Shown here: positions 1 to 64,000 of the stretch, piece after piece
Layout of the letters: every line of letters begins with the position of its first letter
How positions within the stretch are numbered: the stretch's first letter is position 1
Source: Candidatus Binataceae bacterium
Lineage (GTDB): Bacteria > Desulfobacterota > Binatia > Binatales > Binataceae
Length of the DNA stretch: 64,000 nucleotides
Direction of reading: 5' to 3'
NCBI GenBank assembly: GCA_035294265.1
Contig: DATGLK010000095.1
Span: forward strand, 64,326 to 128,325
The notes under the pieces: generated by a model
Database searches by the model: none
The model's input: the letters and a program-made list of their open reading frames with translations, nothing else
What the model was told of the DNA's origin: nothing
Translations under genes and position numbers: made by a program

Positions 1-368
1 CCACCGTGGCCTCGATTTCGTTGTTGGTGGGCGGGATTGGGATCATGAACATTTTGCTGGTTTCGGTCACTGAACGGACGCGCGAAATCGGGATTCGGAT
101 GGCAATTGGCGCGCGCCGCAGCCAAATCCTGATGCAGTTTTTGGTTGAAGCCTTGCTGTTGAGCGTGATCGGCGGCGTAGCGGGCATCGTGGCCGGGGTG
201 AGCGCCTCGCAAACCATTTCGGTAATCGCTGGGTGGCCGACCTTGGTGTCCTCCAGCGCGGTGCTCGGCGGATTCGTGTTTTCGGCCGCGATCGGAATCT
301 TTTTCGGCTACTATCCGGCGCGCAAGGCGGCCCTGCTCAACCCGATCGAAGCCTTGCGCTATGAGTAG
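1..368 (+). CDS. ABC transporter permease, C-terminal fragment (FtsX/MacB-like); gene begins upstream of window
   Basis: Translation of frame 6..368 shows the typical FtsX-family C-terminal TM region ([25 protein letters not shown]...GYYPARKAA); no start codon inside window. Confidence 0.7.
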
Positions 369-446
369 CCCGCCGCCCACGCCATCGACCGTTTGGTGGA
401 AAAGCGATATATAACGCGTAGCTCAAAGTTCGGGAGAAAGACCATC

Positions 447-950
447 ATGATATGCCCGGATCGAGTGGCACATGCGGTCCTCAAGGTGCGCAACCTGGAG
501 GTGACGCGCAAGTTCTATCACGACGTGCTCGGCCTGCAGGTGGTCAAGACCTACCCCGAGGAACACATGTTGTTCATGTCGTGCAACCCGCAGCGCGACC
601 ATCACGAGGTAGCGTTTTTGGAAATCGGGCAGGAGGCCAAGGGGCCGCGCGAGGACGAAATTGGGCTCTATCATCTGGCTTTCCGGCTGCAGGATTGGGC
701 CCACTTGCAACGTGCCTATGGCGAGTTGCGCGCCAAGCAAGTGCCGATCGTGGGCACGATCAATCACGGCATCACCCGCAGCGTCTACTTCAAGGATCCC
801 GACGGTCATACTTTGGAAGTCTATTGCGACAATCCGCGATGGCGCGACGTGATTAAGGTCAACCGCGCCGACCATCTCGCGGTCGAAGGACCCGAACCCG
901 ATCCTTTGGCGCCGCCGCCGGCGTGGGCGCACGAGGGCGTGGCCAAGTAA
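447..950 (+). CDS. VOC family protein (glyoxalase/bleomycin resistance/extradiol dioxygenase fold)
   Basis: ORF 393..950; likely start at ATG 447 (MICPDRVAHAVLKVRNLE...); paired beta-alpha-beta-beta-beta VOC-like motifs (HxxL..., HLAFRL, GHTLEV). Confidence 0.6.
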   Translation: MICPDRVAHAVLKVRNLEVTRKFYHDVLGLQVVKTYPEEHMLFMSCNPQRDHHEVAFLEIGQEAKGPREDEIGLYHLAFRLQDWAHLQRAYGELRAKQVPIVGTINHGITRSVYFKDPDGHTLEVYCDNPRWRDVIKVNRADHLAVEGPEPDPLAPPPAWAHEGVAK

Positions 951-1001
951 GGCTCGCCATCGGGTTCAGCGTAGAGCTTCAGCAGTTTTCGCGGACGATT
1001 C

Positions 1002-2699
1002 GTGGCAACGCATACCGGCACTCGCAGCGGCGCCGAGGTCCTGGTCGCGCAGCTCTTGATCCATGGCGTAGAGATCGGTTATGGCGTCCCGGGCGAGAGC
1101 TACTTGGCGGTGCTCGATGCGCTTTACGATGTTCGCGATAAGTTGCGCTTCATCGTGTGTCGCCAGGAAGGTGGCGCGGCCTACATGGCCGAAGCTTACG
1201 GCAAGCTAACCGGGCGGCCGGGAATCTGTTTCGTCACTCGCGGGCCGGGCGCCACCAACGCCAGCGTTGGCATCCATACCGCGCGCCAGGATTCCACCCC
1301 GCTGATTTTGTTCATCGGCCAGGTCGGGCGCGCTCAGGCCGGCCGCGAGGCCTTCCAGGAAATCGACTTCCGCCTGATGTACGCACCGATCGCAAAATGG
1401 GTGGCGCAGATCGACGACCCAGCGCGCATTCCCGAGCTGGTCGCGCGCGCCTTCAGCGTGGCGACCTCCGGACGGCCTGGTCCGGTAGTGCTGGCGCTGC
1501 CCGAGGACATGTTGCGCGAGCGGGTCAGTGTGGCCGATGCGGCACCCTATCGCGCCACGCAAGCCGCGCCCGATCCGGCCGATGTGGAGCATTTGCGCCA
1601 GATGCTAGCCCAGGCCCGGCGGCCCTTGATGCTGGTGGGCGGCAGTACCTGGAACAAGCCAGCAGTGGCCGACATTACTGCCTTCGCCGAAGACAATCGG
1701 CTGGCTACCGCGACCACTTTTCGCCGCCAGGATCATTTCGACAATCTTCATCCCTGTTACGCCGGCGATTTGGGCAACGGTGCCAATCCTCGGCTGGCGG
1801 CGGCCGTCAAGGAGGCAGATCTGATTGTCGCGGTCGGGACTCGGCTGGATGAGCTGAGCACGGCCAATTATACCCTGCTGCAAGCGCCGCGCCCGCACCA
1901 GAAACTGGTCCACGTGCACGCGGGTGCCGAAGAGCTGGGCAAGGTCTATCAGCCGGACTTGGCGATCAATTCTGGCATGGCACACTTCGCGCGAGCGTTG
2001 CGCCAACTAGCCCCGGTTGATTCCTCGGCCTGGGCCGAGTTTACCGCCGTGGCCCATCAAAATTACCTCGACTATACGGCCCCGGTTGGCAATCCGGGCG
2101 CGCTGCAGTTGGCCCCCCTCATCGCCTGGCTGCGTGAGCAGTTGCCCGCGGAGACGATCGTTGCCAACGGCGCTGGCAATTACACCGGCTGGATTCATCG
2201 TTTCTGGCATTATCGCGGCTTGGGCACTGAGCTGGCCCCGGTGAGCGGTTCGATGGGCTATGGAGTCCCGGCGGCGATCGCGGCCGCCTTGATCTATCCC
2301 CAGCGTCCGGTCTTGTCGTTTTCCGGCGATGGCTGCTTTCTGATGAACGGGCAGGAATTGGCGACCGCGATGCAATATGGCGCGGCTCCGATTTTCCTGG
2401 TCGTCAACAATGGGATGTACGGCACTATCCGGATGCATCAGGAGAGCCATTATCCGGGCCGGGTCAGCGCCACCGAGCTGCGCAATCCCGATTTTGTGGC
2501 GCTGGCGCGCGCCTACGGCTTGTATGCGGAACGGGTCGAGGACAACGCCGGGTTTGCGCCCGCTTTTGCACGGGCGCGCGCGCAGGGATGCGCGGCGCTG
2601 TTGGAGCTGCCGCTGGCTGGGGAAGCCATCACTTCGCGCACCACGCTTTCCCAGTTGCGCGCGGCCGCGCTGTCACACCAGCATGCGGCTGGCAAGTGA
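1002..2699 (+). CDS. Thiamine pyrophosphate-dependent enzyme (acetolactate synthase / benzoylformate decarboxylase-like)
   Basis: 565 aa; N-terminal TPP-PYR domain, central domain and C-terminal TPP-binding GDGxF...NN motif (SFSGDGCFLMNGQE...VVNNGMYG). Confidence 0.75.
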   Translation: MATHTGTRSGAEVLVAQLLIHGVEIGYGVPGESYLAVLDALYDVRDKLRFIVCRQEGGAAYMAEAYGKLTGRPGICFVTRGPGATNASVGIHTARQDSTPLILFIGQVGRAQAGREAFQEIDFRLMYAPIAKWVAQIDDPARIPELVARAFSVATSGRPGPVVLALPEDMLRERVSVADAAPYRATQAAPDPADVEHLRQMLAQARRPLMLVGGSTWNKPAVADITAFAEDNRLATATTFRRQDHFDNLHPCYAGDLGNGANPRLAAAVKEADLIVAVGTRLDELSTANYTLLQAPRPHQKLVHVHAGAEELGKVYQPDLAINSGMAHFARALRQLAPVDSSAWAEFTAVAHQNYLDYTAPVGNPGALQLAPLIAWLREQLPAETIVANGAGNYTGWIHRFWHYRGLGTELAPVSGSMGYGVPAAIAAALIYPQRPVLSFSGDGCFLMNGQELATAMQYGAAPIFLVVNNGMYGTIRMHQESHYPGRVSATELRNPDFVALARAYGLYAERVEDNAGFAPAFARARAQGCAALLELPLAGEAITSRTTLSQLRAAALSHQHAAGK

Positions 2700-2965
2700 A
2701 GTGACGCGACCCAAGAACGTGGCCGCCACGTTCGTCCGGGTATAACGCCCAATCCCTATCGGCAATAGGTGAGTGCTTGTTCTGTCTTTTCGCGAAGTGA
2801 AGCCTGCTAGTGTTGCGTCTCCCAAATAAGTGGAGCGCTTCGTTGCCGCAGAAACCGTTACCGGCTTGGGCTTAGTGGGGAGGGGCCGCCCGCGCGCCGG
2901 CAATTCGCCAAGCTGTCCGAGGAGACCGGCGTGCGCCGCGGGTCAGATACCTATCGGACGCGACG

Positions 2966-3919
2966 CTAGCCCGGATGGGGCTTACGCCAACGCGCCTTAA
3001 TCCGCCGCCACACGCCGGCGGCCGCTGGTGCCGAATCAGCCGTCTCGGCCAGGCCGGCGTGCAGATCGAACCAGCCGTCAACCGCCGGATCCAGCTTGGG
3101 ATTGCCCCAATAGGTGCTAATCGCGCGGGCGACCTCTTCGGCGCTCAGCCAGGGACCCACGCTCTCTTCGCCGAAGGGGCCGCTTGAGCCGAACTCGAAC
3201 TTGTAGCGTACGTACATGCCCTCGCGCGCCGGCCGCGGGCATCGCATCTTTCGCACTTGCGCCTGGTTGATGAACTTGAAGCGGCTGTAACTCAGCGATT
3301 GTAAATATTCCAGAGTCGACAGATGCGGGCTTTCCACCGACACGAAGCGGGGTTTGATGCGTGTGCTAGCCAGGCTTTCCAGGGCGATATCGTCGTACCC
3401 CTCGATGTCGATTTTAAGGTAGTAGGGCACGCCGTGGCGGTTGAGGATGCTGGCCAGAGTGACGGCGGGTACCTCGATGGTCTCGAAGCGGCCCTCGCGC
3501 ATGCCTAACTTCGGGTCCAGCGAACTCCATTCGCTGTGGGTTAGATTTATGTAAAAGGGCAAGGTCGCGGGCTGGCGCGCGATCGCGACATTGAGAACAA
3601 CCAGCCGCTGCTGGTCGATCTCGGAGCGAAAGCGCGCGGCACATTGCGCTACCAGCCGCGGATTGGCCTCGATCCCGACCACTTTGAAACCCTTCTTGAG
3701 ATAAAAGTCGGTGTCCTGCCCGGTGTGCATTCCGACGTCGAAAATCAGCCGCTCCTGCCGCTTGCGCTCGCCCGAAGCGGAGTCTTCCGCCGCCGCGTTT
3801 GTGGTCTCCGTCTCGATGTGCGGTTGTACGTCGGCGTGCTTCACATCGTTCCTCTGAGGCACAATCCTTATCCCGCGGCGACGCCAGGGTAAATCCCCGT
3901 GCCAGTACCCACCGCGCAA
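2966..3919 (-). CDS. FkbM family methyltransferase
   Basis: 317 aa; LIFDVGMHTGQDTDFY...VVGIEANP matches FkbM SAM-binding N-terminus; start may be an internal Met. Confidence 0.55.
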   Translation of the reverse strand: MRGGYWHGDLPWRRRGIRIVPQRNDVKHADVQPHIETETTNAAAEDSASGERKRQERLIFDVGMHTGQDTDFYLKKGFKVVGIEANPRLVAQCAARFRSEIDQQRLVVLNVAIARQPATLPFYINLTHSEWSSLDPKLGMREGRFETIEVPAVTLASILNRHGVPYYLKIDIEGYDDIALESLASTRIKPRFVSVESPHLSTLEYLQSLSYSRFKFINQAQVRKMRCPRPAREGMYVRYKFEFGSSGPFGEESVGPWLSAEEVARAISTYWGNPKLDPAVDGWFDLHAGLAETADSAPAAAGVWRRIKARWRKPHPG

Positions 3920-4070
3920 ATGGCAGGAAGCAGTGGCGCGAGCGGCCCTGTAAAGGTCGCTGAACGCTCGCGACTGGCGCTTGCTACTAAGCCAGTGTTA
4001 TTGAGGGATGACGCCGGGCAAACCGCAATGCCCTGTTAGCCAACACATTTAACCGAGGAAGGTTGCGACC

Positions 4071-4784
4071 ATGCCCTACGAATTGTACTACTGGCCTTTG
4101 ATCCAGGGGCGGGGAGAATTTGTGCGCCTGGCATTGGAAGAGGTTGCGGTCGAGTATATCGATGTCGCGCGCGATGAGCGCCATGGCGGGGTTGCCGCGC
4201 TGACGCGCTTGCTCAACGGTAGCGAGGCTGGCCATCCGCCTTTTGCGCCACCCTTTCTCAAGGCTGGGCGACTGCTAATCGGGCAGACCGCTAACATCTT
4301 GATGTTCGTGGGCGCTCGCCACGGTTTGGCGCCGGCAACCGAGGCCGGCCGGCTGTGGGTCAATCAGCTTCAACTGACCATGTCAGACCTGCTGGTGGAG
4401 GTCCACGATACTCACCATCCGATCGGCTCCAGCCTGTATTACGAGGATCAGAAGCCCGAAGCCGCGCGCCGTGCCGAGGTTTTCCTGAAACTGCGCCTGC
4501 CCAAGCATCTGGGCTACTACGAGCGGGTGTTGGAGCGCCAAGGGCGCTGGCTTGCCGGGAGCAAGCCCAGTTACGCCGACCTGTCGCTGTTTCAAATCGT
4601 GGAAGGGCTCAAGTTCGCCTTTCCCCGCGCGATGGAGCGGCAGGGCAAACGGTACTCGCGGTTGCTCGACCTGCATCAACGGGTTGCTCAGCGTCCGCGG
4701 ATCGCCGCCTACCTGGCTTCCGAGCGCCGTATTCCGTTCAACAATCAAGGGATCTTTCGCCATTACCCGGAACTTGACGGGTAA
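4071..4784 (+). CDS. Glutathione S-transferase family protein
   Basis: 237 aa; N-terminal thioredoxin-like GST domain (YELYYWPLIQGRGEFVRLALEE) and C-terminal alpha-helical domain. Confidence 0.7.
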   Translation: MPYELYYWPLIQGRGEFVRLALEEVAVEYIDVARDERHGGVAALTRLLNGSEAGHPPFAPPFLKAGRLLIGQTANILMFVGARHGLAPATEAGRLWVNQLQLTMSDLLVEVHDTHHPIGSSLYYEDQKPEAARRAEVFLKLRLPKHLGYYERVLERQGRWLAGSKPSYADLSLFQIVEGLKFAFPRAMERQGKRYSRLLDLHQRVAQRPRIAAYLASERRIPFNNQGIFRHYPELDG

Positions 4785-4821
4785 GGTCAAAGTTTCGGCC
4801 CGTGCCGATGGAGCAGATCAA

Positions 4822-5589
4822 ATGGGAAGACTGAGTGGTCGAGTGGCAATCGTAACCGGAGCCGGCAGCCTGGAGGGGCTGGGCGCAACTTATGCGCTCG
4901 CATTGGCGGCCGAAGGGGCGCGTCTGAGCGTAAGCGACATCGTCGATCCGGCGCCGGTGGTGGATGCGATAAAGCGGGCGGGAGGTGAGGCGATCGGGAT
5001 GCAGGTGGACGTAACCGACGCCGCCGCGGTTGCTGAAATGGTGCGCCGGACCGTGGCTGCCTTCAGCGCCATCCAGGTATTGGTCAACAATGCCGCACGG
5101 CTAGGAGGTCCGGACACGCCCAAGCCGCTGAGCGACATCACTTCGGAGCAATGGGACCGGATGATGGCGGTCAATACGCGCGGACCGTTCGAATGCATCA
5201 AGGCGGTGTTGCCGGTGATGCGCCGCCAGCATTACGGCAAGATCATCAATATTGCCTCCAGCACTTTCTTCAGCGCCCCCCCGGGCGAGTTGCATTATGT
5301 GGCCTCCAAGGGTGCTGTGATCGCGTTGACCCGGGCGGCGGCGCGCGAGTTGGGAGGCGAGGGGATCGCGGTCAACTGCGTGGCGCCCGGGCTTACCCTC
5401 AGCGGTAACATTCGCAGCCGATTAGAAGCGATGAGCGAGGCACGGGCACGTAATCTGCGCGATCGCGCCTTCAAGCGCGATCAGGTGCCGGAGGATCTGG
5501 TCGGCACGGTGATTTTTCTGGCCTCGGCTGACAGCGACTTCATTACCGGCCAGACCATCCTGGTCGATGGCGGCGCCATGATGCATTAA
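4822..5589 (+). CDS. SDR family oxidoreductase (short-chain dehydrogenase)
   Basis: Start at ATG 4822 (MGRLSGRVAIVTGAGSLEGLG, Rossmann TGxxxGxG); catalytic Y-x3-K (YVASKGAV); ORF track extends upstream in-frame to 4552 without SDR similarity. Confidence 0.75.
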   Translation: MGRLSGRVAIVTGAGSLEGLGATYALALAAEGARLSVSDIVDPAPVVDAIKRAGGEAIGMQVDVTDAAAVAEMVRRTVAAFSAIQVLVNNAARLGGPDTPKPLSDITSEQWDRMMAVNTRGPFECIKAVLPVMRRQHYGKIINIASSTFFSAPPGELHYVASKGAVIALTRAAARELGGEGIAVNCVAPGLTLSGNIRSRLEAMSEARARNLRDRAFKRDQVPEDLVGTVIFLASADSDFITGQTILVDGGAMMH

Positions 5590-5694
5590 CCCCGGGTAGC
5601 AGGCCCTTTTTGGCCCTCAGCCAAGATAAGCGTCAGGAAGCGCGCCAAGCGAAACGGCCCAGGATTGTCTGGCCGCTCGCGCCGTAGCCTGTTT

Positions 5695-6801
5695 TCAGGA
5701 GCCCTGCCCGAGAAGCAGTTGAGCGCCCTCCCAAAGCTCGCGCGCGACCTCACTGGCTGGTCGCGCGAGCGCCCGGGCGGCCGACTGCCCGGCCCACGCC
5801 TGCATCCTGTCGATATCGTTGTTCCTGATTGCCAAATCACGCATCGCTTGCGTCAAGCCGCGCTGAACCGGATAAGGGGCCGGTCGCGGCGCACCCGGCG
5901 CCGCGGCCGCACGCACATAGGCCGTTGCGATGCTGCGTCCGGCGCGGCCGGAGAAGGCTCGCGTGACCAACGTTTGTTCTGGTAGCGTCCTTCCGAGGGC
6001 ATCTGCCCACACCGGCGGCAGCTTCGCTTCCGGACAGCGCAAGAAGCCGGTACCAATCTGGACCGCTGACGCACCTAGGAGGAGAGCTGCCGCGACCCCC
6101 CGGGCGTCCGCGATGCCGCCGGCGGCGATGACTGGCACGCTGACCGCATCAACCACTGCCGGCAATAGCGAAAAAAGTCCCACCATCGCGGCTTCGGCTT
6201 GAGCGCTCTCAAAGGCGCCTCGATGGCCGCCAGCCTCCATACCTTGCGCGACGATCGCATCGGCGCCGGCGGCTTCGGCAATTTTAGCTTCGGTCACGGT
6301 GGTCACAGTGGCAAACCACTTGATCCCTCGCGATTTCATCCTTTGCACGAAGCTGGGTGGATAAAGGCCCATGATCGAGGAAATAACCGCCGGCGCGACT
6401 TCGAGCATCGCCTCACACTGGGCGGCGAAATCCGGCAGCTCGGTATTGCCGGCGGCCGGGGCCACCTCGGGGCCCCAATCGCGCAGAAAAGCGCGGACCG
6501 CGTCCTCGGCGGCGCTCTCACGCGTCGGGGCCGGGTCGGGGATCCACAGATTGAGTTGGAAGGGGCCGCGGCTGCCGGCCCTGGTTTCCGCTACCCAGCG
6601 TTCGATCGCCGCCGGCGCCATTGTCAGCGCACCGCAAGCGCCCATGCCACCGGCGTCGGCAACCGCGATTGACAGCGACGGTGGGCAGGCCGAAGCCATC
6701 GGCGCCAGCAGGATGGGGATGCGAAGATTGTTGGCAGAGCAAAACTCGTTCGCGCGAATGATCGCAGAATGAAGCGTGGGCATGACCGTAATCTCCTTCA
6801 A
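5695..6801 (-). CDS. Nitronate monooxygenase (2-nitropropane dioxygenase, NMO family)
   Basis: 368 aa; PILLAPMASA...GGMGACGAL and AQGMEAGGHRG...IAAGGIADARG are NMO/FMN TIM-barrel motifs. Confidence 0.7.
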   Translation of the reverse strand: MKEITVMPTLHSAIIRANEFCSANNLRIPILLAPMASACPPSLSIAVADAGGMGACGALTMAPAAIERWVAETRAGSRGPFQLNLWIPDPAPTRESAAEDAVRAFLRDWGPEVAPAAGNTELPDFAAQCEAMLEVAPAVISSIMGLYPPSFVQRMKSRGIKWFATVTTVTEAKIAEAAGADAIVAQGMEAGGHRGAFESAQAEAAMVGLFSLLPAVVDAVSVPVIAAGGIADARGVAAALLLGASAVQIGTGFLRCPEAKLPPVWADALGRTLPEQTLVTRAFSGRAGRSIATAYVRAAAAPGAPRPAPYPVQRGLTQAMRDLAIRNNDIDRMQAWAGQSAARALARPASEVARELWEGAQLLLGQGS

Positions 6802-6997
6802 GCAGGCTAGTGTCCTTCAAAGCGGCGAGCTACCGATAGGGGCAATCCAGGGCGACGCCTTCGGTGCTTCGGAGATGAGCCGGTGGGCGAGGGGCAGTGG
6901 GTTGTTCTACCGGCGCGCTTTGTTTAAAACAGATTAGCCCCGCAAACCGCGTGGGCAATCCTTTGGGTGCGACAAAGCGCACGAGGACGGTTGTGGG

Positions 6998-7828
6998 ATG
7001 AAAATCGTCAGCCTGAGCGCGGCAGTTTTCGCGCTGCTGGTCTGCCTAGCCCCTTATGCGGCGCAAGCCGACAACAGCAGCGTGAGCGACCAAATTGCTG
7101 CCGATGGCCGGTTCGTCGTCAACAAGGCGGTCAACGACAGTTACGATTTCTTCACCGCGCCGGTGTTGTTGGGGCAGGCGCTGCGCACTCCGGTCTTTTA
7201 TTACACGCTGCTAGGCGCGGGCGCCGCGTTGGGGACCGGCTTTGCCCTAGACAACACGGTGTATGGCCATTTTCGTGGGATGTCTTCCGGCGTTGGCACC
7301 GTTTTGGAGGACGTCCCTACTTTCGGCATGCTCGGGGTGACGGCGGCAACCTACGGCTGGGGGCTTTACACTGACAACCAGCGCACCCGCCAATTCATGA
7401 TTACGACCAGCGAAGGGGCGGCGGTGGGCGCGGCCTTCACCTTTGCCTTCAAATACGGCTTCGCGCGCGCCCGTCCTTATCGCGGCAATGGGCGCTGGGC
7501 ATTTTGGGACAACGGCGAGTCCTTTGTCTCTGGCCATGCCACTCCGGCTTTCGCCCTGGCCTGCGGCTTGAGCGAATACGCCGACAATAACTGGATGGTG
7601 GCGATTCCCGCCTACGGCGCCGCCACTGCGGTGGGGGTGGGCCGGATCGGCACCGGCGCCCACTGGCTGTCCGACGTCGTGGGTTCGGCGCTGCTGGGGA
7701 TCGGCTCGACCGAGATGGTGCTGTATTTCCATAAACAGCAACAGGAGCATCCCGCCTCCTGGCAGATCTTCTCCGCCAGCGGCCCCTCGGGTCAGGGCGG
7801 CGGGGCAGGCGTCTCGTACGACTGGTAG
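6998..7828 (+). CDS. PAP2 superfamily phosphatase, secreted
   Basis: Signal peptide MKIVSLSAAVFALLVCLAPYAAQA; PAP2 motifs KxxxxxxRP (FARARPYRG), SGH (SGHAT), and R..H..D (GRIGTGAHWLSD). Confidence 0.6.
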   Translation: MKIVSLSAAVFALLVCLAPYAAQADNSSVSDQIAADGRFVVNKAVNDSYDFFTAPVLLGQALRTPVFYYTLLGAGAALGTGFALDNTVYGHFRGMSSGVGTVLEDVPTFGMLGVTAATYGWGLYTDNQRTRQFMITTSEGAAVGAAFTFAFKYGFARARPYRGNGRWAFWDNGESFVSGHATPAFALACGLSEYADNNWMVAIPAYGAATAVGVGRIGTGAHWLSDVVGSALLGIGSTEMVLYFHKQQQEHPASWQIFSASGPSGQGGGAGVSYDW

Positions 7829-7918
7829 GTAAGCGCCGTGCCGCGCCAGCCACTTTTGTTGGCCCCGCAACTGAACTAGCGTCAGGTTTGGGCGATTTTT
7901 GGCGCCCAGGAGATTGGT

Positions 7919-8722
7919 ATGCCACTGGTCCAGGCTGGTTCCATAAAATTGCATTACGAAACCTACGGCACGGGCGAACCGTTGCTGTTGCTGATGGGCT
8001 ACGGGATGCCCGGCGCGGCGTGGACGCCAATCCTGCCCTTTCTGTCCGGCTTCCAATGCATATTCTTCGATAACCGTGGCACCGGCACTTCCGAGCGCCC
8101 CAGCGGTCCCTACTCAGTGGCCTCGATGGCCGAGGATGCCAGCAATTTGCTCCAGGCGCTGGGGATTGGCGCCGCCCACATCTATGGCATCTCGATGGGT
8201 GGCATGATTGCGCAACAATTGGCCCTCGACCATCCCGCGCAGGTCAAGAAGCTGATCCTGGGCTGCACCTGGTGTGGAGGAGTTCACGCGGTGCGGCCGC
8301 CCGAGCAGGTACTGATGGACTTGCTGGCCGGGACCAAGCTTGCCGCCAGCGCCCCCGAGCGGGCCTTGGATATCCTGCTGCCGCTGCTCTATCCCGCGCC
8401 TTTTCTTGCCGCCCATCCCGAGCTCAAGCCGATGCTTTTGCTGGCGCTGGCCGCGGTGCCGGCGATCACCCCGGAGGTTGCCGAGAAGACCCTGCTCAGC
8501 GTGGCTGAATTCGAAAGTTACGAGCGCCTGCCGCAAATTTCCTGCCCTGTGATGATCATTCATGGCGACCAAGACCAGGTGATTCCGCCCGCCAACGCGC
8601 AAGTGCTCAAGCAACGCTTACCCCAAGCCGAGCTGTGGATAATCCCCGGCGCCGGCCATGCCTTTGCCGGCTTCGACCCGGTCGGGATCCATCAGCGTAT
8701 CGTTGCTTGGCTGCGCTCCTGA
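7919..8722 (+). CDS. Alpha/beta hydrolase fold protein
   Basis: 267 aa; nucleophile elbow G-x-S-x-G (GISMGG), HGDQD, C-terminal His (GAGHAF). Confidence 0.7.
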   Translation: MPLVQAGSIKLHYETYGTGEPLLLLMGYGMPGAAWTPILPFLSGFQCIFFDNRGTGTSERPSGPYSVASMAEDASNLLQALGIGAAHIYGISMGGMIAQQLALDHPAQVKKLILGCTWCGGVHAVRPPEQVLMDLLAGTKLAASAPERALDILLPLLYPAPFLAAHPELKPMLLLALAAVPAITPEVAEKTLLSVAEFESYERLPQISCPVMIIHGDQDQVIPPANAQVLKQRLPQAELWIIPGAGHAFAGFDPVGIHQRIVAWLRS

Positions 8723-8792
8723 CCTGCCGGCGCGGTTCCTTGCGCGTTCAACCGCGCTGGCCGCGAGACCTTGAAATCGCTGGAGCGGTCAA

Positions 8793-9830
8793 ATGATCTT
8801 TCGCGAACTCAATTGGGGTAAGTGCAAAACCTATCTGGCGATCTCGGAAGCAAGCCGCAAGGCCGCCGTCATCGATCCTTTGCATGACAAGATCGAGCGC
8901 TATCTCGCGGTCCTCGCCTATCACAGATGGTGCTTGGAGGCGATCGTCGACACCCACACTCACGCCGATCATCGCAGCGGCGCGTTGGTGTTGGGCGAAC
9001 TGGCCGGTGCGCCGGTCGTGATGCATCGTCTGGCGCCCGCTCCGCACGTCAGTATCCATGTCGAAGACGGTCAGGCGCTGAAAGTGGGCAACGAGGAACT
9101 CCGTGTCCTCCATACCCCGGGCCACACCCCGGATTCGATAAGCCTGCTTGCGAAGGACCGCGTCTTCACCGGCGATGTTCTGTTCATCCATGGGACCGGA
9201 CGCTCCGATTTCGCGGGCGGCGAGGCAGGCATTCAGTACGATTCAATAATGCGCAAGCTGTTCACGCTTCCCGACGAGACGCTGGTTTACCCTGCGCACG
9301 ACTATCGCGGACACACCCATTCAACCATCGGCGAGGAGAAGCGCTCCAATCCGCGCCTGGCGGGCAGATCCCGCGAGGAATACATCGACCTGATGAACAA
9401 CCTCGGCTTGCCGTTGCCCGAGGGCATCCAGGAGGCGCTGCAACCCAACCAATCCGACATCGACGCGGGCGCGCTCAAGTTTCCCACGCTGGCGCAACTC
9501 AACCAGGTGCGCCAGCTGAGCGCCGCCGAGTTGCACGTGCGGCTCGCCAGTGCCACTCCGCCGATATTAATCGATATTCGCGAAGAAGATGAGTATCGCG
9601 GAGAGCTGGGTCATATCGCGGGTGCCCATCTAATCCCGCTGAAGCAACTGCCCGAGCGGGTCGATGAGTTTGGGTATGCCAAGGGCCGCGACATCGTCGC
9701 GATCTGCCGCGTTGGGGTCCGAAGCGCCACCGCCGCTGCGATCCTCACCGGATTGGGCTTCGAGCACGTCTGGAATCTGAAAGGCGGCATGATCGAATGG
9801 GCCGATGCGCGGCTTCCGGTCGAGCGATGA
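8793..9830 (+). CDS. Persulfide dioxygenase (ETHE1-like MBL fold) fused to C-terminal rhodanese domain
   Basis: N-terminal metallo-beta-lactamase motif THTHADH...HTPGHTPDS...AHDY typical of sulfur/persulfide dioxygenases; C-terminal rhodanese with active-site CRVGVRS. Confidence 0.75.
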   Translation: MIFRELNWGKCKTYLAISEASRKAAVIDPLHDKIERYLAVLAYHRWCLEAIVDTHTHADHRSGALVLGELAGAPVVMHRLAPAPHVSIHVEDGQALKVGNEELRVLHTPGHTPDSISLLAKDRVFTGDVLFIHGTGRSDFAGGEAGIQYDSIMRKLFTLPDETLVYPAHDYRGHTHSTIGEEKRSNPRLAGRSREEYIDLMNNLGLPLPEGIQEALQPNQSDIDAGALKFPTLAQLNQVRQLSAAELHVRLASATPPILIDIREEDEYRGELGHIAGAHLIPLKQLPERVDEFGYAKGRDIVAICRVGVRSATAAAILTGLGFEHVWNLKGGMIEWADARLPVER

Positions 9831-10013
9831 TCCCGCTCGCTCAAGATCCGGGGCGGCGTGACCTCCTCTCGGCCAGTTTTGCGCGAGTGCGAGGAGAACT
9901 CAGGCGCGCGCTGGCGCGGTGATGGCGGGGAAGCGCAGCGTTGACAGGTTTTCAGGCTCGCTTGTACAGTCAATTGCGCTAAATCTACGGTTGCGGTCGG
10001 CCGGGGGTCTTAA

Positions 10014-11345
10014 ATGAAAAAGTCCCGCATGGTGGTCGGGGTCGCTGGCACTATCGGCGTCCTGTTGCTGGGCCTGAGTGTGGTCGTCGATAATGCGGCG
10101 ACCCGTGGGTGGTTGGGGTTGCGACGCGCCTACGCCCAGGAGGCGAGCCATGGCAAGAGTGCACATCCCGCCAACGGCGCACCGCGGGCACATCCCGGTG
10201 GGGGCGGCTTGCTTCACCCGCCGGTTCAGGGCGAGAACCAGGTTTATGAGCTATCGCCCAAATTCATCAAAGCTTTTACCACGATGGCGGGCGGTGCGGT
10301 GGCGCCCTGCGCGGCGCTGATGGACCCCTATCCGGAATTCAACGGGATCGCCCTGGATCCTCGCAACGGGATCGCGGTGCTCAGCGACACCAACTTAAAG
10401 AGCGTGCTGGTTTATGACATCAACGTGAAGGCTACGCCGCACAACCTGACGGTGACCCCGGCGCGAACGTGGGTTAGGGGGCCGGCGACTTTCTTGTCCT
10501 TCGCCGCTGGGATCGCGGTCGATCCGGTGCGCCATGAGTTCTACACCACGGAGAACGATATCGGTGACGATGTGGCGGCCTTTTCGTACACCGCCAATGG
10601 CAATTACAAGTCGCGAGTGCTGGCGGTTCCGCACGGCTCCTACGGGATCGCGCTCAGCCAGCGCTACAAGCAGATGGCAGTGGCGATTCAGCATAACGCT
10701 GAGATCATTTTTTACCGTCTGCAGGCGCATGGCGCCGATCGCCCGGTGCGCTCGATTCGCGGTCCGCACACTGACCTGAACGATCCCCACAGCCTGGTAT
10801 GGGACGAAAAGAACAGCGAGATCTTCGTCTCCAACTATGGCAATTCCAATCCTGGCTACTGGGACATGGATTACCGCGACGGCGGCCACTATTACCCGCC
10901 GTCGGTGGCGGTCTTTCGCGACGACGCCGAAGGCGACGCGGTTCCGGTACGCGTCATCCAGGGCTCCAAGACCCGCTTCAACTGGCCCACTGGGATCGCG
11001 GTGGACGACGCCCATAACCTGCTGTTCGTGGCCAACGAAGCGGCCAACCAGATTCTGATCTTCCCGCGCAATGCCCGGGGCAACGTGGCCCCGGTCGGGG
11101 TCCTGGCCGGTCCCCATACTTACATTAGCCATCCGATGGGAGTCGCCTATGACGCCCTGCACGACGAGATCTGGGTGGCTAATTTCGGCCACACGGCGGA
11201 GATTTTTCCGCGCACCGCGCGGGGCGACGTGGCGCCCCGGCGACTTATCCGCAACGCACCCGCGGACGCAATCGCGGCCGGCTTTGGCAATCCGCAGGCG
11301 ATTGCCTACGACTCCAAGCGCGACGAACTGCTGGTACCCAATTGA
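10014..11345 (+). CDS. Beta-propeller repeat protein (NHL/lactonase-like ~45-aa repeats), N-terminal signal/anchor; terminated by in-frame TGA
   Basis: MKKSRMVVGVAGTIGVLLLGL signal; repeated units of form R..GD.AP.R.I.GP.T.L..P.G.A.D....E..VAN....I..F; reading frame continues into next ORF after a single TGA. Confidence 0.55.
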   Translation: MKKSRMVVGVAGTIGVLLLGLSVVVDNAATRGWLGLRRAYAQEASHGKSAHPANGAPRAHPGGGGLLHPPVQGENQVYELSPKFIKAFTTMAGGAVAPCAALMDPYPEFNGIALDPRNGIAVLSDTNLKSVLVYDINVKATPHNLTVTPARTWVRGPATFLSFAAGIAVDPVRHEFYTTENDIGDDVAAFSYTANGNYKSRVLAVPHGSYGIALSQRYKQMAVAIQHNAEIIFYRLQAHGADRPVRSIRGPHTDLNDPHSLVWDEKNSEIFVSNYGNSNPGYWDMDYRDGGHYYPPSVAVFRDDAEGDAVPVRVIQGSKTRFNWPTGIAVDDAHNLLFVANEAANQILIFPRNARGNVAPVGVLAGPHTYISHPMGVAYDALHDEIWVANFGHTAEIFPRTARGDVAPRRLIRNAPADAIAAGFGNPQAIAYDSKRDELLVPN

Positions 11346-11378
11346 GTCAGCGATCCGCGCATTGCGGCATTTGCCAGG

Positions 11379-12236
11379 TTGGCAAGTGGTGACGCGAGCC
11401 CGGACCGAGTGATCGAAGGACAACGGACCAAACTGACGCGAGTCGCCCACGGCATCATCTACGATGAAAAGGATGACCTGATCGTCGCCACCGAACCGCT
11501 GGCGGCCTCGATTGTCTTCCTGCGTGGCGACGCCAACGGCGACCCGGCGCCGGTGCGGGTGATCCAGGGGCCGCATACCCTGATCCACAACCCCTGGCAG
11601 CCGGCCATCGATTATCAGCACAACGAGCTGTACATCGCCGACCTCACGGCCGATCAGGTGCTGGTTTTCCCGCTAGGCGGTAACGGCGACGTGGCTCCGC
11701 TGCGCGTGATCCATGGCGGGCCGGTGTCGGGACTGCGCTTGCCCTCGGGAGTGGCGGTGGACTCTGAACGCAACGTGGTGGTAGTGGCAGGGCGCAATGC
11801 GCATTTCCAGGGCGCACTCTACATTTACGATCGTACCGCGCAGGGCGATGCCAAGCCCAAGGCGGTTATCTCCGGACCCACTACCGGGCTGCTCAGCCTG
11901 TGGCACGTGGCGGCTTACCATGGTCAGATCTATGCCGCGGCCGGCAATTGGTATTACGAGCCGCCCTATGATGCTGGCGGGTTCGAGCCCAGGCCTGGAT
12001 GTACCGGGCCGCCGCTGGCTTGGCAGGGTCCGCTCGGTTTCATCGGGGTGTGGAACGAAACCGACGACGGCGACGTGGCCCCGCATGCGATCATCCGTGG
12101 CGCGGAAACCGATTTGCTCCATCCCAGCGGGGTGGCGCTCGATCCGGCGCATGGCGAGCTGTTCACCACCGACTCGGTGCGCAACGGGACCTTTGCTTAT
12201 CTGGTGCCCGATTTTTTCAAGCACGGCCAGAATTAA
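11379..12236 (+). CDS. Beta-propeller repeat protein, continuation of same repeat series in same frame as 10014..11345
   Basis: Same frame as upstream ORF; repeat pattern continues uninterrupted across the TGA at 11343-11345 (ELLVPN*VSDPRIAAFARLASGDASPDRVIEGQRT...). Confidence 0.5.
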   Translation: MASGDASPDRVIEGQRTKLTRVAHGIIYDEKDDLIVATEPLAASIVFLRGDANGDPAPVRVIQGPHTLIHNPWQPAIDYQHNELYIADLTADQVLVFPLGGNGDVAPLRVIHGGPVSGLRLPSGVAVDSERNVVVVAGRNAHFQGALYIYDRTAQGDAKPKAVISGPTTGLLSLWHVAAYHGQIYAAAGNWYYEPPYDAGGFEPRPGCTGPPLAWQGPLGFIGVWNETDDGDVAPHAIIRGAETDLLHPSGVALDPAHGELFTTDSVRNGTFAYLVPDFFKHGQN

Positions 12237-12306
12237 AAGCCAAGCGCACAGGCCGCTCCGGCGGCCTGTGCGCCCTACCCCAATGGTGCGTTATTCCACC
12301 CGGCGC

Positions 12307-13059
12307 TCACTCAGGTGCGCTTTTGACCTGCTCGAAGGTGGCGTGCCACCAAGCGCGAAACCACGGCGCGCTGTTGCGGTAACCCATGACGCTCCCCGAA
12401 ACTCGCATCATCCCATCTGGGCCCACCGCGCATTGCAAGCGGGCAGCTTCGTTTACGGTAAAGCTGGAATGGGTGAAGAAGTGAATGATGGGATCGTACT
12501 CGTCGAATTGTAGGTAGGCATCCATGGTCGCGTAACTGCGGCCGTCACTGGAGATAAGCTTCATCTGACCGGCGGGATGGGCGATTTGGCTGGACCCCGC
12601 CATTCCAGCTTGAGTAAAGGTCAACTTGAATGGACCGTTGCCTATCCTCCGATAACAGAGCAGGTAGGTTTTGGGAATCCAGGCCCCAATGGGCCAGGCT
12701 CCGATCTGCTCGATCCGATCAAGATAAGAAACTGTGCCACGCCAACAGCCTCGAAACACCGCTGGCAGCACCGGTTGCGCCGGCATTACTTGGGGCAATG
12801 CTTGGGCATTTCCCTGGGGCTGCATCGGCGGCAACTCCTGGGTTGAGTTGCCTTGGGAGTGAAGGGATGGCGGCGCCATCGGGATAGTCTGAACGTTGTT
12901 GCCTTGGGGATTAGGCAGTTTTATTCCGGGCTGCGGGCGGATTGATGGCATGGATTGAGCGGGCAGCTCCAGAGATTGCTGGGCCTGCGCGCTGGCGGTG
13001 AGCGCTACCATTAGCAGCAGCAACTCGCCCCAAAGCGTCGGTCGTAAAAATCGGAGCAT
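12307..13059 (-). CDS. Hypothetical secreted protein with P/Q-rich low-complexity N-terminal region
   Basis: Probable start at internal Met (MLRFLRPTLWGELLLLMVALTASAQA signal peptide); no recognisable domain. Confidence 0.4.
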   Translation of the reverse strand: MLRFLRPTLWGELLLLMVALTASAQAQQSLELPAQSMPSIRPQPGIKLPNPQGNNVQTIPMAPPSLHSQGNSTQELPPMQPQGNAQALPQVMPAQPVLPAVFRGCWRGTVSYLDRIEQIGAWPIGAWIPKTYLLCYRRIGNGPFKLTFTQAGMAGSSQIAHPAGQMKLISSDGRSYATMDAYLQFDEYDPIIHFFTHSSFTVNEAARLQCAVGPDGMMRVSGSVMGYRNSAPWFRAWWHATFEQVKSAPE

Positions 13060-13231
13060 AGTAACGATCTTGTGGGCCCTCGCCGCCTTCAATCAGCCAT
13101 CGCGGCAATCCGATCCCATTTTAGGCTCGTGTTGTGGCAACTTAAACCCATCGCACGGCCCGTAAAGACCGCGGGCGGAGCAGAGCTGGAGGTACCTACG
13201 CTTGAACTGGCCTGCGCCGCTCGAGCGAAGT

Positions 13232-14044
13232 TCAGTCGCCGGGCGCGCCGGGCATTTTGGAATCGCGCGGAAAAAGGCTACTTAGCGCGGGCGGCAATCT
13301 GCGCACCACATCGCGAAACCACGCCGGTCCGCGCGGGTCCGGATAGATGACCTTGTCGTTGGCGGCCCGGTCTGCCACAACTAGGCGCTTGGTAATTGTC
13401 GGTTCGGCGCGCGGATTGAAGAATGCTACCCAGGTCTGATTCAGATCCGGCCACACCAGTTCCTTCATCGTCAGCCCGCTTTCCCCCGCCATCTCCGCCA
13501 TCTTCGCCGGGGTATAAGCGACCGCGCCGGGATAGACCCAGGCTTCGCCCTCATAGTTGTGTTGACCCTTGAAATAGCTGGCGACGAAAATTCCCTCGGG
13601 CTTCAATGCTTGGCGGGCCTGGCTCAGGCTCTTGGTGATTTGGGCCTGCGCAGCGTGAGAAAAAATCGAATGGGCGACAATGAAATCAAAACTCTGATCG
13701 AAGACCGTCAATTCGAACTGATCGTTGTCTGAAAAACGTGGATGGCGCTGGTTAATCCAACGCTTGCCCAGCTCGTAAACGATACCATCCGCGACCAACC
13801 ACGAATTGGGTTCGATCCCGCAGTAGTGGCCAGGCGCGAGATAGGGGATCAGATGCTTGCCCGCCGCTAGCGAGCCGCAGCCCAGGTCCAGAACGTAATG
13901 ATGCGGCGCCAAGCCCAGCAGCTTGAGCAACTCGAACTGGGAACGCCCGATAGGATCGAAATAGTGGGGAATGCCAACCATGTGACGGTGGCGCCGCCAG
14001 CGAAATCCCAGCTTCGTGCGTACCAGTTTGCTTACACGCGACAT
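13232..14044 (-). CDS. Class I SAM-dependent methyltransferase
   Basis: 270 aa; methyltransferase motif I VLDLGCGSLAAG, downstream acidic motif. Confidence 0.65.
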   Translation of the reverse strand: MSRVSKLVRTKLGFRWRRHRHMVGIPHYFDPIGRSQFELLKLLGLAPHHYVLDLGCGSLAAGKHLIPYLAPGHYCGIEPNSWLVADGIVYELGKRWINQRHPRFSDNDQFELTVFDQSFDFIVAHSIFSHAAQAQITKSLSQARQALKPEGIFVASYFKGQHNYEGEAWVYPGAVAYTPAKMAEMAGESGLTMKELVWPDLNQTWVAFFNPRAEPTITKRLVVADRAANDKVIYPDPRGPAWFRDVVRRLPPALSSLFPRDSKMPGAPGD

Positions 14045-14292
14045 CGATCAGTTCCGCCGGTGTGCGTTTGGGCGCTCGGGGTGAGCCTGAGCGCTGGCGT
14101 GCGCTAAATTTTTGACTTTGTAATAGGAGTTCAACTCAACCCTATGAGCATGACGCGCTGGCCGGATTGAGCCAGCAACTGACACACACGTGCAACCCTC
14201 GCCCGGTGTACCGGTACGTTGGCGAAAAAATTGGCGCTCCCCTCAAATTCCAGGACGAAGGAGCCCGGAGAAAAACCTCCGGGCTCGATCCA

Positions 14293-14369
14293 ACCCGATT
14301 TTGGTCGGGGCGAGCCGATTTGAACGGCCGACTCCCTGCGCCCAAGGCAGGTGCGCTACCAGGCTGCGC
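14293..14369 (-). tRNA. tRNA-Pro (anticodon UGG)
   Basis: Reverse complement reads CGGGGCGTGGCGCAGCCTGGTAGCGCACCTGCCTTGGGCGCAGGGAGTCGGCCGTTCAAATCGGCTCGCCCCGACCA: 7-bp acceptor stem, D arm, anticodon stem-loop CUUGGGC with UGG, T arm GGCCG/TTCAAAT/CGGCT, encoded CCA. Confidence 0.8.
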
Positions 14370-14477
14370 CACGCCCCGCGAGGATAAGCGTTAACACACC
14401 GTCGTGACGCTCTCAACCACGCCTGCCGGTTGGTTGCGGAAAGTAAAAAGAAACAAAGCTCCCGTAGCAACAGGACA

Positions 14478-15716
14478 TTAGGGGGTGGCGGCGGTGGTGC
14501 CGATCCCGCCGCCGAAGGCTGCGACCTGGGACTCCCATTGCTGGCCGAAAGCCAGAATCAGGACCTGCTGGTTGACCTGCATGTCCATGGTCAGGCTGCG
14601 CCATTCGCCCCCACCCGCCGCCGCCATCTCCTGGTAGGCATGTTGAGTCTCCAGATAGAACTCCTGCAGGGGCGGGATGGTTTTGGGATAGGTGTGATGG
14701 AGCGAGTAGTACATCTCGCGCTGGAAGCGTTCGTGCTCTTCCACCGTTACATCGACGGTGTTGAAGGTGCCATCCTCGGCGCGAAAGCGGCTGATCAAGT
14801 CCATCACCTTTTCCATGTCTTCGGCGAAGGGAGGCGTATCGCCCACCAGCACGATTACCTTCTTGGCGCGCGGCCGCCAAGCCATCTGCTCCACCGCGGC
14901 GCGGATACCGCCCAGGGTATCCTCCTGCCACTCGCCACCGCCCTGGCTCTCGATCATCCCTAGATAACCGCCCATCACGGCAGGCGAGAGCGTGAAGGGG
15001 TGGACCTCGATAGGTTCGCCACGGCCGCCGAATTCGACCAAGCCCAGCCGGGCGGTGGGAACCAGCCGATGGATTGCCAGCACCAGCTGGTTCATCTTGG
15101 TCTTGACGTCGTCGATCACGTCTCCCATCGAGCCCGTGCCGTCGATTACCAGGCAGACGTCGAGCCCCTGGTGGCGCAGTCTGCCGATGTAGCCGCCGAA
15201 GCTGTTGCCCACCCCTCGGCCGTAGGTCGCGCCGCGGCCAACGCTACCAATCTCCAACGTGGCGCGATCGATGGCGCGCACGTAGTCGGTGGCCAGGTTC
15301 TGGGTACGCATCGCAACCACCGGCGGGCGTGCGATATCCAAGGGCGCGGTTTCGGGGGTGGCAACTTGAGGTGGCGCCGGGGCGGCCAGCGCCGAGCGCG
15401 GGACAAAACCTCCGCCCTCCAAGCGGATAGTCAGCAGGACCGGCGCCGCGTGCTGCTTAATGACGCCCACCAGGATAAGTAGCACCGCCAGGTGCAGGGC
15501 AATCGAAAGTGGAAAGGGGCCACCCAGCAATCGCACCGTGTCCCACAGCCCACGCCGGCCAGGTTCACCTGGCAGCCGCGGCGCGGTACGCCAGCGCCGA
15601 AACTGGCGATGGCCGGCCGCGACCAGCGCCAGTGCGCAGGCCGCGAGCGCGAGAGCTAAAATCAGGGCCGCCCCCAAGGTGTGGTCGGCGGCCAGCTCAC
15701 TCCAGAGTCGATTCAT
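14478..15716 (-). CDS. VWA domain protein with N-terminal TM anchor and Pro-rich linker (TonB-like N-terminus, von Willebrand A C-terminal domain)
   Basis: TM ALILALALAACALALVAAG, Pro-rich APAPPQVATPETAPLDIARPPVV, MIDAS motif DVCLVIDGTGSMGD, then VWA fold. Confidence 0.65.
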   Translation of the reverse strand: MNRLWSELAADHTLGAALILALALAACALALVAAGHRQFRRWRTAPRLPGEPGRRGLWDTVRLLGGPFPLSIALHLAVLLILVGVIKQHAAPVLLTIRLEGGGFVPRSALAAPAPPQVATPETAPLDIARPPVVAMRTQNLATDYVRAIDRATLEIGSVGRGATYGRGVGNSFGGYIGRLRHQGLDVCLVIDGTGSMGDVIDDVKTKMNQLVLAIHRLVPTARLGLVEFGGRGEPIEVHPFTLSPAVMGGYLGMIESQGGGEWQEDTLGGIRAAVEQMAWRPRAKKVIVLVGDTPPFAEDMEKVMDLISRFRAEDGTFNTVDVTVEEHERFQREMYYSLHHTYPKTIPPLQEFYLETQHAYQEMAAAGGGEWRSLTMDMQVNQQVLILAFGQQWESQVAAFGGGIGTTAATP

Positions 15717-15730
15717 GAGGCGCCCCGAGC

Positions 15731-16192
<462 letters not shown>

Positions 16193-16203
16193 TGGTCTTG
16201 CCC

Positions 16204-16662
16204 TCAGCCGCCCGCGCCGCTTTGAATCAGTCCCAGCGAGCGCTCGAACTGGGCCTGAGGAACGCGTTTGGCCGCGATCGCGATTTGCTCGGCGCCGGCG
16301 GCTTGCGCGATACGCATCAAGGTTACCATGTCAGCCAGCAGCACTTGCCGGTCGCCCTGAAAGATCACCACCTTGGGCCTGATATTCGCCAACGCGGAGT
16401 GCAAAGTATCCTGCAGCAAAGCCGCGGGAATATCCTTGGAATTGACGAAGATCTCACGGTTGGCGGTGTAGGTGACGATCACGCCGCGCCGTTCAGGAGC
16501 GGTGTGATCGGCTTGAGGCAGGGAGATTCGGCTTTGGGCTTCGATCGAAACCGAGGCGGTGATCATGAAGATGATCAGCAGGACCAGGAAGATGTCGGTG
16601 AGCGGCGTGATATTGATCTGCCAGAACAGATTACGGCCGCCGCTGGGCGTGCTAATTGCCAC
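16204..16662 (-). CDS. exbD: ExbD/TolR family biopolymer transport protein (second copy)
   Basis: 152 aa; INITPLTDIFLVLLIIFMI signature TM. Confidence 0.75.
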   Translation of the reverse strand: MAISTPSGGRNLFWQINITPLTDIFLVLLIIFMITASVSIEAQSRISLPQADHTAPERRGVIVTYTANREIFVNSKDIPAALLQDTLHSALANIRPKVVIFQGDRQVLLADMVTLMRIAQAAGAEQIAIAAKRVPQAQFERSLGLIQSGAGG

Positions 16663-17293
16663 TGGCTTGGCGTCCTTCTAGGGCGGCGTTGATCAGCCGA
16701 TTGGCCCCCACATGCATCAGGGCGTTGAGATTTTCGATGCGAACCGAAAAATAATTGTAAAAAATTACCGCGATGATGGCCACTGCCAGTCCCAGTGCGG
16801 TCGAGATCAGAGCCTCGGAAATACCGGCGGCGACTACCGAAAAGCCGCCCGTGCCCATGATCGCCATCGATTGAAATGCGCTCAGAATTCCCACCACCGT
16901 GCCGAACAGGCCGATGAAAGGCGCTGAGGCGCCGGAAGTCGCCAGTACCCACACGTAGCGGCGCAGCCCTAGCAATTCCTCAAAGCGCTGCTCTTCATCC
17001 ACTCGCGCCAGCGCCTCGCGGTCGTCGGTGCGAGCGGCCGCGACCAACGCGTGGTAGAGCCGCTCGGCGGGCGAGCGGCGGGAGGCCAGCCGGCGCAAGG
17101 CTTCCTCGAAATTGCCCTCGCGCAGCGGCGTGGCCGTCGCCAGCGCGGTGCGATTGATGCGCCGGCGCAGTCCGGCCAGAGCCCACAGGCGCTCCAAAAT
17201 GACGGTGATACAAATGACGGAAATCGCGATCAGCGGATAGGTCGCGTAGTAACCCTGTTGGATCATGGCGACCAGGCCGTACTGCCCTTGCAT
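16652..17293 (-). CDS. exbB: MotA/TolQ/ExbB proton channel family protein
   Basis: Probable start at internal Met (MQGQYGLVAM...); three TM; conserved C-terminal SAPFIGLFGTVVGI...ALISTALGLAVAI. Confidence 0.75.
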   Translation of the reverse strand: MQGQYGLVAMIQQGYYATYPLIAISVICITVILERLWALAGLRRRINRTALATATPLREGNFEEALRRLASRRSPAERLYHALVAAARTDDREALARVDEEQRFEELLGLRRYVWVLATSGASAPFIGLFGTVVGILSAFQSMAIMGTGGFSVVAAGISEALISTALGLAVAIIAVIFYNYFSVRIENLNALMHVGANRLINAALEGRQASGN

Positions 17294-17418
17294 GGCTATC
17301 CTCTGGCGGGGAGTATTTGGCCGCGCGCAGGCCAATGGCGAGCGCGATCGGCGTAGCGCCTGACTTAATTCAATCAGCAGGTTTGTCAAGAGCAGCCGCG
17401 TGCGATGCCCGGGACCGG

Positions 17419-19821
17419 TTACGAGCGCACTTTAGTCAGACAAAGTTTGTGCTGCAGTGCGTCCCATCGCCCCCTCATTTCTGGGCCGTCCAAGCTGGGA
17501 TGGGCGCTACGAGTGTTGGCCAATTTGCCGCAGGCGGCGGCAATGTTGCCGTCATGGGCGTAGATTAGGGCTAATTGATACTGTGCTTCGTACCACAGGA
17601 CGTCAGATTCCGCGGCGTTGTTTTCCACCGCGCTCCACCGCTCCGCCGCCTCTTTGTAATCGCCCCGCGCCTGCGCCAGACGGGCCAGGCCGGCGTTGGC
17701 GTCGGGCGAAGTGGGAACCGCTTGGACCACGGTGGTGAATATGGCCTGGGCCCGCGCATTATCCCCAAGCTCCATCTCAGCTTCGCCCAGAATCGACAGT
17801 GTGCCGGTCAGATCGCGTGCCGGGATAATGCCGGCGGCTTGGGCGCGAGCGAAGTAGTCGTATAGCAGCACGGTGAGGCGAGCGCTGGCCAACGTCCCGG
17901 CGCGATCGCCACTTGCCCGCCGCGCGGTGGCCTCGTTCCAGCAATCCATCCCGAGTTCCTTTAAGAAATCGGCGCTAGGCTGCGGCCGCGCATCGGAGGA
18001 AAGCAACGGGGCGAGCAGTTGCTGGGCCTGAGCAAACTGCCCCAGGGCCAAAAGCGCGCTCAGGCGCCAGCGAATAGTGTCATCGAAATAACTTTCGAGG
18101 CTGGGATAGTCGCGTTGAAAGCCGTCCAGTAGTTGCGCGATGCGCTGTTGGTTGGGCGGTCTTTGACGGACCAAGAGCGCGGCCAGCATATACGTCGCAC
18201 GCCCGCGCGAATCGACAATGAACTGGCGCTGAGCGGGCAACTGCTGCGCCACCTTGGGCGCCCGCGCGATAACCGCCTCCAACGCGGCGCGAGTGGTTTT
18301 GCTCAGGGCGCTCAGCGAGGGGGAACTGGCTTGCTGCCAGGCCGCGGCGAGCAATTGATAGCGGCACTGAGCCGCGTTGAAGGCAGCGGCAAAATCGTAA
18401 TATTTATCGCCTGTGACTTGATCGTATTGGGCCGCTGCCGCGCCATATTGGCCTTGCTGCTGGAGCAGTTCGGCCAGGCGAAAGCGCGGCTCATAGGCAT
18501 ACTGGCCGTGGGGAAAGCGGGCTAGATAATCGCGGGCCCGCCCGATCCAAAGTTGACGTAGGGCTTGATTTTGCCGGCCGCTTTGCTCCCGGCGCTGGCG
18601 CGCCAGCTTGAAGCGCATGTAGCCGGCCCAGTCAGCCAGCGGCGCCCGGCGCTGCGCGACCAGATTTTGCAACACCGGATCGATTAGGTCGTAACGCCTC
18701 TGAGAGTAATAGATTTCCACCGCATATTTGTAGGCTTGAGGATAACGGCCGCTACGTGCCGCGAGCAGGAAATAATGGGCTGCCGCCATAGCCTGGTGTT
18801 GAGTGTAGAGCACCGAGGCCAGCAGGTAGCTCTCGAACGGATCGCCGCCGCCCAACTCTGCGGTAGGGTTTTGAACATAGCGAATCACGGCAGCCACCGC
18901 TGCAGGCCAAGCTTGTCCCTGGTGTGCAATCTGACGTAACACATCGACCGCTTCGCGGTGGTACTTGGTGCGCTGGAGGGGATTTTGGCTGGCGCTCTCG
19001 GCTTTGAGCAGCTCTTCCAGGCGAAATAGCTGGGAGCCCTCCTGCTGGCCTCCAGCAGCCGCGTTCTGAGCCAAACTAGCGGAAATCGCCGCTGCTTTGT
19101 CCGCCGCCCCCATCGCGGCATAGGTGGTTGCCAAGCCTTGCTGAGCGGCTACATATTGGGCGCTGTGCGGGCCCGCCTTCAGCACCTGGTTGAAGTCGGC
19201 CAAGGCCTTGACATATTGAGCATGATCGAATTGGCCCAAATCGCGCTCGCAAAAGGCTCGTCCCAATAGATTTTCGCGGATCAGGTCGGGATTGAGCAGG
19301 ACCAGCGTGCTTTGCGAGAAGCCAGCGATGGCCTGCTCCAGCATGCGGCGGCGGACTTGGGGCTGGGAGCGGAACAGGACGCTGGCGTGAAAGCGCAGCC
19401 AGGAGAGCGGATAGAGCGTGCGCAGCTCCAGTTGCTCAGGCTGCTCGTAGTCGCACTGGCCGCCGTTGCCGATCGTGGTCAGGCAGGCGTTATGTTTGTC
19501 ACGCCAGGTGCGGTAAAGTTTCTCCAGCATCCCGTCCAGGCGCTGATAAGCCAGTCCAAGTTGTGCGGTGCTGGCGCGCGGATCGGCGGTGTAGTTGGCG
19601 AATTGAGCCTCGTCGCGGTCCAGCTCCTCTGCCATCGCCTCGCCCGCACGCGGATCGTTTAGCGCCGAACCCAGGCGGGTCTCACTGGCGAGCAGCCGCT
19701 GGTTGAATTCCTCCAGCGTCTGCGCGTCTGCCGCGGCTGTTCCCAGCAGCACTGCCAGCAAGCCGGCCGCTGCAAGCAAGCTGCAAAAGCGTGCGCTGAG
19801 ACCGCCACGACGGTGCATCGG
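17419..19821 (-). CDS. TPR repeat-containing secreted protein
   Basis: ~800 aa; signal peptide (LLAAAGLLAVLLGTAAADA) then many degenerate TPR-like helical repeats (AxxYxxLGxAY-type); start chosen at internal Met to avoid overlap with downstream gene. Confidence 0.55.
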   Translation of the reverse strand, partial: PMHRRGGLSARFCSLLAAAGLLAVLLGTAAADAQTLEEFNQRLLASETRLGSALNDPRAGEAMAEELDRDEAQFANYTADPRASTAQLGLAYQRLDGMLEKLYRTWRDKHNACLTTIGNGGQCDYEQPEQLELRTLYPLSWLRFHASVLFRSQPQVRRRMLEQAIAGFSQSTLVLLNPDLIRENLLGRAFCERDLGQFDHAQYVKALADFNQVLKAGPHSAQYVAAQQGLATTYAAMGAADKAAAISASLAQNAAAGGQQEGSQLFRLEELLKAESASQNPLQRTKYHREAVDVLRQIAHQGQAWPAAVAAVIRYVQNPTAELGGGDPFESYLLASVLYTQHQAMAAAHYFLLAARSGRYPQAYKYAVEIYYSQRRYDLIDPVLQNLVAQRRAPLADWAGYMRFKLARQRREQSGRQNQALRQLWIGRARDYLARFPHGQYAYEPRFRLAELLQQQGQYGAAAAQYDQVTGDKYYDFAAAFNAAQCRYQLLAAAWQQASSPSLSALSKTTRAALEAVIARAPKVAQQLPAQRQFIVDSRGRATYMLAALLVRQRPPNQQRIAQLLDGFQRDYPSLESYFDDTIRWRLSALLALGQFAQAQQLLAPLLSSDARPQPSADFLKELGMDCWNEATARRASGDRAGTLASARLTVLLYDYFARAQAAGIIPARDLTGTLSILGEAEMELGDNARAQAIFTTVVQAVPTSPDANAGLARLAQARGDYKEAAERWSAVENNAAESDVLWYEAQYQLALIYAHDGNIAAACGKLANTRSAHPSLDGPEMRGRWDALQHKLCLTKVRS

Positions 19822-19829
19822 AGTCAGCG

Positions 19830-20702
19830 TTACCCCTCGCCGCGCGCCCATTTCGCCTCGAATTCCCACACCTCGGTGAAGCCTATCAAACGGCAAAACT
19901 GCTCGAAGTCGAACAGCTTGAGGCTGGGATCGCGGCTGCTGCCAGTTTCCTTGATGATTCGCAGGGCATGAGCGGTGGCCGCGGCTGCCGCCAAGCCGGC
20001 GGTGGAAGGATAAATCGCGAAGGCGAAGCCCATCTCTTTGAGCACCGCGGCGCTGCGGATTGGCGTTTTGCCGCCGTCGGCCATGTTGACCATCATTGGC
20101 TTGTCGATCGCCTTGCAGGCCTTGACCATCTCGTCGTCGCTGGTGAGCGCCTCTAGAAAGATGATATCTGCCCCGGCGGCGGCGTAAGCCTCGGCCCGGC
20201 GCAAGGAGGCGTCGAAGCCCTCCACTGCGCGCGCGTCGGTGCGGGCGATGATAAGGGTGTTTAAGGCGTCGTGCCGGGCGGCGCAGGCCACCTTAACCTT
20301 TTCCACCATATCGGCCAGCGGGATTACGCGTTTATTAGGGGTATGGCCGCATTTTTTGGGAAATTCCTGATCCTCAATCTGAATGGCCGAGACCCCGGCA
20401 GCTTCGTAGCCGCGCACCGTATGATGAACGTTGAGCAGGCCGCCGTAGCCGGTATCGGCATCGGCGATCACCGCCCCCTTGGAGGTTCGTACCAGAGTCG
20501 CCATCGCCTCCAGCATTTGGGTGTAGCTGGCCAGGCCGGCGTCGGGTAGTCCGTAGAGCGAGGCGGTGAGCCAAAAGCCAGTCCCATACACGATGTCGAA
20601 ACCGATGGCGTTGGCGATTGCCGCGGTGGCCATGTCGTTGATACCAGGGGCGACAAAAAATTCCTTGCGCGCCAGCTTCTCGCGCACCACCGGATTACTC
20701 AT
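19830..20702 (-). CDS. Isocitrate lyase/PEP mutase family protein (2-methylisocitrate lyase-like)
   Basis: 290 aa; family signature IEDQEFPKKCGH (K-K-C-G-H), TIM barrel. Confidence 0.7.
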   Translation of the reverse strand: MSNPVVREKLARKEFFVAPGINDMATAAIANAIGFDIVYGTGFWLTASLYGLPDAGLASYTQMLEAMATLVRTSKGAVIADADTGYGGLLNVHHTVRGYEAAGVSAIQIEDQEFPKKCGHTPNKRVIPLADMVEKVKVACAARHDALNTLIIARTDARAVEGFDASLRRAEAYAAAGADIIFLEALTSDDEMVKACKAIDKPMMVNMADGGKTPIRSAAVLKEMGFAFAIYPSTAGLAAAAATAHALRIIKETGSSRDPSLKLFDFEQFCRLIGFTEVWEFEAKWARGEG

Positions 20703-20929
20703 TGCTCATCTCCCGCTACGTTTTTGGCGGTCGCTGCATTTGATGACGACCGCTATTGCAGCCGCATCTTAGGATTAAACCACGCCGCGACCAAGGGCGG
20801 ATCGCTGCTGATGCTCGGGATAAGCCTGCTTTGAGAGCGAGAAAGCGCCTCTGTCAGTAGGGAGTTGCGGGCGGGCGCAAGCGTTGACGCCTTGATGCCC
20901 AACGCGCGCGCCCGCGCTGCGCAGGTGCG

Positions 20930-21397
20930 TCAGGAGCGCGGCGGTGTGAGCTGAGACTGCTGGGTCGCCATGATCAGAGAGGATGGCGCGGGGGGTGGGG
21001 GCTGGGCCTGGACTTGCGCGACGACCAGATGGGCCGGCACCACTCCATCCCGCATCAGTCGTGCTTCAATAACCTGAGCGCGCGCCCGGCTCAGGGCAGA
21101 GGCGTTATCAGCCGCGGTTTCGACATACACGCTGGCGCAGGGGTTGCTCCTCACCCAGCCCGCCGCGTCATCGAGCAACCCGCCCGCGGCGGCGGTAAGC
21201 CTGTCGCTGTTAGGCTGAAAGCTCACGCCATGCAGAATCAGGCGCGTTTTGGTCCCACTTTGACATTGAGCGCCAAGCGGCCGAGCGAAAATTTGCGCTG
21301 CCGTTTGCGCCTGTACCGGGCGACTTAAGCAAAGCGCGCCCGCGATCAGGCTTGCGGCACCGAACGAAAAAAGAGAGAAAAATCGAGGTTTGATCAT
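20930..21397 (-). CDS. OmpA-like domain protein, secreted
   Basis: Start at internal Met MIKPRFFSLFSFGAASLIAGALCL (signal); C-terminal OmpA-C-like segment (ILHGVSFQPNSDRLTAAAGGLLDDAAGWVRSNPCASVYVE...ARAQVIEARLMRDGV). Confidence 0.5.
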   Translation of the reverse strand: MIKPRFFSLFSFGAASLIAGALCLSRPVQAQTAAQIFARPLGAQCQSGTKTRLILHGVSFQPNSDRLTAAAGGLLDDAAGWVRSNPCASVYVETAADNASALSRARAQVIEARLMRDGVVPAHLVVAQVQAQPPPPAPSSLIMATQQSQLTPPRS

Positions 21398-21682
21398 TTT
21401 GAGTTTATCCTTTTGAAATACCACTCCCGGTCCAGGAGCAATTTGCATACCGCCCGCCCCTCAGTACCGAATTGTGTTTGAGTTTACGCACCGACCCACG
21501 GATCCTGAGGCCCGTAGCAAGAAGCAGAATTTTAAAGCAGCTTTGTAAAACTTACAGGCGAGCAGCCGAACGAAGCCTTGAAGCCGTTTAAATCGCCTGC
21601 TTATTGTCGGCACGCTTTTCGCTTAGCCGGCGAAACCGATTGCCAACAGGTAAAAATCGGTTGAAAAAGGAGAATTGGATCG

Positions 21683-22099
21683 ATGAAAGCGGCGTTTAGC
21701 TGGGGGCTTGCGGTGCTTTTGCTTGCGCTTTTTTGGTCTGGCACTGGCCAGGCTCAGGCGCTCACTTCGACCACCGAGGGGTTGTTGGGCGGTGGGGTTC
21801 TAGGTGCCGGAGCGGGTGCGCTGGTCGGAAGTGCGGTGGGCCATCCGCTGGGCGGTGCTTTGATTGGTGGCGGTTTAGGCGCGGCTGCGGGTGGTCTGAT
21901 TGGGCACGGCTTGCAGGTTGATCAGGAACGCAATTACCAGTTGGCTGGCGAGGTTTCGGCTGAGCAACAAGAGCTGGCCCGCCAGCGTGCGGAGATTCAT
22001 CAGCTCCAGGCCCAGGAAATCGACCGCCTGCAGGCGCAGCAGGCTCGCAGCGTTCAAATCCAACAGCAACAGATGGCGGAGAGTCTGGAAACGGAGTAG
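21683..22099 (+). CDS. Glycine-zipper (YMGG-like) small secreted protein with C-terminal coiled coil
   Basis: Signal peptide; GxxxG-rich segment GGGVLGAGAGALVGSAVGHPLGGALIGGGLGAAAGGLIGHG; Q/E-rich heptad region. Confidence 0.45.
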   Translation: MKAAFSWGLAVLLLALFWSGTGQAQALTSTTEGLLGGGVLGAGAGALVGSAVGHPLGGALIGGGLGAAAGGLIGHGLQVDQERNYQLAGEVSAEQQELARQRAEIHQLQAQEIDRLQAQQARSVQIQQQQMAESLETE

Positions 22100-22117
22100 A
22101 GGGCCTGGGTGATAGCG

Positions 22118-24430
22118 CTAAACCCAGCGTCGCGCCACCCGGGACAGTTGCTCGTCCATTTCGTTGGCGAGGACCACTAGTCGCCCGCAGGATTCGACTT
22201 GCGCCAACAAGGAAGTCTTGGCTAGCACTGGCCAAGAGTCGATTTCATTGAGACCCGGCCCCGAGAAATGGCGTTCCAATGTGGCCAAGCGCTGGACCAA
22301 TACATCAGGGGCGGGGGTTTGGGGCTTGGGAAAGTGGAGCTGGCGCGGGCCGATGATTACGCAGTCCAGGTAGCGTAGCCAATAATTCAGCCGTTCGCGC
22401 AGAGCCTCCTCGAATTCAGCCATCACAGCCATGCTCATCGAGGAGATGTTGGGATAAGCCAGCCGCCATTTGGCGAGGTCGCCTACCCGATAGCAGATGC
22501 GGCGCAGAGTGCCGCAGGCGTGGACTACCTGATCAGGATAGATTCCGCTGCGCGTCCCCTCCAGCCGGGCGTCGTCGACCACGCCCAACAATTCAACGAA
22601 TAGTCGAACCATCTCGAAGACCTTGCCTTCGATATCGGCTTCAGTGAGATGATGGGCTGCAACGTGATTGGGCAGCAATTCAAGGCTAGTCTGGAGCAAG
22701 CGGCGCACCCGCGTCACCATCGAGCGGGCGGCATAATCGGGGCTCAGGACCAGGAATACCAGCCCCACGATGGCGACCCCCAGAAACACGCCCCAGATTC
22801 GCCAAAGCGGGGTGTAAACGTTGGCGGCCGGGCTCAGCCCCACATAGGCAAGGATGAAGGTTACTCCAATCTGCTTGCCCATATATGCCAGGCGTGGGCT
22901 GGATTGGCCGGCGTAAAAGCTTCCCACTGTGCCCGCGAAGAGAGCCAGAATATATACCCCCAGGGTCTCGCTGTTGGGCGAGACCACTTGCATCGCCGCG
23001 ATCGCCAACGCTCCGCCCAGCGCCGCGCCCGCCAAGCGCAGGTTCATCTTGCGCAGAGTCGCGCCGTAACTGGGCAGCGCGCAGATCATCACCGTGAGCG
23101 ATACCGTATCCAACTCGGCATGATTGCTGGTGATGACGACGAGAAAGCCCACCGTCATCGCGGCGGCGACTTTGATCGCATGCGCCAGTTGAGCGCGATT
23201 GAGGGGAAGCAGCCGATTGACCGGTGGCCTGGCGTTTGCGCTCACGGCGATGGGCGGAGCATCGGGGGCGCGCTCAAGCAATCGCACCAACCGGCGCATA
23301 CCCACCACGAAGGCGCTGCGATTGCTGGCTTCGGGCCCCAGCCGGCGGTCGGCCAGTAGCTCTTGCTGGCTTGATAGCAACTGCTCAAGCGCCGCGGCGT
23401 CTTGGGCTACGGCTGCCGCGAGCGCCTCGTCTGGGGTACCGTCCAGCCCGCGCTCCAGATGCTCGACATGGCGTGCCATCGCGTGATCCAAAGCGTCGAG
23501 CATGGTGCGCAACTGGCCCGTCAGCGCTGTCCGCAGGTGCGTGGGCCCGGCTTCGGAGGCGATTACCAGGACCCGCTCGACCTCGATTTCCAACCGCGCC
23601 GCAAGCGTCACAGCAGCGGTCAGAATCGCTTCGCGATCGGGTGGCAGGCCCTCGCTCACCGCCGTGGCCAGCAGATTGAGATGGAGTGGCAGACGCGAGG
23701 CTACGGTGGAGCGGGGAAGCGGCTGGGCAGGGTCCAGATAATGGCGTCCGGCCAGTGCCAAGCGACCGCCCAAGCGAGCCAAGTCCCGCGCCAGGACCGC
23801 AAGCAAAGTCCGCTGTGCCGATACTGGCCATAGCCATTGATCGCATAGCAGCAGGAGGGCGAAGGAGACCAAGCCGCCGGCCAGGGTGTAGGCAACCGCC
23901 CAGCCACTGTTGGTTGGGTTGAAGACCATCAGAAAGAAGGTATTGAGGAAGGAGATTTCAACGTAAAGCCACTTGCCCGCCGACAGTGGTCCCATCATCG
24001 CGTAACTGAGGATCACGGCTATCAGGGCAAAGAAGGCGACCATCAGCCATGGCGCCTCGACCAGCACCCCGATAATCGGCAGTGAGGAGCCGGCTGCCAG
24101 CGCCTGGCTGACGCTTAAAATTGCCGCGCTGCTGGCCGTCATTGCCGCGGGGCTGCCCACCAGTCCGTTGAGAATATATGGACCGTTGGGGCCGTCGATG
24201 CCCATCGCAGCCATTAGACCCGCCCCCAGCGCGAGGATAACCGCGCTGCGCAGCGCCGCTGTAAGCCGCCCCGGGCTTGGGCGCAACTCCTCGGCCAGCA
24301 GGTGCTCGAATCCGCGCAACGTCCGGCAAAGGCCACGCCATTGTAGCGCCAAAAGGCGGCGCAGCCGCCGTCCGGCGCGGATAACGGGCGGGAGTGAAAG
24401 GGGCGTGGTTTGCGCGGGCGAAGAGTTCAC
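22118..24430 (-). CDS. FUSC family membrane protein (fusaric acid resistance / aromatic acid exporter-like, YccS/YhfK type)
   Basis: 770 aa; two multi-TM blocks separated by a long cytoplasmic helical region, typical of FUSC. Confidence 0.55.
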   Translation of the reverse strand: MNSSPAQTTPLSLPPVIRAGRRLRRLLALQWRGLCRTLRGFEHLLAEELRPSPGRLTAALRSAVILALGAGLMAAMGIDGPNGPYILNGLVGSPAAMTASSAAILSVSQALAAGSSLPIIGVLVEAPWLMVAFFALIAVILSYAMMGPLSAGKWLYVEISFLNTFFLMVFNPTNSGWAVAYTLAGGLVSFALLLLCDQWLWPVSAQRTLLAVLARDLARLGGRLALAGRHYLDPAQPLPRSTVASRLPLHLNLLATAVSEGLPPDREAILTAAVTLAARLEIEVERVLVIASEAGPTHLRTALTGQLRTMLDALDHAMARHVEHLERGLDGTPDEALAAAVAQDAAALEQLLSSQQELLADRRLGPEASNRSAFVVGMRRLVRLLERAPDAPPIAVSANARPPVNRLLPLNRAQLAHAIKVAAAMTVGFLVVITSNHAELDTVSLTVMICALPSYGATLRKMNLRLAGAALGGALAIAAMQVVSPNSETLGVYILALFAGTVGSFYAGQSSPRLAYMGKQIGVTFILAYVGLSPAANVYTPLWRIWGVFLGVAIVGLVFLVLSPDYAARSMVTRVRRLLQTSLELLPNHVAAHHLTEADIEGKVFEMVRLFVELLGVVDDARLEGTRSGIYPDQVVHACGTLRRICYRVGDLAKWRLAYPNISSMSMAVMAEFEEALRERLNYWLRYLDCVIIGPRQLHFPKPQTPAPDVLVQRLATLERHFSGPGLNEIDSWPVLAKTSLLAQVESCGRLVVLANEMDEQLSRVARRWV

Positions 24431-24557
24431 CTGCTGATTTCGCTCTTGATGTCTGTCATGCGCTATCTGCTGTAATCGAATTGTATCGAAATCAACCTAT
24501 TGTCGTCTAAATGACTCGGGCGGTAACGAACCCCAGGGGAAAAAGGAACCCTCGACC

Positions 24558-24881
24558 ATGCACCGACGGATACTGGGCGCAATACTCGCGCTGGGATTGA
24601 TTGCCACCTTTTGTGCTCACGCGCGCGCGGCCAATAGCGGCCTGAGCGTGCTTTACACTACTCAATCGACGGCACCGATCAGCTCGCAAGCGGTGCCATG
24701 GTTCCAGATCGTCAACGCGGGTACCAGTCCCATCAATCTAAGCCAGGTGACGATTCGTTATTGGCTGACCAACGCCCAAGGTATGGCGCAGCAATTCAAT
24801 TGCGATTGGGCGCAAGTGGGATGCGGCAATTTGAGCGGCCGCTTCGTGCCGTTGGCCCAACGATTGTCCTCGCCTGAGTGA
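24558..24881 (+). CDS. Truncated CBM3-like (cellulose-binding module family 3-like) secreted protein
   Basis: Signal peptide; LSVLYTTQS...PWFQIVNAGTSPINLSQVTIRYWLTNAQGMAQQFNCDWAQVGCGNLSGRF resembles CBM3 core (RYY..dg....F.CDhA) but lacks the C-terminal ~70 aa. Confidence 0.4.
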   Translation: MHRRILGAILALGLIATFCAHARAANSGLSVLYTTQSTAPISSQAVPWFQIVNAGTSPINLSQVTIRYWLTNAQGMAQQFNCDWAQVGCGNLSGRFVPLAQRLSSPE

Positions 24882-24885
24882 GCTC

Positions 24886-25041
24886 ATGTGGAAGTATCGG
24901 GACCTGCCGATGGATTTAGCCGACGCGGCTTTGGTCCGGATCGCTGAGCGCGAAAAAATCCGCCGGATCTTCACCGTGGACAGAAGAGACTTTGGGCTCT
25001 ATCGGCCATACCGCCTGGGGCGTTTCGAGATTCTTCCGTAA
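24886..25041 (+). pseudogene. Remnant of PIN-domain (VapC-like) toxin gene, C-terminal 51 codons only
   Basis: MWKYRDLPMDLADAALVRIAEREKIRRIFTVDRRDFGLYRPYRLGRFEILP matches the C-terminal DxxxAAxA....L.T.D.DF segment of PIN domains; no N-terminal part present; abuts truncated CBM3-like ORF. Confidence 0.3.
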
Positions 25042-25074
25042 CTCGGAACAATCCGCGTACCAGCGGGCGCCGGA

Positions 25075-25974
25075 TCACCCCGGCAGGATGGCGACGACCT
25101 GGTCGTAGGGCACGTCATGGTCCAGGATTCCCATCTCGATCGCGAAGCGATTCATCCCGCTGACGGTTTGCGGCGAAATCGCGGGGTCGTAAAAGGGCAG
25201 GTCGCGGCGAACCAGCTCGGCGATAAGCTCGGCCTCTTGAGGTGGGAATAGCTTGCGACCGATTTCGCTTGCGCAGGTGTAATCGGCGCGCAGCGCGGCC
25301 TGGGCGGCGGCGATCGCGCGGCGCGCGCCGGCCGCATCGCGCGTGCTCAGACGCTCGGCCGCGGCTAGCGCGGCGAAGGTGTAATGGAACGCGGCGGGCG
25401 GGCCGTCACCGCGGCGGACGTCGAGCACTACGCTGCCCACCCCGCGCCGCACTGCGACCTCGGCGCCCATTCCGTTGGCCCAAAAGCCATCGATCTGTCT
25501 CGCTTCCAGAGCCCGCGCCGCGGTCAGGCCGAAATTGACCCCCGCTCCCTGCGCACCCGGCACCGGCGCAATCCGCACCGCGTTGCTCTCGGGCTCGATG
25601 CCGGCCTCGCTTAGCAAGCGGCGCAGCCCCATTTCCACCCAAGGCGCGGCGCCGATGCGGCGCCCTTTGACGATGCTCAAATCGCCGCGCACTGGATTGA
25701 GATCGCGCCGCATCACCAGGAACCAGTACATTCCCTGGGCTTGCGCGCATAAAAGTTTGACCCCCTCCCAGCGGGGAAAGGCGGCCAGGGCGGAATGGGC
25801 CGAGCCGCCGACGAAATCCACCGTGCCTTCGCGTAAGGCAGCATAGGCTCGGTCCACCGGAAAGATCAGCTCCAGACTTACGTCCATGTCTTCGCGTGCG
25901 AACAGCCCCATTTCCACCGCCGCTACCGCGGGAAAATACGAATTCGAAATCAGATCGGGAACCGCAAGTTTCAT
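25075..25974 (-). CDS. NMT1/THI5-like domain protein (NitT/TauT-type substrate-binding fold, no signal peptide)
   Basis: 299 aa; periplasmic-binding-protein type 2 fold similarity of nitrate/sulfonate/bicarbonate family; N-terminus MKLAVPDLISNSYFP lacks signal peptide. Confidence 0.5.
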   Translation of the reverse strand: MKLAVPDLISNSYFPAVAAVEMGLFAREDMDVSLELIFPVDRAYAALREGTVDFVGGSAHSALAAFPRWEGVKLLCAQAQGMYWFLVMRRDLNPVRGDLSIVKGRRIGAAPWVEMGLRRLLSEAGIEPESNAVRIAPVPGAQGAGVNFGLTAARALEARQIDGFWANGMGAEVAVRRGVGSVVLDVRRGDGPPAAFHYTFAALAAAERLSTRDAAGARRAIAAAQAALRADYTCASEIGRKLFPPQEAELIAELVRRDLPFYDPAISPQTVSGMNRFAIEMGILDHDVPYDQVVAILPG

Positions 25975-25978
25975 GATG

Positions 25979-26275
25979 CTACGACGCTTGAGCTGCCTGC
26001 GCCGATCGCTCGATGGCGGCCGCCAGGGCCAGGTCTTTGTCGGTAACCCCGCCTTCGCTGTGGGTGGAGCAGGTGAAGGTGACGCGATTGTAGTTGATCA
26101 GGATATCGGGATGATGGTCGGCGGCTTCGGCCTGCCAAGCGACCCAGTTGACCAGTGCCATCGCCGCTGCAAAACCGGAGCAACGGAACTGTTTGGCGAT
26201 GGCGCCGTCGTGCAACTTCCAGCCCGGGAGCGCGTTTAGACCGCGCTCGATCGCTTCGTTACTGAGCTGTGCCAT
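25979..26275 (-). CDS. 4a-hydroxytetrahydrobiopterin dehydratase (pterin-4-alpha-carbinolamine dehydratase)
   Basis: 98 aa; signature EAADHHPDILINYNRVTFTCSTH (E-x-x-x-HHP-x-[IL]) and overall PCD length. Confidence 0.7.
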   Translation of the reverse strand: MAQLSNEAIERGLNALPGWKLHDGAIAKQFRCSGFAAAMALVNWVAWQAEAADHHPDILINYNRVTFTCSTHSEGGVTDKDLALAAAIERSAQAAQAS

Positions 26276-26393
26276 GGCAGGTTTTACCTCCGTCCAGAGG
26301 TTACACCTTCAGGCTCAGCGGTGCGACGATAGTCCCTTTCCTCAGCGGGCCGTAAATCGAGCCGGCTGACGAAGGCCAGGGAGCTGGGCCGAA

Positions 26394-27818
26394 TTATTCG
26401 GCGCAACAGCTAAGTTTAGTTATGTCTTTGGTAAACGATAATGCGACGATCTTCAGCGCCTCGGACATGGTTGGATAGATGTGCAGCATGCCAACGAAGT
26501 CCTCGACCTTCGCCCCAAAGCGGATTCCCATCGCGGCTTCGTGGATTACTTCCGCCGCGTCCATGCCCAGCATCGAGACGCCCAGAACCTTGCCGCTGTC
26601 GCGCTCGGCGACCATCTTGATAACGCCGCGCGGATTGCGCACCGCCTGCGCACGTGGCACTTGCTCCATATCGACGGTACGGCAGGCGCATCGATAACCT
26701 CGCTCGACCGCTTCCTTGTCGGTCAGTCCGACCACGGCTACCTCGGGGTCGGTGAAGATGGCGCGCGGGATCACCCGATGGTCAACCTTGCGATGCGCCC
26801 CACCGAGCGCGTTAAGCGCCGCGATACCACCATCCTGGGCTCCTACCGGCGTCGCCATCTGGCTCTCCGTGTTAGAGCCGACTACATCCCCGGCGGCCCA
26901 AACGTGCGCAGCCGTCGTCTCCAACTCGTCGTTGACAATGATCGCAGCGCGCTGGTCGGTGCCCACTCCCGCCACGTCTAAGCCCAGCCCTTCAGTATTA
27001 GGAACTCGGCCCGTGGCAACAAGCAAGTGCGACGAGTGCAGGGCGCTTGAAGCATTTCCAGCTATCTCAACCAAGACACCTTCGCGATCTCTACGGACCG
27101 CCACCGCCTTGGTCCCGGTCAGGAGCGTGATTCCTTCCTCGCGCAGAACCTCGCCGAGCGTAACACCGACTTCAGGTTCATGGTTGGGCAGGATTCGCTC
27201 GCTTGGTTCGAGGATGGTCACTCGCGTGCCAAGCCGGTGAAAGAATTGCCCCAATTCGAGCGCGATATAGCCGCCACCCACAATCGTGAGCGACTCCGGC
27301 TGCTCCTTGAGTTCCATGGTTTCGTGGCTAGTCAGCAGATCGCTGGTCATGAACGGAACCTCGTCGAGGCCCTCTAGCGGTGGAATGAAAGGCCGTGATC
27401 CCGTCGCCACCAGAAAGCGTTCCGCTTCCAAGCGAACATCGCCCACCTGAACGGCGTTGCGATCGATAAACCGCGCCATTCCTTCGTATACGCTTATGCG
27501 ATCGCCGACGATGCTCTGGTATTTCTTCTCGCGATAGTAGGCGATCACCTCGTCTTTCTGGCCAACCAATTCCGCAAAGTTGACCTTAAGCCGCGCCGAC
27601 TTAATTCCCGGATAGCGCGGATGTTGCGCTTCATAAATGATGCTCGCCGCCGCGATCAGGTTTTTCGACGGGAGGCATCCGCGATTGACACAAGTACCGC
27701 CGAGGGTGCGGTTTTCCGTCATCGCAGCGGTCTTGCCGAGTTCCGCGGCACGGATGGCCGCGGCAAAAGCAGTTGCCCCCGAACCTAAAATGACCAAATC
27801 GAAGCGTCGCCTTTCCAT
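26394..27818 (-). CDS. merA: Mercuric reductase core (MerA without N-terminal NmerA domain)
   Basis: 474 aa; redox-active [19 protein letters not shown](P) Rossmann motifs; C-terminal vicinal cysteine dyad KLSCCAE diagnostic for MerA within this flavoenzyme family. Confidence 0.7.
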
Positions 27819-27885
27819 AAGTCTAAAATCCTTTTCAGCTAAGAGCGCAGTTCCAGTGAAGAGATACGAGCGCGCGCCGGCTGTC

Positions 27886-28245
27886 CTATGCTGCCCACTC
27901 CCGCCTCGTTTGAAGGGCCAAGTCGACCAAGGGTGCCGCTATGAGCAGGGCAATCCCCGGATAGGCGAGGGGATGCGAAAAGAACATTCCCGCCACCAGC
28001 AATATCGCGCCAGCCACGCCAATCCATAGCGCATAGGGACGGTGATGGCGCTGGAACGAACGCCACAAGCCCCACACGGTGAATGCCAGGAAAATGATCA
28101 GGAGCGGAAGTAGGATCGAGTCGCGGATTATAAAGCCCGCGCCGATTGCACTGACCAGCTCTATCAGCCAAGAGAAGCCGAGACAGCAAGCTGAAGCAAA
28201 GATCGCTCCAAGCGGTCCCCATTTTTCAGCATGAAACGATTTCAA
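27886..28245 (-). CDS. merT: MerT-like mercuric ion transporter (paralog 1)
   Basis: 119 aa, 3 TM; first TM carries vicinal Cys motif [11 protein letters not shown] matching MerT LASACCLGPLVL. Confidence 0.55.
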
Positions 28246-28301
28246 GCGTCCTCTCCCATAAGACCGTCAAACTCGGACTGTGGGTGCGGGAATCGGCACG
28301 G

Positions 28302-28676
28302 TCAGGGCGTGCCGGGCGCGTGGTGGCGCGTGTGTTCAATGTTGAGCTGAGTGTAAAACGACGCCGCTATCAGCAACGCCATCCCTGCGTAGGCTGCGCG
28401 TTGGTCAAAGACCAGACCGACCACCAGCAGTACGGCGCCGGTTAGGCTTATCCAGAGGTGCGTCTTCGAGTGGCTCTCGCAGGAATAACGCCACGAACCT
28501 ACGAGTGCGAAGCTCAGGCACACAGCCAGGAATGGAGCGAGAAAAACGTAGTGAACAAGAAACCCCACTCCAACGGTAGTGAGGATGCCTGTGAGCCACG
28601 ATGCGCCAAGACAACATGCCGCTGCCACGACCGCTCCGAGCGGACCCCATTTTGCCAGCGTCACCGGCGGTATCAC
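28302..28676 (-). CDS. merT: MerT-like mercuric ion transporter (paralog 2)
   Basis: 124 aa, 3 TM; AAACCLGASWL vicinal Cys motif in TM1. Confidence 0.55.
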   Translation of the reverse strand: MIPPVTLAKWGPLGAVVAAACCLGASWLTGILTTVGVGFLVHYVFLAPFLAVCLSFALVGSWRYSCESHSKTHLWISLTGAVLLVVGLVFDQRAAYAGMALLIAASFYTQLNIEHTRHHAPGTP

Positions 28677-28892
28677 GGGTCAACTCCAGTCCCTTCAAGC
28701 CACCACTGGTAATAACAAGTGCGGCAGTGAGCTGGCGGCTCGCAAACTCCGTCACGAAGCAGGCAGCCAAGTCCGCCTTCAAGGTCTCGCCCGCCGCACA
28801 ACGCACAACGCTCGCGGCGTATCCGCCGTTCAGCAGCTGCAAGTGCGTTGCCGTTTTCGAGCTGAGTGGCCATGGTCAGCGGCTCGCTGGAA

Positions 28893-29138
28893 TCAGACCT
28901 TCAGGTTGTGAGGTTGTTTCGGTGCCGCTTCGTTATCGACTCGATCGCGGCGACGATACAGCCACACGCCCAGAACAGCGGCGCCTAAGGCCAGTATGCT
29001 GAGAATGCCGCCAGTTCCCAAAGACGACCCCGCGTAACCTGCAAGCGAACAAATTGCGTCGCCGCAGGGATCGGCCAACGCAGTTGACGCAAGCAACACC
29101 GAAAATGACGCCGACATGACCGAAATTGCGTATCTCAT
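28893..29138 (-). CDS. Small secreted/membrane-anchored protein with CxxxxC pair
   Basis: 81 aa; signal peptide MRYAISVMSASFSVLLASTALA, DPCGDAIC, C-terminal TM ILSILALGAAVLGVWLY followed by RRRDR. Confidence 0.35.
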   Translation of the reverse strand: MRYAISVMSASFSVLLASTALADPCGDAICSLAGYAGSSLGTGGILSILALGAAVLGVWLYRRRDRVDNEAAPKQPHNLKV

Positions 29139-29185
29139 ATAATCATCTCACAATCGATCTATCGCTCGGCGGCCTGTCGCTCCGG

Positions 29186-30082
29186 TTACGCCTCGCGACT
29201 AACGCCGACTTGAAGTAAGTGACGATAGAGCACGGCTCCGGCCAGTGAACCGACCGAGCCGCCAGCAAGCGAGCCAACAACCGAGCCGAAAATCCAGCTC
29301 AGGCTTATGCCCACCGAGAACGCCCCACACTGGAGTACAATCGCCGGCAGAGTTAGGAGGACAAATACCCCGGCAGCCATCAGGCCCAGCACGACGGGGT
29401 GCCTCGGCGCCTTGATACCAACGATCGCGGTGGCAATCAGAAGCGGAGCCAGCGAATAAAGGCTCCCGAGCAGAAAGTACAAGGTCTGGCTTTGCACGCC
29501 TGCGAAGAGGTGGCGCACGCCTGGACTCATCTGGCAGTAATCCAACGCCTGGCCGATCGAGCAAGATCTGGTCAATGCCAGCGAAAGCCCCATCGCCAGC
29601 AACCCCGCGATACCGACCCATCGCGCGGCAATGCCATAGCGCGGCACTCCGCCGCCGCGCATCGCCAAAAGCACCGCAGCGGCGTACAAGGCAGCCCACG
29701 CCGCACCCATGCTCAGCAGCACTTGCGGTGAGAAGACCGTCAAATCGCTCTTTTGCCCAAGAACCCAGACTGAGGCAACTGAAAAGACCAGCCCCATTGT
29801 CACGCTCACGAGCGTCGATTTGCCCATCCGGGCGCTCTCGAGGTTCGCCTGTTCTCGCTCCAGCTCGTCCAGAACCCGCGTACGGGTTGTTTCCAAAAGC
29901 CTCGCGGGGACCTCCTCTTCGGAAAGCCCGCCCAGCGCGCGCCAGGTAAGCTTCATCTCTTGCCACGCCTGGCGGCAATTAGCGCATCCGCGCAGATGGA
30001 CCTGAAGTTTCGCCGGCATCTGAAGATTGCCATCGGCCAACGCGTTGGCCAGTTCGGTTTGAGTCTGTTCGCAGCTATTCAT
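29186..30082 (-). CDS. Anti-sigma factor, zf-HC2 type N-terminus with six-TM C-terminal domain
   Basis: N-terminal HLRGCANCRQ (H-x3-C-x2-C zinc finger typical of ECF anti-sigma factors); six hydrophobic segments downstream; 8-bp overlap with sigma factor gene. Confidence 0.6.
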   Translation of the reverse strand: MNSCEQTQTELANALADGNLQMPAKLQVHLRGCANCRQAWQEMKLTWRALGGLSEEEVPARLLETTRTRVLDELEREQANLESARMGKSTLVSVTMGLVFSVASVWVLGQKSDLTVFSPQVLLSMGAAWAALYAAAVLLAMRGGGVPRYGIAARWVGIAGLLAMGLSLALTRSCSIGQALDYCQMSPGVRHLFAGVQSQTLYFLLGSLYSLAPLLIATAIVGIKAPRHPVVLGLMAAGVFVLLTLPAIVLQCGAFSVGISLSWIFGSVVGSLAGGSVGSLAGAVLYRHLLQVGVSREA

Positions 30083-30656
30083 TGCCAGATTGACCCGCAG
30101 CTTTGTCTGGAGCGCAAAGGGCGGCGCGGAGTTGCGCCAGCGCGCGGAAAAGCCGCACCTTCACCGCTCCTTCGGAAATGCCAAGCGCCAAGGCAATTTC
30201 ACGCCCGTTGAGCCCTTGATATCGGCTGAGCAGCAGCACCTCCCGCAGGCCCTGCGGCAGTCGCAAAATTGCCGCTTGTAGCACCCTGCTGGTTTCGGTG
30301 GCCTCGGTCAGAGCCATCGGATCGGTATCCACGATCCGATGGTCTGCCGGAATCACGTCGATTGCTTCCTGGTCCATGGTCGTTTGCCGCCGGTGTTCAA
30401 CCCGGCTCTTTTCGTCTCTCAGCAGGTTGGCCGCGATAGTGAACAGAAAGGCCTTGAAAGTTCCCGCAACATAGTTCTTTCGCGCCTGGTGCAGGCGCAG
30501 GAACGTGGCTTGAAAGAGATCCTCCGCCATCGCGCGATCCCCGCTTGCACGGAGCAGAAAGTTGAACAGCCTGGTGCCATATCTCTTGAAGAGCTCGTCG
30601 AAAGCGCGGCCATCTCCGCCGGCGTATGCGAGCATCAAGTCCTCATCGTTCCGCAC
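30075..30656 (-). CDS. RNA polymerase ECF-type sigma-70 factor
   Basis: 193 aa; sigma-70 region 2 (FDELFKRYGTRLFNFLLR...DLFQATFLRL) and region 4 HTH (REIALALGISEGAVKVRLFRA). Confidence 0.8.
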   Translation of the reverse strand: MRNDEDLMLAYAGGDGRAFDELFKRYGTRLFNFLLRASGDRAMAEDLFQATFLRLHQARKNYVAGTFKAFLFTIAANLLRDEKSRVEHRRQTTMDQEAIDVIPADHRIVDTDPMALTEATETSRVLQAAILRLPQGLREVLLLSRYQGLNGREIALALGISEGAVKVRLFRALAQLRAALCAPDKAAGQSGNE

Positions 30657-30679
30657 GCTCCCTCCGCTCCTGCACCCCT

Positions 30680-30707
30680 TATAACGGGCCTGCCCGGCGA
30701 AAGTTAC
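30680..30707 (-). promoter_or_regulatory. Candidate ECF-type promoter (GGTAAC-N16-CGTTAT on minus strand) upstream of sigma/anti-sigma operon
   Basis: Reverse complement of 30676-30712 reads tgcGGTAACtttcgccgggcaggccCGTTATaag, ~20 nt upstream of sigma start codon. Confidence 0.35.
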
Positions 30708-30876
30708 CGCAGTTCAAAAACTGCACTTGTTTCGCTTAAAGATCCGTAGTCAGCCTCGGAACATTACGTTAACGGCAAATCGCAGCAAGACAAATCTAAG
30801 CTTAGATAACATTAGCAAAGCACAGACTGGGGAGTGCCTTCGTCGCCATGCTTTGGAGAGGCAGAGCTGTGCCTGC

Positions 30877-31140
30877 TCAGCTACGTCCATGGGCTCCGGT
30901 ACGCGTGGTCTTGGCATTAATCCACCGGTCAACCGCGGGGCGATAAAACCGCCAGTCGGAGCCCAACCTGAACGCCGGTAGCTCACGATGCTTGATCAGG
31001 CGATAGACCGTGCTGATATGGCAGCGCAAATAATCCGCCAGCATTTTCACGGTGAGGATTTCGTTCTTATCGCTTGGATAGACGGGGCGTGTGCGCAAGG
31101 CAGGCCGGGGCACCTTTTCATACTCATGATTACGACACAT
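30877..31140 (-). CDS. Helix-turn-helix DNA-binding protein (excisionase/HTH_17-type, MerR-superfamily-like HTH)
   Basis: 87 aa; LTVKMLADYLRCHISTVYRLIKHRELPAFRLGSDWRFYRPAVDRWI matches excisionase-type HTH; no metal-binding Cys cluster. Confidence 0.5.
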   Translation of the reverse strand: MCRNHEYEKVPRPALRTRPVYPSDKNEILTVKMLADYLRCHISTVYRLIKHRELPAFRLGSDWRFYRPAVDRWINAKTTRTGAHGRS

Positions 31141-31171
31141 AAGTCTTCTTGCTGCTTGCCTAAAATCAAAA

Positions 31172-31222
31172 CGGAATAGTCGCTTGAAAGTTACAGGCCA
31201 TGGCCTATAGTCGCTGCTCTGC
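31172..31222. promoter_or_regulatory. Repeat cluster in divergent intergenic region: direct repeats ATAGTCGCT x2 flanking perfect palindrome GGCCATGGCC
   Basis: Sequence ggaATAGTCGCTtgaaagttacaGGCCATGGCCtATAGTCGCTgct read directly; also GGTGA-N5-TCACC inverted repeat at 31231-31245. Confidence 0.3.
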
Positions 31223-31459
31223 GCTGCCCGGTGATTTGGTCACCTGAGTTCAAGCCGGCTGGCTGGGTCAGTAAAGCAGCCGATTAGACCCAAGCTCAAA
31301 ATGAAGTTGCCCCGTTTGGTCGCACGCGACCGCTTTGCCCGCGCCAAAGACCTTATTGCAGTGCGCCTTCAGACGATCGCCACAGCGCCCGCGTTTGCGC
31401 GCACGAATCCTCTTCCAGAGCGAATGTTGTGACCTGGCGGCCTCCTCTCTATCCGGTAT

Positions 31460-31486
31460 GTAACCTTCAGGCCTCATCCCCGTTCT
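31460..31486 (+). promoter_or_regulatory. Candidate ECF-type promoter (GTAACC-N15-CGTTCT) upstream of merTP-merA operon
   Basis: ggtatGTAACCttcaggcctcatcccCGTTCTtagc, 38 nt upstream of merTP start; same GTAAC-N16-CGTT spacing as the motif upstream of the ECF sigma gene. Confidence 0.35.
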
Positions 31487-31523
31487 TAGCGGATGAACCA
31501 GGCATCGTTAGGGAGTAGAAGAA

Positions 31524-32141
31524 ATGCCTTTAAAACCTGAAAGGCTTGGGTGGCTGTCGGTAATTCTGGCTTCGACCTGCTGTCTCTTCCCGCTGCTCGC
31601 AATCGGGCTCGGACTGGGAAGCATCGGGCTCGGGTCGTTTTTCGGACGGTTCGAGCCGTGGCTCGATCTGGGGGGTGTCCTAGTGGTCATCGCCGCCTGG
31701 TTGTATTTTATGCACGAGCGACGACGCGTATATGCATTGGGTTCGACCATAAAGGGCGAGCGGCGTACGCTCGTCGCGCTTTCGGTCGCCACCGTTCTGG
31801 TTGTGCTTTTTGCAGGTTCGGCATTGGTGAGTCATCTGTTGCCTCCCAGTTCGCCGATGCAGACCACATTTGCGCAGAGCGCAACCATCCGCGCCAGCGG
31901 CGCTTCCACCACCGCTAGAGTCAACTACCCGCGCGCGGTTCTCGCGGTCACAGGAATGGAGTGTTACGCATGCGTGCCAGAGATCGAGCACAGCTTGAAT
32001 AAGGTGCCCGGCGTCCATTTCGCTCAGGTGGATTTTCACCATCAGACGGTTACCGTCGAATATGACCCTGCCAAGGCGACCGCCGCTCAGTTGGTGAGCG
32101 CGGTAAAGTCCGTGGGATACGACGCCAAGGTTGCGGACTGA
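31524..32141 (+). CDS. merT: MerT-like transporter fused to C-terminal MerP-like heavy-metal-associated (HMA) domain
   Basis: 205 aa; TM1 with ILASTCCLFPLL (MerT vicinal Cys), two further TM, then HMA domain LAVTGMECYACVPEIEHSLNKVPGV (GMxCxxC). Confidence 0.6.
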   Translation: MPLKPERLGWLSVILASTCCLFPLLAIGLGLGSIGLGSFFGRFEPWLDLGGVLVVIAAWLYFMHERRRVYALGSTIKGERRTLVALSVATVLVVLFAGSALVSHLLPPSSPMQTTFAQSATIRASGASTTARVNYPRAVLAVTGMECYACVPEIEHSLNKVPGVHFAQVDFHHQTVTVEYDPAKATAAQLVSAVKSVGYDAKVAD

Positions 32142-32162
32142 ACGCTCTGTCGGAGAGGTAGC

Positions 32163-33584
32163 ATGTTGTTGGAAAGGAAAGCCAAGGGTGACTTCGACTT
32201 GTTCGTCCTCGGCGGTGGCTCGGCGGCGTTCGCCGCGGCGATTCGCGCGGCCGAGCTTGGTGCGCGCGTCGGCGTCGCCGAAGAGGGTGTTATCGGCGGT
32301 ACTTGCGTAAATCGCGGATGCGTGCCGAGCAAGAACCTGCTCTATGCCGCCGAGCGGTATTACGACTACTACAGGAATGGATTCGCCGGTTTGCCCCAGG
32401 GCAAGGAAGCGGCGAATTTCGCTCAAGTCATTGCTCAGAAGGATGACCTCGTCGAGGGGCTGCGCAAGGCCAAATATTGGGACGTCCTGGAGGCCTTTCC
32501 GCAGATCAAGTTTGTGTCCCGCCCGGCGGCGTTCGTTTCTGCCAATGAAGTAAGTGTCGGCGACCGGAAGGTCACCGCCGATCATTTTGTCATCGCGACT
32601 GGGGCGTCCGTGACGCGGCTGCCAATACCTGGACTGGAAAAGACACCCATTCTTACGTACAAGGAAGCTCTCGACCTCAAGCAGCTCCCGAAATCGCTCC
32701 TGGTGATCGGCGGGGGGCCGATCGGCCTTGAGCTTGGCCAGATGTATTCGCGCTTCGGGAGCAAGGTAACGATTCTCGAAGCTCTGCCGTATATCGCGCC
32801 ACTGGAGGACGGGGAGATCTCCGAGGCACTAAAGGCCTATCTGACAGAAGAAGGGCTTCAGGTTCTCACTTCGGTCAAGGTGACGCGGGTTGAACCGGTC
32901 GAGGGCGGTGTGCGAATCGAAGCCCTGATCGGTAGCAAGTCGGTGGATTTCTATGGCGAGCGACTGCTGCTTGCCGCCGGCCTTAAACCCAACACCCGCG
33001 ACCTCGGGCTAGACAAAGCCGGCGTCCGGCATGACGAGCGCGGAGCTGTAGTCGTTGACGACCAACTCAGGACCAGTGCGAAAAACATCTGGGCAGCGGG
33101 CGACGTCACCGGCCAAATGATGCTGGTCACGGTCTCGGCGATGGAGGGCGGGATCGCCGCCGAAAACGCGCTCGCGGGCGCTCGTAAAAGAATCGACCTG
33201 AGCCACGTGCCCCACGCGATCTTCACCTCACCGCAGGTCGCCTCGGTGGGCCTGCGCGAGCGCGACGCGAGATCTTCTGGGCGCAACATTTTGGCCGCCA
33301 AACTACCTTTCGCGCACGTGCCCAAGGCCGCCGCCGTGCGTGACACGCGCGGCCTTTTGAAGTTGGTCGTGGATGGTCGCAACTATCGGATCCTCGGCGC
33401 GCATTTGGTGGCGGCCGAGGCCGCGGATCTGATCCATATCGGCGTGCTGGCAGTTCAGCAGGGACTCACGGTCGGCGACTTGCTGCGCACCACTTTCGTT
33501 TATCCGACCCTGGCCGAGGCATTCAAGATCGCGGCCTTATCGTTCAACAAGGATGTGACCAAGCTAAGTTGCTGCGCGACATAA
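32163..33584 (+). CDS. merA: Mercuric reductase core (MerA paralog 2, no NmerA domain)
   Basis: 473 aa; [13 protein letters not shown] redox centre; C-terminal KLSCCAT vicinal cysteines. Confidence 0.7.
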   Translation: MLLERKAKGDFDLFVLGGGSAAFAAAIRAAELGARVGVAEEGVIGGTCVNRGCVPSKNLLYAAERYYDYYRNGFAGLPQGKEAANFAQVIAQKDDLVEGLRKAKYWDVLEAFPQIKFVSRPAAFVSANEVSVGDRKVTADHFVIATGASVTRLPIPGLEKTPILTYKEALDLKQLPKSLLVIGGGPIGLELGQMYSRFGSKVTILEALPYIAPLEDGEISEALKAYLTEEGLQVLTSVKVTRVEPVEGGVRIEALIGSKSVDFYGERLLLAAGLKPNTRDLGLDKAGVRHDERGAVVVDDQLRTSAKNIWAAGDVTGQMMLVTVSAMEGGIAAENALAGARKRIDLSHVPHAIFTSPQVASVGLRERDARSSGRNILAAKLPFAHVPKAAAVRDTRGLLKLVVDGRNYRILGAHLVAAEAADLIHIGVLAVQQGLTVGDLLRTTFVYPTLAEAFKIAALSFNKDVTKLSCCAT

Positions 33585-33720
33585 ACAACAGATTTAGCCC
33601 ATGATCGGCAATTGATTCGCTCGAAGGCTTGCGTACGCGCAACCGTGCTTTGCCCCCGTTGCCGGGCCCTCCTGTTCGCCTACGAATGCGCCGCGAGTGC
33701 GGCCGAGAGAGGAAGCTTTT

Positions 33721-34062
33721 ATGAGCAAAAGGATTACGATTGGGATATTGGCGCTGAGCGTCATGAGCTTGATCGCGTTGGGCGGACGCGGCGTGGCTCT
33801 GGCCGGCGACAAGACTTGCCCGCTGCAAATCAAGGGGATGCAGTGCGCGATGTGCGCGGGCGCAATCGAGGCCGCGCTGAAAGCCGTACCTGGCGTCAAA
33901 AGCGCAAAGGTCGATTACAGCTCGGCCCGCGCCGATGTCGTCGTGGACGATACGGTCCAGCCTGCCACTCTACTGGGCGCGGTTAAAAAGGCCGGCTTTG
34001 AGGCCGTTCCCCTGCCGGCGATGCCCCAAGCTCAGGCGAAGGATTCTTGCTGCAAGCGGTAG
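33721..34062 (+). CDS. merP: MerP-like periplasmic heavy-metal-binding protein (HMA domain) with extra C-terminal CC
   Basis: Signal peptide MSKRITIGILALSVMSLIALGGRGVALA; GMQCAMCAG metal-binding motif; C-terminal KDSCCKR. Confidence 0.6.
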   Translation: MSKRITIGILALSVMSLIALGGRGVALAGDKTCPLQIKGMQCAMCAGAIEAALKAVPGVKSAKVDYSSARADVVVDDTVQPATLLGAVKKAGFEAVPLPAMPQAQAKDSCCKR

Positions 34063-34071
34063 GAGACGAAC

Positions 34072-34866
34072 TTGCGCACCGTCGATTCACTGCTAGAAAG
34101 CGAGGAAGCTCGCGTTCTCCAGATTCTTTACGATGACTGGATGGACCTTCTGCGCTGCACGACCATCGACCAAGCGATGGAGCGGGTGAGAGTGCCATTT
34201 TCTCATAAAAGGCGGCTGCGCATAGCCGATCTCTTGCGGCAGGATAAACGAGCCGCGGCGCTGATGCGGTGGGATCTGTCGGCATATGTACTCACCAATG
34301 ATGAGAAGCTCTTCGCGCGCCTTATCCTGCGAGCCGCACCGTCTCTTGCGTTGATTCCCGATCCCGAGAGTCTTGGCACGGCCGCAATGGACTGGTCCCG
34401 TGGGGGTATTCCGCAAGCACTTGAGGCCCTTGAATGGGTTGGATTCTTGGAGCATGACACGGACGGCTACAAACTGGCTCCGGGCCAAGCCCGCGTAGTT
34501 AACGGCATCGGACTTAACTTCCATGAAGTGGTGCTGACCGACCGCGGCGAGCGCTTCAATACCAATTGTGCGACCGACTTCTTCATCATGACGCATCCGC
34601 CGACTCGCCAACGTGTATTGGAGCACCTCAGTTGCAAACACCTGCCGGAAATTACCGATGGGATAAGCAAAAAGATGACAGCGGCGATTCGTGCCGCCTC
34701 CGCCAGGGGACGGAGCCTTGCCCAAGCCAGCGATTATACGCGTGAGCGTGCCATCCTGAACGACGCCTGCGCGTGGACGCATGAACCCATCGGCATCGCC
34801 CTGGATTCCGGAGAATTGACCGAGGTTACGCCGGAGACAACGTGGTATCTGCGCGGCGGTGGCTGA
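34072..34866 (+). CDS. Possible organomercurial lyase MerB-like protein (divergent)
   Basis: 264 aa; segment RFNTNCATDFFIM resembles MerB active-site region (WCALDTLIF, Cys96/Asp99), second Cys in HLSCKHL; similarity weak and not verified. Confidence 0.35.
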   Translation: MRTVDSLLESEEARVLQILYDDWMDLLRCTTIDQAMERVRVPFSHKRRLRIADLLRQDKRAAALMRWDLSAYVLTNDEKLFARLILRAAPSLALIPDPESLGTAAMDWSRGGIPQALEALEWVGFLEHDTDGYKLAPGQARVVNGIGLNFHEVVLTDRGERFNTNCATDFFIMTHPPTRQRVLEHLSCKHLPEITDGISKKMTAAIRAASARGRSLAQASDYTRERAILNDACAWTHEPIGIALDSGELTEVTPETTWYLRGGG

Positions 34867-35041
34867 GGAGTCAACAATCTCTTCCGGTCGGAAGAGGCCG
34901 CAAGCTGCTGGTTCCAACGGCATCCGCAGATTGTCGCGGCCGAGAGCGGGCTGGTCAGAAAACTGTTTGGCGCCCGGATTGGCTCAAACACCCCCTAACG
35001 CTTGTCCAAAACCCATTCCCACAAGCGGAGCGAGGAGAACA

Positions 35042-35317
35042 ATGAAACAGGTACGAACCACAGGAATCATGCTTGCCGCAGCCGTCGGTCTGATGTTTGC
35101 GGCTCAGCCTGTTCTGGCGGCCGGCTCGGGTAGCACGGCGTCGCAAGCCAAGGTCAAGTGTGTAGGCGCCAATAGCTGCAAGGGGCAGAGCTCTTGTAAG
35201 ACCGCGACCAGCGCCGGACCGGGCCAGAACTCTTGCAAGGGGCAAGGCTTTATCCTGACCTCGAATGCCAAGGAGTGTCGGGAAAAGGGCGGCCATCCCG
35301 AGTCGATGAAGATGTAG
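35042..35317 (+). CDS. DUF2282-type Cys-rich signal-peptide protein (bufferin BufA-like RiPP precursor)
   Basis: 91 aa; signal peptide MKQVRTTGIMLAAAVGLMFAAQPVLAAGS; core KVKCVGANSCKGQSSCKTATSAGPGQNSCKGQGFILTSNAKECREKGG with 5 Cys in pattern typical of DUF2282 (KCyGvakaGkNdCa...sCaG...C). Confidence 0.6.
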   Translation: MKQVRTTGIMLAAAVGLMFAAQPVLAAGSGSTASQAKVKCVGANSCKGQSSCKTATSAGPGQNSCKGQGFILTSNAKECREKGGHPESMKM

Positions 35318-35333
35318 CTGAGGCCAACCCATA

Positions 35334-35660
35334 ATGAGCCCGATGAGGATCTACCGCAGAGTCGGCTTCCAAAGCATGACGAGCAACGGTCTAAGGGTGA
35401 CAATCTCCGTGATTGCTCCGCTTGCTATAGCCGCAACACTGGCCGTTGCAGTTGTGCGCTACGAGCCGGCGTCGCTAGCCGCAGGGGAAGAAGCGCAGTG
35501 TCAGCAATCCTTGCGAAACACTATGAAGGAGGCGGCAGGCCACCCCGACGGCTCGCTTGGCCGCTTATTTGCGAACGACAAACTGGCGTCACGAAGAGTG
35601 GTCGAAGTCGCGGAGGTCAACGAGCGGCTACTGCTTGCCAAATCACCCAGGTTTACATGA
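35334..35660 (+). CDS. Hypothetical protein with one predicted TM segment
   Basis: 108 aa ORF between precursor and MNIO genes; no recognisable domain; followed by ~290 bp lower-GC non-coding tract. Confidence 0.3.
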   Translation: MSPMRIYRRVGFQSMTSNGLRVTISVIAPLAIAATLAVAVVRYEPASLAAGEEAQCQQSLRNTMKEAAGHPDGSLGRLFANDKLASRRVVEVAEVNERLLLAKSPRFT

Positions 35661-35945
35661 CTTTCCTGCCGGGCGCGCGTGACGCAGGCCCTCAAAACAG
35701 ACGGATGGCAGACAACAACAGACGACGGAAGTCCGTCAGTCATCGCAATTTGCGCGTTGAACCGTAGGCTTGATGCCTCGGGAATCTCATTGGCTATTAA
35801 GAAGGCGCTCGAAGCCGACCCGTATAACCACACCCCGATCTCAACGCGCGCCCTTGAGTTAAAGGCAAGGACTTCAGAAAACTCCCTGGCTACCAAAGAC
35901 CCTGCGTCCCAAAAGGCGACAAACAGTATTAAGTGAGCTGCGGCG

Positions 35946-36833
35946 GTGTTCCGTGAACGATTTTCAGACTTGGGCTATGGCGTCGGCCTGCGCCGCGAAC
36001 ACTATAGCCACGTAACGGAGCATCGACCCGCGGTCGATTGGTTCGAGATCATCACGGAAAACTTCATGGTCGCCGGTGGCCTGCCGCTTACGGTGCTGGA
36101 AAGAGTCCGCAGCGACTATCCGGTCGTGATGCATGGCGTGTCGCTCTCGATTGGCTCGGCGGGTCCGTTAAATCGCAATTACCTCGCCACGTTGCGGACA
36201 ATGACCCACCGGTTCAAGCCGTTCTGGATCTCCGACCATCTATGCTGGACGGAAATCGGCGGGCGCAACCTCCACGATCTCCTGCCGCTGCCGTACACGG
36301 AAGAGGTTGTCCGTCATGTTGCCGGCCGCATCCGCCAGGTTCAGGACTGTTTGGACCAGGAGATCCTTATCGAGAATGTGTCCAGCTATATGACGTTTCG
36401 ATGCTCGACCATGCAGGAATGGGAGTTTCTGAGCGCGGTGGCCGAAGAGGCCAATTGCGGCATCCTGCTCGATATCAACAATGTCTACGTCAACGCCTTT
36501 AACCACGGATTCGACCCGGTCCTTTACATCGATTCGGTACCGCCCAACCGCGTGGTTCAGTTCCATATGGCCGGCCACAGCGACCACGGCACCTATCTGC
36601 TTGACACCCACGATCATCCGATCCGGGAGGAAGTGTGGCGGCTCTACGAATTGGCCGTACGTCGTTTCGGGGCGACTTCGACGTTGATTGAGTGGGACGA
36701 CAACATCCCTGAGTTCGGCGTGCTGGCCGACGCCGCCAAAGAGGCGCGCGATCGCGCGTGGAACGTGATGGCGGCGGAAACGGAAGGTGGCGATGGATCT
36801 GGCTTTGAGCGCGGGGTCTTATCGCGCGCTTGA
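35946..36833 (+). CDS. DUF692 / multinuclear non-heme iron oxygenase (MNIO; MbnB/BufB-like RiPP-modifying enzyme)
   Basis: 295 aa, GTG start; full-length match to DUF692 pattern (VDWFEIITENFM...VMHGVSLSIGS...WISDHLCW...LIENVSSYM...LLDINNVYVNAFNHGFDP...FHMAGHSD...LLDTHDHP...TLIEWDDNIPEF). Confidence 0.8.
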   Translation: MFRERFSDLGYGVGLRREHYSHVTEHRPAVDWFEIITENFMVAGGLPLTVLERVRSDYPVVMHGVSLSIGSAGPLNRNYLATLRTMTHRFKPFWISDHLCWTEIGGRNLHDLLPLPYTEEVVRHVAGRIRQVQDCLDQEILIENVSSYMTFRCSTMQEWEFLSAVAEEANCGILLDINNVYVNAFNHGFDPVLYIDSVPPNRVVQFHMAGHSDHGTYLLDTHDHPIREEVWRLYELAVRRFGATSTLIEWDDNIPEFGVLADAAKEARDRAWNVMAAETEGGDGSGFERGVLSRA

Positions 36834-37378
36834 CAACCTCCTCAGAAGGAGCGAACGGCCAACTTCATAGGGGCTCGTTCGCTCCCGAGAGAAGATCGAG
36901 AAGATTGTTCATGGAGACGCTCGCCTCGGATCGGTCGAGCGGCTGCAGATTTAGTAACCTGCCGACTTCGGCGGGCTTTTGGGACGCCTTACGGGAGGAT
37001 TACCACGTCACCTTGGCGGTGATCGGCGAGAAACGGTTGCGCACGCTGGTCGCTGCGCAACTGACCGCACATCCATCAGACAGTCCATTCGCTCTGTGGA
37101 GTCGCTAGTTTCCGCCTGGATTTCATCGCTCGCTATTCGGAGATCACGCGATGGCTTTTTCTGGGCGACCTCGCGCGGCTGGAACGAACGATGCTGGAGG
37201 TTTCCCATTGGATGCGCCACTCGCAATCGAGAATCGTTGTGGCCGGATGATGAAAACTGGAGCTGACAGGCAAGGGCAAACAGACCGCAATCCCGGAAAG
37301 GCGCCGGATGACGATTCTGGTCTGGCGGGATGATAACGAAGTGTATCGCCGGCGTTTGGAATCGAATCGGTCGAACGG
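36830..37378 (+). pseudogene. Decayed DUF2063 (MbnC/BufC-like MNIO partner) gene: frameshift, tandem in-frame stops, internal deletion
   Basis: Frame 2 (36830-37108) gives ...VIGEKRLRTLVAAQLTAHPSDSP (DUF2063 HPP motif); frame 0 (37065-37250) gives LCGVASFRLDFIARYSEITRWLFLGDLARLERTMLEVSH (DFADFL...LEWA-like) ending in TGATGA; frame 0 continues ...RMTILVWRDDNEVYRRRL (C-terminal LLVWR motif) with ~50 aa missing in between. Confidence 0.45.
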
Positions 37379-37589
37379 ATAGCGCCCGGGCCTAGTCCGG
37401 GAAGAGGCAGCCTTTGGAGCTGTCTACGAAGCTGTTGCGCCATTGTTGGGAGCCGGCGCGGTAAGACACATCAGTGCAATGCTCGCGCGTTGGTTGCGCG
37501 ATGGCCTGCTTCGGACCAGGACCAGACAGAAAACACAGTATCCGAGTAACACGATTCAGCCGCGACCTTCCGAGCACGTTTTCGCTGCA

Positions 37590-38393
37590 ATGATGAGCCC
37601 TGCCTTGTTACACTTCTGGTTCCTGCTACCTATAGGCATCATTATCGCGGCGCTCGCAATGTCGGCCGGGGTGTCCGGCGCCAGCCTATGGGTGCCGGTC
37701 TATCTGCTCTGGCTTCGGCTCAGTGTTCCGATCGCTTTCTGGCTCGGGCTCCTTACGATGCTGTTTGGCTTCGGCAGCGGCGTTTACCGGAACTGGCGGG
37801 ACCACAGCTACGACGGTCCCTTAGTTCGCCGCTATCTGGCCGCGAGCCTGCCCGCCGCGCTGCTCGGCGGATGGCTCGCGGGACTCGTCAACGAGAAACT
37901 CTTGGTCGGCCTGTTCGGCGTTTTCCTGCTCGTCTACGGCGCAACGATCGCCACGCTCACGCTGCGCGGCCTTGTCCCGGTGGAGCGCCGCCAATCCATT
38001 TCGTATCCGTTTGCGCTCATAGGCGGCGGACTCACGGGACTAATCTCGATTGGGGTCGGAATTCTCGCCATGCCGGTCGTAATGCGTCATCGCTCCATCC
38101 GCGCGCCAGCAATGGCAATCGGCTCGCTGGTGATGATCATATTCTTCACAAGCCTTGCCGCAACCATCGGCCGCCTAAGACCCAGCTTCGTTAGCGATCT
38201 TCGCCGCGATCTGCCGCAGCTTGGCGTCATCATGTTGTGGGCCGCGCCAGCCGTGGTCTTGGGCGGCCAGCTCGGACCGCGGCTCGCGCAACGCTTGCCT
38301 TCCGAGCGGCATGCTCGGCTCTACTTCAGCGCCGTGGTGTTCGCGGTCGGCATCCTAACCTTAGCTCGCGCTTACGCTGGACCTCACGGGTGA
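37590..38393 (+). CDS. TSUP family membrane protein (sulfite exporter TauE/SafE-like)
   Basis: Start at ATG 37590 (MMSPALLHFWFLLPIGIIIAALAMSAGVSGASLW...); two internally repeated 4-TM halves with G-rich motifs. Confidence 0.6.
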   Translation: MMSPALLHFWFLLPIGIIIAALAMSAGVSGASLWVPVYLLWLRLSVPIAFWLGLLTMLFGFGSGVYRNWRDHSYDGPLVRRYLAASLPAALLGGWLAGLVNEKLLVGLFGVFLLVYGATIATLTLRGLVPVERRQSISYPFALIGGGLTGLISIGVGILAMPVVMRHRSIRAPAMAIGSLVMIIFFTSLAATIGRLRPSFVSDLRRDLPQLGVIMLWAAPAVVLGGQLGPRLAQRLPSERHARLYFSAVVFAVGILTLARAYAGPHG

Positions 38394-38395
38394 AA

Positions 38396-39382
38396 GGACC
38401 ATTGATCCACGGCGTTCACGGGCCGCGTCGGATTCACCTGCTACAGATTGTTCATGGCGTCGCTCGAACTCTCGCAATTCTAGCGACCATTACGGTTTGG
38501 TTTGCGCCACTGGCTGCGGCGGGACCGCCCCTTGCGACCGCCGGACCAATTACGTTCTTCACCACGCTTCCGGTTACCATCGGGGGTTTGTTCCTATTGG
38601 ACATCACCAACCCGGCTGGTGCTACTGCGAATTCCGCCATCCAACAGGGACATGGGTTTTCGCTGGGCGAGACCCTCGATATCGGATACGGCGTTACGCC
38701 GAAGCTCCAACTGTTCGCGCTGATACCGTGGTTCGTGCACAAGTCACTCGCTCAAACCGCGTCCAACGGGACTCATACGAGCTCCGGATCTAACGGCTTC
38801 GGCGACACGCTGTTCCTGGCGCGGTATACGCTGATCGGCTTCGAGCACGCGGAATCCGCACTCCGCATCGCGCCTATCGCGGGCCTCAAAACGCCCACGG
38901 TGATAAGCGATACAGGGTTCAGCAAAATTCCGCGCCCGCTCCAGCCGGGATCGGGAACGTGGGATCCGTTGTTCGGCCTGACGCTCGTCTGGCAGACGCT
39001 GGATTGGGAGTTCGATGCGGACGCCGGCTATCGCATTAACACCACGGCTGGACACTTCCGTTTCGGTAACCAAGTGTTCGCCGACGGATCAGTTCAGTAC
39101 CGTCTGTGGCCCTTTCAAATCGGAGCCGGCAACCCAGGCTTCATCTACGCGACGCTCGACAGCAACTTCTTCGGACAAGGTAAGAACCGGGTCAACGGAC
39201 GCGCCGATCCGGATTCCGGCGGTTTGCTCTGGTTTTTGGATCCAGGAGTCCAGTATGTTACCGAGCGCTACGCGTTGAAGGCCGCGGCACAACTGCCGGC
39301 GCTCGAAGCCCCCAACGGCAGCGCTCCGTCGCCGGACTATGCTGTGTTTGTCTGCCTGCGCTTGAACCTCTCGTTGCCCTGA
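38396..39382 (+). CDS. Secreted hypothetical protein, outer-membrane beta-barrel-like (start codon unresolved)
   Basis: Signal-like ARTLAILATITVWFAPLAAAGPP; alternating amphipathic beta-strand pattern; a 166-bp piece of this gene is duplicated at 43570-43735. Confidence 0.4.
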   Translation, partial: GPLIHGVHGPRRIHLLQIVHGVARTLAILATITVWFAPLAAAGPPLATAGPITFFTTLPVTIGGLFLLDITNPAGATANSAIQQGHGFSLGETLDIGYGVTPKLQLFALIPWFVHKSLAQTASNGTHTSSGSNGFGDTLFLARYTLIGFEHAESALRIAPIAGLKTPTVISDTGFSKIPRPLQPGSGTWDPLFGLTLVWQTLDWEFDADAGYRINTTAGHFRFGNQVFADGSVQYRLWPFQIGAGNPGFIYATLDSNFFGQGKNRVNGRADPDSGGLLWFLDPGVQYVTERYALKAAAQLPALEAPNGSAPSPDYAVFVCLRLNLSLP

Positions 39383-39830
39383 CCCCCCTTCCGATAAAGG
39401 TTCCATCAGTTCGCTCGCCACGCGTCCTTTGCGCCGTCCATGCTCCTAGCTGGGTTTGCCTGCTGGCCGGTCTTCCAGTTCGAGACCATCCAGAATCGGA
39501 AACGTATCGATCGTACCGCCCTTCGCACAAGTCGCCATCAGGCGCGTTAGAGTCTTCTTCGTAGCCAGCTTCTATTTTTTCGTCGAGGCTTCTGATCTTT
39601 TCCTCGGCTTGCGCCCGCACGGGCTTGCTTCGAGTTTCGAATCTGGTTGTAGCTCCCGAAGTTCTTGATCTCGTTCAGCGAAAAGCCGAAGGCCTGAACA
39701 CGACGCTTCTAATCCGCGCCCCAGTCAAGACGTGGCATCACCGCGATCCATACGATGGCGCTGATTAAAACCGCGACTCCGTCTGTAGTGAGGATTTCTG
39801 CAATAAAATGTCGTATTGGAGAGAGGCTCT

Positions 39831-40661
39831 CTAATACCAAACGCGTGTGCCGAAGATGAAGCGAGGATCGTTGACGATTCCGCCTTCTTCGCGCGTAAAC
39901 CGAGCAGTCTCGCCGAATGTCTGGGTGTAAGCGAAGCCGATGTAGGGCGCGAACTTGCGGCTAATTTCGTAACGGATGCGCACTCCCGTATCGAGATCCG
40001 AGAGCCCCGAACCGATACCGCGACTCGGATCATTTGTGTTGTAGAAATTGACTTCGAACTCGGGCTGCATAATCAGCCGATTGGTGAGCAGCAGGTCGTA
40101 CCATCCGGTGACTTTTCCGGCGAAGCGGCCCCGGTCGCTGAAGTAGAAGGTCGGCGCGAATTCGAAAAAATACGGAGCCAGTCCCTCGATTCCGACCGCG
40201 CCCCACGTCATTCCAGGATTTGAGTCAAGGTCGTAACGAACTCCGGCCTGGAAATCGAAGTATCTGAGATAGGGTATCGGTCGGTCATAGAGCGCCTCGG
40301 TGTCGCCATCGGTGGCTACGCCGTGTTCAGCAAAGCCTTCGGATTTGAACCACAGTTTGTTCATGTCCGTCCCGATCCAACCCTCGCCATCCCAACGAAA
40401 TTCATTGTCTGGACCGTTAGTGCGCCCTTCGAGCTGATCGAAGAGGATATGTCCGAAAATCTGATTGTCCATCACCGGAGGTTCCTCTTCTTCCGGACTT
40501 GTAACGCCGGAATTTTGAGTGGTTGTGGCGGTCGATTGCGCATTCGTGACCGAAGGCGCTAAAGCAATCAAACCGACAAGGACGAGGATGAGCATCAAGG
40601 CAGATGCCGAAGCCGAATCGAATTCCGCGGTGCTCTCTCGCCCGGCTGTCGTCGTCCTCAT
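39831..40661 (-). CDS. copB: Copper resistance protein B (CopB/PcoB outer membrane protein)
   Basis: Start at internal Met overlapping copA stop (ATGA); signal peptide, Met/acidic-rich N-terminal region, C-terminal beta-barrel ending ...FIFGTRVWY. Confidence 0.75.
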   Translation of the reverse strand: MRTTTAGRESTAEFDSASASALMLILVLVGLIALAPSVTNAQSTATTTQNSGVTSPEEEEPPVMDNQIFGHILFDQLEGRTNGPDNEFRWDGEGWIGTDMNKLWFKSEGFAEHGVATDGDTEALYDRPIPYLRYFDFQAGVRYDLDSNPGMTWGAVGIEGLAPYFFEFAPTFYFSDRGRFAGKVTGWYDLLLTNRLIMQPEFEVNFYNTNDPSRGIGSGLSDLDTGVRIRYEISRKFAPYIGFAYTQTFGETARFTREEGGIVNDPRFIFGTRVWY

Positions 40662-42625
40662 GACACGATCACCGTGCGGAACATGCCAGCCTCCATGTGA
40701 TAGAGCAGGTGGCAGTGATAAGCCCACTTACCCGGCGTGTCGGCGCTGACCAAATAGCTAAGCCGTTCGCCCGGCTTGACATTGATCGTGTGTTTGTAAG
40801 GGCGCCACTCGCCGTTGCCGTTTTCCAGCTCACTCCAGAGCCCGTGGAGATGGATCGGATGCTCCATCATGGTGTCGTTTACGAGGATGATGCGTACCCG
40901 TTCTCCCAGCTTCAACCTGATCGGCTCGGCGCTGGAGAATTTCTCGCCGTTGAACCCCCAGATGAACCGTTCCATGTTGCCGGTTAGATGCAGCTCGATC
41001 TCGCGATTGGGGGGCCGCAGATCGGTCCCGCGGTAACGGGCGCGCAAGTCAGCATAGGTCAGTACGCGACGACCGTTGTCATCCAGTCCGTTCCCAGGCT
41101 CGGCGAGCCGCTCCGTCGGCCTCATCGCGACGTTGTCCACTTGTGGACCCTCACGCAGCGTAATTGGCTTGGGCGGTGTCGGCTTTCCAGCGATCGCCGG
41201 GACCGACGGACGGGTCGTGTTAGGGCTCGGCTGCGGGAAGGGCACCTCCCCATAGCCGTCGCGCCTAGCATTGACTGTTCCCACTGCCGACGGCGTCGAG
41301 GGTGGTTTGGCCTCCATCTTCATCCTAGGCCTGTCGCCCATCGCCATGCCCGACATGTTTCCCAGCCCCATGTCCACCATCGTGAGCAGCGGGCGGGGAT
41401 CCATTGGTGGCACCGGAGCGGTCAAGCCGCGTCGCGGCGTCAGCGTTGCGCGCGCGTAGCCGGTGCGATCCTCCGACTGCGCGAAGATCGTGAAGGCCGA
41501 CGCATCTGGGGGCTGCACGATCACGTCGTACGTTTCGGCGACGGAGATTCTGAATTCGTCGACGATGACCGGCTCGATATCATTGCCATCGGTTTGCACC
41601 ACCGTCATCGGCAAGCCCGGGATCCGCACGTCAAAGATGGTCATCGAGGAGCCGTTGATGAAGCGCAGCCGCACGCGCTCGCGCGGCTGAAAAAGTGCCG
41701 TCCAGTTGGCGGCTGGCGGCTGTCCGTTTATCAGGTACGTGTAAGTCGCTCCGCTCACGTCCAAAATATCCGTGGGGTTCATGTTCATGCGGCCCCACAT
41801 CAGGCGGTCTGATATCGTCGCGCGGAGACCTTCTTTGCGAACATCGGAGAAAAAGGTGCCGACGGTGCGCTGATGGTAATTGTAGTAGTCGCTCTGCTGC
41901 TTGAGATTGCTGAAGACGGCCTCAGGGTCTTCATCCGTCCAGTCCGAGAGCAGGATCACGTACTCGCGGTCGTACTCGATCGGATCCTCGACCTGAGGAT
42001 CTATAATGATCCCGCCGTATAGTCCGGTTTGCTCCTGAAAGCGGCTGTGGCTGTGGTACCAGTAGGTGCCGTGCTGCTTGACTGGGAAGCGGTAAACGAA
42101 GGTTTCGTTTCGCGCGATTCCCGCAAAGCTTAGACCGGGGACGCCATCCATGTCCGATGGTATCCGGAAGCCGTGCCAATGAATCGACGTGTCGACCGGT
42201 AGGTGGTTCGCGACCGAGATGGTTACCGTGTCGCCTTCCCGCATGCGCAGTATTGGCCCCGGTACGAAACCGTTGACCGCAGTGGCAACAGACGGACGAC
42301 CAGTGAAATTCACCGGGGTTTGCTCGACAACGAGATCGAAGCTGTTGCCGGAAAGCAACGGTGGCCCGCTGGCGGTTTTCTGTGCCAGGGCGGGCAATCT
42401 TGACAGGTCCAGGCTCGCGATCACTCCGCCGGCGAGCACTCCTTGAACGAAGCGCCGGCGGGTGATTCCTCGGGAAACCCGATCGCGGCTTCCGCGGGAC
42501 GCCGACAGGAGTCCGTCGCTAATAGTGTCAAATGACGTCAGACGGACCTCCAATCTCGATTGAGCAACCAGCGTGAGGGCGGGCTTGTGTTCGCACCCGC
42601 CGACGCCGAATTTCGTCCGAGGCAA
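40658..42625 (-). CDS. copA: Copper resistance multicopper oxidase CopA/PcoA
   Basis: 655 aa; Tat motif RRRFVQGVLAGG; cupredoxin copper ligands HWHG, HSH, HCHLLYHMEAGMF; Met-rich loop; N-terminal ~55 codons overlap a transposase remnant so true start uncertain. Confidence 0.8.
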   Translation of the reverse strand: MPRTKFGVGGCEHKPALTLVAQSRLEVRLTSFDTISDGLLSASRGSRDRVSRGITRRRFVQGVLAGGVIASLDLSRLPALAQKTASGPPLLSGNSFDLVVEQTPVNFTGRPSVATAVNGFVPGPILRMREGDTVTISVANHLPVDTSIHWHGFRIPSDMDGVPGLSFAGIARNETFVYRFPVKQHGTYWYHSHSRFQEQTGLYGGIIIDPQVEDPIEYDREYVILLSDWTDEDPEAVFSNLKQQSDYYNYHQRTVGTFFSDVRKEGLRATISDRLMWGRMNMNPTDILDVSGATYTYLINGQPPAANWTALFQPRERVRLRFINGSSMTIFDVRIPGLPMTVVQTDGNDIEPVIVDEFRISVAETYDVIVQPPDASAFTIFAQSEDRTGYARATLTPRRGLTAPVPPMDPRPLLTMVDMGLGNMSGMAMGDRPRMKMEAKPPSTPSAVGTVNARRDGYGEVPFPQPSPNTTRPSVPAIAGKPTPPKPITLREGPQVDNVAMRPTERLAEPGNGLDDNGRRVLTYADLRARYRGTDLRPPNREIELHLTGNMERFIWGFNGEKFSSAEPIRLKLGERVRIILVNDTMMEHPIHLHGLWSELENGNGEWRPYKHTINVKPGERLSYLVSADTPGKWAYHCHLLYHMEAGMFRTVIVS

Positions 42626-43181
42626 ACGTGGTCAGATCGAATTGCGGTGCCGTGTGATCCGATGATCGTGCAGTTCGCGCACAAAACTCCTTGGCGTCGT
42701 AACCCTTGTCCGCTCCTAGCGCGACGCACCTAAAGCCGGGAATCTCCTCCACTATTGCCAACGTCGAGCGCCGTTCGGCGTGACCATCGGCCTCAGTTAG
42801 CCGAGCGTTCACCACCGGGCCGTTGCGATTCTCCATTAGCAAGTGGCCGAGATAGCAGAGCCTGGCTTCCTGCCCTGCAAACTTCTTGTACAGCCGAGCT
42901 TGCGGGTCGCGGTCGATTGATGGGTCGCATTGGAACGCCGTTTCGCCGCAGAAGTCGATGCCGGGACTACCCGGAATGTCCGGCGGAGGCGTCGGCCCAC
43001 CATGCTTGCGCTGAAAGCTCTGGTGCCCGGCCCAGGCCTCGATCAGAGTGCCATCCACGGTGAAGTGCTCGGCCGAGATCAGGCCTTGTGCGCGAGCCTG
43101 CCTGGCCAAGAGCAGCTGTAAAAGCAGTCCACGCAGCAGCTCCTCCGGCGCGATCGAAGGCGGTCCCTCTTTCGCGTACAT
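42528..43181 (-). pseudogene. IS5-family DDE transposase remnant (internally deleted, C-terminally truncated)
   Basis: LLRGLLLQ...FTVDGTLIEAWAGHQSFQRK...DPQARLYKK...YLGHLLMENRNGPVVNARLTEADGHAER...LGADKGYDAKEF blocks match IS5-group transposases but N-terminal HTH and the segment after KGYD are missing; adjacent lower-GC sequence to 43440. Confidence 0.55.
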
Positions 43182-43569
43182 CTCGTCGAACCGCGGTCAC
43201 AACTCGCGCAGCGCGGCATCGACCATGCTGCGAATCGCCCGCAAAGGATGATCCCTGGGCACCCGCCGCTCTGCCGATATGTAGCAGAACATCGAAGACT
43301 ACTGACGGTCCGTCCCACGCATCCCCGCCTTCTCCTCCTACAACGACCGCAGCCAAGTTACAACATTTTAAGTGAGAAAAGATCGCTTTTCCGCAACCTG
43401 TTAAAGGCAAAAACTTCAGAAACTTTCTGGCTATCATAGGCGGCACTGGACTGACCCATCAGCAAACACAGAACTTAACGGCAGCGCACCTTACTCGACT
43501 ACGGAGTGTTGGCGGTTGTTTGGCGAGCTTCAACGCGTAACCCGTTTACGTGCTGCCCTCGGAGTCGAG

Positions 43570-43735
43570 AAACCCAGCCGCACGAGGTCGGATCAGCACG
43601 CCCGTTGACCTGGTTCTTGCCTGGTTGGATGCAGATGCTGTCCGGCGTTGCATAGATGAAGCCGAGGTTGCCGTGGTGGTTCGTAAGCCCAATCGGGGGA
43701 GGGCGGCCTGGCGGACGACCGTTTGGGAGTCGGTA
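43570..43735 (-). pseudogene. Inverted duplicate fragment of the 38396..39382 gene (C-terminal part)
   Basis: Reverse complement reads ggcaacctcggcttcatctatgcaacgccggacagc...caggcaagaaccaggtcaacgggcg, ~80% identical to 39128-39200 (GNPGFIYATLDS...GKNRVNGRADP). Confidence 0.4.
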
Positions 43736-44102
43736 GACCTGGGCAGTCTGTCCGTCGGTGACCATACTCGAGAGCGGAATTGGCTTGGGGTAGCCGCGCG
43801 GCTGCCCGCGGCGGGAGCGCTCCTCGCGACCGTGGGTTGGAATTTCCGCTCTGAATTTAAAGCCGCACGGGACCGAACACTGTCCCTCCGTTCCCGATCC
43901 AGCCTCCAAAGGCAGGCCAGCCGCAATGACCTAGGCGGAGCCTCCCGAAATTGGTTTCAGCGCCAAGTTGCAACGGGCGCAATCAATTGGTTCTATGCAT
44001 ACGTTGGTTAACCGGAGCGCCGAAGGTCGAACGCACTATCGGTTGGCGTCGGCTAAGCCTGACACTGTGCTACGCTGGTTGAGAATCGAAGGAGGCGAGG
44101 TT

Positions 44103-44414
44103 ATGGCTGGAAGATTCGTCTTGGCGAGCAGGATCGCGATTGTGGCGGTGATGATCGTCATGGCCGGAATGACCGGCCGGGCGCTGGCCGGCGAAAAAGT
44201 TTGCCCGCTTCAGGTCAAGGGGATGCAATGCTCGATGTGCGCGGGGTCAGTAGCGGCCGCGCTCAAGTCGGTGCCGGGCGTCAAAAGCGCCAAAGTCGAT
44301 TACAAGACCGCCCGCGCCGATGTGATCGCGGACGATGCCGTCAAGCCAGACCAATTGGTCAGCGCGGTCAGAAAGGCCGGGTTCCAGGCCACGGCGCTGT
44401 CAGCCACAAAGTAA
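44103..44414 (+). CDS. merP: MerP-like periplasmic heavy-metal-binding protein (paralog 2)
   Basis: Signal/TM MAGRFVLASRIAIVAVMIVMAGMTGRALA; CPLQVKGMQCSMCAG nearly identical to 33721..34062 product. Confidence 0.6.
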   Translation: MAGRFVLASRIAIVAVMIVMAGMTGRALAGEKVCPLQVKGMQCSMCAGSVAAALKSVPGVKSAKVDYKTARADVIADDAVKPDQLVSAVRKAGFQATALSATK

Positions 44415-44513
44415 GAGCGCCATCCTGCCCGACTAGCTAGCGCTTGCGCGGCCGAAATCTCTGAAGGGTCGGGCTGACGCGGCAGGATGCTATAATAAGC
44501 CAACGTTGGAGCG

Positions 44514-45275
44514 ATGACGTCCATGCCCATCCAGCCACAGTTTGCACCGCGCGCGTTGGAGGTGGCAGACCTCGGCCGGATCGAACCACATTACGCCAGA
44601 GTTCTCATTCGCTTGCTGGCCGCGCATGCGCTCGCCGAGCAGCTCACCGCCGAAGGCTACCAGCGCGTAAGCGGTACGCTGGAAGATCCGGAATTGCGGG
44701 CGGAGGCGGAGAAAAATCTGCGCGAAGAGGGTGAGCATGCCGCCTTGATTTACGGCTTGCTGGCCGATTTGGGGGTCGATCGCGCGCACGCCGATCGCGC
44801 GGTGATTGTGTTGCGCCGCGCGCCCTCCTTCGATGCGCCTCGCTACTTTGCCCAACAGGCGGCTGGCGACCTTGACCTTTTGATGGGCAGCCTCAGCCTG
44901 GATCTAACCGGGCTGCTGATGATTGGGATCAACTATCGCGAATCCAGCTACGCTCCGCATGCTCGCGCCGCCGACCTAATCTTGGAGGAAGAGGCCGAAC
45001 ATGACGTCTTTGGCGCTCGTGTACTGACCCAGGCGGTGGATCGCTTCGGGATCCCCTCGGTGGCCCAGGCGCTGCGCCGCTGGTGGCCGATGGCAATCAA
45101 CTTCTTTGGCCCGCCCGGGACGGGCTTCACTTTCGACTGCCTGCGCTTTGGCCTCAAGCAAAAGGACAATCAGGAGCTGGCCGGCCTGTTCGCCTCGATC
45201 ATGCAGCGCCGCCTGACGCAGTTTGGCCTGGAGCTGCCGCGCCTGAGCGCCGCTTATCCCTACACACTGGCCTGA
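44514..45275 (+). CDS. Ferritin-like diiron-carboxylate protein (PaaA/PaaC-like oxygenase subunit?)
   Basis: 253 aa; two E-x-x-H motifs (EEGEHAAL, EEEAEHDVF) ~100 aa apart in predicted helical protein. Confidence 0.4.
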   Translation: MTSMPIQPQFAPRALEVADLGRIEPHYARVLIRLLAAHALAEQLTAEGYQRVSGTLEDPELRAEAEKNLREEGEHAALIYGLLADLGVDRAHADRAVIVLRRAPSFDAPRYFAQQAAGDLDLLMGSLSLDLTGLLMIGINYRESSYAPHARAADLILEEEAEHDVFGARVLTQAVDRFGIPSVAQALRRWWPMAINFFGPPGTGFTFDCLRFGLKQKDNQELAGLFASIMQRRLTQFGLELPRLSAAYPYTLA

Positions 45276-45285
45276 GCCCACCCGT

Positions 45286-46485
45286 TCAGGGCGCGGGCGA
45301 CGCGGCTTTGACTTGAGCCTCGTTGAGGATTGTGCACAGACGCTGGGCGATTAGTTGGGCGGCCAGTCGATGGCCAGCCTCGTTCCAGTGACCGAAGCCC
45401 ATCTTGGTATTGCTGAAACCGTGCAGAAAGGTATGGCTGTGATCAGCATACTGCTGCATCGCGGGGGCCAGGTTGAGGACCTCAAACCCCTCGCGCTGGC
45501 CCAGCGCTGCCAGCCGCTGCTCGGGATAGAATAAATTAGCTACGCCCATACGCTGCATGTATGCGGCGCGCACGGCAGCGTCGGGATAGACCTGTATCCC
45601 GTTGCTCAAAGTAACCAGCAGGAAGCGGGCGCCGTGGCCTTTGACCTCGCGATTGATTTCCGCCACCTCCTGCTCGGCCACCGCCCAGGCATCGCGCCAG
45701 TGCGGGGTTGCGGGTGGACTGTAGGTGGTATCGTCCAGGCCCAGTTCCGAGCCCATAGGGTGAGGGGCAGAGGCCGCCGCTCGCCACATCCGGTAGCGCG
45801 CGCGCAGGCGGCTGCGCACGTCGCCGAGCAAGTTGAGCAGAGCCGAGCCCTGCGAATCGAAGCGGGCGGCGCATTGAGCCCGAAAGACCGCCGAGTTGGA
45901 AAAATCGCCGGTGGGAACCAGCTCGTCATCATCCAGTGTAAAGAAGGGCTGGCATTTGTCACCCTCCAGGATGGCGGAATCGTTGCGCACGTCGTTCCCG
46001 GTGCAAAAGGCTAGCACCACTACGTCGGGGTGGTAGCGCCACACCTGCGTGCGCAGGGTCATCAACTCCTGGCCGGTGCCATAGCTATCGCAGCCGAAGT
46101 TGAGGGTTTCTACCGTGCGTCCATGGAGCGCCGGGCAGTTTTTCAAGTCGGGTTGGAGCAGGGCGCAGAAGGTATCTGCCTGGGGCACCTGCTGAGCTTC
46201 GGTGAAGGAGTCGCCCAAGACCGCGATGCGCAGCGTGCCCGGTGGCTTTTGCAAAGCATGCTCGCGGTCGCGCATCCCAGCGTTGTTGATCGCAACCCAG
46301 GCGCGGCCCTCCTCGCTCTGCCAGCCACTGGCGCCCGGGCGCAGGCTCCAACCGGTTGCGCGATTGTAAACGAAAAAGCCCGGCCGCCCCAGCCCTAGCA
46401 TCCGCACCGCAGCCTCGGCCACGGCCAAGCCCACAACCAGACCGAACACGACTAAGAGCAGATTGGCGGCTATCCTACGCAGCAT
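45286..46485 (-). CDS. SGNH/GDSL hydrolase family protein (AlgX/DltD-like), membrane anchored
   Basis: Start at internal Met MLRRIAANLLLVVFGLVVGLAVA; GDS motif IAVLGDSFTE; ORF track extends further upstream across helicase gene end. Confidence 0.55.
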   Translation of the reverse strand: MLRRIAANLLLVVFGLVVGLAVAEAAVRMLGLGRPGFFVYNRATGWSLRPGASGWQSEEGRAWVAINNAGMRDREHALQKPPGTLRIAVLGDSFTEAQQVPQADTFCALLQPDLKNCPALHGRTVETLNFGCDSYGTGQELMTLRTQVWRYHPDVVVLAFCTGNDVRNDSAILEGDKCQPFFTLDDDELVPTGDFSNSAVFRAQCAARFDSQGSALLNLLGDVRSRLRARYRMWRAAASAPHPMGSELGLDDTTYSPPATPHWRDAWAVAEQEVAEINREVKGHGARFLLVTLSNGIQVYPDAAVRAAYMQRMGVANLFYPEQRLAALGQREGFEVLNLAPAMQQYADHSHTFLHGFSNTKMGFGHWNEAGHRLAAQLIAQRLCTILNEAQVKAASPAP

Positions 46486-46505
46486 TGATTCAACCGAGTG
46501 GGGGT

Positions 46506-48485
46506 TCAGAATTCCTCTTCCAGTCGTGCTACGGGCAAGATTTCGGGCTTCAAGTCCTGCAAGAAGCGCGAGACCTGGCCGGACACGTAGCCTTGCGCGC
46601 GGTCGAACATCTGTACCGGATAGCTGATGTAAAGCTCGTCGCGCGCCCGTGTGCTGGCCACGTACATCAGCCGGCGTTCTTCTTCCAGCGATGGCACGTC
46701 CTCGGTGCTGCGTAAGGCGGGGAAGCGGCCGTCGGCGGCCCAGATGATGAACACCACCTGCCATTCCAACCCTTTGGCGGAATGGATAGTGCTCAGCGTG
46801 ACATACTCGTCAACTCCGGCTTCGGGTGCCAGCACGTCGCCAATCGAATCGCTGGGCGGCTCCAGCGCCATGTCGGCAAGCAGGCTTTGCAGCGAGCGAT
46901 AGCGCTGGGCGATGGCGCAGAAATGTTCCAGGTCGCGCTCACGCTTGGGGTAGTCGTCGGGATGGGCGTCGCGCATCAAGGGTAGGTAGTATTCGAGTAC
47001 CAGCGCCAGTTGCGCGGGCGGGGTGGCGGGTGCGCGCAAGGAGCCCAGCAACTCGGCCAGCGCGCGCAATGCGCTGCCGTTGGCGCGCGCCCGCGCCGCC
47101 TGCTCCATTAAAACCGCTTCGGGTTGGGCCGCGCCAGCCAACCGATCGACCATCGCTTCGGCCGTACGCGGGCCGATCCCCTTGATTAAGAGCAAAACCC
47201 GCAGCCAGGAAGCGGCATCGGCCCCATTGACCGCTACCCGCAGATGGGCCAAGGCGTCCTTGATGTGGGCGGTTTCCACGAATTTGAAGCCGCCCCGCTT
47301 GATGAACGGGATATCCAGGCGCGCTAGCTCCAATTCCAGATCGAAGGCGTGGAAACTGGAACGAAATAACACCGCGATTTCATTTAGGCTGATTCCCTGT
47401 TCGCGCAATTCGAGGATACGCTGGGCGACAAAGCGCGATTGCAGATGTTCGTCCTCGGCCCGCACTAGCAGTGGGCGCAACTCGCCGGGGCGGCGACTGA
47501 ACAGGGCCTTGGTGTATTTTTCGCTGGCGCCCGCGATCAATTCGTTGGCCAAATCGAGGATGCCATGCAGAGAGCGATAATTTTCTTCGAGTTTGATGAT
47601 GCGAGTGCCGGGAAAAAGCTTGGGGAAATCCATGATGTTGCGAAAGTTGGCGCCGCGGAAGGAATAGATCGACTGCGCGTCGTCGCCCACCGCCATCACG
47701 TTGTCGTGGCTGGCCGCCAGCAAACGTACCAGCCGGGCCTGAATCGGATTGGTGTCCTGGTACTCGTCCACCATTATGTAGCGACAGGCGCGCGAAAGCT
47801 GCTGCTGGCGTTCGGGATGGTGCTCCAGCAGCTCGGCCAGGCGATAGAGCAGGTCGTCGTAATCCAGCAGACCGCGCTCGCGCTTGTAGCGATCGTAGGC
47901 TTGCGCGAGCGCCGTGATCTCGTCGAGCTGATCGATTAGAAAGGGGTAGTCCGCCTCGACTTCTTCGCGTAGCTCGCGCGCCTTGTTGCGCGCCATGCTG
48001 ATGATTTCGGCAAGCGCGCTTTTTTTGGGGAAGCGCCGCTCGCGCGCCGCCAGCCCCATCCGGGTGCGCAGCAGGTTTATGACGTCTTCCATGTCGCCGC
48101 GGTCCAGGATGGTGAAGTTGGAGTTGAGCCCCAGCGCGCCGCCGTGGCGGCGCAGGGTCAGGTTGGCGAAGGAATGAAAGGTGCCACCGGCAACGGCGCG
48201 TGCGCTCTGGCCCACCAGCAGCTCGGCCCGCCGCAGCATCTCCTGCGCCGCACGCCGAGTGAAGGTCAACAACAGAATCGCGCCTGCGGGCACGCCGCTT
48301 TCGATCAGATGAGCGAGGCGATAGATCAGCGTGCGAGTCTTGCCCGATCCGGCCCCCGCCACCACCAGCAACGGCCCCTCACGATGCATCGCGGCGGCCA
48401 GTTGCGCCGGATTGAGCACTTCGGCATATTTGCTCGCCGCGTTGGGCGCGGGCGAGGGGCGCAAAACAATTACGTTATCGCTCAA
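46506..48485 (-). CDS. ATP-dependent DNA helicase, UvrD/PcrA/Rep family
   Basis: 659 aa; Walker A AGAGSGKTRT, motifs Ia-VI of SF1 helicases (TFHSFA, DEYQDTN, VGDDAQSIYSFRGA, TIHSAKGLEW, VASTRAR). Confidence 0.85.
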   Translation of the reverse strand: MSDNVIVLRPSPAPNAASKYAEVLNPAQLAAAMHREGPLLVVAGAGSGKTRTLIYRLAHLIESGVPAGAILLLTFTRRAAQEMLRRAELLVGQSARAVAGGTFHSFANLTLRRHGGALGLNSNFTILDRGDMEDVINLLRTRMGLAARERRFPKKSALAEIISMARNKARELREEVEADYPFLIDQLDEITALAQAYDRYKRERGLLDYDDLLYRLAELLEHHPERQQQLSRACRYIMVDEYQDTNPIQARLVRLLAASHDNVMAVGDDAQSIYSFRGANFRNIMDFPKLFPGTRIIKLEENYRSLHGILDLANELIAGASEKYTKALFSRRPGELRPLLVRAEDEHLQSRFVAQRILELREQGISLNEIAVLFRSSFHAFDLELELARLDIPFIKRGGFKFVETAHIKDALAHLRVAVNGADAASWLRVLLLIKGIGPRTAEAMVDRLAGAAQPEAVLMEQAARARANGSALRALAELLGSLRAPATPPAQLALVLEYYLPLMRDAHPDDYPKRERDLEHFCAIAQRYRSLQSLLADMALEPPSDSIGDVLAPEAGVDEYVTLSTIHSAKGLEWQVVFIIWAADGRFPALRSTEDVPSLEEERRLMYVASTRARDELYISYPVQMFDRAQGYVSGQVSRFLQDLKPEILPVARLEEEF

Positions 48486-48779
48486 GACGGACGGAATTGT
48501 AGCATGCGCGGGCGCGCGCTCCGACAGGCTGCTTCGCCAATTGAAATAGCCCCGAGGTTTCCCAATGACGCTTAAGCTCCAGCTACCGAGTGGGGCCGCC
48601 TGCGCGCGATCGACGCGACCGCGGTTTCCTCAACCGGGGTGCGCCCGTGACCAACAGCGCTGGGTGCGCAGGGCGGCCATCTAAGAATTGCTGATGAACG
48701 TGAGCTCTGGCGCTGTCAGCGGGACAGCTTGACTCGTTGGATTGCTTGAATTTAACGTGCGCGCTTACGGAGCATTGCG

Positions 48780-49922
48780 ATGGCTAAACATCCGGGCGCC
48801 GCACAAAGCCGAACGGAGCTGGATCTGCCGGCTGAGCCGCGCGCCGCGCTGGCACGGCTACGTGAGCTGTGGAATGCCGGCCAGAGCCCGATTGCCGAGC
48901 TGGCCGACGCGGCTGGAGCAATCGCGCAGCCCGAGGCTGCCGAGTTGTTGTTTGAGATGGAGGCGTCGACGGCCGGCGCGCAACGGCGCGAGATTCGCCG
49001 GGCGCTCTTCCGCCTGCGGCAAAAGGGAGTAGCGGTTGACAAGGCTCCGCAGCAGCCGGTGGCCGGCGCCATTGCGGGCGAGTGCAGCGCGTGGATCTCT
49101 CAAATCGATCCTCAGGGCGAGCAACTGGTCTGGATGGCTAAGGGGCGCGCCACCGGTGGGATGGCCTGCATGTGGGGCGCGGTTTCGGAAAGCGTGGGCT
49201 TAACCCTGATTCGCGCCGAGCATGAATCACGGCGCGAGATGCGGGCGCAACTAGCCAAGCTCAACGGCGCGATGCCCGAACCGATGGTCGAGGCGGACTG
49301 GAGCTTGGCCGATTTCATTTTGGCCGAGGCCTATCGCCGTACCCCCGAGGATAAGCGCCGCGAAGTGGGCAATTATCTGGTCCTGCGCGCGGAGCTGATT
49401 GAGGCGGCGCCGCCGGCACAGTTCGAGCACCCGATTTACCGCGAGTTCGCGGCCACGCTCGCTCAGGCGCCGGCTCCGCAGCTATTGGAGCAGCACCCCG
49501 AGCTGGTGGGCTTGTTACTGACCAAGGAAGCGATGAGTCCGTTCGTGGCCGAGGTTGAGGAAATCCGCCAGAGCCCGCTTGTGCTCAACCGTTTTCAGCA
49601 GCAGGAACGCATCGAAGTGGTCGTAGCCGGCGCGCTGGCCTCGCTCGGTGAAGGCGAGCCCCATCGCCGCCTGCTGCGGCGGCTCGAGAACCTCGCCTAT
49701 CGGCGGGCACGGCGCGGCGAGCAGGCCAGCGCTTCGATTTTGGCCAGCGCGGCCGCTCGGCTACGCGAACGATCGCATTCACAAGATGCCTTCTTTCTGA
49801 AATTGGTTCGTCACGCGCTGGGCGCCGCCCTGACCGACCAGCAGGAGGAAGCGGCGCAGGAACCACGTCTTATAATGACACCGGCTGAAGCGATGCGCGC
49901 GCGCGCCAATCCGCGCCGTTGA
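48780..49922 (+). CDS. Hypothetical protein (helical, Ala/Arg-rich)
   Basis: 380 aa ORF with coding-like periodicity, no recognised domain. Confidence 0.35.
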   Translation: MAKHPGAAQSRTELDLPAEPRAALARLRELWNAGQSPIAELADAAGAIAQPEAAELLFEMEASTAGAQRREIRRALFRLRQKGVAVDKAPQQPVAGAIAGECSAWISQIDPQGEQLVWMAKGRATGGMACMWGAVSESVGLTLIRAEHESRREMRAQLAKLNGAMPEPMVEADWSLADFILAEAYRRTPEDKRREVGNYLVLRAELIEAAPPAQFEHPIYREFAATLAQAPAPQLLEQHPELVGLLLTKEAMSPFVAEVEEIRQSPLVLNRFQQQERIEVVVAGALASLGEGEPHRRLLRRLENLAYRRARRGEQASASILASAAARLRERSHSQDAFFLKLVRHALGAALTDQQEEAAQEPRLIMTPAEAMRARANPRR

Positions 49923-49988
49923 TTCGGCGCCCGGGCCGCCCATATAGTCAAAAAGGGGCGCAAACCGCGCCCACAAAAGACAGAGCAA

Positions 49989-51188
49989 ATGTTGGGACAT
50001 AAACCGCTTTCGGGAATCCGCGTGCTCGATTTGTCGCGGGTGTTGGCTGGCCCTTTTTGCGCCATGCATTTGGCCGATTTGGGTGCCGAAGTAATCAAGA
50101 TCGAGCTGCCCGTAAGTGGCGATGATGCTCGCCGCTTTCCACCCCAAATTCCTCACTCCCACGATTCCGCCTACTATTACTCCATCAATCGCGGCAAGCT
50201 CGGCATTACCCTGGACCTGCGCCAGCCCGAGGGGGTGGAAATCCTGCTCGCTTTGGCGGCGCGAGCCGACGTGGTCGTAGAGAATTTTTCGCCCGGTACG
50301 ATGGAGCGCTTCGGGGTGGGTTACACGGAGTTGGAGCGTGCCAACGCCGGAATCATCCTGTGCTCGATTTCGGGCTTCGGCCAATCCGGACCGCTCTCAA
50401 CCGCGCCCGCTTACGATATCGTGGCGCAGGCGCTGGGTGGCACGATGAGCCTGACTGGTCCGGAAGGCGGGGCGCCCTTGCGCTGCGGAATTTCGATCGG
50501 CGACATGGTGGCGGCGCTCTACGGTGTGATAGGTATTCTGGGCGCGTTACGGGTGCGCGATCAGACCGGCCGCGGCCGCCACCTGGATATTGCGATGCTC
50601 GACTGTCAAGTGGCGTTTCTGGAGACCGCGCTGGGGATTTATTCAGCGACCGGCGAAGTTCCGGGGCCGATCGGCAGCCGCCATCCCTCGATTACGCCGT
50701 TTCAGGAATTTTCCGCCGCCGATGGCTATTTCGTCATCGCGGCGGGCAACGATCAGCTCTGGCGCCAACTCTGCGCCACCATTGGGTTGCCTAATCTGGC
50801 GCAGGATCCGCGCTTTATCGACAATGGCGCGCGTACGCGTAATCACAAGGTGCTAGCGGAGATTCTCAACGAGTGGTTTCGTCCTCAGCCGCGTGCTCAT
50901 TGGCTGACGCTGTTGGCGCAGGCCAAGATTCCCAGCGCGCCGGTGGCCACCGTGGCCGAAGTCGCGGCCAATCCCCATCTGCAGGAACGGCGAATGGTCC
51001 TGCACGCGGATCATCCCACTTACCCCGGTCTGCTGGTGCCGGGCTCGCCGCTCAAAACCGTGGGCGATACCGCTTCGCCCAATACCCGTGCTCCGGGGTT
51101 GGGCGAGCATACCGATCACGTGTTGCACGAATTGCTGGGATACGACGCGGGGCGGCTGGAGCTGTTGCGGGCGCGCAAAATTATCTAA
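49989..51188 (+). CDS. CoA transferase family III (CaiB/BaiF)
   Basis: 399 aa; GIRVLDLSRVLAGPFCAMHLADLGAEVIKIE N-terminus and catalytic Asp region typical of family III CoA transferases. Confidence 0.8.
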   Translation: MLGHKPLSGIRVLDLSRVLAGPFCAMHLADLGAEVIKIELPVSGDDARRFPPQIPHSHDSAYYYSINRGKLGITLDLRQPEGVEILLALAARADVVVENFSPGTMERFGVGYTELERANAGIILCSISGFGQSGPLSTAPAYDIVAQALGGTMSLTGPEGGAPLRCGISIGDMVAALYGVIGILGALRVRDQTGRGRHLDIAMLDCQVAFLETALGIYSATGEVPGPIGSRHPSITPFQEFSAADGYFVIAAGNDQLWRQLCATIGLPNLAQDPRFIDNGARTRNHKVLAEILNEWFRPQPRAHWLTLLAQAKIPSAPVATVAEVAANPHLQERRMVLHADHPTYPGLLVPGSPLKTVGDTASPNTRAPGLGEHTDHVLHELLGYDAGRLELLRARKII

Positions 51189-51225
51189 TCCAGCGGCGCC
51201 GTTTTAGGCGGCAAGGAGGCAGCCC

Positions 51226-52368
51226 ATGAACGAGGTAGTGATCGTCGATGGGATACGGACGCCGCTTGCACGCGCCGGTAAAGATCGCAGCTACTACGCG
51301 GCGCTACGCGCCGACGACTTGAGCGCGGCGTGTATCCGCGCGCTGTTGGGACGCAATCCACGCCTGGACCCGGCCGAAATCGAAGACGTGGTGTGGGGAT
51401 GCGCTAATCAGTCGGGAGAACAGGGCTTCGACTTGGGCCGGATGAGCGCGCTGTTGGCCGAGTTGCCGGTCGCGGTAGCCGGGACCACCGTGGATCGCCA
51501 ATGCGGCTCCGGTTTGCAGGCGCTCAATTTTGCCGCCCTGGCGATCATGAGCGGCGCCGGCGAGTGCGCAATCGCCGGCGGCGTCGAGCATATGACGCGC
51601 GTGCCGATGGGCGCTGGGCTGAGTCCCAACATGCGCTTGCTGGAGCGCTTTCCTCAGGACATGTTCTCGATGGGGCTGACCGCGGAACGGCTGGCCGCCC
51701 AGTATCATATCGAGCGCGCCGCTGCCGATGCCTTTTCCCTGCGTTCCCATCAACGGGCGGTGGCTGCGCGCGAGCGTTTCCGCGAAGAGATCGTCGCGGT
51801 CGAACTGCCCGGTGCGGCGCGAGCCGAGATCGATCAAGGACCTCGCGCAGATACCAGCCTGGAAAAGCTGGCCGCGCTCGCCCCCGCCTTCAAGCCCGAC
51901 GGCCAAGTGACGGCGGGCAGCTCCTCGCAAATCAGCGACGGTGCCGCGGCCCTGCTCCTGATGAGCGCCCGGCGCGCCCGCGCCCTGGGGTTGTCACCAA
52001 TGGCAACCATCCGCGCCACTGCCGTGGCCGGAGTGCGACCCGAGTTGATGGGCTGGGGGCCGGTGCCGGCCAGCCACAAGGCGCTGCAGCGAGCGGGAAT
52101 CAAAATTGACGACTGCGACTTAGTGGAAATCAACGAGGCTTTCGCGGCCCAGGTGCTAGCCTGCAACACCGACCTTGGGATTGCCGAAGAGCGGCTCAAC
52201 GTCAACGGGGGCGCGATCGCCTTGGGCCATCCGCTGGGCGCCTCGGGCGCTCGCTTGATGGTGACGCTGGTGCACGAGATGCGCCGGCGCGGGGCGCGGC
52301 TGGGGCTGGCCACGATGTGCATCGGGATGGGCCAGGGCATCGCCACCGTAGTCGAGCAATTTTCCTGA
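51226..52368 (+). CDS. Acetyl-CoA C-acyltransferase (thiolase)
   Basis: 380 aa; active-site Cys (VDRQCGSGLQA), C-terminal NVNGGAIALGHPLGASGAR and CIGMGQG thiolase signatures. Confidence 0.85.
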   Translation: MNEVVIVDGIRTPLARAGKDRSYYAALRADDLSAACIRALLGRNPRLDPAEIEDVVWGCANQSGEQGFDLGRMSALLAELPVAVAGTTVDRQCGSGLQALNFAALAIMSGAGECAIAGGVEHMTRVPMGAGLSPNMRLLERFPQDMFSMGLTAERLAAQYHIERAAADAFSLRSHQRAVAARERFREEIVAVELPGAARAEIDQGPRADTSLEKLAALAPAFKPDGQVTAGSSSQISDGAAALLLMSARRARALGLSPMATIRATAVAGVRPELMGWGPVPASHKALQRAGIKIDDCDLVEINEAFAAQVLACNTDLGIAEERLNVNGGAIALGHPLGASGARLMVTLVHEMRRRGARLGLATMCIGMGQGIATVVEQFS

Positions 52369-52572
52369 CATCTGCCCGACTCTACTCGCTAGCGCCGTCC
52401 GCGGCGCTTCCTTTGTCGCCATAAGACAAGCAGGGTGGGCGCGATAATTCATGACGCGTTGCTGATAGGTTGCGTAGCCTGTTGCGGGGCCGAACGGATG
52501 TTCAAACTGGCGGATTTTCGGGAGCTTGGGCGAAATCTGCCGGGGATAATCTGCGCTTACTTAGGCCCGTGC

Positions 52573-53724
52573 CTACTGGACCTTGATGCCCATTAGGTTG
52601 GCAATCAGATTGCGCTGCATCTGCGAGCTGCCCGCCGCGATGGTGGCGGCGCGCGAGTCGCGAAACATGCGCTGCATGTCGAACTCCATACTGTAGCCGT
52701 TGGCTCCCATTATCTGCATCCCCAGGTTAGCGACCTTGGCGTAGGTCTCCGAACTGAGCAGCTTGGCCATTGAAATTTCGCGCAGCGCGTCGTGTCCCCG
52801 CGCCACCATCCAGGCCGCGCGCCACATCAGGCTGCGTGCGGCTTCGACTTCGGTCTGCATGTCGGCCAGCATGTGGGCGATGGCCTGGAAGGTGCCGATC
52901 GGGCGGCCGAATTGGCGCCGTTCCTTGGCGTATTGCAGCGCCAGATCGACGATCGCCTGGGCCGCCCCGCAGCATCCTGCCGCTGATGTGACGCGCTCTA
53001 TTTGCAGGCCCGAAAGCATGCACTCCCAGCCCTTGTTCTCGCCGCCCACCAGGCGATCGGCGCCCACCCGCACGTCGTCGAACTCGACTTCGTAGGTGCC
53101 CACGCAGCGCCGTCCCAGCATGTCAAGCTTGCGCAGCTTCAGCCCGGGGCTGTCGTTATCGACCAGGAACAGAGAGAGGCCGTTGCGATAATGGGCGGCG
53201 GGATCGGTGCGGGCGTACACATTGATCACGTTGTTGGGAGCGCCGGCGCCGGTGGACCACAGCTTGCGGCCGTTTATCACCCAATCCTGCCCCTGGCGCA
53301 CCGCCTGCGTGCGCAGCGCTCCCACATCGGAGCCGGCGTCGGCCTCGGACATCGAGATTGACATCTTGATCTCGCCCGCCAACAGCTTGGGCAGCCATCG
53401 ATGTCGCTGCTCAGGACTGGCCTTGCGTACCAGGTTGAGTCCGCAAAACACGCTGCCGCCGTAAGCCATCGCCAGGTCGGCGCTGGCGTGCGCCAGTTCT
53501 TCGGAGACGATCACCATGTCGAGCGCGTTGCCGCCCAGGCCGCCGTATTCCTCGGGAAAGGGCAGACGCAACAAGCCGGCTTCGACCCAAGCCGCGTAGA
53601 GTTCGTTGGGATAGGCCTGGTCGCGGTCGAGCCGGCGGATATATTCTGGCGGGGCGTGGCGCTCCAGCAGCTTACGCACGCTGTCGCGCAGCAGGCGTTG
53701 TTCCTGGGTGAAATCAAAATCCAT
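52573..53724 (-). CDS. Acyl-CoA dehydrogenase
   Basis: 383 aa; ACAD N, middle beta-barrel and C-terminal domains; catalytic Glu region near C-terminus. Confidence 0.85.
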   Translation of the reverse strand: MDFDFTQEQRLLRDSVRKLLERHAPPEYIRRLDRDQAYPNELYAAWVEAGLLRLPFPEEYGGLGGNALDMVIVSEELAHASADLAMAYGGSVFCGLNLVRKASPEQRHRWLPKLLAGEIKMSISMSEADAGSDVGALRTQAVRQGQDWVINGRKLWSTGAGAPNNVINVYARTDPAAHYRNGLSLFLVDNDSPGLKLRKLDMLGRRCVGTYEVEFDDVRVGADRLVGGENKGWECMLSGLQIERVTSAAGCCGAAQAIVDLALQYAKERRQFGRPIGTFQAIAHMLADMQTEVEAARSLMWRAAWMVARGHDALREISMAKLLSSETYAKVANLGMQIMGANGYSMEFDMQRMFRDSRAATIAAGSSQMQRNLIANLMGIKVQ

Positions 53725-53748
53725 AGCACGCTCTGTCGGCAGGCGCGG

Positions 53749-54609
53749 CTAACTCTTGCGCTCGTAGCCGCGCAAGCCGGGTCGGTAGGTCTTATCGTCC
53801 AGAAACTGCTTGAGACCCTGCTCGCGACCGCGCTCGGGGTCCAGGAAGCGCGACTGATCCAGCTTGGCGCTCAGGTAGTCTTCGGCGTCATCCCAGGACA
53901 AATCGCGCACCCGCCGGCAGGCGTGTTTGGCAGTGCGCAGGGCGGTGGGATTTTTGCTCAACAGGACCTTAGCCAATTCCAGTGTGCGCTGGCGCAGGCG
54001 GCTTGCCGGGACGGCCTCGTTGACCAACCCCATTGCGGCGGCCTTGACCCCGTCAAAGGTCTCGCCGGTCATGGTGTAGTACAGGGCGTCGCGCTGGCCC
54101 ATCACGCTCATTACTGACTTGAGCACGTTGCCGGCGGGAATAATCCCCCAGTTGATCTCGGACAGGCCGAACTTGGCATCCTCGGCGGCGATTGCCAGAT
54201 CGCAGGCGATCAGGTTGTTGAAGGCACCGCCAAAGCACCAACCGTTGACCATCGCTATGGTCGGCTTCATGAAGTAGCTCAACCGCCGCCATTGCCATTG
54301 CGCCGAGGCGCGGGTATAACGCACGCGCTCCTCGGCCGGGAGCCCATCCGTGGCGCGAAAGAATTCCTGCAGATCCATGCCGGCGCTGTAAGCCTCGCCG
54401 ATGCCGGTTAGGATCAGCACCCCGCAGCGCGGATCGGCCTCCAGCGCGTCGAGCACCGCGAGCATCTCGGCCGACAGGGTAGGATTGATCGCGTTGCGTT
54501 TGGCAGGCCGATTCATCTTGACCCAGGCCACGCGCTCCTCGAACTCCACCAGAACTGTGTTGCCGCCGGGTATGGCCTGGCTGGGATCGGATGTGTCTTG
54601 CTGCGCCAC
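53749..54609 (-). CDS. Enoyl-CoA hydratase/isomerase (crotonase family)
   Basis: 286 aa; crotonase fold with oxyanion-hole segments (ILTGIGEAYSAGMDL, GWCFGGAF). Confidence 0.8.
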   Translation of the reverse strand: MAQQDTSDPSQAIPGGNTVLVEFEERVAWVKMNRPAKRNAINPTLSAEMLAVLDALEADPRCGVLILTGIGEAYSAGMDLQEFFRATDGLPAEERVRYTRASAQWQWRRLSYFMKPTIAMVNGWCFGGAFNNLIACDLAIAAEDAKFGLSEINWGIIPAGNVLKSVMSVMGQRDALYYTMTGETFDGVKAAAMGLVNEAVPASRLRQRTLELAKVLLSKNPTALRTAKHACRRVRDLSWDDAEDYLSAKLDQSRFLDPERGREQGLKQFLDDKTYRPGLRGYERKS

Positions 54610-54638
54610 GACGCTACTCCCGGCCCGCGATCGCGAGC

Positions 54639-55502
54639 CTACTTATAGTAGTTTTTATAATACCAGTCGGCAATTTCGCCGCCGGTGGTCAGCCACACGT
54701 CGCGCCGGCGCGTAATGTAGGCGAGCGCCTCCTCCAGCCGCTTGTGACGGTAGGGGATGCCGGTGATGAAGGGATGCAGCGCGATTGCCATCACCCGCCC
54801 ACTGTGCGCGCCCTCGTCGTATAGCACATCGAATTGGCTGCAGATTGCGTCGCGAAAATCTTCGGGTGTGCCGCCGCGTCCCAGGAAGAAGCCGATGTCG
54901 TTGAGTTCCAGGGTATAGGGGACCGAAATTAGGCGCCCGCTCTTGACCCGCATCGGATAGGGCTGGTCGTCATTGCACCAATCGCAGACATAGCTAATCC
55001 CGTTAGCTGCCAGCAGATCGGGCGTATTGGGGGTCTCGGCCAGCCCCGGACACAACCAGCCTCTTGGCGTCTGGCCGCTGGCCTTGGCAATCGTGCTCAC
55101 GGTGGTGGCGATCAGCTCCGCTTCTTGAGCCGGTTCCATCCCCACCAGCAGTTGCGAGTTGGTTAGCCCATGTCCCATGAACTCCCACTGGCGCCGGCGC
55201 CCTTCCTCGATCACCTCGGGACAGTACTCGCAGACCTTGGCATTGAGCGCGACCGTGGCGCGCAGCCCCAGCCGGTCCATCATGTCCATGAAGCGCCACA
55301 CGCCCACGCGCAGCGAATAATCGCGCCAGGCGTAGTTGGGGATGTCGGGCAGCGCGCGCTGCGGACTGATGCCCACGCCGGTGCCGTCGAATTCGTGATA
55401 CTCGATGTTCGAAATTACCCACACCGCCAGCCGTGCCTGGTTGGGCCAATGCAACGGAGCGCGCTTGAAGATGGGGGAGTATTCGTAACGCTGATGGTGC
55501 AT
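54639..55502 (-). CDS. Polysaccharide deacetylase family protein (PuuE/allantoinase-like)
   Basis: 287 aa; NodB-homology-like TIM/beta-alpha barrel motifs (HGLT, ALHPF). Confidence 0.55.
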   Translation of the reverse strand: MHHQRYEYSPIFKRAPLHWPNQARLAVWVISNIEYHEFDGTGVGISPQRALPDIPNYAWRDYSLRVGVWRFMDMMDRLGLRATVALNAKVCEYCPEVIEEGRRRQWEFMGHGLTNSQLLVGMEPAQEAELIATTVSTIAKASGQTPRGWLCPGLAETPNTPDLLAANGISYVCDWCNDDQPYPMRVKSGRLISVPYTLELNDIGFFLGRGGTPEDFRDAICSQFDVLYDEGAHSGRVMAIALHPFITGIPYRHKRLEEALAYITRRRDVWLTTGGEIADWYYKNYYK

Positions 55503-55662
55503 CAGGTCATCCTCCTGCCTTCGGTGGGACGCAATTCCCTAACCTGATGGAGGCGCCCATCTTTGTCCAGACTGGCGGGGGGTAAAAACTTGGCTGCCGC
55601 ACGCAAGCTGAGTACTTTATTGTAAGAATCGGTAATCGAGGGTACTTTAGACAGGTAAGAGC

Positions 55663-56394
55663 ATGACTGCTAGCACGACAGCTTTGGCCACCGGCGACCG
55701 CTTGATGACGGTGCGCCAAGTGGCCGCCTACCTGAGCCTCAACGAGCGGACGGTGTTGAAGTTGGTGGGCGAGGGTAGCTTGCCGGGAGTCAAGATCGGC
55801 AACCAGTGGCGCTTTCGCAAGGTCATGCTGGATGCTTGGCTGGATGACCAGATGCTGGGGGTGGCGCCGCGCCAAGTCGAGTTGCGCTCCGACGCCCCCG
55901 TGCCGCGGCGGATGCTTGATCTGGCCAGTTGTTTTCAGCCCGAGCAGATAATCGCTCAGCTTAAGGCGCGCACCAAGTTTGGCGTGATCGAAGAGCTGGC
56001 AGCGCGCGCTCAGGAGCTGGGATTGGTGCGCGATCGCAACTGGTTTGCGGGGGCCTTGATCGAGCGCGAGAACATCCTGCCCAGTGCGATCGGCAACGGA
56101 GTCGCCTTCCTGCACAGTCTCTATCGCCATCCCGAGCAGGTGGTGCGCCCTTTCATGATCTTGGGGCGTGCGCCGCAAGGAATCGATTTCGATGCCCTGG
56201 ACGGCAGGCCGACCCGCTTATTCTTCGCCCTTGGCTTGAAATTTGACGAGTTATACATTCCCTGGCTAGCCAAGCTGGCACAGATGCTGGCGCGCGAGGA
56301 AGCGGTACGGGCGCTCAACGAAGCGCCCACCCGGGAGGCGATCTTTGAGTCCCTTTGCCAAGCGGAACGGACCCTATTTCCAGCGCATGCTTAA
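55663..56394 (+). CDS. HTH_17 (excisionase-type) DNA-binding domain fused to PTS EIIA(Ntr/Fru)-type domain
   Basis: N-terminal MTVRQVAAYLSLNERTVLKLVGEGSLPGVKIGNQWRF HTH; C-terminal EIIA-2 fold with GNGVAFLH (active-site His region). Confidence 0.55.
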   Translation: MTASTTALATGDRLMTVRQVAAYLSLNERTVLKLVGEGSLPGVKIGNQWRFRKVMLDAWLDDQMLGVAPRQVELRSDAPVPRRMLDLASCFQPEQIIAQLKARTKFGVIEELAARAQELGLVRDRNWFAGALIERENILPSAIGNGVAFLHSLYRHPEQVVRPFMILGRAPQGIDFDALDGRPTRLFFALGLKFDELYIPWLAKLAQMLAREEAVRALNEAPTREAIFESLCQAERTLFPAHA

Positions 56395-56411
56395 ATTGGA
56401 GTCTCATTATT

Positions 56412-58181
56412 ATGAGTGATATTCCGGCTGCGGCCATTCCTGGTACTTCGCTCAACGCGTGGGTGGAAGAAGTCGCGCGGCTGACTCGGCCCGATGCGGT
56501 CGTCTGGTGCGACGGCAGTGAACAGGAGGCCGCCCGGCTGACCGCGCAAGCACTGCGCGAGGGTATCCTGCTGCGGCTCAATGAAAAGCTGCGTCCCGGA
56601 TGCTTCTTGCATCGCTCCAATCCTAATGACGTAGCGCGCACCGAGGATGCCACCTTCATTTGCACGCCCACTCGCGAGCAGGCTGGTCCCACCAACAACT
56701 GGTCGGCGCCGGCGGACACTTATCGGAAATTGGCGGGGTGGCTTAAGGATTCGATGCGCGGGCGCACCCTGTACGTAGTGCCCTATGTGATGGGACCGCT
56801 GGGCTCGCCTTTCTCACGGGTGGGTGTCGAGCTGACTGACAGCATTTATGTCGTGCTCAACATGCGGATCATGACCCGGATGGGCAAAGTCGCGATGGAG
56901 GCGATGAAGGACGGCGGCTTCCATCGTGGCCTGCATTGCACCCTGGATCTCAACCCCGAGCGCCGCCTGATCTGCCATTTTCCCCAAGACGACGCAGTAT
57001 GGTCGGTGGGCAGTGGATACGGCGGCAATGCCCTGCTTAGCAAAAAATGTTTGTCCCTGCGCATCGCAAGCTGGCTGGCGCGCGAGGAAGGTTGGTTGGC
57101 CGAGCATATGCTGATCGTGGGCTTGCAGAACCCCGCCGGCCAAACCACCTATGTTGCGGCCGCCTTCCCCAGCGCCTGCGGCAAAACCAACCTGGCGATG
57201 CTGACGCCGCCGGCCTCGATGCCGGGCTGGAAGGTGTTTACGGTGGGCGACGACATTGCCTGGCTGCGCATTGGCGCCGATGGTCGGCTGTGGGCGGTCA
57301 ATCCGGAGTTCGGTTACTTCGGAGTTGCGCCGGGAACCAATGCTCAGACCAATCCCAATGCGATGCGCTCGGTGGAGCACGATACCATTTTTACCAACGT
57401 CGCGCTTACCGCTCAGGGCGACGTATGGTGGGAAGGCTGCGGCGCGGCGCCCAGCGCGGGAATGATCGATTGGCAAGGCCGACCCTGGACCCCCGAGGCC
57501 GGCTATCCGGCGGCTCATCCCAATAGCCGCTTCACCACCCCGATGAACAACAACCCGGTGCTTTCGCCGCACGTCAACGATGGCCAGGGAGTGCCGATCT
57601 CGGCGATCATCTTCGGTGGCCGGCGCGCCACCACTATTCCTTTGGTGACCGAGGCCTTCGATTGGAGCCACGGGGTCTATCTGGGCGCCACGATGGGTTC
57701 GGAGACCACCGCCGCGGCCACCGGCAAGGTGGGCGTGGTGCGGCGCGATCCGATGGCGATGCTGCCATTTTGCGGCTACAACATCTGCGACTATTTCCAG
57801 CATTGGTTGTCGATCGGCAAACGCCTGAGTCAGCCGCCCAAGATCTTTATGGTCAATTGGTTTCGCCGCGACCGCGAGGGCGCTTTTCTCTGGCCCGGCT
57901 ACGGCGAGAATCTGCGCGTCCTGGACTGGATGATCCAGCGCGTCAACGGCAAGCTCGGGGCGCAGGAGACCGCGGTGGGAGTGCTACCGCATCCGGGTGA
58001 CATCAATTTGCAGGGCTTGGAGCTGACTTCGCAGCGGTTGGCCGCGGCGATGGCACTGGACGCCAGCGAATGGAGCGTGGAGGCCAAATCGCAGGCCGAG
58101 TTTTTTGCCAAACTCGGTCCCACTTTGCCTGCCGAGATTAAGGCCCGCCAACAGGCGTTGGCCAAGGCCTACCGGGCTTGA
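56412..58181 (+). CDS. pckG: Phosphoenolpyruvate carboxykinase (GTP)
   Basis: Start ATG 56412; kinase-1a motif AAFPSACGKTNLAM, FGGRR, NWF motifs of GTP-PEPCK. Confidence 0.85.
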   Translation: MSDIPAAAIPGTSLNAWVEEVARLTRPDAVVWCDGSEQEAARLTAQALREGILLRLNEKLRPGCFLHRSNPNDVARTEDATFICTPTREQAGPTNNWSAPADTYRKLAGWLKDSMRGRTLYVVPYVMGPLGSPFSRVGVELTDSIYVVLNMRIMTRMGKVAMEAMKDGGFHRGLHCTLDLNPERRLICHFPQDDAVWSVGSGYGGNALLSKKCLSLRIASWLAREEGWLAEHMLIVGLQNPAGQTTYVAAAFPSACGKTNLAMLTPPASMPGWKVFTVGDDIAWLRIGADGRLWAVNPEFGYFGVAPGTNAQTNPNAMRSVEHDTIFTNVALTAQGDVWWEGCGAAPSAGMIDWQGRPWTPEAGYPAAHPNSRFTTPMNNNPVLSPHVNDGQGVPISAIIFGGRRATTIPLVTEAFDWSHGVYLGATMGSETTAAATGKVGVVRRDPMAMLPFCGYNICDYFQHWLSIGKRLSQPPKIFMVNWFRRDREGAFLWPGYGENLRVLDWMIQRVNGKLGAQETAVGVLPHPGDINLQGLELTSQRLAAAMALDASEWSVEAKSQAEFFAKLGPTLPAEIKARQQALAKAYRA

Positions 58182-58718
58182 TTCTTTATCCGCTCTGCCG
58201 CGCGCGTAGGGCGCGCGGCAGACCTCATCTCACCTCGACAAATTCCAAGACGTCCTCGCCGAGGACGCGGTGCTCGCAGGCGCGATTGCCTTGGCCAACA
58301 CCAGGTTGCCGTCGCGGGTCACCAACGCCGCCATCCGAAAAAATGGCTGCCCATCTAGCTTTCATCGCGCCCGCTGCCCCGCTATGGCGGCCGACCAGGC
58401 GGTTTGTGCCAGCGTACATTCCCCCTCCGTTCACCCCGCAGGGCTGTGCGACGAAAGCTTGCGTTGTGAGGCGCGCAAAAATCTTCAAACCACCGCTCCG
58501 ATTCCATGCCATGATCATGATCGAGATTAGTTTGAGTATCGGGGCGCAGACGGAGGGGGTGGCGGCGAAATTCTGGCTGGGGGATCGGCTACCTACGAGT
58601 TGCCAGAGATAAGTCCGGTGGACCGGGCCACCAATCGCTATATCTACCTTCGATGATCGAGTGATGGCTTGAAATCCGCGTTAGCGAATGCAAAAGAAGC
58701 GGTTAAGCTTTCGCGAAG

Positions 58719-59480
58719 GTGATCGCTGCTATGCTGATCAGCAATCCACGTGGTAACTACCGCTTCGTGCCGGGGATCGCGCCGTTTTCCTCCGCGGTGA
58801 TCGCGGATCCCGGCTTCGAGATTATTCATGCCCGAATGCGTGAACTGACCCCGCTGGACCCAGGTTTCGCGCTGGTAGATCAGTGTCTGCAGGCAGCCTC
58901 GCGCCCGCGCACGGCGCTGTGCGGGGTCCATCTACGTCTTCCCAAGCCGCTTACCTCGCAGGGCTTTGACGAGTTCAATCGGCCCTACATCGAAGGGTTG
59001 CGCGCCTGGGGATTGGAGGTGGAAGGGGCCAATCCGGTAGCTCGCACCAACGTTGCACTGGAGGTCGATCCGCCCGAACGCCCTTGTCTGGCAGGGTTCT
59101 TTTATACCGTGCCGGCCAGCCACGCCGCTCCAACCTTTGTGGTTTCCGGCACGCCCGAGGTGCAGGCGCGCTCGGCCGCCGGTCGCCAGATCGTGGCGGC
59201 GGGCGACGTCTCGCCCGCCGGGATGCGACTTAAGGCCCAGTGCGTGCTGGAAGTTTTAGAGAAACGGCTGAGCGAGTTGGAAATGAATTGGGGTACCGTC
59301 ACCAGCATCAATCTGTACACCACCGCCGATATCCATCCCTTGCTGCCCACCCTTCTGCTGCCCAGCATGGGTAAGGCGGGACGAGCTGGAATCACCTGGT
59401 TTTACGCCCGCCCCCCGGTCCAGGGATTGGATCTAGAAATTGACCTTTTCACAGTCCGTCAGCAATTGATGGTAGGTTGA
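58719..59480 (+). CDS. Hypothetical protein (possible RidA/YjgF-like C-terminal fold)
   Basis: 253 aa; weak resemblance of C-terminal 100 aa to RidA fold; not verified. Confidence 0.3.
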   Translation: MIAAMLISNPRGNYRFVPGIAPFSSAVIADPGFEIIHARMRELTPLDPGFALVDQCLQAASRPRTALCGVHLRLPKPLTSQGFDEFNRPYIEGLRAWGLEVEGANPVARTNVALEVDPPERPCLAGFFYTVPASHAAPTFVVSGTPEVQARSAAGRQIVAAGDVSPAGMRLKAQCVLEVLEKRLSELEMNWGTVTSINLYTTADIHPLLPTLLLPSMGKAGRAGITWFYARPPVQGLDLEIDLFTVRQQLMVG

Positions 59481-59898
59481 TCCTAAGCTTGATTCGAAAA
59501 TAACTCGCACGCAGGGCGGTGGCGATCGCGGCGTGCCGTTTGTGGTTTTAGGCAACCAGCGTGACGCGCGGGTGAGGGTGCAGCCGCCGCGCGCCCGCCG
59601 TGCAATGGCTTCCCCCCGACCAAGTTGTCTTCAGTGTATTTTCGATGGTCCCATCGCGCTGACGCTTTGATGAAGGCGAGGGTCGAGCGAACGTTCTATA
59701 TACACCCAGGCGCGCAAAGGGCAAGTAAAAGCCCTTCCCGCACTGATGGGGCGTAACCACCTGACCCCGCGAGCGTTCCCACTTCGTGACAGTTCGAGCG
59801 CAGGCGTACGACAGCTTCGGTCGTTGAGCGCCGCGGAAACTCGCTACCTCTGAGCAGGACCGGCCAGTCATGGTCGCCGGCGCAAGGGGGTACGGTCG

Positions 59899-60312
59899 AT
59901 GCGTTTGGTCGCGCTGGGAGTGCTCGCTCTAGTGGTCTCGGGCTGCGCGCTAAACCTGGACCAGCGCCATTTCTTTCCATCCTGGGACAAGCTTGAGACA
60001 GGCGAAGCGCTGGCCTTCGCTGCCCTCAGCATAGGCGACGGAATCACTTCCACCCGCAATACCGCCGCTGGCTGTTCGGAGGGCGACCCGCTGGTAACCG
60101 GGGTGTGGGGTACCAAATATCCTAGCACAACCGATTATGCTTTAGGGCTGGCGTTCAATACCGCGGTCGTGATGGCAGTGGCCGAAGTGCTGCCTCGCAC
60201 GTGGCGCAAACTTTGGCTGATGGGCTTTATCGGAGGTGAGAGCTGGGCGGTGATAAACAACCTGGGGGTCAATTGCTTCCACCCGCCGGCGCCGGAAATC
60301 GGTGCGCAATAA
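59899..60312 (+). CDS. Hypothetical lipoprotein
   Basis: Lipobox LVVSGCA after signal peptide MRLVALGVLA. Confidence 0.4.
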   Translation: MRLVALGVLALVVSGCALNLDQRHFFPSWDKLETGEALAFAALSIGDGITSTRNTAAGCSEGDPLVTGVWGTKYPSTTDYALGLAFNTAVVMAVAEVLPRTWRKLWLMGFIGGESWAVINNLGVNCFHPPAPEIGAQ

Positions 60313-60475
60313 CCTCGCCCAGATTTCGTTGTTCCCGGGAGCTAACTGCTTCTCCCGTCCGTGGTGCGCCTGAGGTTTGGGCCTACTATAGGTGGCTCTT
60401 ACGGCGGTATATGAGCTGTTCGGCGATTCGTACCATTATCTGCCGTGAGTGGTTCGCTGGCCGACGGGGCCGGAC

Positions 60476-61546
60476 TTACGCGCCGGTACGTTCGATGACC
60501 GCTTCGAGCACCGCCCGGTAAACCGGGTCGGGGTGAATTCGATCTTCGCGTAGACAGGCCGCGGTCAGCTTGATCGTGTGCGCATCACCACTTTCTACCG
60601 CGCGCCCGATCAGTTCTTCCAACTCCAGGCGGGGTGGGCTGAGGTTCGGTTGGGTTTCGCGCGGAAGCGCGGTGGCGAACAGCGCCAGCACCGCGGCGCT
60701 GCCTTGCCACAGCCATCGATACAGGTTTGGGCAAGCATCCGGGGGAATGTAGGGCAGCAGATCGCGCGTCACCGCGGGCGCCGTGATGGTATGGATCAGC
60801 GGTACTGGATGCATCTCGGAATGCGCCAGCAGAACCCGCGCGAAGGTCGCGGTATGGGCGCTTATCGCCTCGCCCACGTCGCCGCTCATGGCCAGAGACT
60901 GGATCGCCGAAGCAAAGCCGGGCAGCTCGGTGAACATGGCCGCGCCTGCCGCCTCGGTCATCTGCCGGCTGCGCATCCGCGGTTCCAGCCGGGGCAGCTC
61001 CTGCAGCGCGCGGTCGAGCGCCAGGTCGCCGTGTTGGGAGACGTCGCCCGCGATTTGCCGGAAGCTAGCGGCCCAATAGGCCATGCCGCGCGCCAATTCA
61101 TCGAGTTGCAACGTGGTTGGCGAGCCATCCTCGGGAAAGGAGCGCAGTGCGTGGGCGGTGCGAATCAGACCGTGGGTCAGGCCGCCGATGTAGCCTGGCA
61201 GCAGCACCGGAAGCCAACGCGCAGTGACCTCGCGCCAGGGTCTATCCTCGAATTCGCGATGGAAGTAGTTCAGCCAGTCGGTCGAGCGGCCATAGACTCC
61301 CAACGCCGCGCGCCACTTTTCCGGTTTGGTGCCATCGATCGGTTCGCGCGCGGGCGGCATCGGCAGGTGGCGCCTTTCGCCTCGGTAGTGGTTCACCCAG
61401 CCGGCGACGGCGTCGTTCTGTCCAAGCGCACTCAGGGCTTCGGCCACCATTGGGCCATGCTCGGAGAAGAAGGGCTCCATGACGAAGCCCAGGTCGGATA
61501 GCCGCTCCAAAGCGTCGTTTATCGCATCCTGTCGGCTGATGCTCAT
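60476..61546 (-). CDS. Hypothetical protein (questin-oxidase-like/DUF4243-like helical protein?)
   Basis: 356 aa all-helical ORF; family assignment tentative. Confidence 0.3.
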   Translation of the reverse strand: MSISRQDAINDALERLSDLGFVMEPFFSEHGPMVAEALSALGQNDAVAGWVNHYRGERRHLPMPPAREPIDGTKPEKWRAALGVYGRSTDWLNYFHREFEDRPWREVTARWLPVLLPGYIGGLTHGLIRTAHALRSFPEDGSPTTLQLDELARGMAYWAASFRQIAGDVSQHGDLALDRALQELPRLEPRMRSRQMTEAAGAAMFTELPGFASAIQSLAMSGDVGEAISAHTATFARVLLAHSEMHPVPLIHTITAPAVTRDLLPYIPPDACPNLYRWLWQGSAAVLALFATALPRETQPNLSPPRLELEELIGRAVESGDAHTIKLTAACLREDRIHPDPVYRAVLEAVIERTGA

Positions 61547-61968
61547 TTGCGCACCTCCCTAATCGATCCGCGGTACTGGAGGGCGAAAGTTGGTGGCCGA
61601 GGCCAAGTGATAAACTAAAGCATCGCACTTCGTGGGGCGGGCGCGCAACCTTGCGGTGGCCCAGCCTGTCGCGGTAATTGGCCGTGTATTCGATTTGGGG
61701 TGCCGGGAGTGGCTAGTTGCTGACCGGTTTGGATCAGCTTCCTGAGATGGCGCGATAGCATTACGGTCTTTTGCTTTAGAAAGGCTCAGCCGTTAATTTA
61801 CGATTTCGAACGTCAATTGGGGCAACGCCACGACTTTGCGGGTTTGACACAAGCCGAAAAACCGCTTTCACTGGGTTGGGATTTGCTGGCGTATGCCGCG
61901 CAGCGCCTAAGCGACAGGTGCTCGCATTCGCGCCAGCGGTTATGTCGGACGGAACTGGGTAGAGCTGC

Positions 61969-63618
61969 ATGTCGATAAGCGCTTACACCCCGGTGCTGAT
62001 CGTGGGCGGCGGCCCGGTCGGGCTGGCGCTAGCCGGCGACTTGGGGTGGCGCGGTGTGGCCTGCACTTTGATCGAAAAGGGCGATGGCACGATCTTCCAG
62101 CCCAAGATGGATCTGGTGGGCGTGCGCACGATGGAGTTCTGCCGCCGCTGGGGGATCGTGAAATGGGTCGAGGAATCACCCTATCCGCGCGACTATCCCC
62201 AGGATTGCGTCTATCTGACCGGATTGAATGGTTATGAGCTGGGGCGCGAACCGTTTCCAGCTCCCGGCCAGGAACCCTGTCCGAGCCAAAGCCCGCAAAA
62301 GCGCGAGCGCTGCCCCCAGGACATGTTCGATCCCATCTTGCGCCGCTTTGCCAGCCGCACGCCGCTGGTTGATCTGCGCTACAACACCGAACTTATCTCC
62401 TTGGAACAGGGCGAAGCTGGCGTCCTGGCCACGGTGCGCGAGGCCGGCACGGGCAAGCTTATGACTCTCGCGGCCGCCTACGTGGTGGGTTGCGACGGCG
62501 GTTCCAGTACGACCCGCGAGCTGCTGGGCATCACGATGAGCGGCAACCCGGTGCTGACCTATACCACCAACGTGATTTTTCGCACCGCCGACCTGCCCGC
62601 GTTGCACGACAAGGGCAAAGGTTATCGCTTCATCTTTATCGGCCCCGAAGGGACCTGGTTGACGATCGTGGCGATCAACGGACGCGATCGCTGGCGCATG
62701 TCGATCGTCGGCAGTCCCCAGAAGGTCACCCACGACGAAGCCGACATTCGTGCTCTGATCCGGCGCGCGGTGGGACGCGATTTTCCCTACGAAATCCTCT
62801 CGGTCGTGCCGTGGGTGCGACGCGAACTGGTGGCCGACAGCTACGCGCGCGGGCGGGTATTCATCGCCGGCGATGCCGCCCACATGATGTCGCCCACGGG
62901 CGGCTTCGGTATGAATACCGGCATTGGCGACGCGGTGGACTTGAGCTGGAAACTGGCGGCTTGTTTGGCGGGTTGGGGTGGTCCCGGTCTGCTTGCCTCC
63001 TACGAGATGGAACGCCGCCCGGTCGGTTTGCGCAACGTGGCCGAAGCCAGCAACAACCTGTCCCGGATGCTTGCCTCGCGCGAAAATTTGCCCCCGCCCG
63101 CGGTCTTCGAACCCGGTCCGGCGGGCGATGCGGCGCGGCGCAGTTACGGTCAATGGTTCACTCAGATGATGCGCCGGGAATGGTTTACGTTGGGCATCCA
63201 GTTGGGATATCGCTATGATCCGTCGCCCATTATTTGGCCCGACGCTACTCCCGCCCCCATTGACGATCCCAACGTTTATGTCCAAACCGCGCGGCCCGGC
63301 TCACGCGCCCCCCACGTTTGGCTGGAGCCGGGGCGCTCCACGCTGGACCTGTTCGGGCAAAGCTTGGTACTGCTTTGCCTGGGCGCCGACCCACCTACCG
63401 GCGAGGGCCTGATGCGCGCCGCCGCCGCGCGCGGAATTCCGCTGACCCGCGTCGCCTTGTCCACCACCGCGGTGTGGGAAGCCTACGAGCGGCGGCTGGT
63501 GCTGGTGCGGCCCGACGGTCATGTGGCCTGGCGAGACGATCAGGAACCCGAGGATCCCGGAAGAGTGTTAGACGTCATCCGCGGGATGCGTGTGCCAGCC
63601 GGTGCAGCCGCGGCTTGA
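61969..63618 (+). CDS. FAD-dependent aromatic-ring monooxygenase (PheA/TfdB class A flavoprotein hydroxylase family)
   Basis: 549 aa; N-terminal GxGxxG (VLIVGGGPVGLALAGDL), GD motif, FAD fingerprint GDAAHMMSPTGGFGMNTGIGDAVDLSWKLA. Confidence 0.75.
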   Translation: MSISAYTPVLIVGGGPVGLALAGDLGWRGVACTLIEKGDGTIFQPKMDLVGVRTMEFCRRWGIVKWVEESPYPRDYPQDCVYLTGLNGYELGREPFPAPGQEPCPSQSPQKRERCPQDMFDPILRRFASRTPLVDLRYNTELISLEQGEAGVLATVREAGTGKLMTLAAAYVVGCDGGSSTTRELLGITMSGNPVLTYTTNVIFRTADLPALHDKGKGYRFIFIGPEGTWLTIVAINGRDRWRMSIVGSPQKVTHDEADIRALIRRAVGRDFPYEILSVVPWVRRELVADSYARGRVFIAGDAAHMMSPTGGFGMNTGIGDAVDLSWKLAACLAGWGGPGLLASYEMERRPVGLRNVAEASNNLSRMLASRENLPPPAVFEPGPAGDAARRSYGQWFTQMMRREWFTLGIQLGYRYDPSPIIWPDATPAPIDDPNVYVQTARPGSRAPHVWLEPGRSTLDLFGQSLVLLCLGADPPTGEGLMRAAAARGIPLTRVALSTTAVWEAYERRLVLVRPDGHVAWRDDQEPEDPGRVLDVIRGMRVPAGAAAA

Positions 63619-63634
63619 GCTTGGAGGAAAGCGC

Positions 63635-64000
63635 ATGAAATTGGCTCGTTTCAATGGCAATCGGGTGGGCGTGGTCAACGATCAGCAGCTCGTCGATATT
63701 TCCGATCTTCTGCCGGTGCCGCCGGAATTCTGGCCTCCGGTCAGTATGATCAAGCTTATCGCCCAGTTCGACGAACTCAAACCGCGTATCCAGCAGGCGG
63801 TTAAGGAGCGCAAGGGCGTCCCCCTTGCTTCGGTGCGGCTGGAATCACCGGTGGTATGGCCCAACAAGCTCATCGCCTATCCGGCCAACTACGCGCGTCA
63901 CGGCGAAGAGATGAAAGTTTTCATCGCCGCTACCCAGGGGCCGCAAGCGGTCTCCAGTGGCGCCGCCAATACCTTGGGCTTCTTTTTGAAAGCAGCCTCG
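63635..64000 (+). CDS. Fumarylacetoacetate hydrolase (FAH) family protein, N-terminal part (continues beyond window)
   Basis: ATG at 63635; MKLARFNGNRVGVV...VWPNKLIAYPANYARH typical FAH N-terminus; truncated by window end. Confidence 0.55.
   Translation, partial: MKLARFNGNRVGVVNDQQLVDISDLLPVPPEFWPPVSMIKLIAQFDELKPRIQQAVKERKGVPLASVRLESPVVWPNKLIAYPANYARHGEEMKVFIAATQGPQAVSSGAANTLGFFLKAAS

Follow-up and report, generated by a model that had tools for sequence, protein, structure and literature searches.

Two divergent operons on the chromosome of a Candidatus Binataceae metagenome-assembled genome form a genuine mercury-detoxification gene set with two unusual components: a MerB-like gene containing a selenocysteine codon, and an ECF sigma/anti-sigma pair. 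As a whole, the locus is probably best read as an ECF-switched mercury island with two MerA cores and a selenocysteine (Sec)-containing MerB-like lyase. The operons were delineated by gene calls and domain searches in the window, i.e., the whole 64-kb stretch of DNA analyzed. On the minus strand, the gene order is sigma factor, anti-sigma factor, 81-aa CxxxxC protein, merC-like, merC-like, and merA-1; on the plus strand, it is merTP-like, merA-2, merP-like, and merB-like. The genes listed in a first-pass annotation of this DNA were all recovered at their places by domain searches, and its overall interpretation is partly supported. The source is an uncultured bacterium of the soil type.

A selenocysteine codon in the MerB-like gene

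The MerB-like gene product is listed in databases (NCBI annotation) as a 264-aa hypothetical protein. The first-pass annotation likewise let the gene end at 34866 and, by reading a stop codon there, truncated it and missed its recoding: this coordinate closes an in-frame TGA (34864–34866), beyond which the frame stays open until a TAA at 34996–34998. Comparison with homologous loci establishes, at the level of sequence, that this is a misannotated selenoprotein gene of 308 codons (34072–34998, plus strand), the UGA of which would be decoded as selenocysteine (Sec265) with the help of an adjacent hairpin. TGA occupies the Sec codon in about 50 of 55 homologous loci and TGC (Cys) in four. The downstream frame is conserved over 35–45 codons, this extension is kept in all homologous loci, and loci with conserved TGA and extension span 42–100% protein identity. 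In a residue-for-residue alignment, Sec265 stands opposite a cysteine of full-length homologs (P0004 and P0015–P0023; 302–303 aa; GGG-C-GVNNLFRSEEA...). No separate start codon is present in the extension, which aligns to the C-terminus of the Cys homologs and of MerB2.

A SECIS-like hairpin (CUCUUCC-GGUC-GGAAGAG; 34879–34896, plus strand) starts 12 nt past the UGA and constitutes the centroid structure of the local fold, the energy of which is not unusual (z -0.38). It matches no Rfam family and overlaps the conserved LFRSEE coding segment, with no compensatory double changes observable; one Cys form (L065) has lost it. Codons +5 to +10 show frozen synonymous sites (CTC in 32/32, TTC in 32/32, CGG in 23/23, and TCG in 29/32), and the flanking codons for conserved Gly, Val, Pro, and Leu vary freely, with 1.4–2.5 bits of synonymous entropy. 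The combination of TGA, GGTC-loop hairpin, and open frame occurs as a single instance in the 64-kb window. More distant relatives feature a second TGA at the position of the other active-site cysteine (Cys96), followed by a GGUC-loop hairpin. Since 14 of the 28 genes in the window terminate normally at TGA, recoding of UGA would be site-specific. Scans for tRNAs and Pfam domains located none of selA, selB, selC, and selD in the window, and a SelD query sequence had no match there; the ability of the host to insert selenocysteine is thus only implied.

A profile of the family to which the window protein belongs matches the MerB2 structure 5c17 (E 6e-5), setting GGG[C/U] on GGTC, and Pfam MerB is weakly matched by 8/8 full-length family members; the protein itself scores under the Pfam MerB gathering cutoff and under all NCBIfam MerB models. 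In hhalign alignments of low probability, U265 falls on MerB C159 and C166/D169 on C96/D99. The comparison places Sec265 at the position of the MerB mercury ligand Cys159, and Cys166 and Asp169 (NTNCATD) may, according to weak alignments, correspond to MerB Cys96 and Asp99. Both this cysteine and D169, the counterpart of the MerB proton-donor aspartate, are invariant across the family. About 15 loci share the order of merA, MerP-like HMA gene, and Sec-MerB-like gene, which follows merR in L013, L014, L037, L045, and L079, L014 reading merR, merC, merA, HMA gene, Sec-MerB-like gene. The Sec-MerB-like protein would, as MerB does, cleave carbon–mercury bonds and then pass Hg(II) to MerA. Mercury is bound more tightly by selenocysteine than by cysteine, so that product release might be slow, which would favor binding over catalysis.

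Reductases, uptake proteins, and adjacent genes

The core mercuric reductases MerA-1 (26394–27818, minus strand) and MerA-2 (32163–33584, plus strand) lack NmerA, end in KLSCCAE and KLSCCAT, respectively, and pass the NCBIfam MerA equivalog TIGR02053 with 520.4 and 508.4 bits (cutoff 454.45 bits). MerA-1 aligns end to end with its closest PDB structures, the MerA entries 5x1y, 4ywo, and 1zk7, with GGTCVNRGC, the KY tyrosine, the IYPT tyrosine, and KLSCCAE all in register, and MerA-2 aligns to solved MerA structures over its full length with every signature residue kept. The CxxxxC pair, both active-site tyrosines, and the C-terminal CC are conserved in both—a complete signature that sets them apart from other disulfide reductases and, judged by sequence, identifies them as bona fide core MerA. 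These matches uphold the claim of a mercury-resistance island against the possibility, raised along with it, that the MerA-like proteins are non-mercuric reductases without a C-terminal CC. At only 42% identity, the two are old paralogs and not the outcome of a recent duplication. The features called atypical do exist but are mostly not new: NmerA-less MerA, more than one merA copy, and mer operons that lack merR have all been known before. Boyd and Barkay are said to have described, in 2012, early-branching lineages with core MerA lacking NmerA and mer operons lacking MerR. Several merA copies are present in 777 of 6274 MerA-encoding bacterial genomes (PMC8261052).

The two minus-strand membrane proteins, previously labeled MerT-like, turned out to match the MerC family (PF03203, cutoff 27.6 bits) and passed no MerT model in Pfam/NCBIfam profile searches. 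Protein a (27886–28245), a candidate Hg(II) importer, scores 46.9 bits, its matches to the NCBIfam MerF, MerC, and MerT models being weak, and protein b (28302–28676) scores 26.0 bits, slightly under the cutoff. They share 45% identity and a vicinal CC in the first transmembrane helix. On the plus strand, a putative MerTP-like importer (31524–32141) comprises a MerT-like membrane domain, its first helix bearing CC, and, fused to it, an HMA domain (PF00403, 56 bits; GMECYAC); NF033556 MerTP_fusion scores it with 73 bits, under the cutoff of 180. The periplasmic MerP-like HMA protein (33697–34062, plus strand; PF00403, 50 bits) features a signal peptide, GMQCAMC, and a C-terminal CC, and reaches 43 bits with TIGR02052 MerP (cutoff 92.55); its gene probably starts at the ATG at 33721, yielding 113 aa, a gene call taken from L001. 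The 81-aa protein (28893–29138, minus strand) combines a signal peptide, a C-x4-C pair (DPCGDAIC), and a C-terminal membrane anchor. Its counterparts are placed after the anti-sigma gene in L003–L011, L074, and L077 and after merA in L076, and all retain the cysteine pair (DACTDFLC, DPCNSAIC, ICGGVC). Family membership suggests that Hg(II) would be captured by the MerP-like protein of the periplasm and by the small CxxxxC protein, that the MerTP-like and MerC-like proteins would carry it into the cytoplasm, and that either MerA would convert it to volatile Hg(0).

A pterin-4a-carbinolamine dehydratase gene (25979–26275, minus strand; PF01329, NF002017), originally counted as an operon member, is absent beside merA-1 homologs in related loci and hence probably lies outside the mer system. 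Downstream of the plus-strand operon, the gene for a BufA2-type bufferin precursor (35042–35317, plus strand; NF050166 Cu_RiPP_BufA2, 75 bits, cutoff 60) begins 43 nt past the stop codon of the MerB-like gene. No convincing terminator was found between the two, which are possibly co-transcribed, and the mer operon could possibly run on into the bufferin operon, in which the MNIO-family maturase BufB is encoded at 35946–36833 (plus strand; NF050167, 374 bits, cutoff 310; PF05114). The Sec-MerB-like gene is followed by BufA2 and BufB in L003, L006, and L011 and by BufB in L007. Both are adjacent genes outside the core mer system; CopB and a CopA-type multicopper oxidase are encoded 5 kb downstream.

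The ECF sigma/anti-sigma pair as candidate regulator

The minus-strand operon opens with the gene for an ECF-type sigma factor (30075–30656; Sigma70_r2 and Sigma70_r4_2), matching TIGR02937 sigma70-ECF with 92 bits (cutoff 42.9). It overlaps by 8 nt with the gene for a membrane anti-sigma factor (29186–30082, minus strand), which has a ZAS zinc finger (Cys4 ... H-x3-C-x2-C) at its N-terminus and crosses the membrane several times in its C-terminal domain; its match to NF052368 is weak, and its homologs P0123 and P0124 carry PF13490 zf-HC2. Among six homologs of 40–87% identity, the C/H/C/C motif is invariant, as are two further cysteines in 'YC(Q/K)xSP' and 'LQCGAFS'. The pair adjoins mer genes in all homologous loci examined, down to 38% identity, the sigma gene being found beside them in L003–L011, L043, L046, and L074–L078.

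ECF-type promoter motifs precede the sigma gene (GTAACT-N15-CGTTAT; 30681–30707, minus strand; ~25 nt upstream) and merTP (GTAACC-N15-CGTTCT; 31460–31486, plus strand; 37 nt upstream). A third copy (31168–31194, minus strand) precedes the gene for an 87-aa HTH_17/excisionase-type DNA-binding protein (30877–31140, minus strand; PF12728, 48.8 bits; TIGR01764) that sits between the operons. Missing from the earlier gene list and without counterpart in L003–L011, the latter is an accessory gene. GTAAC(C/T)-N15-CGTT matches four times in the window, compared with 0.24 matches expected from shuffles, and a motif scan of the window found none upstream of the cop genes. In related loci, the motif recurs upstream of the sigma gene (L003–L011, L043, L046, L076, L077), upstream of merTP (L003–L011, L043, L046, L074, L076), and directly upstream of the Sec-MerB-like gene (L033, L048, L064). 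The copy upstream of the sigma gene is a putative autoregulated promoter. A Tn501 MerR query produced only a chance-level tblastn match in the 64-kb window (E 0.45), in agreement with the first-pass annotation, and found no MerR in L003–L011; as a positive control, it detected MerR in eight related loci. These comparative data suggest that the ECF sigma/anti-sigma pair, which had been listed but not treated as a regulator, probably replaces MerR. Without mercury, the membrane anti-sigma factor would hold the sigma factor via its ZAS zinc finger. Thiophilic Hg(II) would attack the zinc-binding cysteines and/or the two invariant cysteines of the membrane domain, and the freed sigma factor would transcribe both operons, its own gene included. 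Literature searches turned up no account of a mer operon under ECF control. With copper-related genes (bufferin, CopA/CopB) nearby, the inducer of the pair might also be another metal.

Alternative readings and known systems

If the TGA at 34864 were a true stop, the product would be 264 aa long and lack the third active-site residue, and the conservation downstream would represent a relic or a separate small ORF. This is the length obtained from gene callers and listed by NCBI, and Sec machinery is not visible in the window. A relic would, however, decay rather than persist in frame at about 50 such divergent loci; the extension lacks a start codon and continues like the Cys homologs and MerB2, the frozen synonymous sites mark an RNA element just past the TGA, and the distant relatives repeat TGA and GGUC-loop hairpin at the other active-site cysteine. 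Termination at this codon is therefore hardly credible. A less remote, if still unlikely, alternative holds that the Sec-MerB-like protein is not a lyase but a cytoplasmic Hg(II) acceptor or chaperone, the Cys/Sec pair of which relays the metal from the importers to MerA and so replaces NmerA. This would suit the missing NmerA of both reductases, the fact that in many loci the gene immediately follows merA and the HMA gene, and the strong affinity of mercury for selenium, which fits binding better than turnover; moreover, L046 encodes two Cys-type MerB-like proteins (7139–7798 and 8263–9411) beside the Sec-type one, which may thus have a different task. Yet a pure chaperone would have no need of the proton-donor D169, which is invariant together with the cysteine, and in MerR-type loci, the operons of which are otherwise canonical, the gene stands in the place of merB. 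Since canonical MerB passes Hg(II) directly to MerA, the roles of lyase and chaperone are not exclusive.

Specificity for mercury might also be questioned: the sigma/anti-sigma pair could sense thiol-reactive or soft-metal stress in general (Cu, Au, Ag, electrophiles), the mer-like genes forming part of a wider response together with bufferin and Cop proteins. ZAS anti-sigma factors, e.g., RsrA, do sense thiol oxidation generally, the bufferin operon lies close behind the MerB-like gene with synteny in related loci, and the CopB and CopA-type genes are near. However, the constant neighbors of the pair are merA and MerT/MerC/HMA genes, whereas bufferin and cop genes are not constant; the promoter motif precedes sigma, merTP, and HTH_17 genes and elsewhere the MerB-like gene but no cop gene, and both reductases bear the full MerA-specific signature. 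A broad stress response is accordingly quite improbable, and an ECF-switched mercury island remains the preferred reading.

Like the canonical mer operons of Tn21/Tn501 (merR-merT-merP-(merC)-merA-(merB)-merD), the island encodes a periplasmic HMA protein, importers of the MerT/MerC kind with cysteine pairs, the flavin disulfide reductase MerA with its C-terminal CC, and, after merA, a MerB-like protein. It differs in having an ECF sigma/anti-sigma pair and ECF-type promoters instead of MerR and MerD, two divergent operons each with its own NmerA-less MerA, and, as MerB equivalent, a distant, longer homolog using selenocysteine. Compared with MerB and MerB2 (PDB 3f2g, 5c17), the latter shows 19–21% identity in the aligned core, Sec in place of Cys159, and an extra N-terminal helical domain. 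Selenocysteine at the Cys159 position is shared with SaoL (NF040728), the MerB-like selenoprotein of the SAO locus of anaerobes (Haft & Gwadz, bioRxiv 10.1101/2022.07.06.499078). The window family nevertheless does not match the SaoL model even at E 10, and it differs in its motif (GGG-U-G versus C-U), its length (~300 aa, of which ~100 residues form an additional N-terminal domain, versus ~213 aa), its location in genuine mer operons beside merA, and the additional Sec at the Cys96 position of distant relatives. The regulatory pair resembles the ZAS switch RsrA-SigR in the co-transcription of an ECF sigma factor with an H-x3-C-x2-C anti-sigma factor from a seemingly autoregulated promoter, and with CnrH-CnrY-CnrX it would share an ECF sigma factor that drives a metal-resistance determinant. 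In contrast to soluble RsrA, its anti-sigma factor is polytopic and membrane-embedded, two cysteines of the membrane domain being invariant, and, unlike in both systems, its conserved partners are mer genes. The mer operons of early-branching lineages (Boyd & Barkay 2012; PMC8261052) likewise combine core MerA without NmerA with the lack of MerR; they are, however, simple and, unlike the island, feature neither a dedicated ECF regulator nor a selenoprotein.

Gene content and the two mercuric reductases

Open reading frame listing and family scans bear out the entire gene inventory of the first-pass annotation, two operons with an HTH_17/excisionase-type gene (30877-31140, minus strand) between them. 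On the minus strand, the gene of an ECF sigma factor recognized in family scans (30075-30656) overlaps that of its anti-sigma factor (29186-30082) by 8 nt; with them lie genes for a membrane-anchored 81-aa CxxxxC protein that has a signal peptide (28893-29138), a pair of membrane proteins of the MerC family (at 28302-28676 and at 27886-28245), the mercuric reductase MerA-1 (26394-27818), and a pterin-4a-carbinolamine dehydratase (25979-26275). The last is not syntenic elsewhere and was for that reason rejected as a member of the system. The plus strand encodes a MerT-like/HMA fusion (31524-32141), a second reductase, MerA-2 (32163-33584), a secreted HMA protein with a C-terminal CC (33697-34062), and a "merB-like" open reading frame starting at 34072. 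Two metagenome contigs and a 132-kb contig annotated as Candidatus Binataceae bacterium carry identical proteins.

Both reductases exceed the cutoff of the NCBIfam MerA equivalog TIGR02053 (454.45 bits), MerA-1 with 520.4 and MerA-2 with 508.4 bits. Their closest solved structures are those from Lysinibacillus (5x1y), Metallosphaera (4ywo) and Tn501 (1zk7), to which they align end to end with preservation of the CxxxxC pair, the KY tyrosine and the (I/V)YPT tyrosine. The first-pass annotation had allowed for MerA-like proteins lacking the C-terminal Cys-Cys in alignment context; the pair, KLSCCA(E/T), is found aligned with all three structures in both proteins. Judged by family and residues, both are predicted to be genuine MerA, and the equivalog scores together with the conserved signature residues confirm the island as real and mercury-related. 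The description of merA as duplicated holds insofar as two copies are present, but these are old paralogs, because they are 42% identical, a value that excludes a recent duplication. Several merA copies are found in 777 of 6274 MerA-encoding bacterial genomes (PMC8261052). An NmerA domain is absent from both proteins. Boyd and Barkay are said to have described, in 2012, operons without NmerA and MerR in early-branching lineages. Since multiple merA copies are common and operons without NmerA and MerR have reportedly been seen before, those features alone are not novel, and most of what was taken as atypical in the island is known variation. Two features of the island are notable: a new MerB-like family with predicted selenocysteine, whose members are wrongly annotated as truncated, and an ECF sigma/anti-sigma pair apparently dedicated to mer.

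Among the membrane proteins, the product of 27886-28245 scores 46.9 bits with Pfam MerC (PF03203), above the cutoff of 27.6, and its paralog (28302-28676) lies slightly under it with 26.0 bits; both fall far under the cutoffs of the NCBIfam MerC, MerT and MerF equivalogs. The MerT-like/HMA fusion also stays under cutoffs (NF033556, 73 bits versus 180; MerT, 19.7 versus 150); the vicinal CC of the first helix is present, as is the HMA fusion, and no second cytoplasmic Cys pair was found in the sequence. In the MerP-like protein, a signal peptide and the motif GMQCAMC are seen, with 43.4 bits for TIGR02052 (cutoff 92.55) and a generic HMA domain above cutoff. No family could be assigned to the 81-aa CxxxxC protein. 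It always accompanies the sigma/anti-sigma pair or merA in homologous loci (L003-L011, L074, L076, L077) and may bind Hg as a partner in the periplasm or act as a co-sensor.

An in-frame UGA in the merB-like gene

The merB-like open reading frame comprises 264 codons up to a TGA at 34864-34866 and has no Pfam or NCBIfam match. Its approximately 100 homologs are nearly all unnamed, two of them with a precomputed Pfam MerB match. Most stop at ...WYL(R/L)GGG, and a few homologs of 302-303 aa run on with CGVNNLFRSEEA.... Read through the TGA, the window's frame yields GGG*GVNNLFRSEEAASCWFQRHPQ... and continues to a TAA at 34996-34998, the extension aligning position by position with these Cys-containing homologs. 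Seventy-three related loci were fetched from genome and metagenome collections; species-representative genomes yielded only 3, and a metagenome scan was needed to obtain 68. The site is covered by 55 loci, about 50 of which carry TGA, 4 TGC, and one, degraded-looking, TGG; in all 55, the frame beyond is open and conserved for 35-45 codons. The TGA codon ordinarily terminates 14 of the 28 window genes, so recoding would be site-specific. A conserved in-frame UGA, conserved coding sequence downstream of it, and cysteine in some homologs, by which bacterial selenoproteins are recognized, thus coincide at this site. The "merB-like" gene is accordingly best annotated as a putative selenoprotein gene of 308 codons (34072-34998) in which UGA 34864-34866 is decoded as selenocysteine (residue 265), and family members called at 264 aa ought to be lengthened through the UGA. 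Genes for selA, selB, selC and selD were not found in the 64-kb window by tRNA and Pfam scans or by sequence queries.

A hairpin, CUCUUCC-GGUC-GGAAGAG (34879-34896), follows 12 nt past the UGA, with a stem of 7-8 bp and a GGUC loop. The apical loop of the E. coli fdhF SECIS is likewise GGUC. As the hairpin overlaps conserved codons, synonymous variation was measured. At codons +5 to +10, synonymous sites are frozen (CTC 32/32, TTC 32/32, CGG 23/23, TCG 29/32, GAA 28/32, GAG 30/32), and flanking Gly, Val, Pro and Leu codons, equally conserved, show unrestricted synonymous variation (entropy 1.4-2.5 bits). These frozen sites show, at the level of aligned codons, the signature expected of RNA-level selection on the hairpin. 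In L065, a locus with the Cys form, different codons are used and the hairpin is lost. Across both strands of the 64-kb window, no other site combines a TGA in a frame open on both sides with a following GGTC-loop hairpin. No SECIS family of Rfam was found: when 25000-38500 was scanned permissively, all matches were at chance level. The fold energy of the 63 nt around the UGA is no better than shuffled (z -0.38), the hairpin being too small for such a test, for which reason synonymous-site conservation was used instead. The hairpin's position shortly after the UGA and the G/U in its apical loop fit a bacterial SECIS element.

The relation to MerB is distant. All eight full-length members match Pfam MerB (PF03243) weakly and under its cutoff (20.2 bits versus 27; best E 1.3e-5), and the NCBIfam MerB models NF033555 and NF009710 reach E values of 0.018-0.075 at best, with one member each. 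A profile of the full-length members aligns with the MerB2 structure 5c17 (E 6e-5), setting GGG[C/U] against GGTC, which we take to be the Cys159-equivalent position. The MerB core fold is recovered in the MerB-like protein, whose architecture we infer to comprise a family-specific N-terminal helical domain of ~95 residues, a winged-helix segment and the MerB core. When the family profile was compared by hhalign with single MerB sequences, the expected residues were paired at very low probabilities, so these alignments serve as supporting evidence only: residue 265 is placed on Cys159 of an R831b MerB sequence, and NTNC-A-x-D on C96-A-x-D99 (YAWCAWD) of canonical MerB. Within the family motif NTNC166-A-T-D169, the cysteine is nearly invariant and the aspartate invariant. 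From this conservation and the weak alignments, C166 and D169 may, with low confidence, be equated with Cys96 and Asp99. The cysteine of MerB is not what the window has at the Cys159 position, where UGA is found and Cys occurs in a minority of homologs; Sec265 would be a chemically analogous ligand there. Cleavage of the C-Hg bond as a lyase and transfer of Hg are both candidate roles for the protein.

Searching 1.84 billion cluster representatives with a profile brought up 135 family members. Seventeen cluster representatives terminate exactly one residue ahead of the Cys96-equivalent position, and the DNA was checked for two of them. L079 (1679-2596) carries a TGA at this position (RFNIN-U-ALDF) and a second one at the GGG-U-G position; L080 (158-841) has a TGA at the Cys96-equivalent position. 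The GGUC-loop hairpin is clear after the first TGA of L079 and short, with 4 bp, after that of L080. Across the MerB-like superfamily, either or both Hg ligands can, as far as predicted from these codons, be selenocysteine, and its occurrence at either ligand position would lend independent support to the active-site assignment. The genes of L079 are arranged as merR, HMA gene, MerB-like. Another locus, L046 (7139-10900), has three MerB-like genes under the same ECF sigma/anti-sigma pair, two of the Cys type (7139-7798, and 8263-9411 with YAWCAWD...SFCHYIHFF) and the third of the Sec type, with a MerC-like gene among them.

Operon context and the ECF sigma/anti-sigma pair

When the fetched loci were searched by tblastn with the window proteins, ~15 of them showed the order merA, HMA gene, Sec-MerB-like gene. 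Eight loci have a MerR homolog ahead of this module; L014, for example, reads merR, merC-like, merA, HMA gene, Sec-MerB-like gene. The recurring order and the MerR-preceded loci argue that the Sec-MerB-like protein takes the place of MerB in mer operons that are otherwise ordinary.

The absence of MerR from the island, as first asserted, was corroborated by a tblastn search for homologs of Tn501 MerR, which gave only a chance-level match in the window (E 0.45) and none in its closest relatives, L003-L011; the same search detected MerR in 8 other loci and so provides a positive control. Sequence queries and Pfam scans found no MerR or ArsR in the window. The HTH_17 gene was rejected as a MerR substitute: it encodes an 87-aa excisionase-type domain, is absent from related loci and lies behind an ECF-type promoter. 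It may be a mobile-element remnant or a lineage-specific accessory regulator.

The sigma/anti-sigma pair is divergent to merTP in the window and in L003-L011. The sigma factor has regions 2 and 4 only, the anti-sigma factor, predicted to be co-transcribed, the H-x3-C-x2-C signature, and the pair its own putative AAC...CGT-type promoter, as expected of an ECF sigma/ZAS anti-sigma pair. Similar pairs accompany mer genes in more distant loci: L077/78 (63% identity), where a divergent HMA gene is followed by sigma, anti-sigma, the 81-aa gene and merC; L074/75 (52%), with divergent merTP-like, then sigma, anti-sigma, the 81-aa gene and merA; L043 and L046 (40-50% anti-sigma identity); and L076 (38%), with sigma, anti-sigma, merTP-like and merA. 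In L074, a 386-aa outer-membrane-like protein without family match is encoded 3′ of merA (10687-11847). Conserved in the anti-sigma factor are an N-terminal Cys, the H-x3-C-x2-C zinc motif and, in the membrane domain, two further Cys (YCxxSP, LQCGAFS). An intergenic motif of the ECF promoter type, GTAAC(C/T)-N15-CGTT, occurs on both strands, with 4 matches in the window versus 0.24 expected from shuffles. Three lie upstream of the sigma gene (30707, minus), merTP (31460, plus) and the HTH_17 gene (31194, minus); the fourth, GTAACC-N15-CGTTCC (59753-59779, plus), precedes a lipoprotein-like open reading frame of 137 aa (59899-60312) by ~120 nt and may be due to chance or mark a distant regulon member. 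In L033, L048 and L064, the motif stands directly upstream of the Sec-MerB-like gene. We infer that the ECF pair replaces MerR. Going by the gene neighbourhood, Hg(II) would be the inducer and would inactivate the anti-sigma factor through its cysteines. No ECF-controlled mer operon turned up in the literature searched. If dedicated to mer, the pair would offer a mercury-responsive switch other than MerR and a possible biosensor part.

Downstream of the island, a bufferin RiPP operon (35042-36833, plus) begins 43 nt past the stop codon of the MerB-like gene and encodes a BufA2 precursor (NF050166), a 108-aa open reading frame (35334-35660) and the MNIO maturase BufB (NF050167); no normal-sized BufC/DUF2063 gene was found after BufB. 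In L003, L006 and L011, too, the Sec-MerB-like gene is followed by BufA2 and BufB, and in L007 by BufB, which suggests that a copper-type metallophore (bufferin) is linked to the mer module. A TauE/SafE-family permease is encoded at 37443-38393, and CopB (PF05275) and a CopA-type multicopper oxidase 5 kb downstream (39831-42625, minus). The region around the island is a broader metal-stress neighbourhood.

Comparison with SaoL

Mercury-cycling gene surveys relying on MerB and MerA models are blind to the Sec-MerB-like set, given its sub-cutoff scores and truncation at the UGA, and its members are likely organomercury-handling enzymes of uncultured bacteria. Selenocysteine at a mercury-binding site within a true mer operon would open the interplay of mercury and selenium to direct molecular study, and Sec and Cys variants would permit a clean comparison of C-Hg cleavage and of Hg hand-off to MerA. 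As a tentative overall reading, which we hold with less than even confidence, many metagenome assemblies contain a so far overlooked family of organomercurial lyases that depend on selenium and use selenocysteine for one or both Hg-binding cysteines of MerB, whose members are filed as truncated hypotheticals and missed by merB surveys, and Binataceae-type loci are governed by a new mercury-sensor class, an ECF sigma factor held by a cysteine-rich membrane anti-sigma factor, instead of MerR. A prior description of the Sec-MerB-like family was not found within the literature searched.

The closest precedent is SaoL (NF040728), a MerB homolog of ~213 aa with a CU motif and Sec at the Cys159 position (Haft & Gwadz, bioRxiv 10.1101/2022.07.06.499078). 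None of the 8 full-length members matches NF040728 at E <= 10. Whereas SaoL features a CU dipeptide and resides in the SAO neighbourhood with an ABC transporter, the window family is characterized by GGG-U-G, and the window gene is accompanied by merA, an HMA gene and merTP. SaoL is the sole MerB-like entry in a 2026 review of prokaryotic selenoproteins. Together with the missing NF040728 match, this argues that the proteins described here form a second, distinct MerB-like family with predicted selenocysteine, located inside bona fide mer operons.

Follow-up and report, generated by a model that had tools for sequence, protein, structure and literature searches.

A probable ECF sigma/anti-sigma switch dedicated to mercury resistance in a Binataceae genome

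The window analyzed here, a 64,000-nt (64 kb) stretch of a contig from a Candidatus Binataceae bacterium, contains an ECF sigma factor gene and an anti-sigma factor gene with mercury resistance (mer) genes on both sides. The sigma factor (30075..30656, minus strand) is predicted to be 193 aa long from a GTG start, with alternative in-frame starts possible, and has Sigma70_r2 and Sigma70_r4_2 domains. Its score of 92.1 bits against TIGR02937 sigma70-ECF (cut-off 42.9) places it among the ECF (group IV) sigma factors. The best NCBIfam match, PRK12513, fell below that model's cut-off, and the closest solved structures were SigE, AlgU, and SigL. Sigma relatives at 43-45% identity occur in ArsR-sigma-anti-sigma-MerB/MerC/MerE clusters. 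The anti-sigma gene overlaps the sigma gene by 8 nt in the window and follows it in all related loci examined.

The anti-sigma factor (29186..30082, minus strand; 298 aa) combines an N-terminal zinc-binding anti-sigma domain with a six-segment membrane domain. Of 14 homologues, 13 matched the zf-HC2 family profile (best E 9e-9), and the zinc ligands C4, H29, C33, and C36 were invariant among all 14. A profile of the anti-sigma factor matched the RsiW anti-sigma domain (E 1.4e-4) with the ligands in line, and ChrR and RslA were weak matches. This N-terminal helical domain, with H29-x3-C33-x2-C36 and the upstream ligand C4, has the features of class I zinc-binding anti-sigma (ZAS) domains. The six hydrophobic segments span residues 91-109, 121-139, 151-174, 203-221, 230-248, and 254-285, and the loops predicted to be cytoplasmic hold positive residues. 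Both the H-x3-C-x2-C motif and the six membrane segments had been described in an earlier, sequence-only reading of this DNA and were borne out. Two further cysteines, C183 and C252, were also invariant, and hydropathy and charge alone place them in putative periplasmic loops. They are kept down to ~25% identity in a wider family, represented by 143 sequences at E<=1e-10, and shorter relatives of ~222 aa retain them along with the zinc-binding domain. The membrane part had no Pfam family match, and an AlphaFold2 model built from 14 sequences (pLDDT 50, pTM 0.26) was too poor for a fold search.

The earlier reading had extended the regulatory logic of Caulobacter SigF/NrsF to this pair. While its account of the Caulobacter system was correct, we rejected the window's anti-sigma factor as an NrsF/DUF1109 protein. 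Pfam NrsF/DUF1109 (PF06532) gave no match to it up to E=5, the best match among the homologues was E=0.068 in only 1/14, and 10 members of the wider family had zf-HC2 or no domain and no NrsF. The zinc-binding domain is also 85 residues long, compared with 25 residues in NrsF. The likeness is thus architectural only.

Directly 3' of the anti-sigma gene is a gene for an 81-aa protein (28893..29138, minus strand) with a signal peptide, an invariant ADPCxDAIC motif, one membrane helix, and a basic tail. Its position right behind the anti-sigma gene is conserved across Binatia loci, and the CxxxxC protein may possibly be a co-sensor or an Hg(II)-binding accessory.

Farther along the same strand, 3' of the sigma gene, are two genes for MerC-like membrane proteins and one for a mercuric reductase. 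The first MerC-like protein (28302..28676) has a CC pair in its first helix and matched Pfam MerC at E 1.5e-5, below the cut-off; the second (27886..28245) scored 46.9 bits, above the 27.6-bit cut-off. The sequence-only reading had called a second merT paralog here, and both genes match MerC, not MerT. The mercuric reductase paralogue merA_L (26394..27818) ends in SCCAE, has no N-terminal HMA domain, and scored 520.4 bits against TIGR02053 MerA (cut-off 454.45). Its place 3' of the anti-sigma gene is conserved, at 75-88% identity. The plus strand carries a gene for a fusion protein (31524..32141) that joins a MerT-like membrane domain, with CC in its first helix, to an HMA/MerP domain (HMA E 3.9e-15). 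The best NCBIfam match of this protein was MerTP_fusion (E 1.7e-20), at 73 bits compared with a cut-off of 180. It is followed by the second mercuric reductase paralogue, merA_R (32163..33584), which ends in SCCAT and scored 508.4 bits against the same TIGR02053 cut-off (454.45). Both paralogues therefore exceed the curated threshold and have a C-terminal Cys-Cys pair, which supplies the MerA expected of a mer operon. Next is a secreted MerP/CopZ-like protein with an HMA domain match (33697..34062, plus strand). CopZ models scored the HMA proteins about as highly as MerP models.

The last gene of this group encodes p264, a 264-aa protein (34072..34866, plus strand) with invariant C166-x2-D169 and C233. 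Pfam MerB (PF03243) was found in 3/114 of its homologues and matched p264 itself at E 0.2; a sequence-profile search of the PDB gave a best E of 0.29, to MerB2. The structural model of p264 had a pLDDT of 82, and its best 9 PDB fold matches were all MerB, with probabilities up to 0.96 and TM-scores of only ~0.2. A divergent operon in one related locus (L029) reads DUF3237-MerB-MerC-MerB-MerT-p264, and canonical MerB, MerT, and MerC are carried by relatives. On these observations, p264 is probably MerB-like (organomercurial lyase-like), though distantly so. Just past its stop codon lies a perfect and invariant palindrome, CTCTTCC-GGTC-GGAAGAG (34879..34896, plus strand), a hairpin without a T-run.

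Between the sigma gene and merTP is a minus-strand gene for an 87-aa HTH_17/excisionase-family DNA-binding protein (30877..31140; Pfam HTH_17 E 8e-13; TIGR01764). By tblastn, this gene occurred only in two loci that are both copies of the window's contig and was absent from the other loci examined. A tblastn of the window with a Tn501 MerR query gave no match better than E 0.27, and no MerR domain was present among genes called up to 10 kb away in both directions. The earlier suggestion that the sigma/anti-sigma pair replaces MerR agrees with these searches, as no MerR homologue was detected in the window. An Rfam scan of the 25-40 kb interval found no RNA families.

The sigma operon is preceded by a predicted ECF-type, autoregulatory promoter, GGTAAC-N16-CGTTAT (30681..30708, minus strand), with -35 GTAACTTTC and -10 CCGTTATAAGG. 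GGTAAC runs from 30708 to 30703 and CGTTAT, 16 nt later, from 30686 to 30681; the GTG start at 30656 is 26 nt past CGTT. The earlier reading had reported this element at 30680-30707, one nucleotide off. It had also reported GTAACC-N15-CGTTCT upstream of merTP at 31460-31486 with the same GTAAC/CGTT spacing of 16 nt, and coordinates and spacing were both right. This predicted ECF-type promoter of the merTP operon (31460..31486, plus strand) consists of GTAACC at 31460-31465 and CGTTCT at 31481-31486, and the merTP ATG at 31524 is 37 nt past CGTTCT and 39 nt past CGTT. A weight matrix made without window sequences returned exactly these two sites as its top matches in the window, scoring 38.7 for the sigma gene (random maximum 16.2) and 27.6 for merTP.

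Exact GTAAC-N16-CGTT occurred 4 times on both strands of the 64 kb window compared with 0.20 expected from 100 shuffles, 0/100 of which reached 4, and three of the four copies cluster within 800 nt (30683-30707 minus, 31170-31194 minus, and 31460-31484 plus). With one mismatch permitted the enrichment was gone (10 vs 6.5 expected in the 64 kb window), and the information therefore lies only in the exact core. The middle copy (TGTAACTTTC...CCGTTTTGAT; 31170..31194, minus strand), overlooked in the earlier reading, is 29 nt 5' of the HTH_17 gene. Since its weight-matrix score of 9.9 is inside the random range, its support consists of the exact core, the GTAACTTTC/CCGTT extension in common, and its position. 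Some loci other than the window also have a third site, oriented differently. The fourth copy (59753-59777), 122 nt 5' of a lipoprotein-like ORF, was set aside: it has no extended consensus, was missed by the weight matrix, and is a probable chance match, as 0.2 expected copies give a ~18% chance of at least one. The weak GAAC-N17-CGTT element proposed earlier at 28807-28833 (minus strand) is there in its letters, but the matrix from orthologous sites missed it and it was unconserved in both other loci with the same intergenic region. Regular expressions and the weight matrix found no further sigma-dependent promoters 5' of bufA2, bufB, merC1, or merA_L.

Among 21 non-redundant related loci (anti-sigma identity 36-100%), all of them metagenomic and many akin to each other such that counts are not fully independent, an exact site was located 22-46 nt 5' of the sigma gene in 21/21, and in 19/21 a second site pointed at merTP or at whichever mer gene came first, also under altered gene order. 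The second site was not found in the remaining two loci (L015 and L032). The 193 kb of related loci outside the window held 44 exact sites compared with 0.58 expected. The -35 and -10 elements were invariant in the alignment of sigma-gene sites while spacers and flanks varied among loci, and the -10 was CGTT in 44/44 orthologous sites. Three loci (L014, L022, and L038) have merTP on the same strand, 3' of the anti-sigma gene, yet it retains its own site. The 8-nt gene overlap and the 21/21 upstream sites, as predicted promoters, give the pair the co-transcribed anti-sigma gene and AAC/CGT autoregulatory promoter of ECF systems. This comparative evidence supports the earlier proposal of a mer regulator, and the sigma/anti-sigma pair very probably regulates the flanking mer genes via GTAAC-N16-CGTT promoters. 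The conserved core of the predicted regulon is mercury resistance, consisting of MerTP, two MerA, MerC-like proteins, and the MerB-like p264.

Past p264 the plus strand continues with genes for a BufA2 bufferin precursor (35042..35317; NF050166, 77.1 bits vs a cut-off of 60), the MNIO-family bufferin maturase BufB (35946..36833; NF050167, 374 bits vs a cut-off of 310), and a BufC/DUF2063 homologue (36812..37535). BufC is split by a frameshift near 37088; it was recovered in two frames by tblastn with the HvfC-like protein of another locus, L007, and had a weak DUF2063 match. The window thus contains BufA2, BufB, and a frameshift-split BufC, the composition of a Buf2 cluster. A CopB gene was observed ~0.5 kb past the bufferin cluster. 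The sequence-only reading had predicted a joint mer/bufferin regulon, of which the mer part stood, with mer-directed sites in 19/21 loci. The bufferin part did not, as only some Binatia loci carry the BufA2 cluster and in the window the cluster lacks a separate GTAAC-N16-CGTT site, which would leave read-through from the merTP promoter as the only possible route of control. A GGAAC/AAC-N16-CGAA-like string 5' of bufA2 in L007 and L017 was discounted, since it is missing from the window and L012. From merTP to BufA2/BufB/BufC the genes are on the same strand with no opposite-strand gene or canonical terminator in between. Given this arrangement and the missing promoter, the bufferin genes are probably, with less certainty than the mer genes, co-transcribed from the merTP promoter. 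Such read-through could be interrupted or modulated by three gaps between the plus-strand genes (112, 175, and 285 nt) and by the conserved hairpin after p264.

Taken together, we consider it likely that the pair is a self-amplifying ECF sigma/anti-sigma switch dedicated to mercury resistance, a model built on directly observed sequences, domains, motif enrichment, and conservation, in which we infer sigma-promoter specificity, inducer, operon extents, and sensing route. At rest, as expected from its family, the membrane anti-sigma factor would hold the sigma factor via its cytoplasmic zinc-binding domain. A thiophilic signal (Hg(II) most probably, judging by the regulon, with organomercurials perhaps acting as well) would free the sigma factor, which on the strong comparative evidence would steer RNA polymerase to GTAAC-N16-CGTT promoters. 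This would turn on its own operon (sigma, anti-sigma, the 81-aa CxxxxC protein, two MerC-like proteins, and MerA) and the divergent merTP operon (MerTP, the second MerA, the HMA protein, and the MerB-like protein), as well as the small HTH_17 gene in the window's genome. BufA2/BufB/BufC may then be reached by read-through, a less certain step. Least certain is sensing itself, for which we favor, by analogy with the two periplasmic cysteines of NrsF, Hg(II) binding by C183 and C252 at the predicted periplasmic face, possibly with the CxxxxC protein. We tentatively extend this to the first example of a third class of mercury sensor beside MerR and the ArsR-type, which we regard as a possibility short of even likelihood: a polytopic membrane anti-sigma factor that would sense periplasmic Hg(II) by a cysteine pair, possibly with the CxxxxC mini-protein, and relay to the zinc-binding domain. 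Its regulon would include two specialized MerA, a novel MerB-like family, and BufA2, recruited in certain genomes as a periplasmic Hg(II) chelator.

Sensing may instead be cytoplasmic, with Hg(II) imported via MerTP/MerC displacing zinc from, or bridging, C4/H29/C33/C36 to free the sigma factor, and with the six-segment domain as an anchor or a means to keep the sensor near the transporters. All four zinc ligands are invariant, Hg(II) binds thiolates far more strongly than Zn(II) does, the regulon's importers would bring the signal inside as in MerR-like logic, and the ~222-aa relatives retain the zinc-binding domain. However, these short variants retain the C183/C252 equivalents too, and the pair is as conserved as the zinc ligands down to ~25% identity, which a mere anchor leaves unexplained; we judge the cytoplasmic route a doubtful but serious candidate. 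A second alternative keeps the same circuit with a signal that is not mercury-specific, namely thiol-reactive stress from Cu(I), Ag, Au, Cd, or hypochlorite-type oxidants, with mer as one output of a broader response. NrsF-type systems with two periplasmic cysteines answer Cr, Cd, Cu, and hypochlorite, and zinc-binding anti-sigma domains such as those of RsrA and ChrR are classic sensors of redox conditions and electrophiles. A copper or general soft-metal signal would also fit the CopZ-like HMA proteins, the copper-type bufferin cluster in the window's operon, and the nearby CopB gene. Partnership with the bufferin and copper genes is not conserved, however, while the core kept across clades (MerA, MerTP/MerT, MerC, and MerB) is mercury-specific, and a broader signal therefore appears unlikely. 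That the GTAAC-N16-CGTT sites are read by another ECF sigma factor, or are operators for a protein such as HTH_17, is very improbable: AAC/CGT-type motifs are common to many ECF groups, a sigma paralogue with 58% identity in another Binatia genome (L044) has similar sites, and sequence comparison is what links sigma factor to motif, but the motif stands directly 5' of the sigma gene in 21/21 loci, a hallmark of ECF autoregulation, the HTH_17 gene is missing from all other motif-bearing loci, and an asymmetric element with fixed 16-nt spacing and -35/-10 geometry is not operator-like.

The classic example of MerR-type metalloregulation is mercury resistance. A conserved mer lineage under an ECF sigma/anti-sigma pair would, if true, be a different regulatory solution and would help account for mer regulation in many environmental lineages without MerR; we found no published ECF-controlled mer operon in the literature. 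The anti-sigma family comprises uncharacterized sensors with a zinc-binding domain, a polytopic membrane domain, and two invariant cysteines, and if the third-class reading is true its 143 representatives would be unrecognized thiol-based membrane metal sensors. Orthogonal Hg biosensors could well be built from the promoter, which is short and invariant, and from the sigma/anti-sigma pair, which is small. Linkage of BufA2 with mer genes backs a published hint of some bufferins acting on non-copper metals, and soil Binatia, NC10, and Rokubacteria-type organisms may harbor new mercury biochemistry in p264 and the second MerA.

Among known systems, Caulobacter SigF/NrsF (ECF16-type, DUF1109) likewise co-transcribes its ECF sigma gene with that of a six-helix anti-sigma factor bearing two conserved periplasmic cysteines, features that are predicted in our case. 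It responds to thiophilic metals, and here the regulon suggests such an inducer. The experimentally mapped SigF promoter, GTAACC-N16-CGAA, is like ours in its -35 and 16-nt spacing and differs at the -10 (CGTT here). SigF/NrsF has a bufferin/DoxX regulon, controlling bufferin clusters that include BufA2, and bufferin there is a copper metallophore; surveys report sigma/NrsF genes in Buf1 clusters, not Buf2. The conserved regulon here is instead mer, and our anti-sigma factor, with its zinc-binding N-terminus, is not in the NrsF family. That domain is of class I, with H-x3-C-x2-C and an upstream Cys ligand, like those of RsrA, ChrR, RsiW, and RslA, but the known examples are soluble or have one membrane helix, whereas the six segments of our anti-sigma factor form a membrane domain that has conserved cysteines as well. 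As in the MerR-run mer operons of Tn21 and Tn501, the output (proteins for Hg(II) import, MerA, and MerB-type proteins) would be induced as a unit, with the regulator gene divergent from the structural genes. There, MerR distorts a sigma-70 promoter whose spacer is 19 bp long, whereas sigma replacement at AAC/CGT promoters is predicted here, with no MerR and two MerA paralogues without an N-terminal HMA domain. Systems under ArsR-type mer regulators share this output, and in some relatives the sigma gene is accompanied by an ArsR-type gene. Dedication of an ECF sigma factor to a metal resistance determinant is shared with CnrH/CnrYX and CorE; a review of metal-responsive ECF systems (PMC6851896) does not mention mercury. 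Sensing in those systems is by the periplasmic CnrX domain (Cnr) or by a Cys-rich stretch that extends the sigma factor itself (CorE), and the anti-sigma factor described here differs from both.

In the window, the ECF sigma gene (30656 to 30075, minus strand) overlaps by 8 nt the gene for its 298-aa anti-sigma factor (30082 to 29186), which is directly followed by a gene for a small membrane protein of 81 aa (28893–29138), two MerC-like genes, and a MerA gene (27818 to 26394). An 87-aa HTH_17/excisionase-family gene (31140 to 30877) precedes the sigma gene on the same strand. The plus strand carries a MerT-HMA fusion gene (merTP, 31524–32141), a second MerA gene (32163–33584), a gene for an HMA protein, and one for a 264-aa protein, p264 (34072–34866). 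The contig is present in two assemblies, one from JGI and one from ENA, and the anti-sigma sequence is identical to that of a hypothetical protein from a Candidatus Binataceae metagenome-assembled genome (MAG).

The sequence-only reading placed GTAAC/CGTT motifs, as candidate promoter elements, upstream of the sigma gene and merTP, and both were present. The sigma-gene site consists of GGTAAC (30708 to 30703), N16, and CGTTAT (30686 to 30681) on the minus strand, 1 nt off the coordinates first reported, and stops 26 nt short of the GTG start codon. For merTP, the site consists of GTAACC (31460–31465), N15, and CGTTCT (31481–31486) on the plus strand, 37 nt before the ATG. The window held four exact copies of GTAAC-N16-CGTT vs. 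0.20 expected, a count reached in no shuffle; the enrichment was gone when one mismatch was allowed. Three of the four clustered within 800 nt and shared the longer consensus GTAAC(C/T)TTC...(C/T)CCGTT, and one of them (31170–31194, minus), located 29 nt ahead of the HTH_17 gene, was absent from the earlier list. The fourth (59753–59777, plus), which precedes an ORF for a lipoprotein-like product of 137 aa (59899–60312) by 122 nt, did not show this longer consensus and probably matches by chance. A sigma-70-like string directed at merTP, TTGAAA-16-TATAGT (10/12 matches; 31184–31211, plus), shares positions with the -35 element of the minus-strand HTH_17 site; such strings showed no excess over chance expectation in this region.

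Homologues of the anti-sigma factor were rare, with 21 proteins in a collection of 5.8 billion, six loci in a set of 185,579 species genomes (each from a MAG with the label Proteobacteria, Deltaproteobacteria, or Desulfurellales), and 20 further loci from metagenomes. In every locus the homologue followed an ECF sigma gene and sat beside mer-type genes. We compared 21 non-redundant loci, in which the anti-sigma factors were 36–100% and the sigma factors 42–100% identical. All 21 had an exact GTAAC-N16-CGTT 22–46 nt upstream of the sigma gene, and 19 had a second exact site aimed at the first mer gene. Outside the window, 193 kb contained 44 exact sites vs. 0.58 expected, almost all at the sigma-gene or mer-gene position. 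Spacers and flanks varied between loci while both motif elements stayed constant; in a more distant clade (~40% identity), divergent back-to-back sites carried another -10 extension, CCGTTTAATA; and in three loci (L014, L022, and L038) merTP lay on the same strand downstream of the anti-sigma gene and retained its own site. These three observations argue that the sites are real promoters and more than inherited sequence. A weight matrix trained solely on sites outside the window scored the window sigma site at 38.7 and the merTP site at 27.6, with a random maximum of 16.2, while the HTH_17 site, at 9.9, fell within the random range. Phylogenetic footprinting thus strongly backs the predicted sigma-gene and merTP promoters and lends moderate support to the HTH_17-gene site as a putative promoter. 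A weaker GAAC-N17-CGTT (28807–28833), also put forward from the window sequence, was not conserved in loci having the same intergenic region and is rejected.

Additional motif copies occurred in some relatives. Three loci (L007, at 7103–7635, L017, and L018) had a third copy back-to-back with the sigma promoter, predicted to drive an ORF of ~105 aa with a conserved C-terminus, EYYAWLFCQGGFRNLNMTFEQF; L010 retained a remnant. The window counterpart of this ORF is a faint remnant only (31326–31412, E 0.66), and there the HTH_17 gene is found in the opposite orientation. L014 had a third exact copy (5463–5495) before a patatin-like phospholipase gene, with a further MerA-like gene downstream. Another Binatia genome (L044) encodes a 58%-identical sigma paralogue without an adjacent anti-sigma homologue or mer genes, and has three GTAAC-N16-CGTT sites of a similar kind ahead of unannotated genes (6965–6998, 9443–9476, and 10080–10113); two of the three are almost identical. 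This lineage may thus use the motif class for at least two regulons.

Both window oxidoreductases scored above the curated MerA equivalog cut-off and had the C-terminal Cys-Cys pair, and neither had an N-terminal HMA domain. The two are only ~42% identical to each other and each is retained in its own operon from locus to locus, a pattern that suggests distinct roles for the paralogues. The p264 protein is a conserved regulon member and is encoded by the first gene past the divergent site in two loci (L031 and L033). Its invariant residues, C166-x2-D169 and C233, are spaced like the catalytic residues of MerB. Three of 114 p264 homologues carried the Pfam MerB domain, and the nine best PDB fold matches of a confident structure model (pLDDT 82) were all MerB, with low TM-scores (~0.2). 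An extra N-terminal helical region of ~100 aa contains an invariant C29. These features make p264 a candidate distant MerB-like protein. One locus (L029) had a divergent operon in the order DUF3237-MerB-MerC-MerB-MerT-p264, and sigma relatives of 43–45% identity occurred in clusters of ArsR, sigma, anti-sigma (~222 aa), and MerB/MerC/HMA/MerE genes. A tblastn search of the window with Tn501 MerR found no MerR homologue (no hit better than E 0.27). Together, the MerA and p264 proteins, the L029 operon, and the ArsR-containing clusters indicate that the conserved output of the regulon, as predicted from gene content, is mercury and organomercury resistance.

These sigma relatives form a third clade (L043, 6615–11609; L047, 5615–9078; L046, 5591–6540), where the sigma gene overlaps at its start with an ArsR-type (HTH_5) gene. 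In L043 and L047 a zinc-binding anti-sigma factor of ~222 aa with fewer membrane segments is followed by a canonical MerB; L043 also encodes MerC, HMA, and MerE, and its motif separates the sigma gene from that of the anti-sigma factor. An ArsR-to-sigma cascade is one possible reading of this arrangement.

The anti-sigma factor had both features ascribed to it from sequence, H29-x3-C33-x2-C36 and six hydrophobic segments, as well as C4. Thirteen of 14 homologues contained a zf-HC2 domain, and a family profile aligned to RsiW (E 1.4e-4), placing ligand against ligand, which identifies the N-terminus as a zinc-binding class I anti-sigma domain. The membrane part matched no Pfam family, and the suggested kinship to NrsF (DUF1109), the anti-sigma factor of Caulobacter SigF, did not hold, as NrsF/DUF1109 was seen in just one of the 14 homologues (E 0.068). 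Because the structure model was too poor for use, topology was read from hydrophobic segments and charge. Positive charge was concentrated at both termini and in loops 2-3 and 4-5, a pattern that predicts a periplasmic location for loop 3-4, with C174 and C183, and for the segment 5-6 turn, with C252. C183 and C252 were invariant in the aligned homologues. An exhaustive profile search returned 143 family representatives (E ≤ 1e-10), of 280–300 aa plus shorter forms of ~220 aa, and most retained the (Y/F)C and LQC cysteines. The conserved 81-aa protein, encoded right behind the anti-sigma factor, combines a signal peptide with a single membrane helix and a basic tail. It also has an invariant ADPCxDAIC, with DPCxDAIC at the predicted mature N-terminus, and may act with the sensor by binding Hg(II) in the periplasm.

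The best-supported model is an ECF switch with positive feedback. The anti-sigma factor would sequester the sigma factor at rest, and a thiophilic signal, most likely Hg(II) given the regulon content, would free it to transcribe the sigma and merTP operons along with, in the window genome, the HTH_17 gene. Sensing could involve the predicted periplasmic C183/C252 pair, perhaps with the adjacent 81-aa protein, or the cytoplasmic zinc site of the anti-sigma factor. The membrane cysteines are conserved even in relatives of only ~25% identity, which favors a role for them. The proposal that a sigma/anti-sigma circuit has replaced MerR appears right, with the motif before the sigma gene in 21/21 loci and mer genes in 19/21 and no MerR in the window, and comparative sequence data support an ECF-run mer circuit well.

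The sequence-only reading extended this control to the bufferin genes. Downstream of p264, the plus strand encodes BufA2, a 108-aa protein, the BufB MNIO maturase, a frameshifted DUF2063/BufC homologue (36812–37535), TauE, a 330-aa protein, and CopB. BufA2 and BufB scored above curated cut-offs. The reading frame of the BufC homologue breaks near 37088, through either pseudogene formation or misassembly; its L007 orthologue is intact (273 aa). The bufferin cluster occurred in only some Binatia loci and was absent from L003, L010, L014, L015, and the distant clade. No sigma-type site was found upstream of bufA2 in the window. Since merTP through the 330-aa gene lie on one strand and no canonical terminator was found in the gaps of this row, read-through from merTP into the bufferin genes is plausible. 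A perfect palindrome, CTCTTCC-GGTC-GGAAGAG (34879–34896, plus), 12 nt past the p264 stop codon, occurs once in the window; every clade-1 locus has it unchanged, even L018 and L027, which lack bufA2. Its predicted 7-bp hairpin has no T-run and matched no Rfam family; it could modulate read-through.

Full-text literature searches found no ECF-controlled mer operon. Mercury is not mentioned in a review of metal-responsive ECF sigma factors (PMC6851896) or in the ECF reclassification paper, nor are sigma factors in a review of mer gene diversity. A bufferin survey reported sigma/NrsF genes in Buf1 but not Buf2 clusters, and noted fusions of MerC with bufferins in clusters related to mercury. Caulobacter SigF/NrsF is the closest analogue, in which NrsF has six helices and two periplasmic cysteines, the SigF promoter is GTAACC-N16-CGAA, and both bufferin clusters are under SigF control. 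The window system resembles it in the -35 element and spacing of the promoter and in having six segments and two periplasmic cysteines, as predicted for the window protein. It differs in that its anti-sigma factor belongs to another family and has an extra zinc-binding domain, that CGTT is the -10 element, and that mer genes make up the core regulon.

Follow-up and report, generated by a model that had tools for sequence, protein, structure and literature searches.

Bufferins, the largest known group of peptides made by MNIO enzymes, have so far been tied by experiment to copper only. Modification of Buf1 needs both the enzyme BufB and its partner BufC, the central cysteines of Buf2 carry −4 Da shifts, and the buf2 operon of Caulobacter has no DoxX (PMC11626156). 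A mercury role has been hinted at in print for some bufferins, based on MerC–bufferin fusions, and the paper making this suggestion, with its preprint, was the only one linking bufferins to mercury that we found in the literature. Here we describe a bufferin locus in a 64-kb stretch of Binataceae DNA (hereafter, the window). The original prediction for this locus had called a role in mercury handling undescribed for bufferins, which was too strong in view of these fusions.

A Buf2 module inside a mercury-resistance cluster

The features of the locus are collected in Table 1. A 91-aa precursor ORF with a signal-like N terminus and five cysteines was present as predicted. It matched the NCBIfam model NF050166 (BufA2) at 77.1 bits (E = 9e-22, cut-off 60) over profile positions 2–77 of 79. 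A Pfam profile search gave no match to PF10048 (DUF2282) at E ≤ 1, and the sole Pfam match was a weak one to DUF7640 (22 bits, cut-off 28.1). The predicted DUF2282 (Buf1) identity was thus ruled out, and by its profile match the ORF is a BufA2 (Buf2, BUF_6/12Cys) precursor. Read directly, its N terminus runs from a basic MKQVR through a hydrophobic stretch to VLA/AG, and this signal-like segment is kept across the aligned homologues. The core holds five cysteines rather than six or twelve, with CysIV replaced (NSCKG to AGPG; ...SAGPGQNSC...). That position is Gly-Pro in the 5-Cys subclade, and the GPG motif is common to 17–18 of the 120 best-ranked homologues. The variant falls outside the published "6 or 12 Cys" description of Buf2.

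The intact, full-length DUF692 (MNIO) gene expected 630 bp downstream was also found. Its 295-aa product scored 374 bits against NF050167 (MNIO_BufB, cut-off 310) and 362.9 bits against PF05114, and together the BufA2 and BufB matches bear out the assignment to a bufferin-type RiPP module. The prediction was equally right that the window lacks a DoxX gene (none found by tblastn with a DoxX protein) and has a TSUP/TauE gene instead; the missing DoxX is nevertheless normal, since the Caulobacter buf2 operon, also of Buf2 type, lacks it too.

Table 1. Genes and other features of the mer–buf locus, in window coordinates
Feature	Position	Strand	Basis
Multi-pass anti-sigma factor	29186-30082	-	Weak anti-sigma N-terminus
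ECF sigma factor	30075-30656	-	NCBIfam sigma70-ECF, 92 bits (cut-off 42.9)
merTP-like gene, MerT-like membrane part (CC motif) fused to HMA domain	31524..32141	+	NF033556 and HMA matches
merA, core mercuric reductase without N-terminal HMA domain	32163..33584	+	TIGR02053
Small exported HMA-domain protein (MerP-like), GMQCAMC motif	33697..34062	+	PF00403, 50 bits
MerB-like lyase gene, candidate selenoprotein, 308 aa	34072..34998	+	Family profile against MerB structures
bufA2, bufferin-2 precursor, 5-Cys variant	35042..35317	+	NF050166 and alignment with 6-Cys relatives
Lineage-specific insertion of ~0.6 kb	35318..35945		Replaces the ~25–29 bp bufA2–bufB spacer of relatives
bufB, MNIO (DUF692) bufferin maturase, intact	35946..36833	+	NF050167 and PF05114
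bufC pseudogene (DUF2063 + RRE partner of BufB)	36793..~37560	+	tblastn with intact BufCs, base-level alignment
TauE/SafE (TSUP) family membrane permease	37590..38393	+	PF01925, 98 bits
Putative outer-membrane protein	38390..39382	+	Related to PF13557 (Phenol_MetA_deg) protein of L091
merR remnant, helix-turn-helix half missing	39479..39705	-	tblastn with intact 142-aa MerR of L087

The predicted position within mercury-resistance genes was confirmed. The product of merA scored 508.4 bits against TIGR02053 (cut-off 454.45), ends in a C-terminal Cys pair (...SCCAT), and is 86% identical to the orthologue in the sister locus L083 (dN/dS 0.09); a second MerA, encoded at 26394-27818, also exceeded the cut-off (520.4 bits). 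The merTP-like protein, 54–55% identical to its L083 orthologue, has a clear HMA domain and reached 73 bits against NF033556 (MerTP_fusion), below the cut-off of 180. Matches to the MerP model TIGR02052 were 43–47 bits in the window, below its cut-off of 92.55, with 43 bits for the MerP-like protein of the cluster, and PF03203 (MerC) was recorded for two upstream genes. By this gene content (MerT/HMA fusion, MerA, HMA protein, and MerB-like lyase), the module lies inside a real mer cluster.

The sigma/anti-sigma pair is divergent from the mer–buf genes, and the same pair is found upstream of the cluster in the sister loci L083–L086 and L099. A promoter scan returned one sigma-70-like site (31184-31211), and a terminator scan returned terminator-like sites in numbers not above expectation. 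The outer-membrane protein had no direct Pfam match; its L083 and L085 orthologues are 46–50% identical to the PF13557 protein of L091. The intact MerR used as a tblastn query recovered three short pieces only (residues 54–131), and DNA alignment showed that the 5' half of the gene is lost; merR is intact in L085, L087, and L089.

The merB-like gene, confirmed at profile level, carries an in-frame TGA (34864-34866) ahead of its true stop, TAA at 34996-34998, together with a hairpin (CTCTTCC-GGTC-GGAAGAG) at 34879-34896. The family profile matched the PDB structures of MerB2 (5c17, E = 3e-12) and MerB (3f2g, E = 8.5e-5). In this comparison C166 and D169 fall on the CALD motif of MerB and the TGA on the Cys of its SFCSHVHFF motif, the second catalytic Cys; we take the two cysteines of MerB at these sites to be Cys96 and Cys159. 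PF03243 was matched by 23/29 family members, and the score of the window protein rose from 12 to 25 bits (cut-off 27) when the TGA was read through. At the same codon, L095 has TGT (Cys), and L083, L096, L099, and L177 have TGA with a conserved extension and an identical hairpin. The gene probably encodes a selenoprotein and, if so, would add to the few selenoproteins with a suspected part in mercury handling.

A conserved arrangement and a damaged copy

In the closest relatives the genes run in the order merTP-merA-HMA-merB-like-bufA2-bufB-bufC, with an intact bufC (281 aa, PF09836) and a bufA2–bufB gap of ~25 bp. The order with intact BufC was found in the P0004 group (L083–L090; 16 contigs, several samples) and in L099, and the same merB-like/bufA2/bufB junction occurs in L095 and L096. 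In the window and the P0004 group, bufC is trailed by tauE (orthologues 89%–90% identical and in the same position in L083–L089) and the outer-membrane protein gene, both of which are absent from L099; merR lies downstream of the cluster in P0004-group loci. A second 5-Cys lineage (L091–L094) has merR-merC-merA-HMA 5 kb upstream of bufA2.

About half of the examined 5-Cys lineages have no mer genes within 8–10 kb (L007, L013, L054, L100, L104, L105, L109, L113, L124, L139, and L169), so the 5-Cys trait does not amount to mer linkage, and the idea that every 5-Cys precursor is mer-linked was ruled out. None of roughly 100 examined 6-Cys Buf2 loci had mer genes nearby. The MerA-like neighbor of L051 and L106 was rejected as MerA (409 bits, cut-off 454) and is a PRK06370-type flavoprotein. 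Placement of the module among mer genes may have arisen just once, in an ancestor of one clade. Overall, the mercury link looks conserved among these loci, while the window copy looks damaged.

Because the closest relatives are intact, the 630-bp spacer, the bufC decay, and the fragmented merR are specific to the window lineage. The original prediction had presented the orphaned MNIO, an extra ORF, and an insert as features of the system; with the short gap and intact 281-aa BufC of the sister loci in hand, they are better described as lineage-specific damage. DNA alignment with L083 and L087 breaks exactly at 35317 and 35948, and the spacer that the insertion replaced is 25 bp long in L095 and L096. 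Two orphan ORFs lie within the insertion, at 35334-35660 (108 aa) and 35679-35936 (85 aa), with a GC3 of 0.64 and 0.59 compared with 0.65–0.75 in real genes. The 108-aa ORF pointed out in the prediction exists, but its only match among 5.8 billion proteins was itself, and the accompanying drop in GC is slight (0.55–0.57 vs. 0.58–0.60 in the flanks). Compared by blastn and tblastx with the remaining window sequence and with some 95 loci, the insertion showed zero similarity, and an Rfam scan of 30000-40000 gave zero matches at E ≤ 1. A repeat and inverted-repeat search found neither terminal repeats nor a target duplication around the insertion, and hence no sign of a transposable element.

The insertion took away the original ATG of bufB and its close coupling with bufA2. 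The present GTG start sits where relatives have codon 2, and on direct reading no obvious ribosome-binding site is apparent before it, which makes bufB expression uncertain.

We aligned the bufC region base by base with the intact 281-aa orthologue of L083, placing the ancestral ATG at 36793 and revealing eight indels and at least three stops in the ancestral phase. Indels in the 5' part comprise a deletion of 5 nt (~36810) and insertions of 2 (~36887), 1 (~36992), and 1 nt (~37088); those in the 3' part comprise deletions of 28 (~37208) and 53 nt (~37249) and insertions of 5 (~37356) and 1 nt (~37395). The stops are TAG (36952-54), TAA (36955-57), and TGA (37251-53), the last being part of a TGATGA at 37248-53. 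Decay of the DUF2063 partner, including the TGATGA, had been correctly anticipated, but the sequence lost amounts to 81 nt (27 aa) rather than ~50 aa, and remnants lie in three frames rather than two. The profile search proposed for this region recovered just a 39-aa piece (PF09836, 19.6 bits); it was tblastn and the alignment that revealed the bufC remnant, which in the ancestral phase retains 57% amino-acid identity to L083 (dN/dS 0.40, compared with 0.17 for bufB). Judged from this alignment, bufC is a true pseudogene. Neither a second BufC nor a second MNIO was found within the 64-kb window by tblastn.

We favor, with a probability of roughly 0.6, the reading that a Buf2 set was built into a Binataceae mer operon and that the window copy is a damaged derivative, either relying on BufC supplied in trans or in the process of being lost. 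By analogy with the Buf1 and Buf2 work, BufB and BufC would turn the central cysteines of BufA2 into 5-thiooxazoles in the cytoplasm; as a 5-Cys variant, the window-type bufferin would have three modifiable cysteines. The modified peptide would then be exported by the Sec pathway and, once in the periplasm, buffer a thiophilic metal. From the position of the bufferin in a mer operon, this metal would most plausibly be Hg(II), possibly also Cu(I), and the bufferin would work beside the MerP-like protein, before MerTP uptake and MerA reduction. Since BufC is required in the studied system, thiooxazole formation from the window locus alone is unlikely; either BufC encoded at a different buf2 locus would still mature the peptide, or the module would be heading for loss. 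Supply of BufC from elsewhere in the genome is plausible because several Binataceae MAGs hold two to three buf2 loci (L004/L017/L036, L044/L050, L043/L054, L059/L067) and at least 13 related bufA2-bufB loci lack a bufC beside bufB.

Alternative readings of the locus

Possible, though we would not bet on it, is that the bufferin serves copper and that it sits among mer genes through lying in a common metal-resistance island and sharing ECF sigma regulation. Experiments have throughout shown induction by Cu and binding of Cu, and many Binataceae Buf2 loci without mer have ECF sigma genes upstream. Moreover, copA and copB adjoin the cluster (39831-42625, 0.5 kb past it), which keeps copper a candidate metal. 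Against this, once the stop of the merB-like gene is corrected, bufA2 begins 43 nt 3' of it on the same strand, with conserved genes next. The order is kept in at least four to five diverged lineages (72%–92% nucleotide identity), and the block conserved in L083–L090 excludes copAB.

A bolder proposal, which we put forward tentatively, is that a 5-Cys Buf2 subclass has become fixed in Binataceae mer operons as a periplasmic buffer of Hg(II) or organomercury, with BufB kept without an adjoining BufC. The bufferin would hand its metal to MerTP and MerA, beside the putatively selenocysteine-containing MerB-like lyase, and BufB would stay under selection through partners shared among the several buf2 loci of a genome.

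The buf module could also be a dead relic, non-functional since bufC was lost, with bufA2 and bufB still undamaged merely because that loss is recent; we think this rather doubtful. The requirement for BufC in the studied system is consistent with it, as are the loss of the bufB ATG and of its tight coupling to bufA2, the decay of merR, and departures of BufB from consensus at 3/99 highly conserved columns (relatives range from 0 to 7, median 1). However, the eight indels and three stops of bufC contrast with a complete lack of disrupting lesions in the adjoining genes: 11 in the 846 bp of bufC, zero in the 888 bp of bufB, and zero in the 276 bp of bufA2. A bufB free of selection for as long as bufC should have gathered ~11 lesions; by Poisson statistics, the probability of zero is ~1e-5. 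Nor are amino-acid replacements in excess on the window branch. Replacement and silent changes in bufB number 15/25 on the window branch and 11/27 on the sister branch (p = 0.48); neither bufB nor bufA2 gave a significant result in a branch-specific test of relaxed selection, which has low power, such that a recent loss of constraint would stay invisible. With no disrupting lesion and no detectable relaxation of selection, bufB is, on the pattern of substitutions, still constrained.

Thiolates bind Hg(II) very strongly, and unmodified 5-Cys BufA2 might bind Hg(II) in the manner of MerP, making BufC, and perhaps BufB, dispensable. Besides this general chemistry, the intact bufA2, with its ribosome-binding site and its place directly after the merB-like gene, fits the proposal, as do its replacement/silent counts (5/13 on the window branch vs. 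9/9 on the sister branch), which give no sign of relaxed selection. We nonetheless regard it as improbable: it leaves the intact bufB unexplained, and in sister lineages with that mer context both bufB and bufC remain intact, which implies that modification is evidently selected there.

Very little speaks for the 92-aa ORF at 36830-37108 as a shortened, DUF2063-only partner still serving BufB. Its TTG start overlaps the bufB stop (TTGA), it weakly matches PF09836 (E = 0.0012), and other MNIOs have short DUF2063-like partners (PMC12452194). However, its codons at 36888-36992 have left the ancestral phase and stand in place of the conserved ...ERLQIYATAYFHRL... segment, the ORF lacks the first 12 residues and the entire RRE half, and MNIOs whose precursors carry signal peptides are accompanied by full-length partners. 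We rejected this ORF because it mixes segments read in the ancestral phase with segments read out of it.

Least credible of all is that bufC is really intact and its lesions are assembly or sequencing errors, a concern raised by the prediction itself and by the judging of lesions from the assembled sequence of a metagenome-assembled genome, because the window is identical (100%) to a MEGAHIT-style ENA contig (k141_768964, over 20.9 kb) and to a Logan contig of SRR5579875 (over 7.5 kb), three assemblies that may stem from the same reads, and because eleven separate lesions, among them 28- and 53-nt deletions and three nonsense substitutions, are atypical of short-read errors and the genes flanking bufC are clean.

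Comparison with known systems

Among the closest described systems is the bufA2-bufB2-bufC2 operon of Caulobacter vibrioides (PMC11626156), with which the locus shares a precursor of the BufA2 model with a signal-like N terminus, a BufB-type MNIO downstream, a DUF2063/RRE partner after the MNIO, the lack of DoxX, and ECF-sigma-linked control. It differs in having five conserved cysteines, with CysIV lost, instead of six, in lying in a mer operon where the Caulobacter module stands alone, and in its dead partner gene and the 0.6-kb insertion between precursor and enzyme. The window copy, with its partner gene dead and its enzyme gene clean, is a small natural experiment that bears on which MNIOs work without a partner or with a shared one. 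The Buf1/gig operons (DUF2282-DUF692-DUF2063-DoxX; Cupriavidus, Legionella, Caulobacter) share the logic of enzyme plus partner and induction by metal stress, whereas the window precursor belongs to another family and the locus has no DoxX and another genomic context.

MerC–bufferin fusions likewise join bufferins genetically to mercury resistance, and metals other than copper have been suggested for some bufferins. In the window, however, a 91-aa protein stands on its own as the precursor, predicted to be exported and without a MerC fusion, and what ties it to mercury resistance is an operon shared with merTP, merA, and the merB-like gene. Mer operons with bufferin genes as ordinary members allow a mercury role to be put to a specific test.

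SaoL (NF040728; PMC13188914) is another protein of the MerB fold that is encoded among metal-handling genes and carries selenocysteine, as the MerB-like protein probably does. The window protein gave no match to NF040728, which rules out its membership of SaoL; its motif would be GGG-U-G where that of SaoL is CU, and its neighbors are mer and buf rather than sao genes. Like narrow- and broad-spectrum mer operons (merR-merT-merP-merA-merB), the cluster has a MerA above cut-off, a MerT-like protein fused to an HMA domain, a MerP-like HMA protein, a MerB-like lyase, and, in sister loci, MerR. It departs from them in a MerA without the NmerA domain, in a very divergent MerB-like protein that probably contains selenocysteine, in a merR that is fragmentary in the window, and in the RiPP module and tauE inserted among its genes.

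A bufferin-2 locus in a mercury-resistance operon

The precursor gene, bufA2, encodes 91 aa with five cysteines and a signal-like N-terminus, as first described. The original prediction took it for a DUF2282 (bufferin-1) precursor, an identity we had to abandon: the DUF2282 profile gave no match to the ORF, which reached 77.1 bits against the NCBIfam BufA2 model (cut-off 60), making it a bufferin-2 precursor. Bufferins (Buf1, DUF2282; Buf2, BUF_6/12Cys) are peptides of the periplasm, induced by copper and bearing Cys-derived 5-thiooxazoles (PMC11626156), and 90% of Buf2 have six cysteines (PMC12452194). The precursor studied here belongs to a five-Cys subclade in which S-x-GPGQNSC replaces N-S-C-K-GQNSC (17-18 of the best 120 precursor homologs). 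A Candidatus Binataceae MAG is on record with an identical precursor. Its enzyme gene, bufB, encodes an MNIO (DUF692) protein that proved as intact as predicted (PF05114, 363 bits; MNIO_BufB, 374 bits, cut-off 310), and every His/Asp/Glu-containing motif looked for was present. Among species-representative genomes, the 80 MNIO loci closest to it came nearly all from Binataceae or "delta proteobacterium" MAGs.

The predicted mer context also held up. Both pyridine-nucleotide disulfide oxidoreductases of the neighborhood scored above the equivalog cut-off for MerA (508 and 520 bits vs. 454), and a MerB-like gene was recognized at the profile level. The merTP-like and HMA proteins scored under the curated Mer cut-offs, with clear HMA domains. 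The second MerA (520 bits, TIGR02053) is accompanied by a pair of small CC-motif membrane proteins resembling MerC.

Coordinates of features in the window
Feature	Position	Strand	Details
Second MerA and MerC-like proteins	26394-28676	-
Two merC-like genes	27836-28741
Excisionase-type HTH_17 gene	30877-31140	-
MerB-like gene	34072-34998	+	TGA 34864-34866; hairpin 34879-34896; TAA 34996-34998
bufA2	35042-35317		276 bp
Limits of DNA alignment flanking insertion	35317/35948
Orphan ORF	35679-35936		85 aa, in bufB frame
bufB	35946-36833		888 bp; GTG start 35946
bufC remnant, BufC residues ~10-100	36812-37087		one frame
bufC remnant, BufC residues ~100-270	37089-37517		another frame, stops inside
bufC ancestral-phase stops			TAG 36952-36954; TAA 36955-36957; TGA 37251-37253
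merR fragments	39479-39705	-	DNA-binding half missing
copB and multicopper oxidase (copA)	39831-42625	-

Conservation and reshuffling of the operon

The closest relatives of the precursor were P0004 (76% identity; present in several samples, on 16 contigs) together with P0002 and P0003. These and the metagenome locus L099 have the same gene order as the window: ECF sigma and anti-sigma genes (minus strand), merTP-like, merA, HMA protein, the MerB-like gene (264 aa as read to its TGA), bufA2, bufB, and bufC. In the P0004 group (loci L083-L090), bufC is followed by tauE, an outer-membrane protein gene, and a convergent merR. DNA identity between the window and the sister loci was 72%-82% across the whole block.

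Mer genes were present throughout the clade of the window (the window, the P0004 group, L095, L096, and L099). In a second five-Cys lineage with mer genes (L091-L094), merR-merC-merA-HMA lies 5 kb upstream, and BufB and BufC are fused into one 606-aa protein joining MNIO (PF05114) and DUF2063 domains (e.g., L091 10611-12431); in these loci DoxX also lies upstream and a DUF3703 gene downstream. No mer genes were found within reach in about eleven other five-Cys lineages, or at the ~100 six-Cys loci examined. The flavoprotein adjoining L051/L106 is not MerA. Mer embedding is thus a conserved property of one clade and not general to five-Cys bufferins; one or two gains may account for it.

Against this conserved background, the locus has been reshuffled in the lineage of the window. 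Relative to the otherwise collinear L083, the window has gained the two merC-like genes and the excisionase-type HTH gene. Its merR survives only as fragments, whereas merR is intact in L085, L087 (142 aa), and L089. The HTH_17 gene is flanked by the ECF sigma gene and merTP, and in L091 a 45%-identical homolog (10371-10589) separates bufA2 from the bufB-bufC fusion gene, which suggests that a small regulator recurs at such loci. The mer-buf block is directly followed by copB, starting ~130 bp beyond the merR fragments, and copA, which do not belong to the block in the sister loci; this region of the window is thus a composite metal-resistance island.

Loss of bufC and an insertion upstream of bufB

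The prediction of a decayed DUF2063 partner was borne out. A base-level alignment to the bufC of L083 mapped eight indels (-5, +2, +1, +1, -28, -53, +5, +1) and three ancestral-phase stops in the 846-bp gene, whose remnant is still 57% identical to L083 BufC in the ancestral phase. The sister-locus BufC proteins are intact (271-281 aa, with PF09836 or HvfC-type matches). We rejected a 92-aa ORF overlapping the bufB stop as a surviving partner; it mixes pieces in the ancestral phase with pieces out of it, and neither the conserved core of DUF2063 nor the RRE half is present. Two other assemblies, an ENA contig (20.9 kb compared) and a Logan contig of SRR5579875 (7.5 kb), matched the window DNA at 100% identity; the assemblies may share reads. 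The lesions thus cannot be put down to a single assembler.

Between bufA2 and bufB, the window carries a spacer of ~0.6 kb, compared with 29 bp in L083 and 25 bp in L095 and L096, and the DNA alignment to relatives stops exactly at its two edges. The insertion removed the original ATG of bufB, which now starts with a GTG at the codon-2 position. It showed no similarity to the ~95 loci compared or to the rest of the window, no Rfam match, and no terminal repeats. GC content varies less sharply with codon position in it than in the real genes, and a search among 5.8 billion proteins with its 108-aa ORF returned only the ORF itself. A second, 85-aa orphan ORF shares the bufB frame and is separated from the GTG by a TGA and three codons; we note this because the organism seems to decode some TGA as selenocysteine, and we judge the shared frame to be a coincidence. 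The orphaned enzyme, the extra ORF, and the insert, which the original prediction listed as novel, are lineage-specific damage.

Both bufA2 and bufB were free of disrupting lesions, compared with the eleven of the adjoining bufC; the Poisson chance of this for bufB, had it been neutral for as long a time, is ~1e-5, assuming independent lesions. Measured against L083, dN/dS was 0.18 for bufA2, 0.17 for bufB, and 0.09-0.20 for the mer genes, compared with 0.40 for the bufC remnant. With L096 as outgroup, bufB had accumulated 15 replacement and 25 silent changes on the window branch; for the sister branch the counts were 11 and 27 (p 0.48). BufB departs from consensus at three of 99 columns (conserved at ≥95%), within the range of its relatives (0-7). 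These patterns are evidence that bufB remains constrained after loss of its neighboring partner, which we count as new.

Bufferin modification requires BufB and BufC (PMC11626156), and no second MNIO or BufC was found within the window. It is plausible that BufC is supplied in trans, since several Binataceae MAGs carry two or three buf2 loci and bufC does not adjoin bufB at 13 or more related bufA2-bufB loci (L124, L139, L169; L003, L016, L026, L038, L039, L048, L050, L061, L063, and L065). In the latter, a glyoxalase-family gene, a GNAT gene (~366 aa), or both come after the MNIO gene; many other Binataceae loci have this GNAT-like ORF behind bufC.

A probable selenoprotein next to bufA2

The MerB-like ORF belongs to a family of 86 representatives whose profile matches the solved structures of MerB2 (E 3e-12) and MerB (E 8.5e-5); 23 of 29 members matched PF03243. 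Past its in-frame TGA, the frame stays open to a TAA. The 43 codons in between (GVNNLFRSEEA..W..HP..) are conserved in L083, L096, L099, and L177, all of which have the TGA, even though the L177 homolog is only 48% identical. At the same codon L095 has TGT (Cys), Cys-bearing family members continue as CGVNxLF...W..HP, and about 16 of 28 members in the database end at GGG. An invariant hairpin (CTCTTCC-GGTC-GGAAGAG) follows 12 nt 3' of the TGA, which in the profile alignment corresponds to the second catalytic Cys of MerB, and with the TGA read through, the protein scored 25 bits against PF03243 instead of 12. The gene very probably encodes a 308-aa selenocysteine-containing MerB-like lyase. 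Read in this way, it ends only 43 nt before the start of bufA2.

Comparison with known systems

By analogy with studied bufferins, BufB and BufC would turn three central cysteines into thiooxazoles, and the peptide would be exported by Sec to buffer metal in the periplasm. Gene context, and only that, suggests that the metal may be Hg(II) and that the peptide may feed the MerTP/MerA route. The original prediction held a mercury role to be undescribed for bufferins; it has already been hinted at in print, for MerC-bufferin fusions. Our literature search found no paper joining bufferin or DUF692 with MerA or mercuric reductase. The missing DoxX, also put forward as new, is normal for the family: modification does not require DoxX, and the Caulobacter buf2 operon lacks it (PMC11626156).

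Two further points are new: a free five-Cys BufA2 that has a fixed place in a merTP-merA-merB-like operon, and the adjoining probable selenocysteine MerB-like gene. A selenocysteine MerB-like protein is known, SaoL (NF040728), but the protein of the window fails that model. The 2025 survey (PMC12452194) places sigma/anti-sigma genes in Buf1 and not Buf2 clusters, whereas many Buf2 loci of Binataceae have a divergent ECF sigma gene upstream (L018, L024, L029, L033, L040, L041, L046, L047, L050, L052, L056, L057, L060, L065, and many of L101-L175). The feature is real: a damaged copy of a known kind of system, in a conserved but little-described context.
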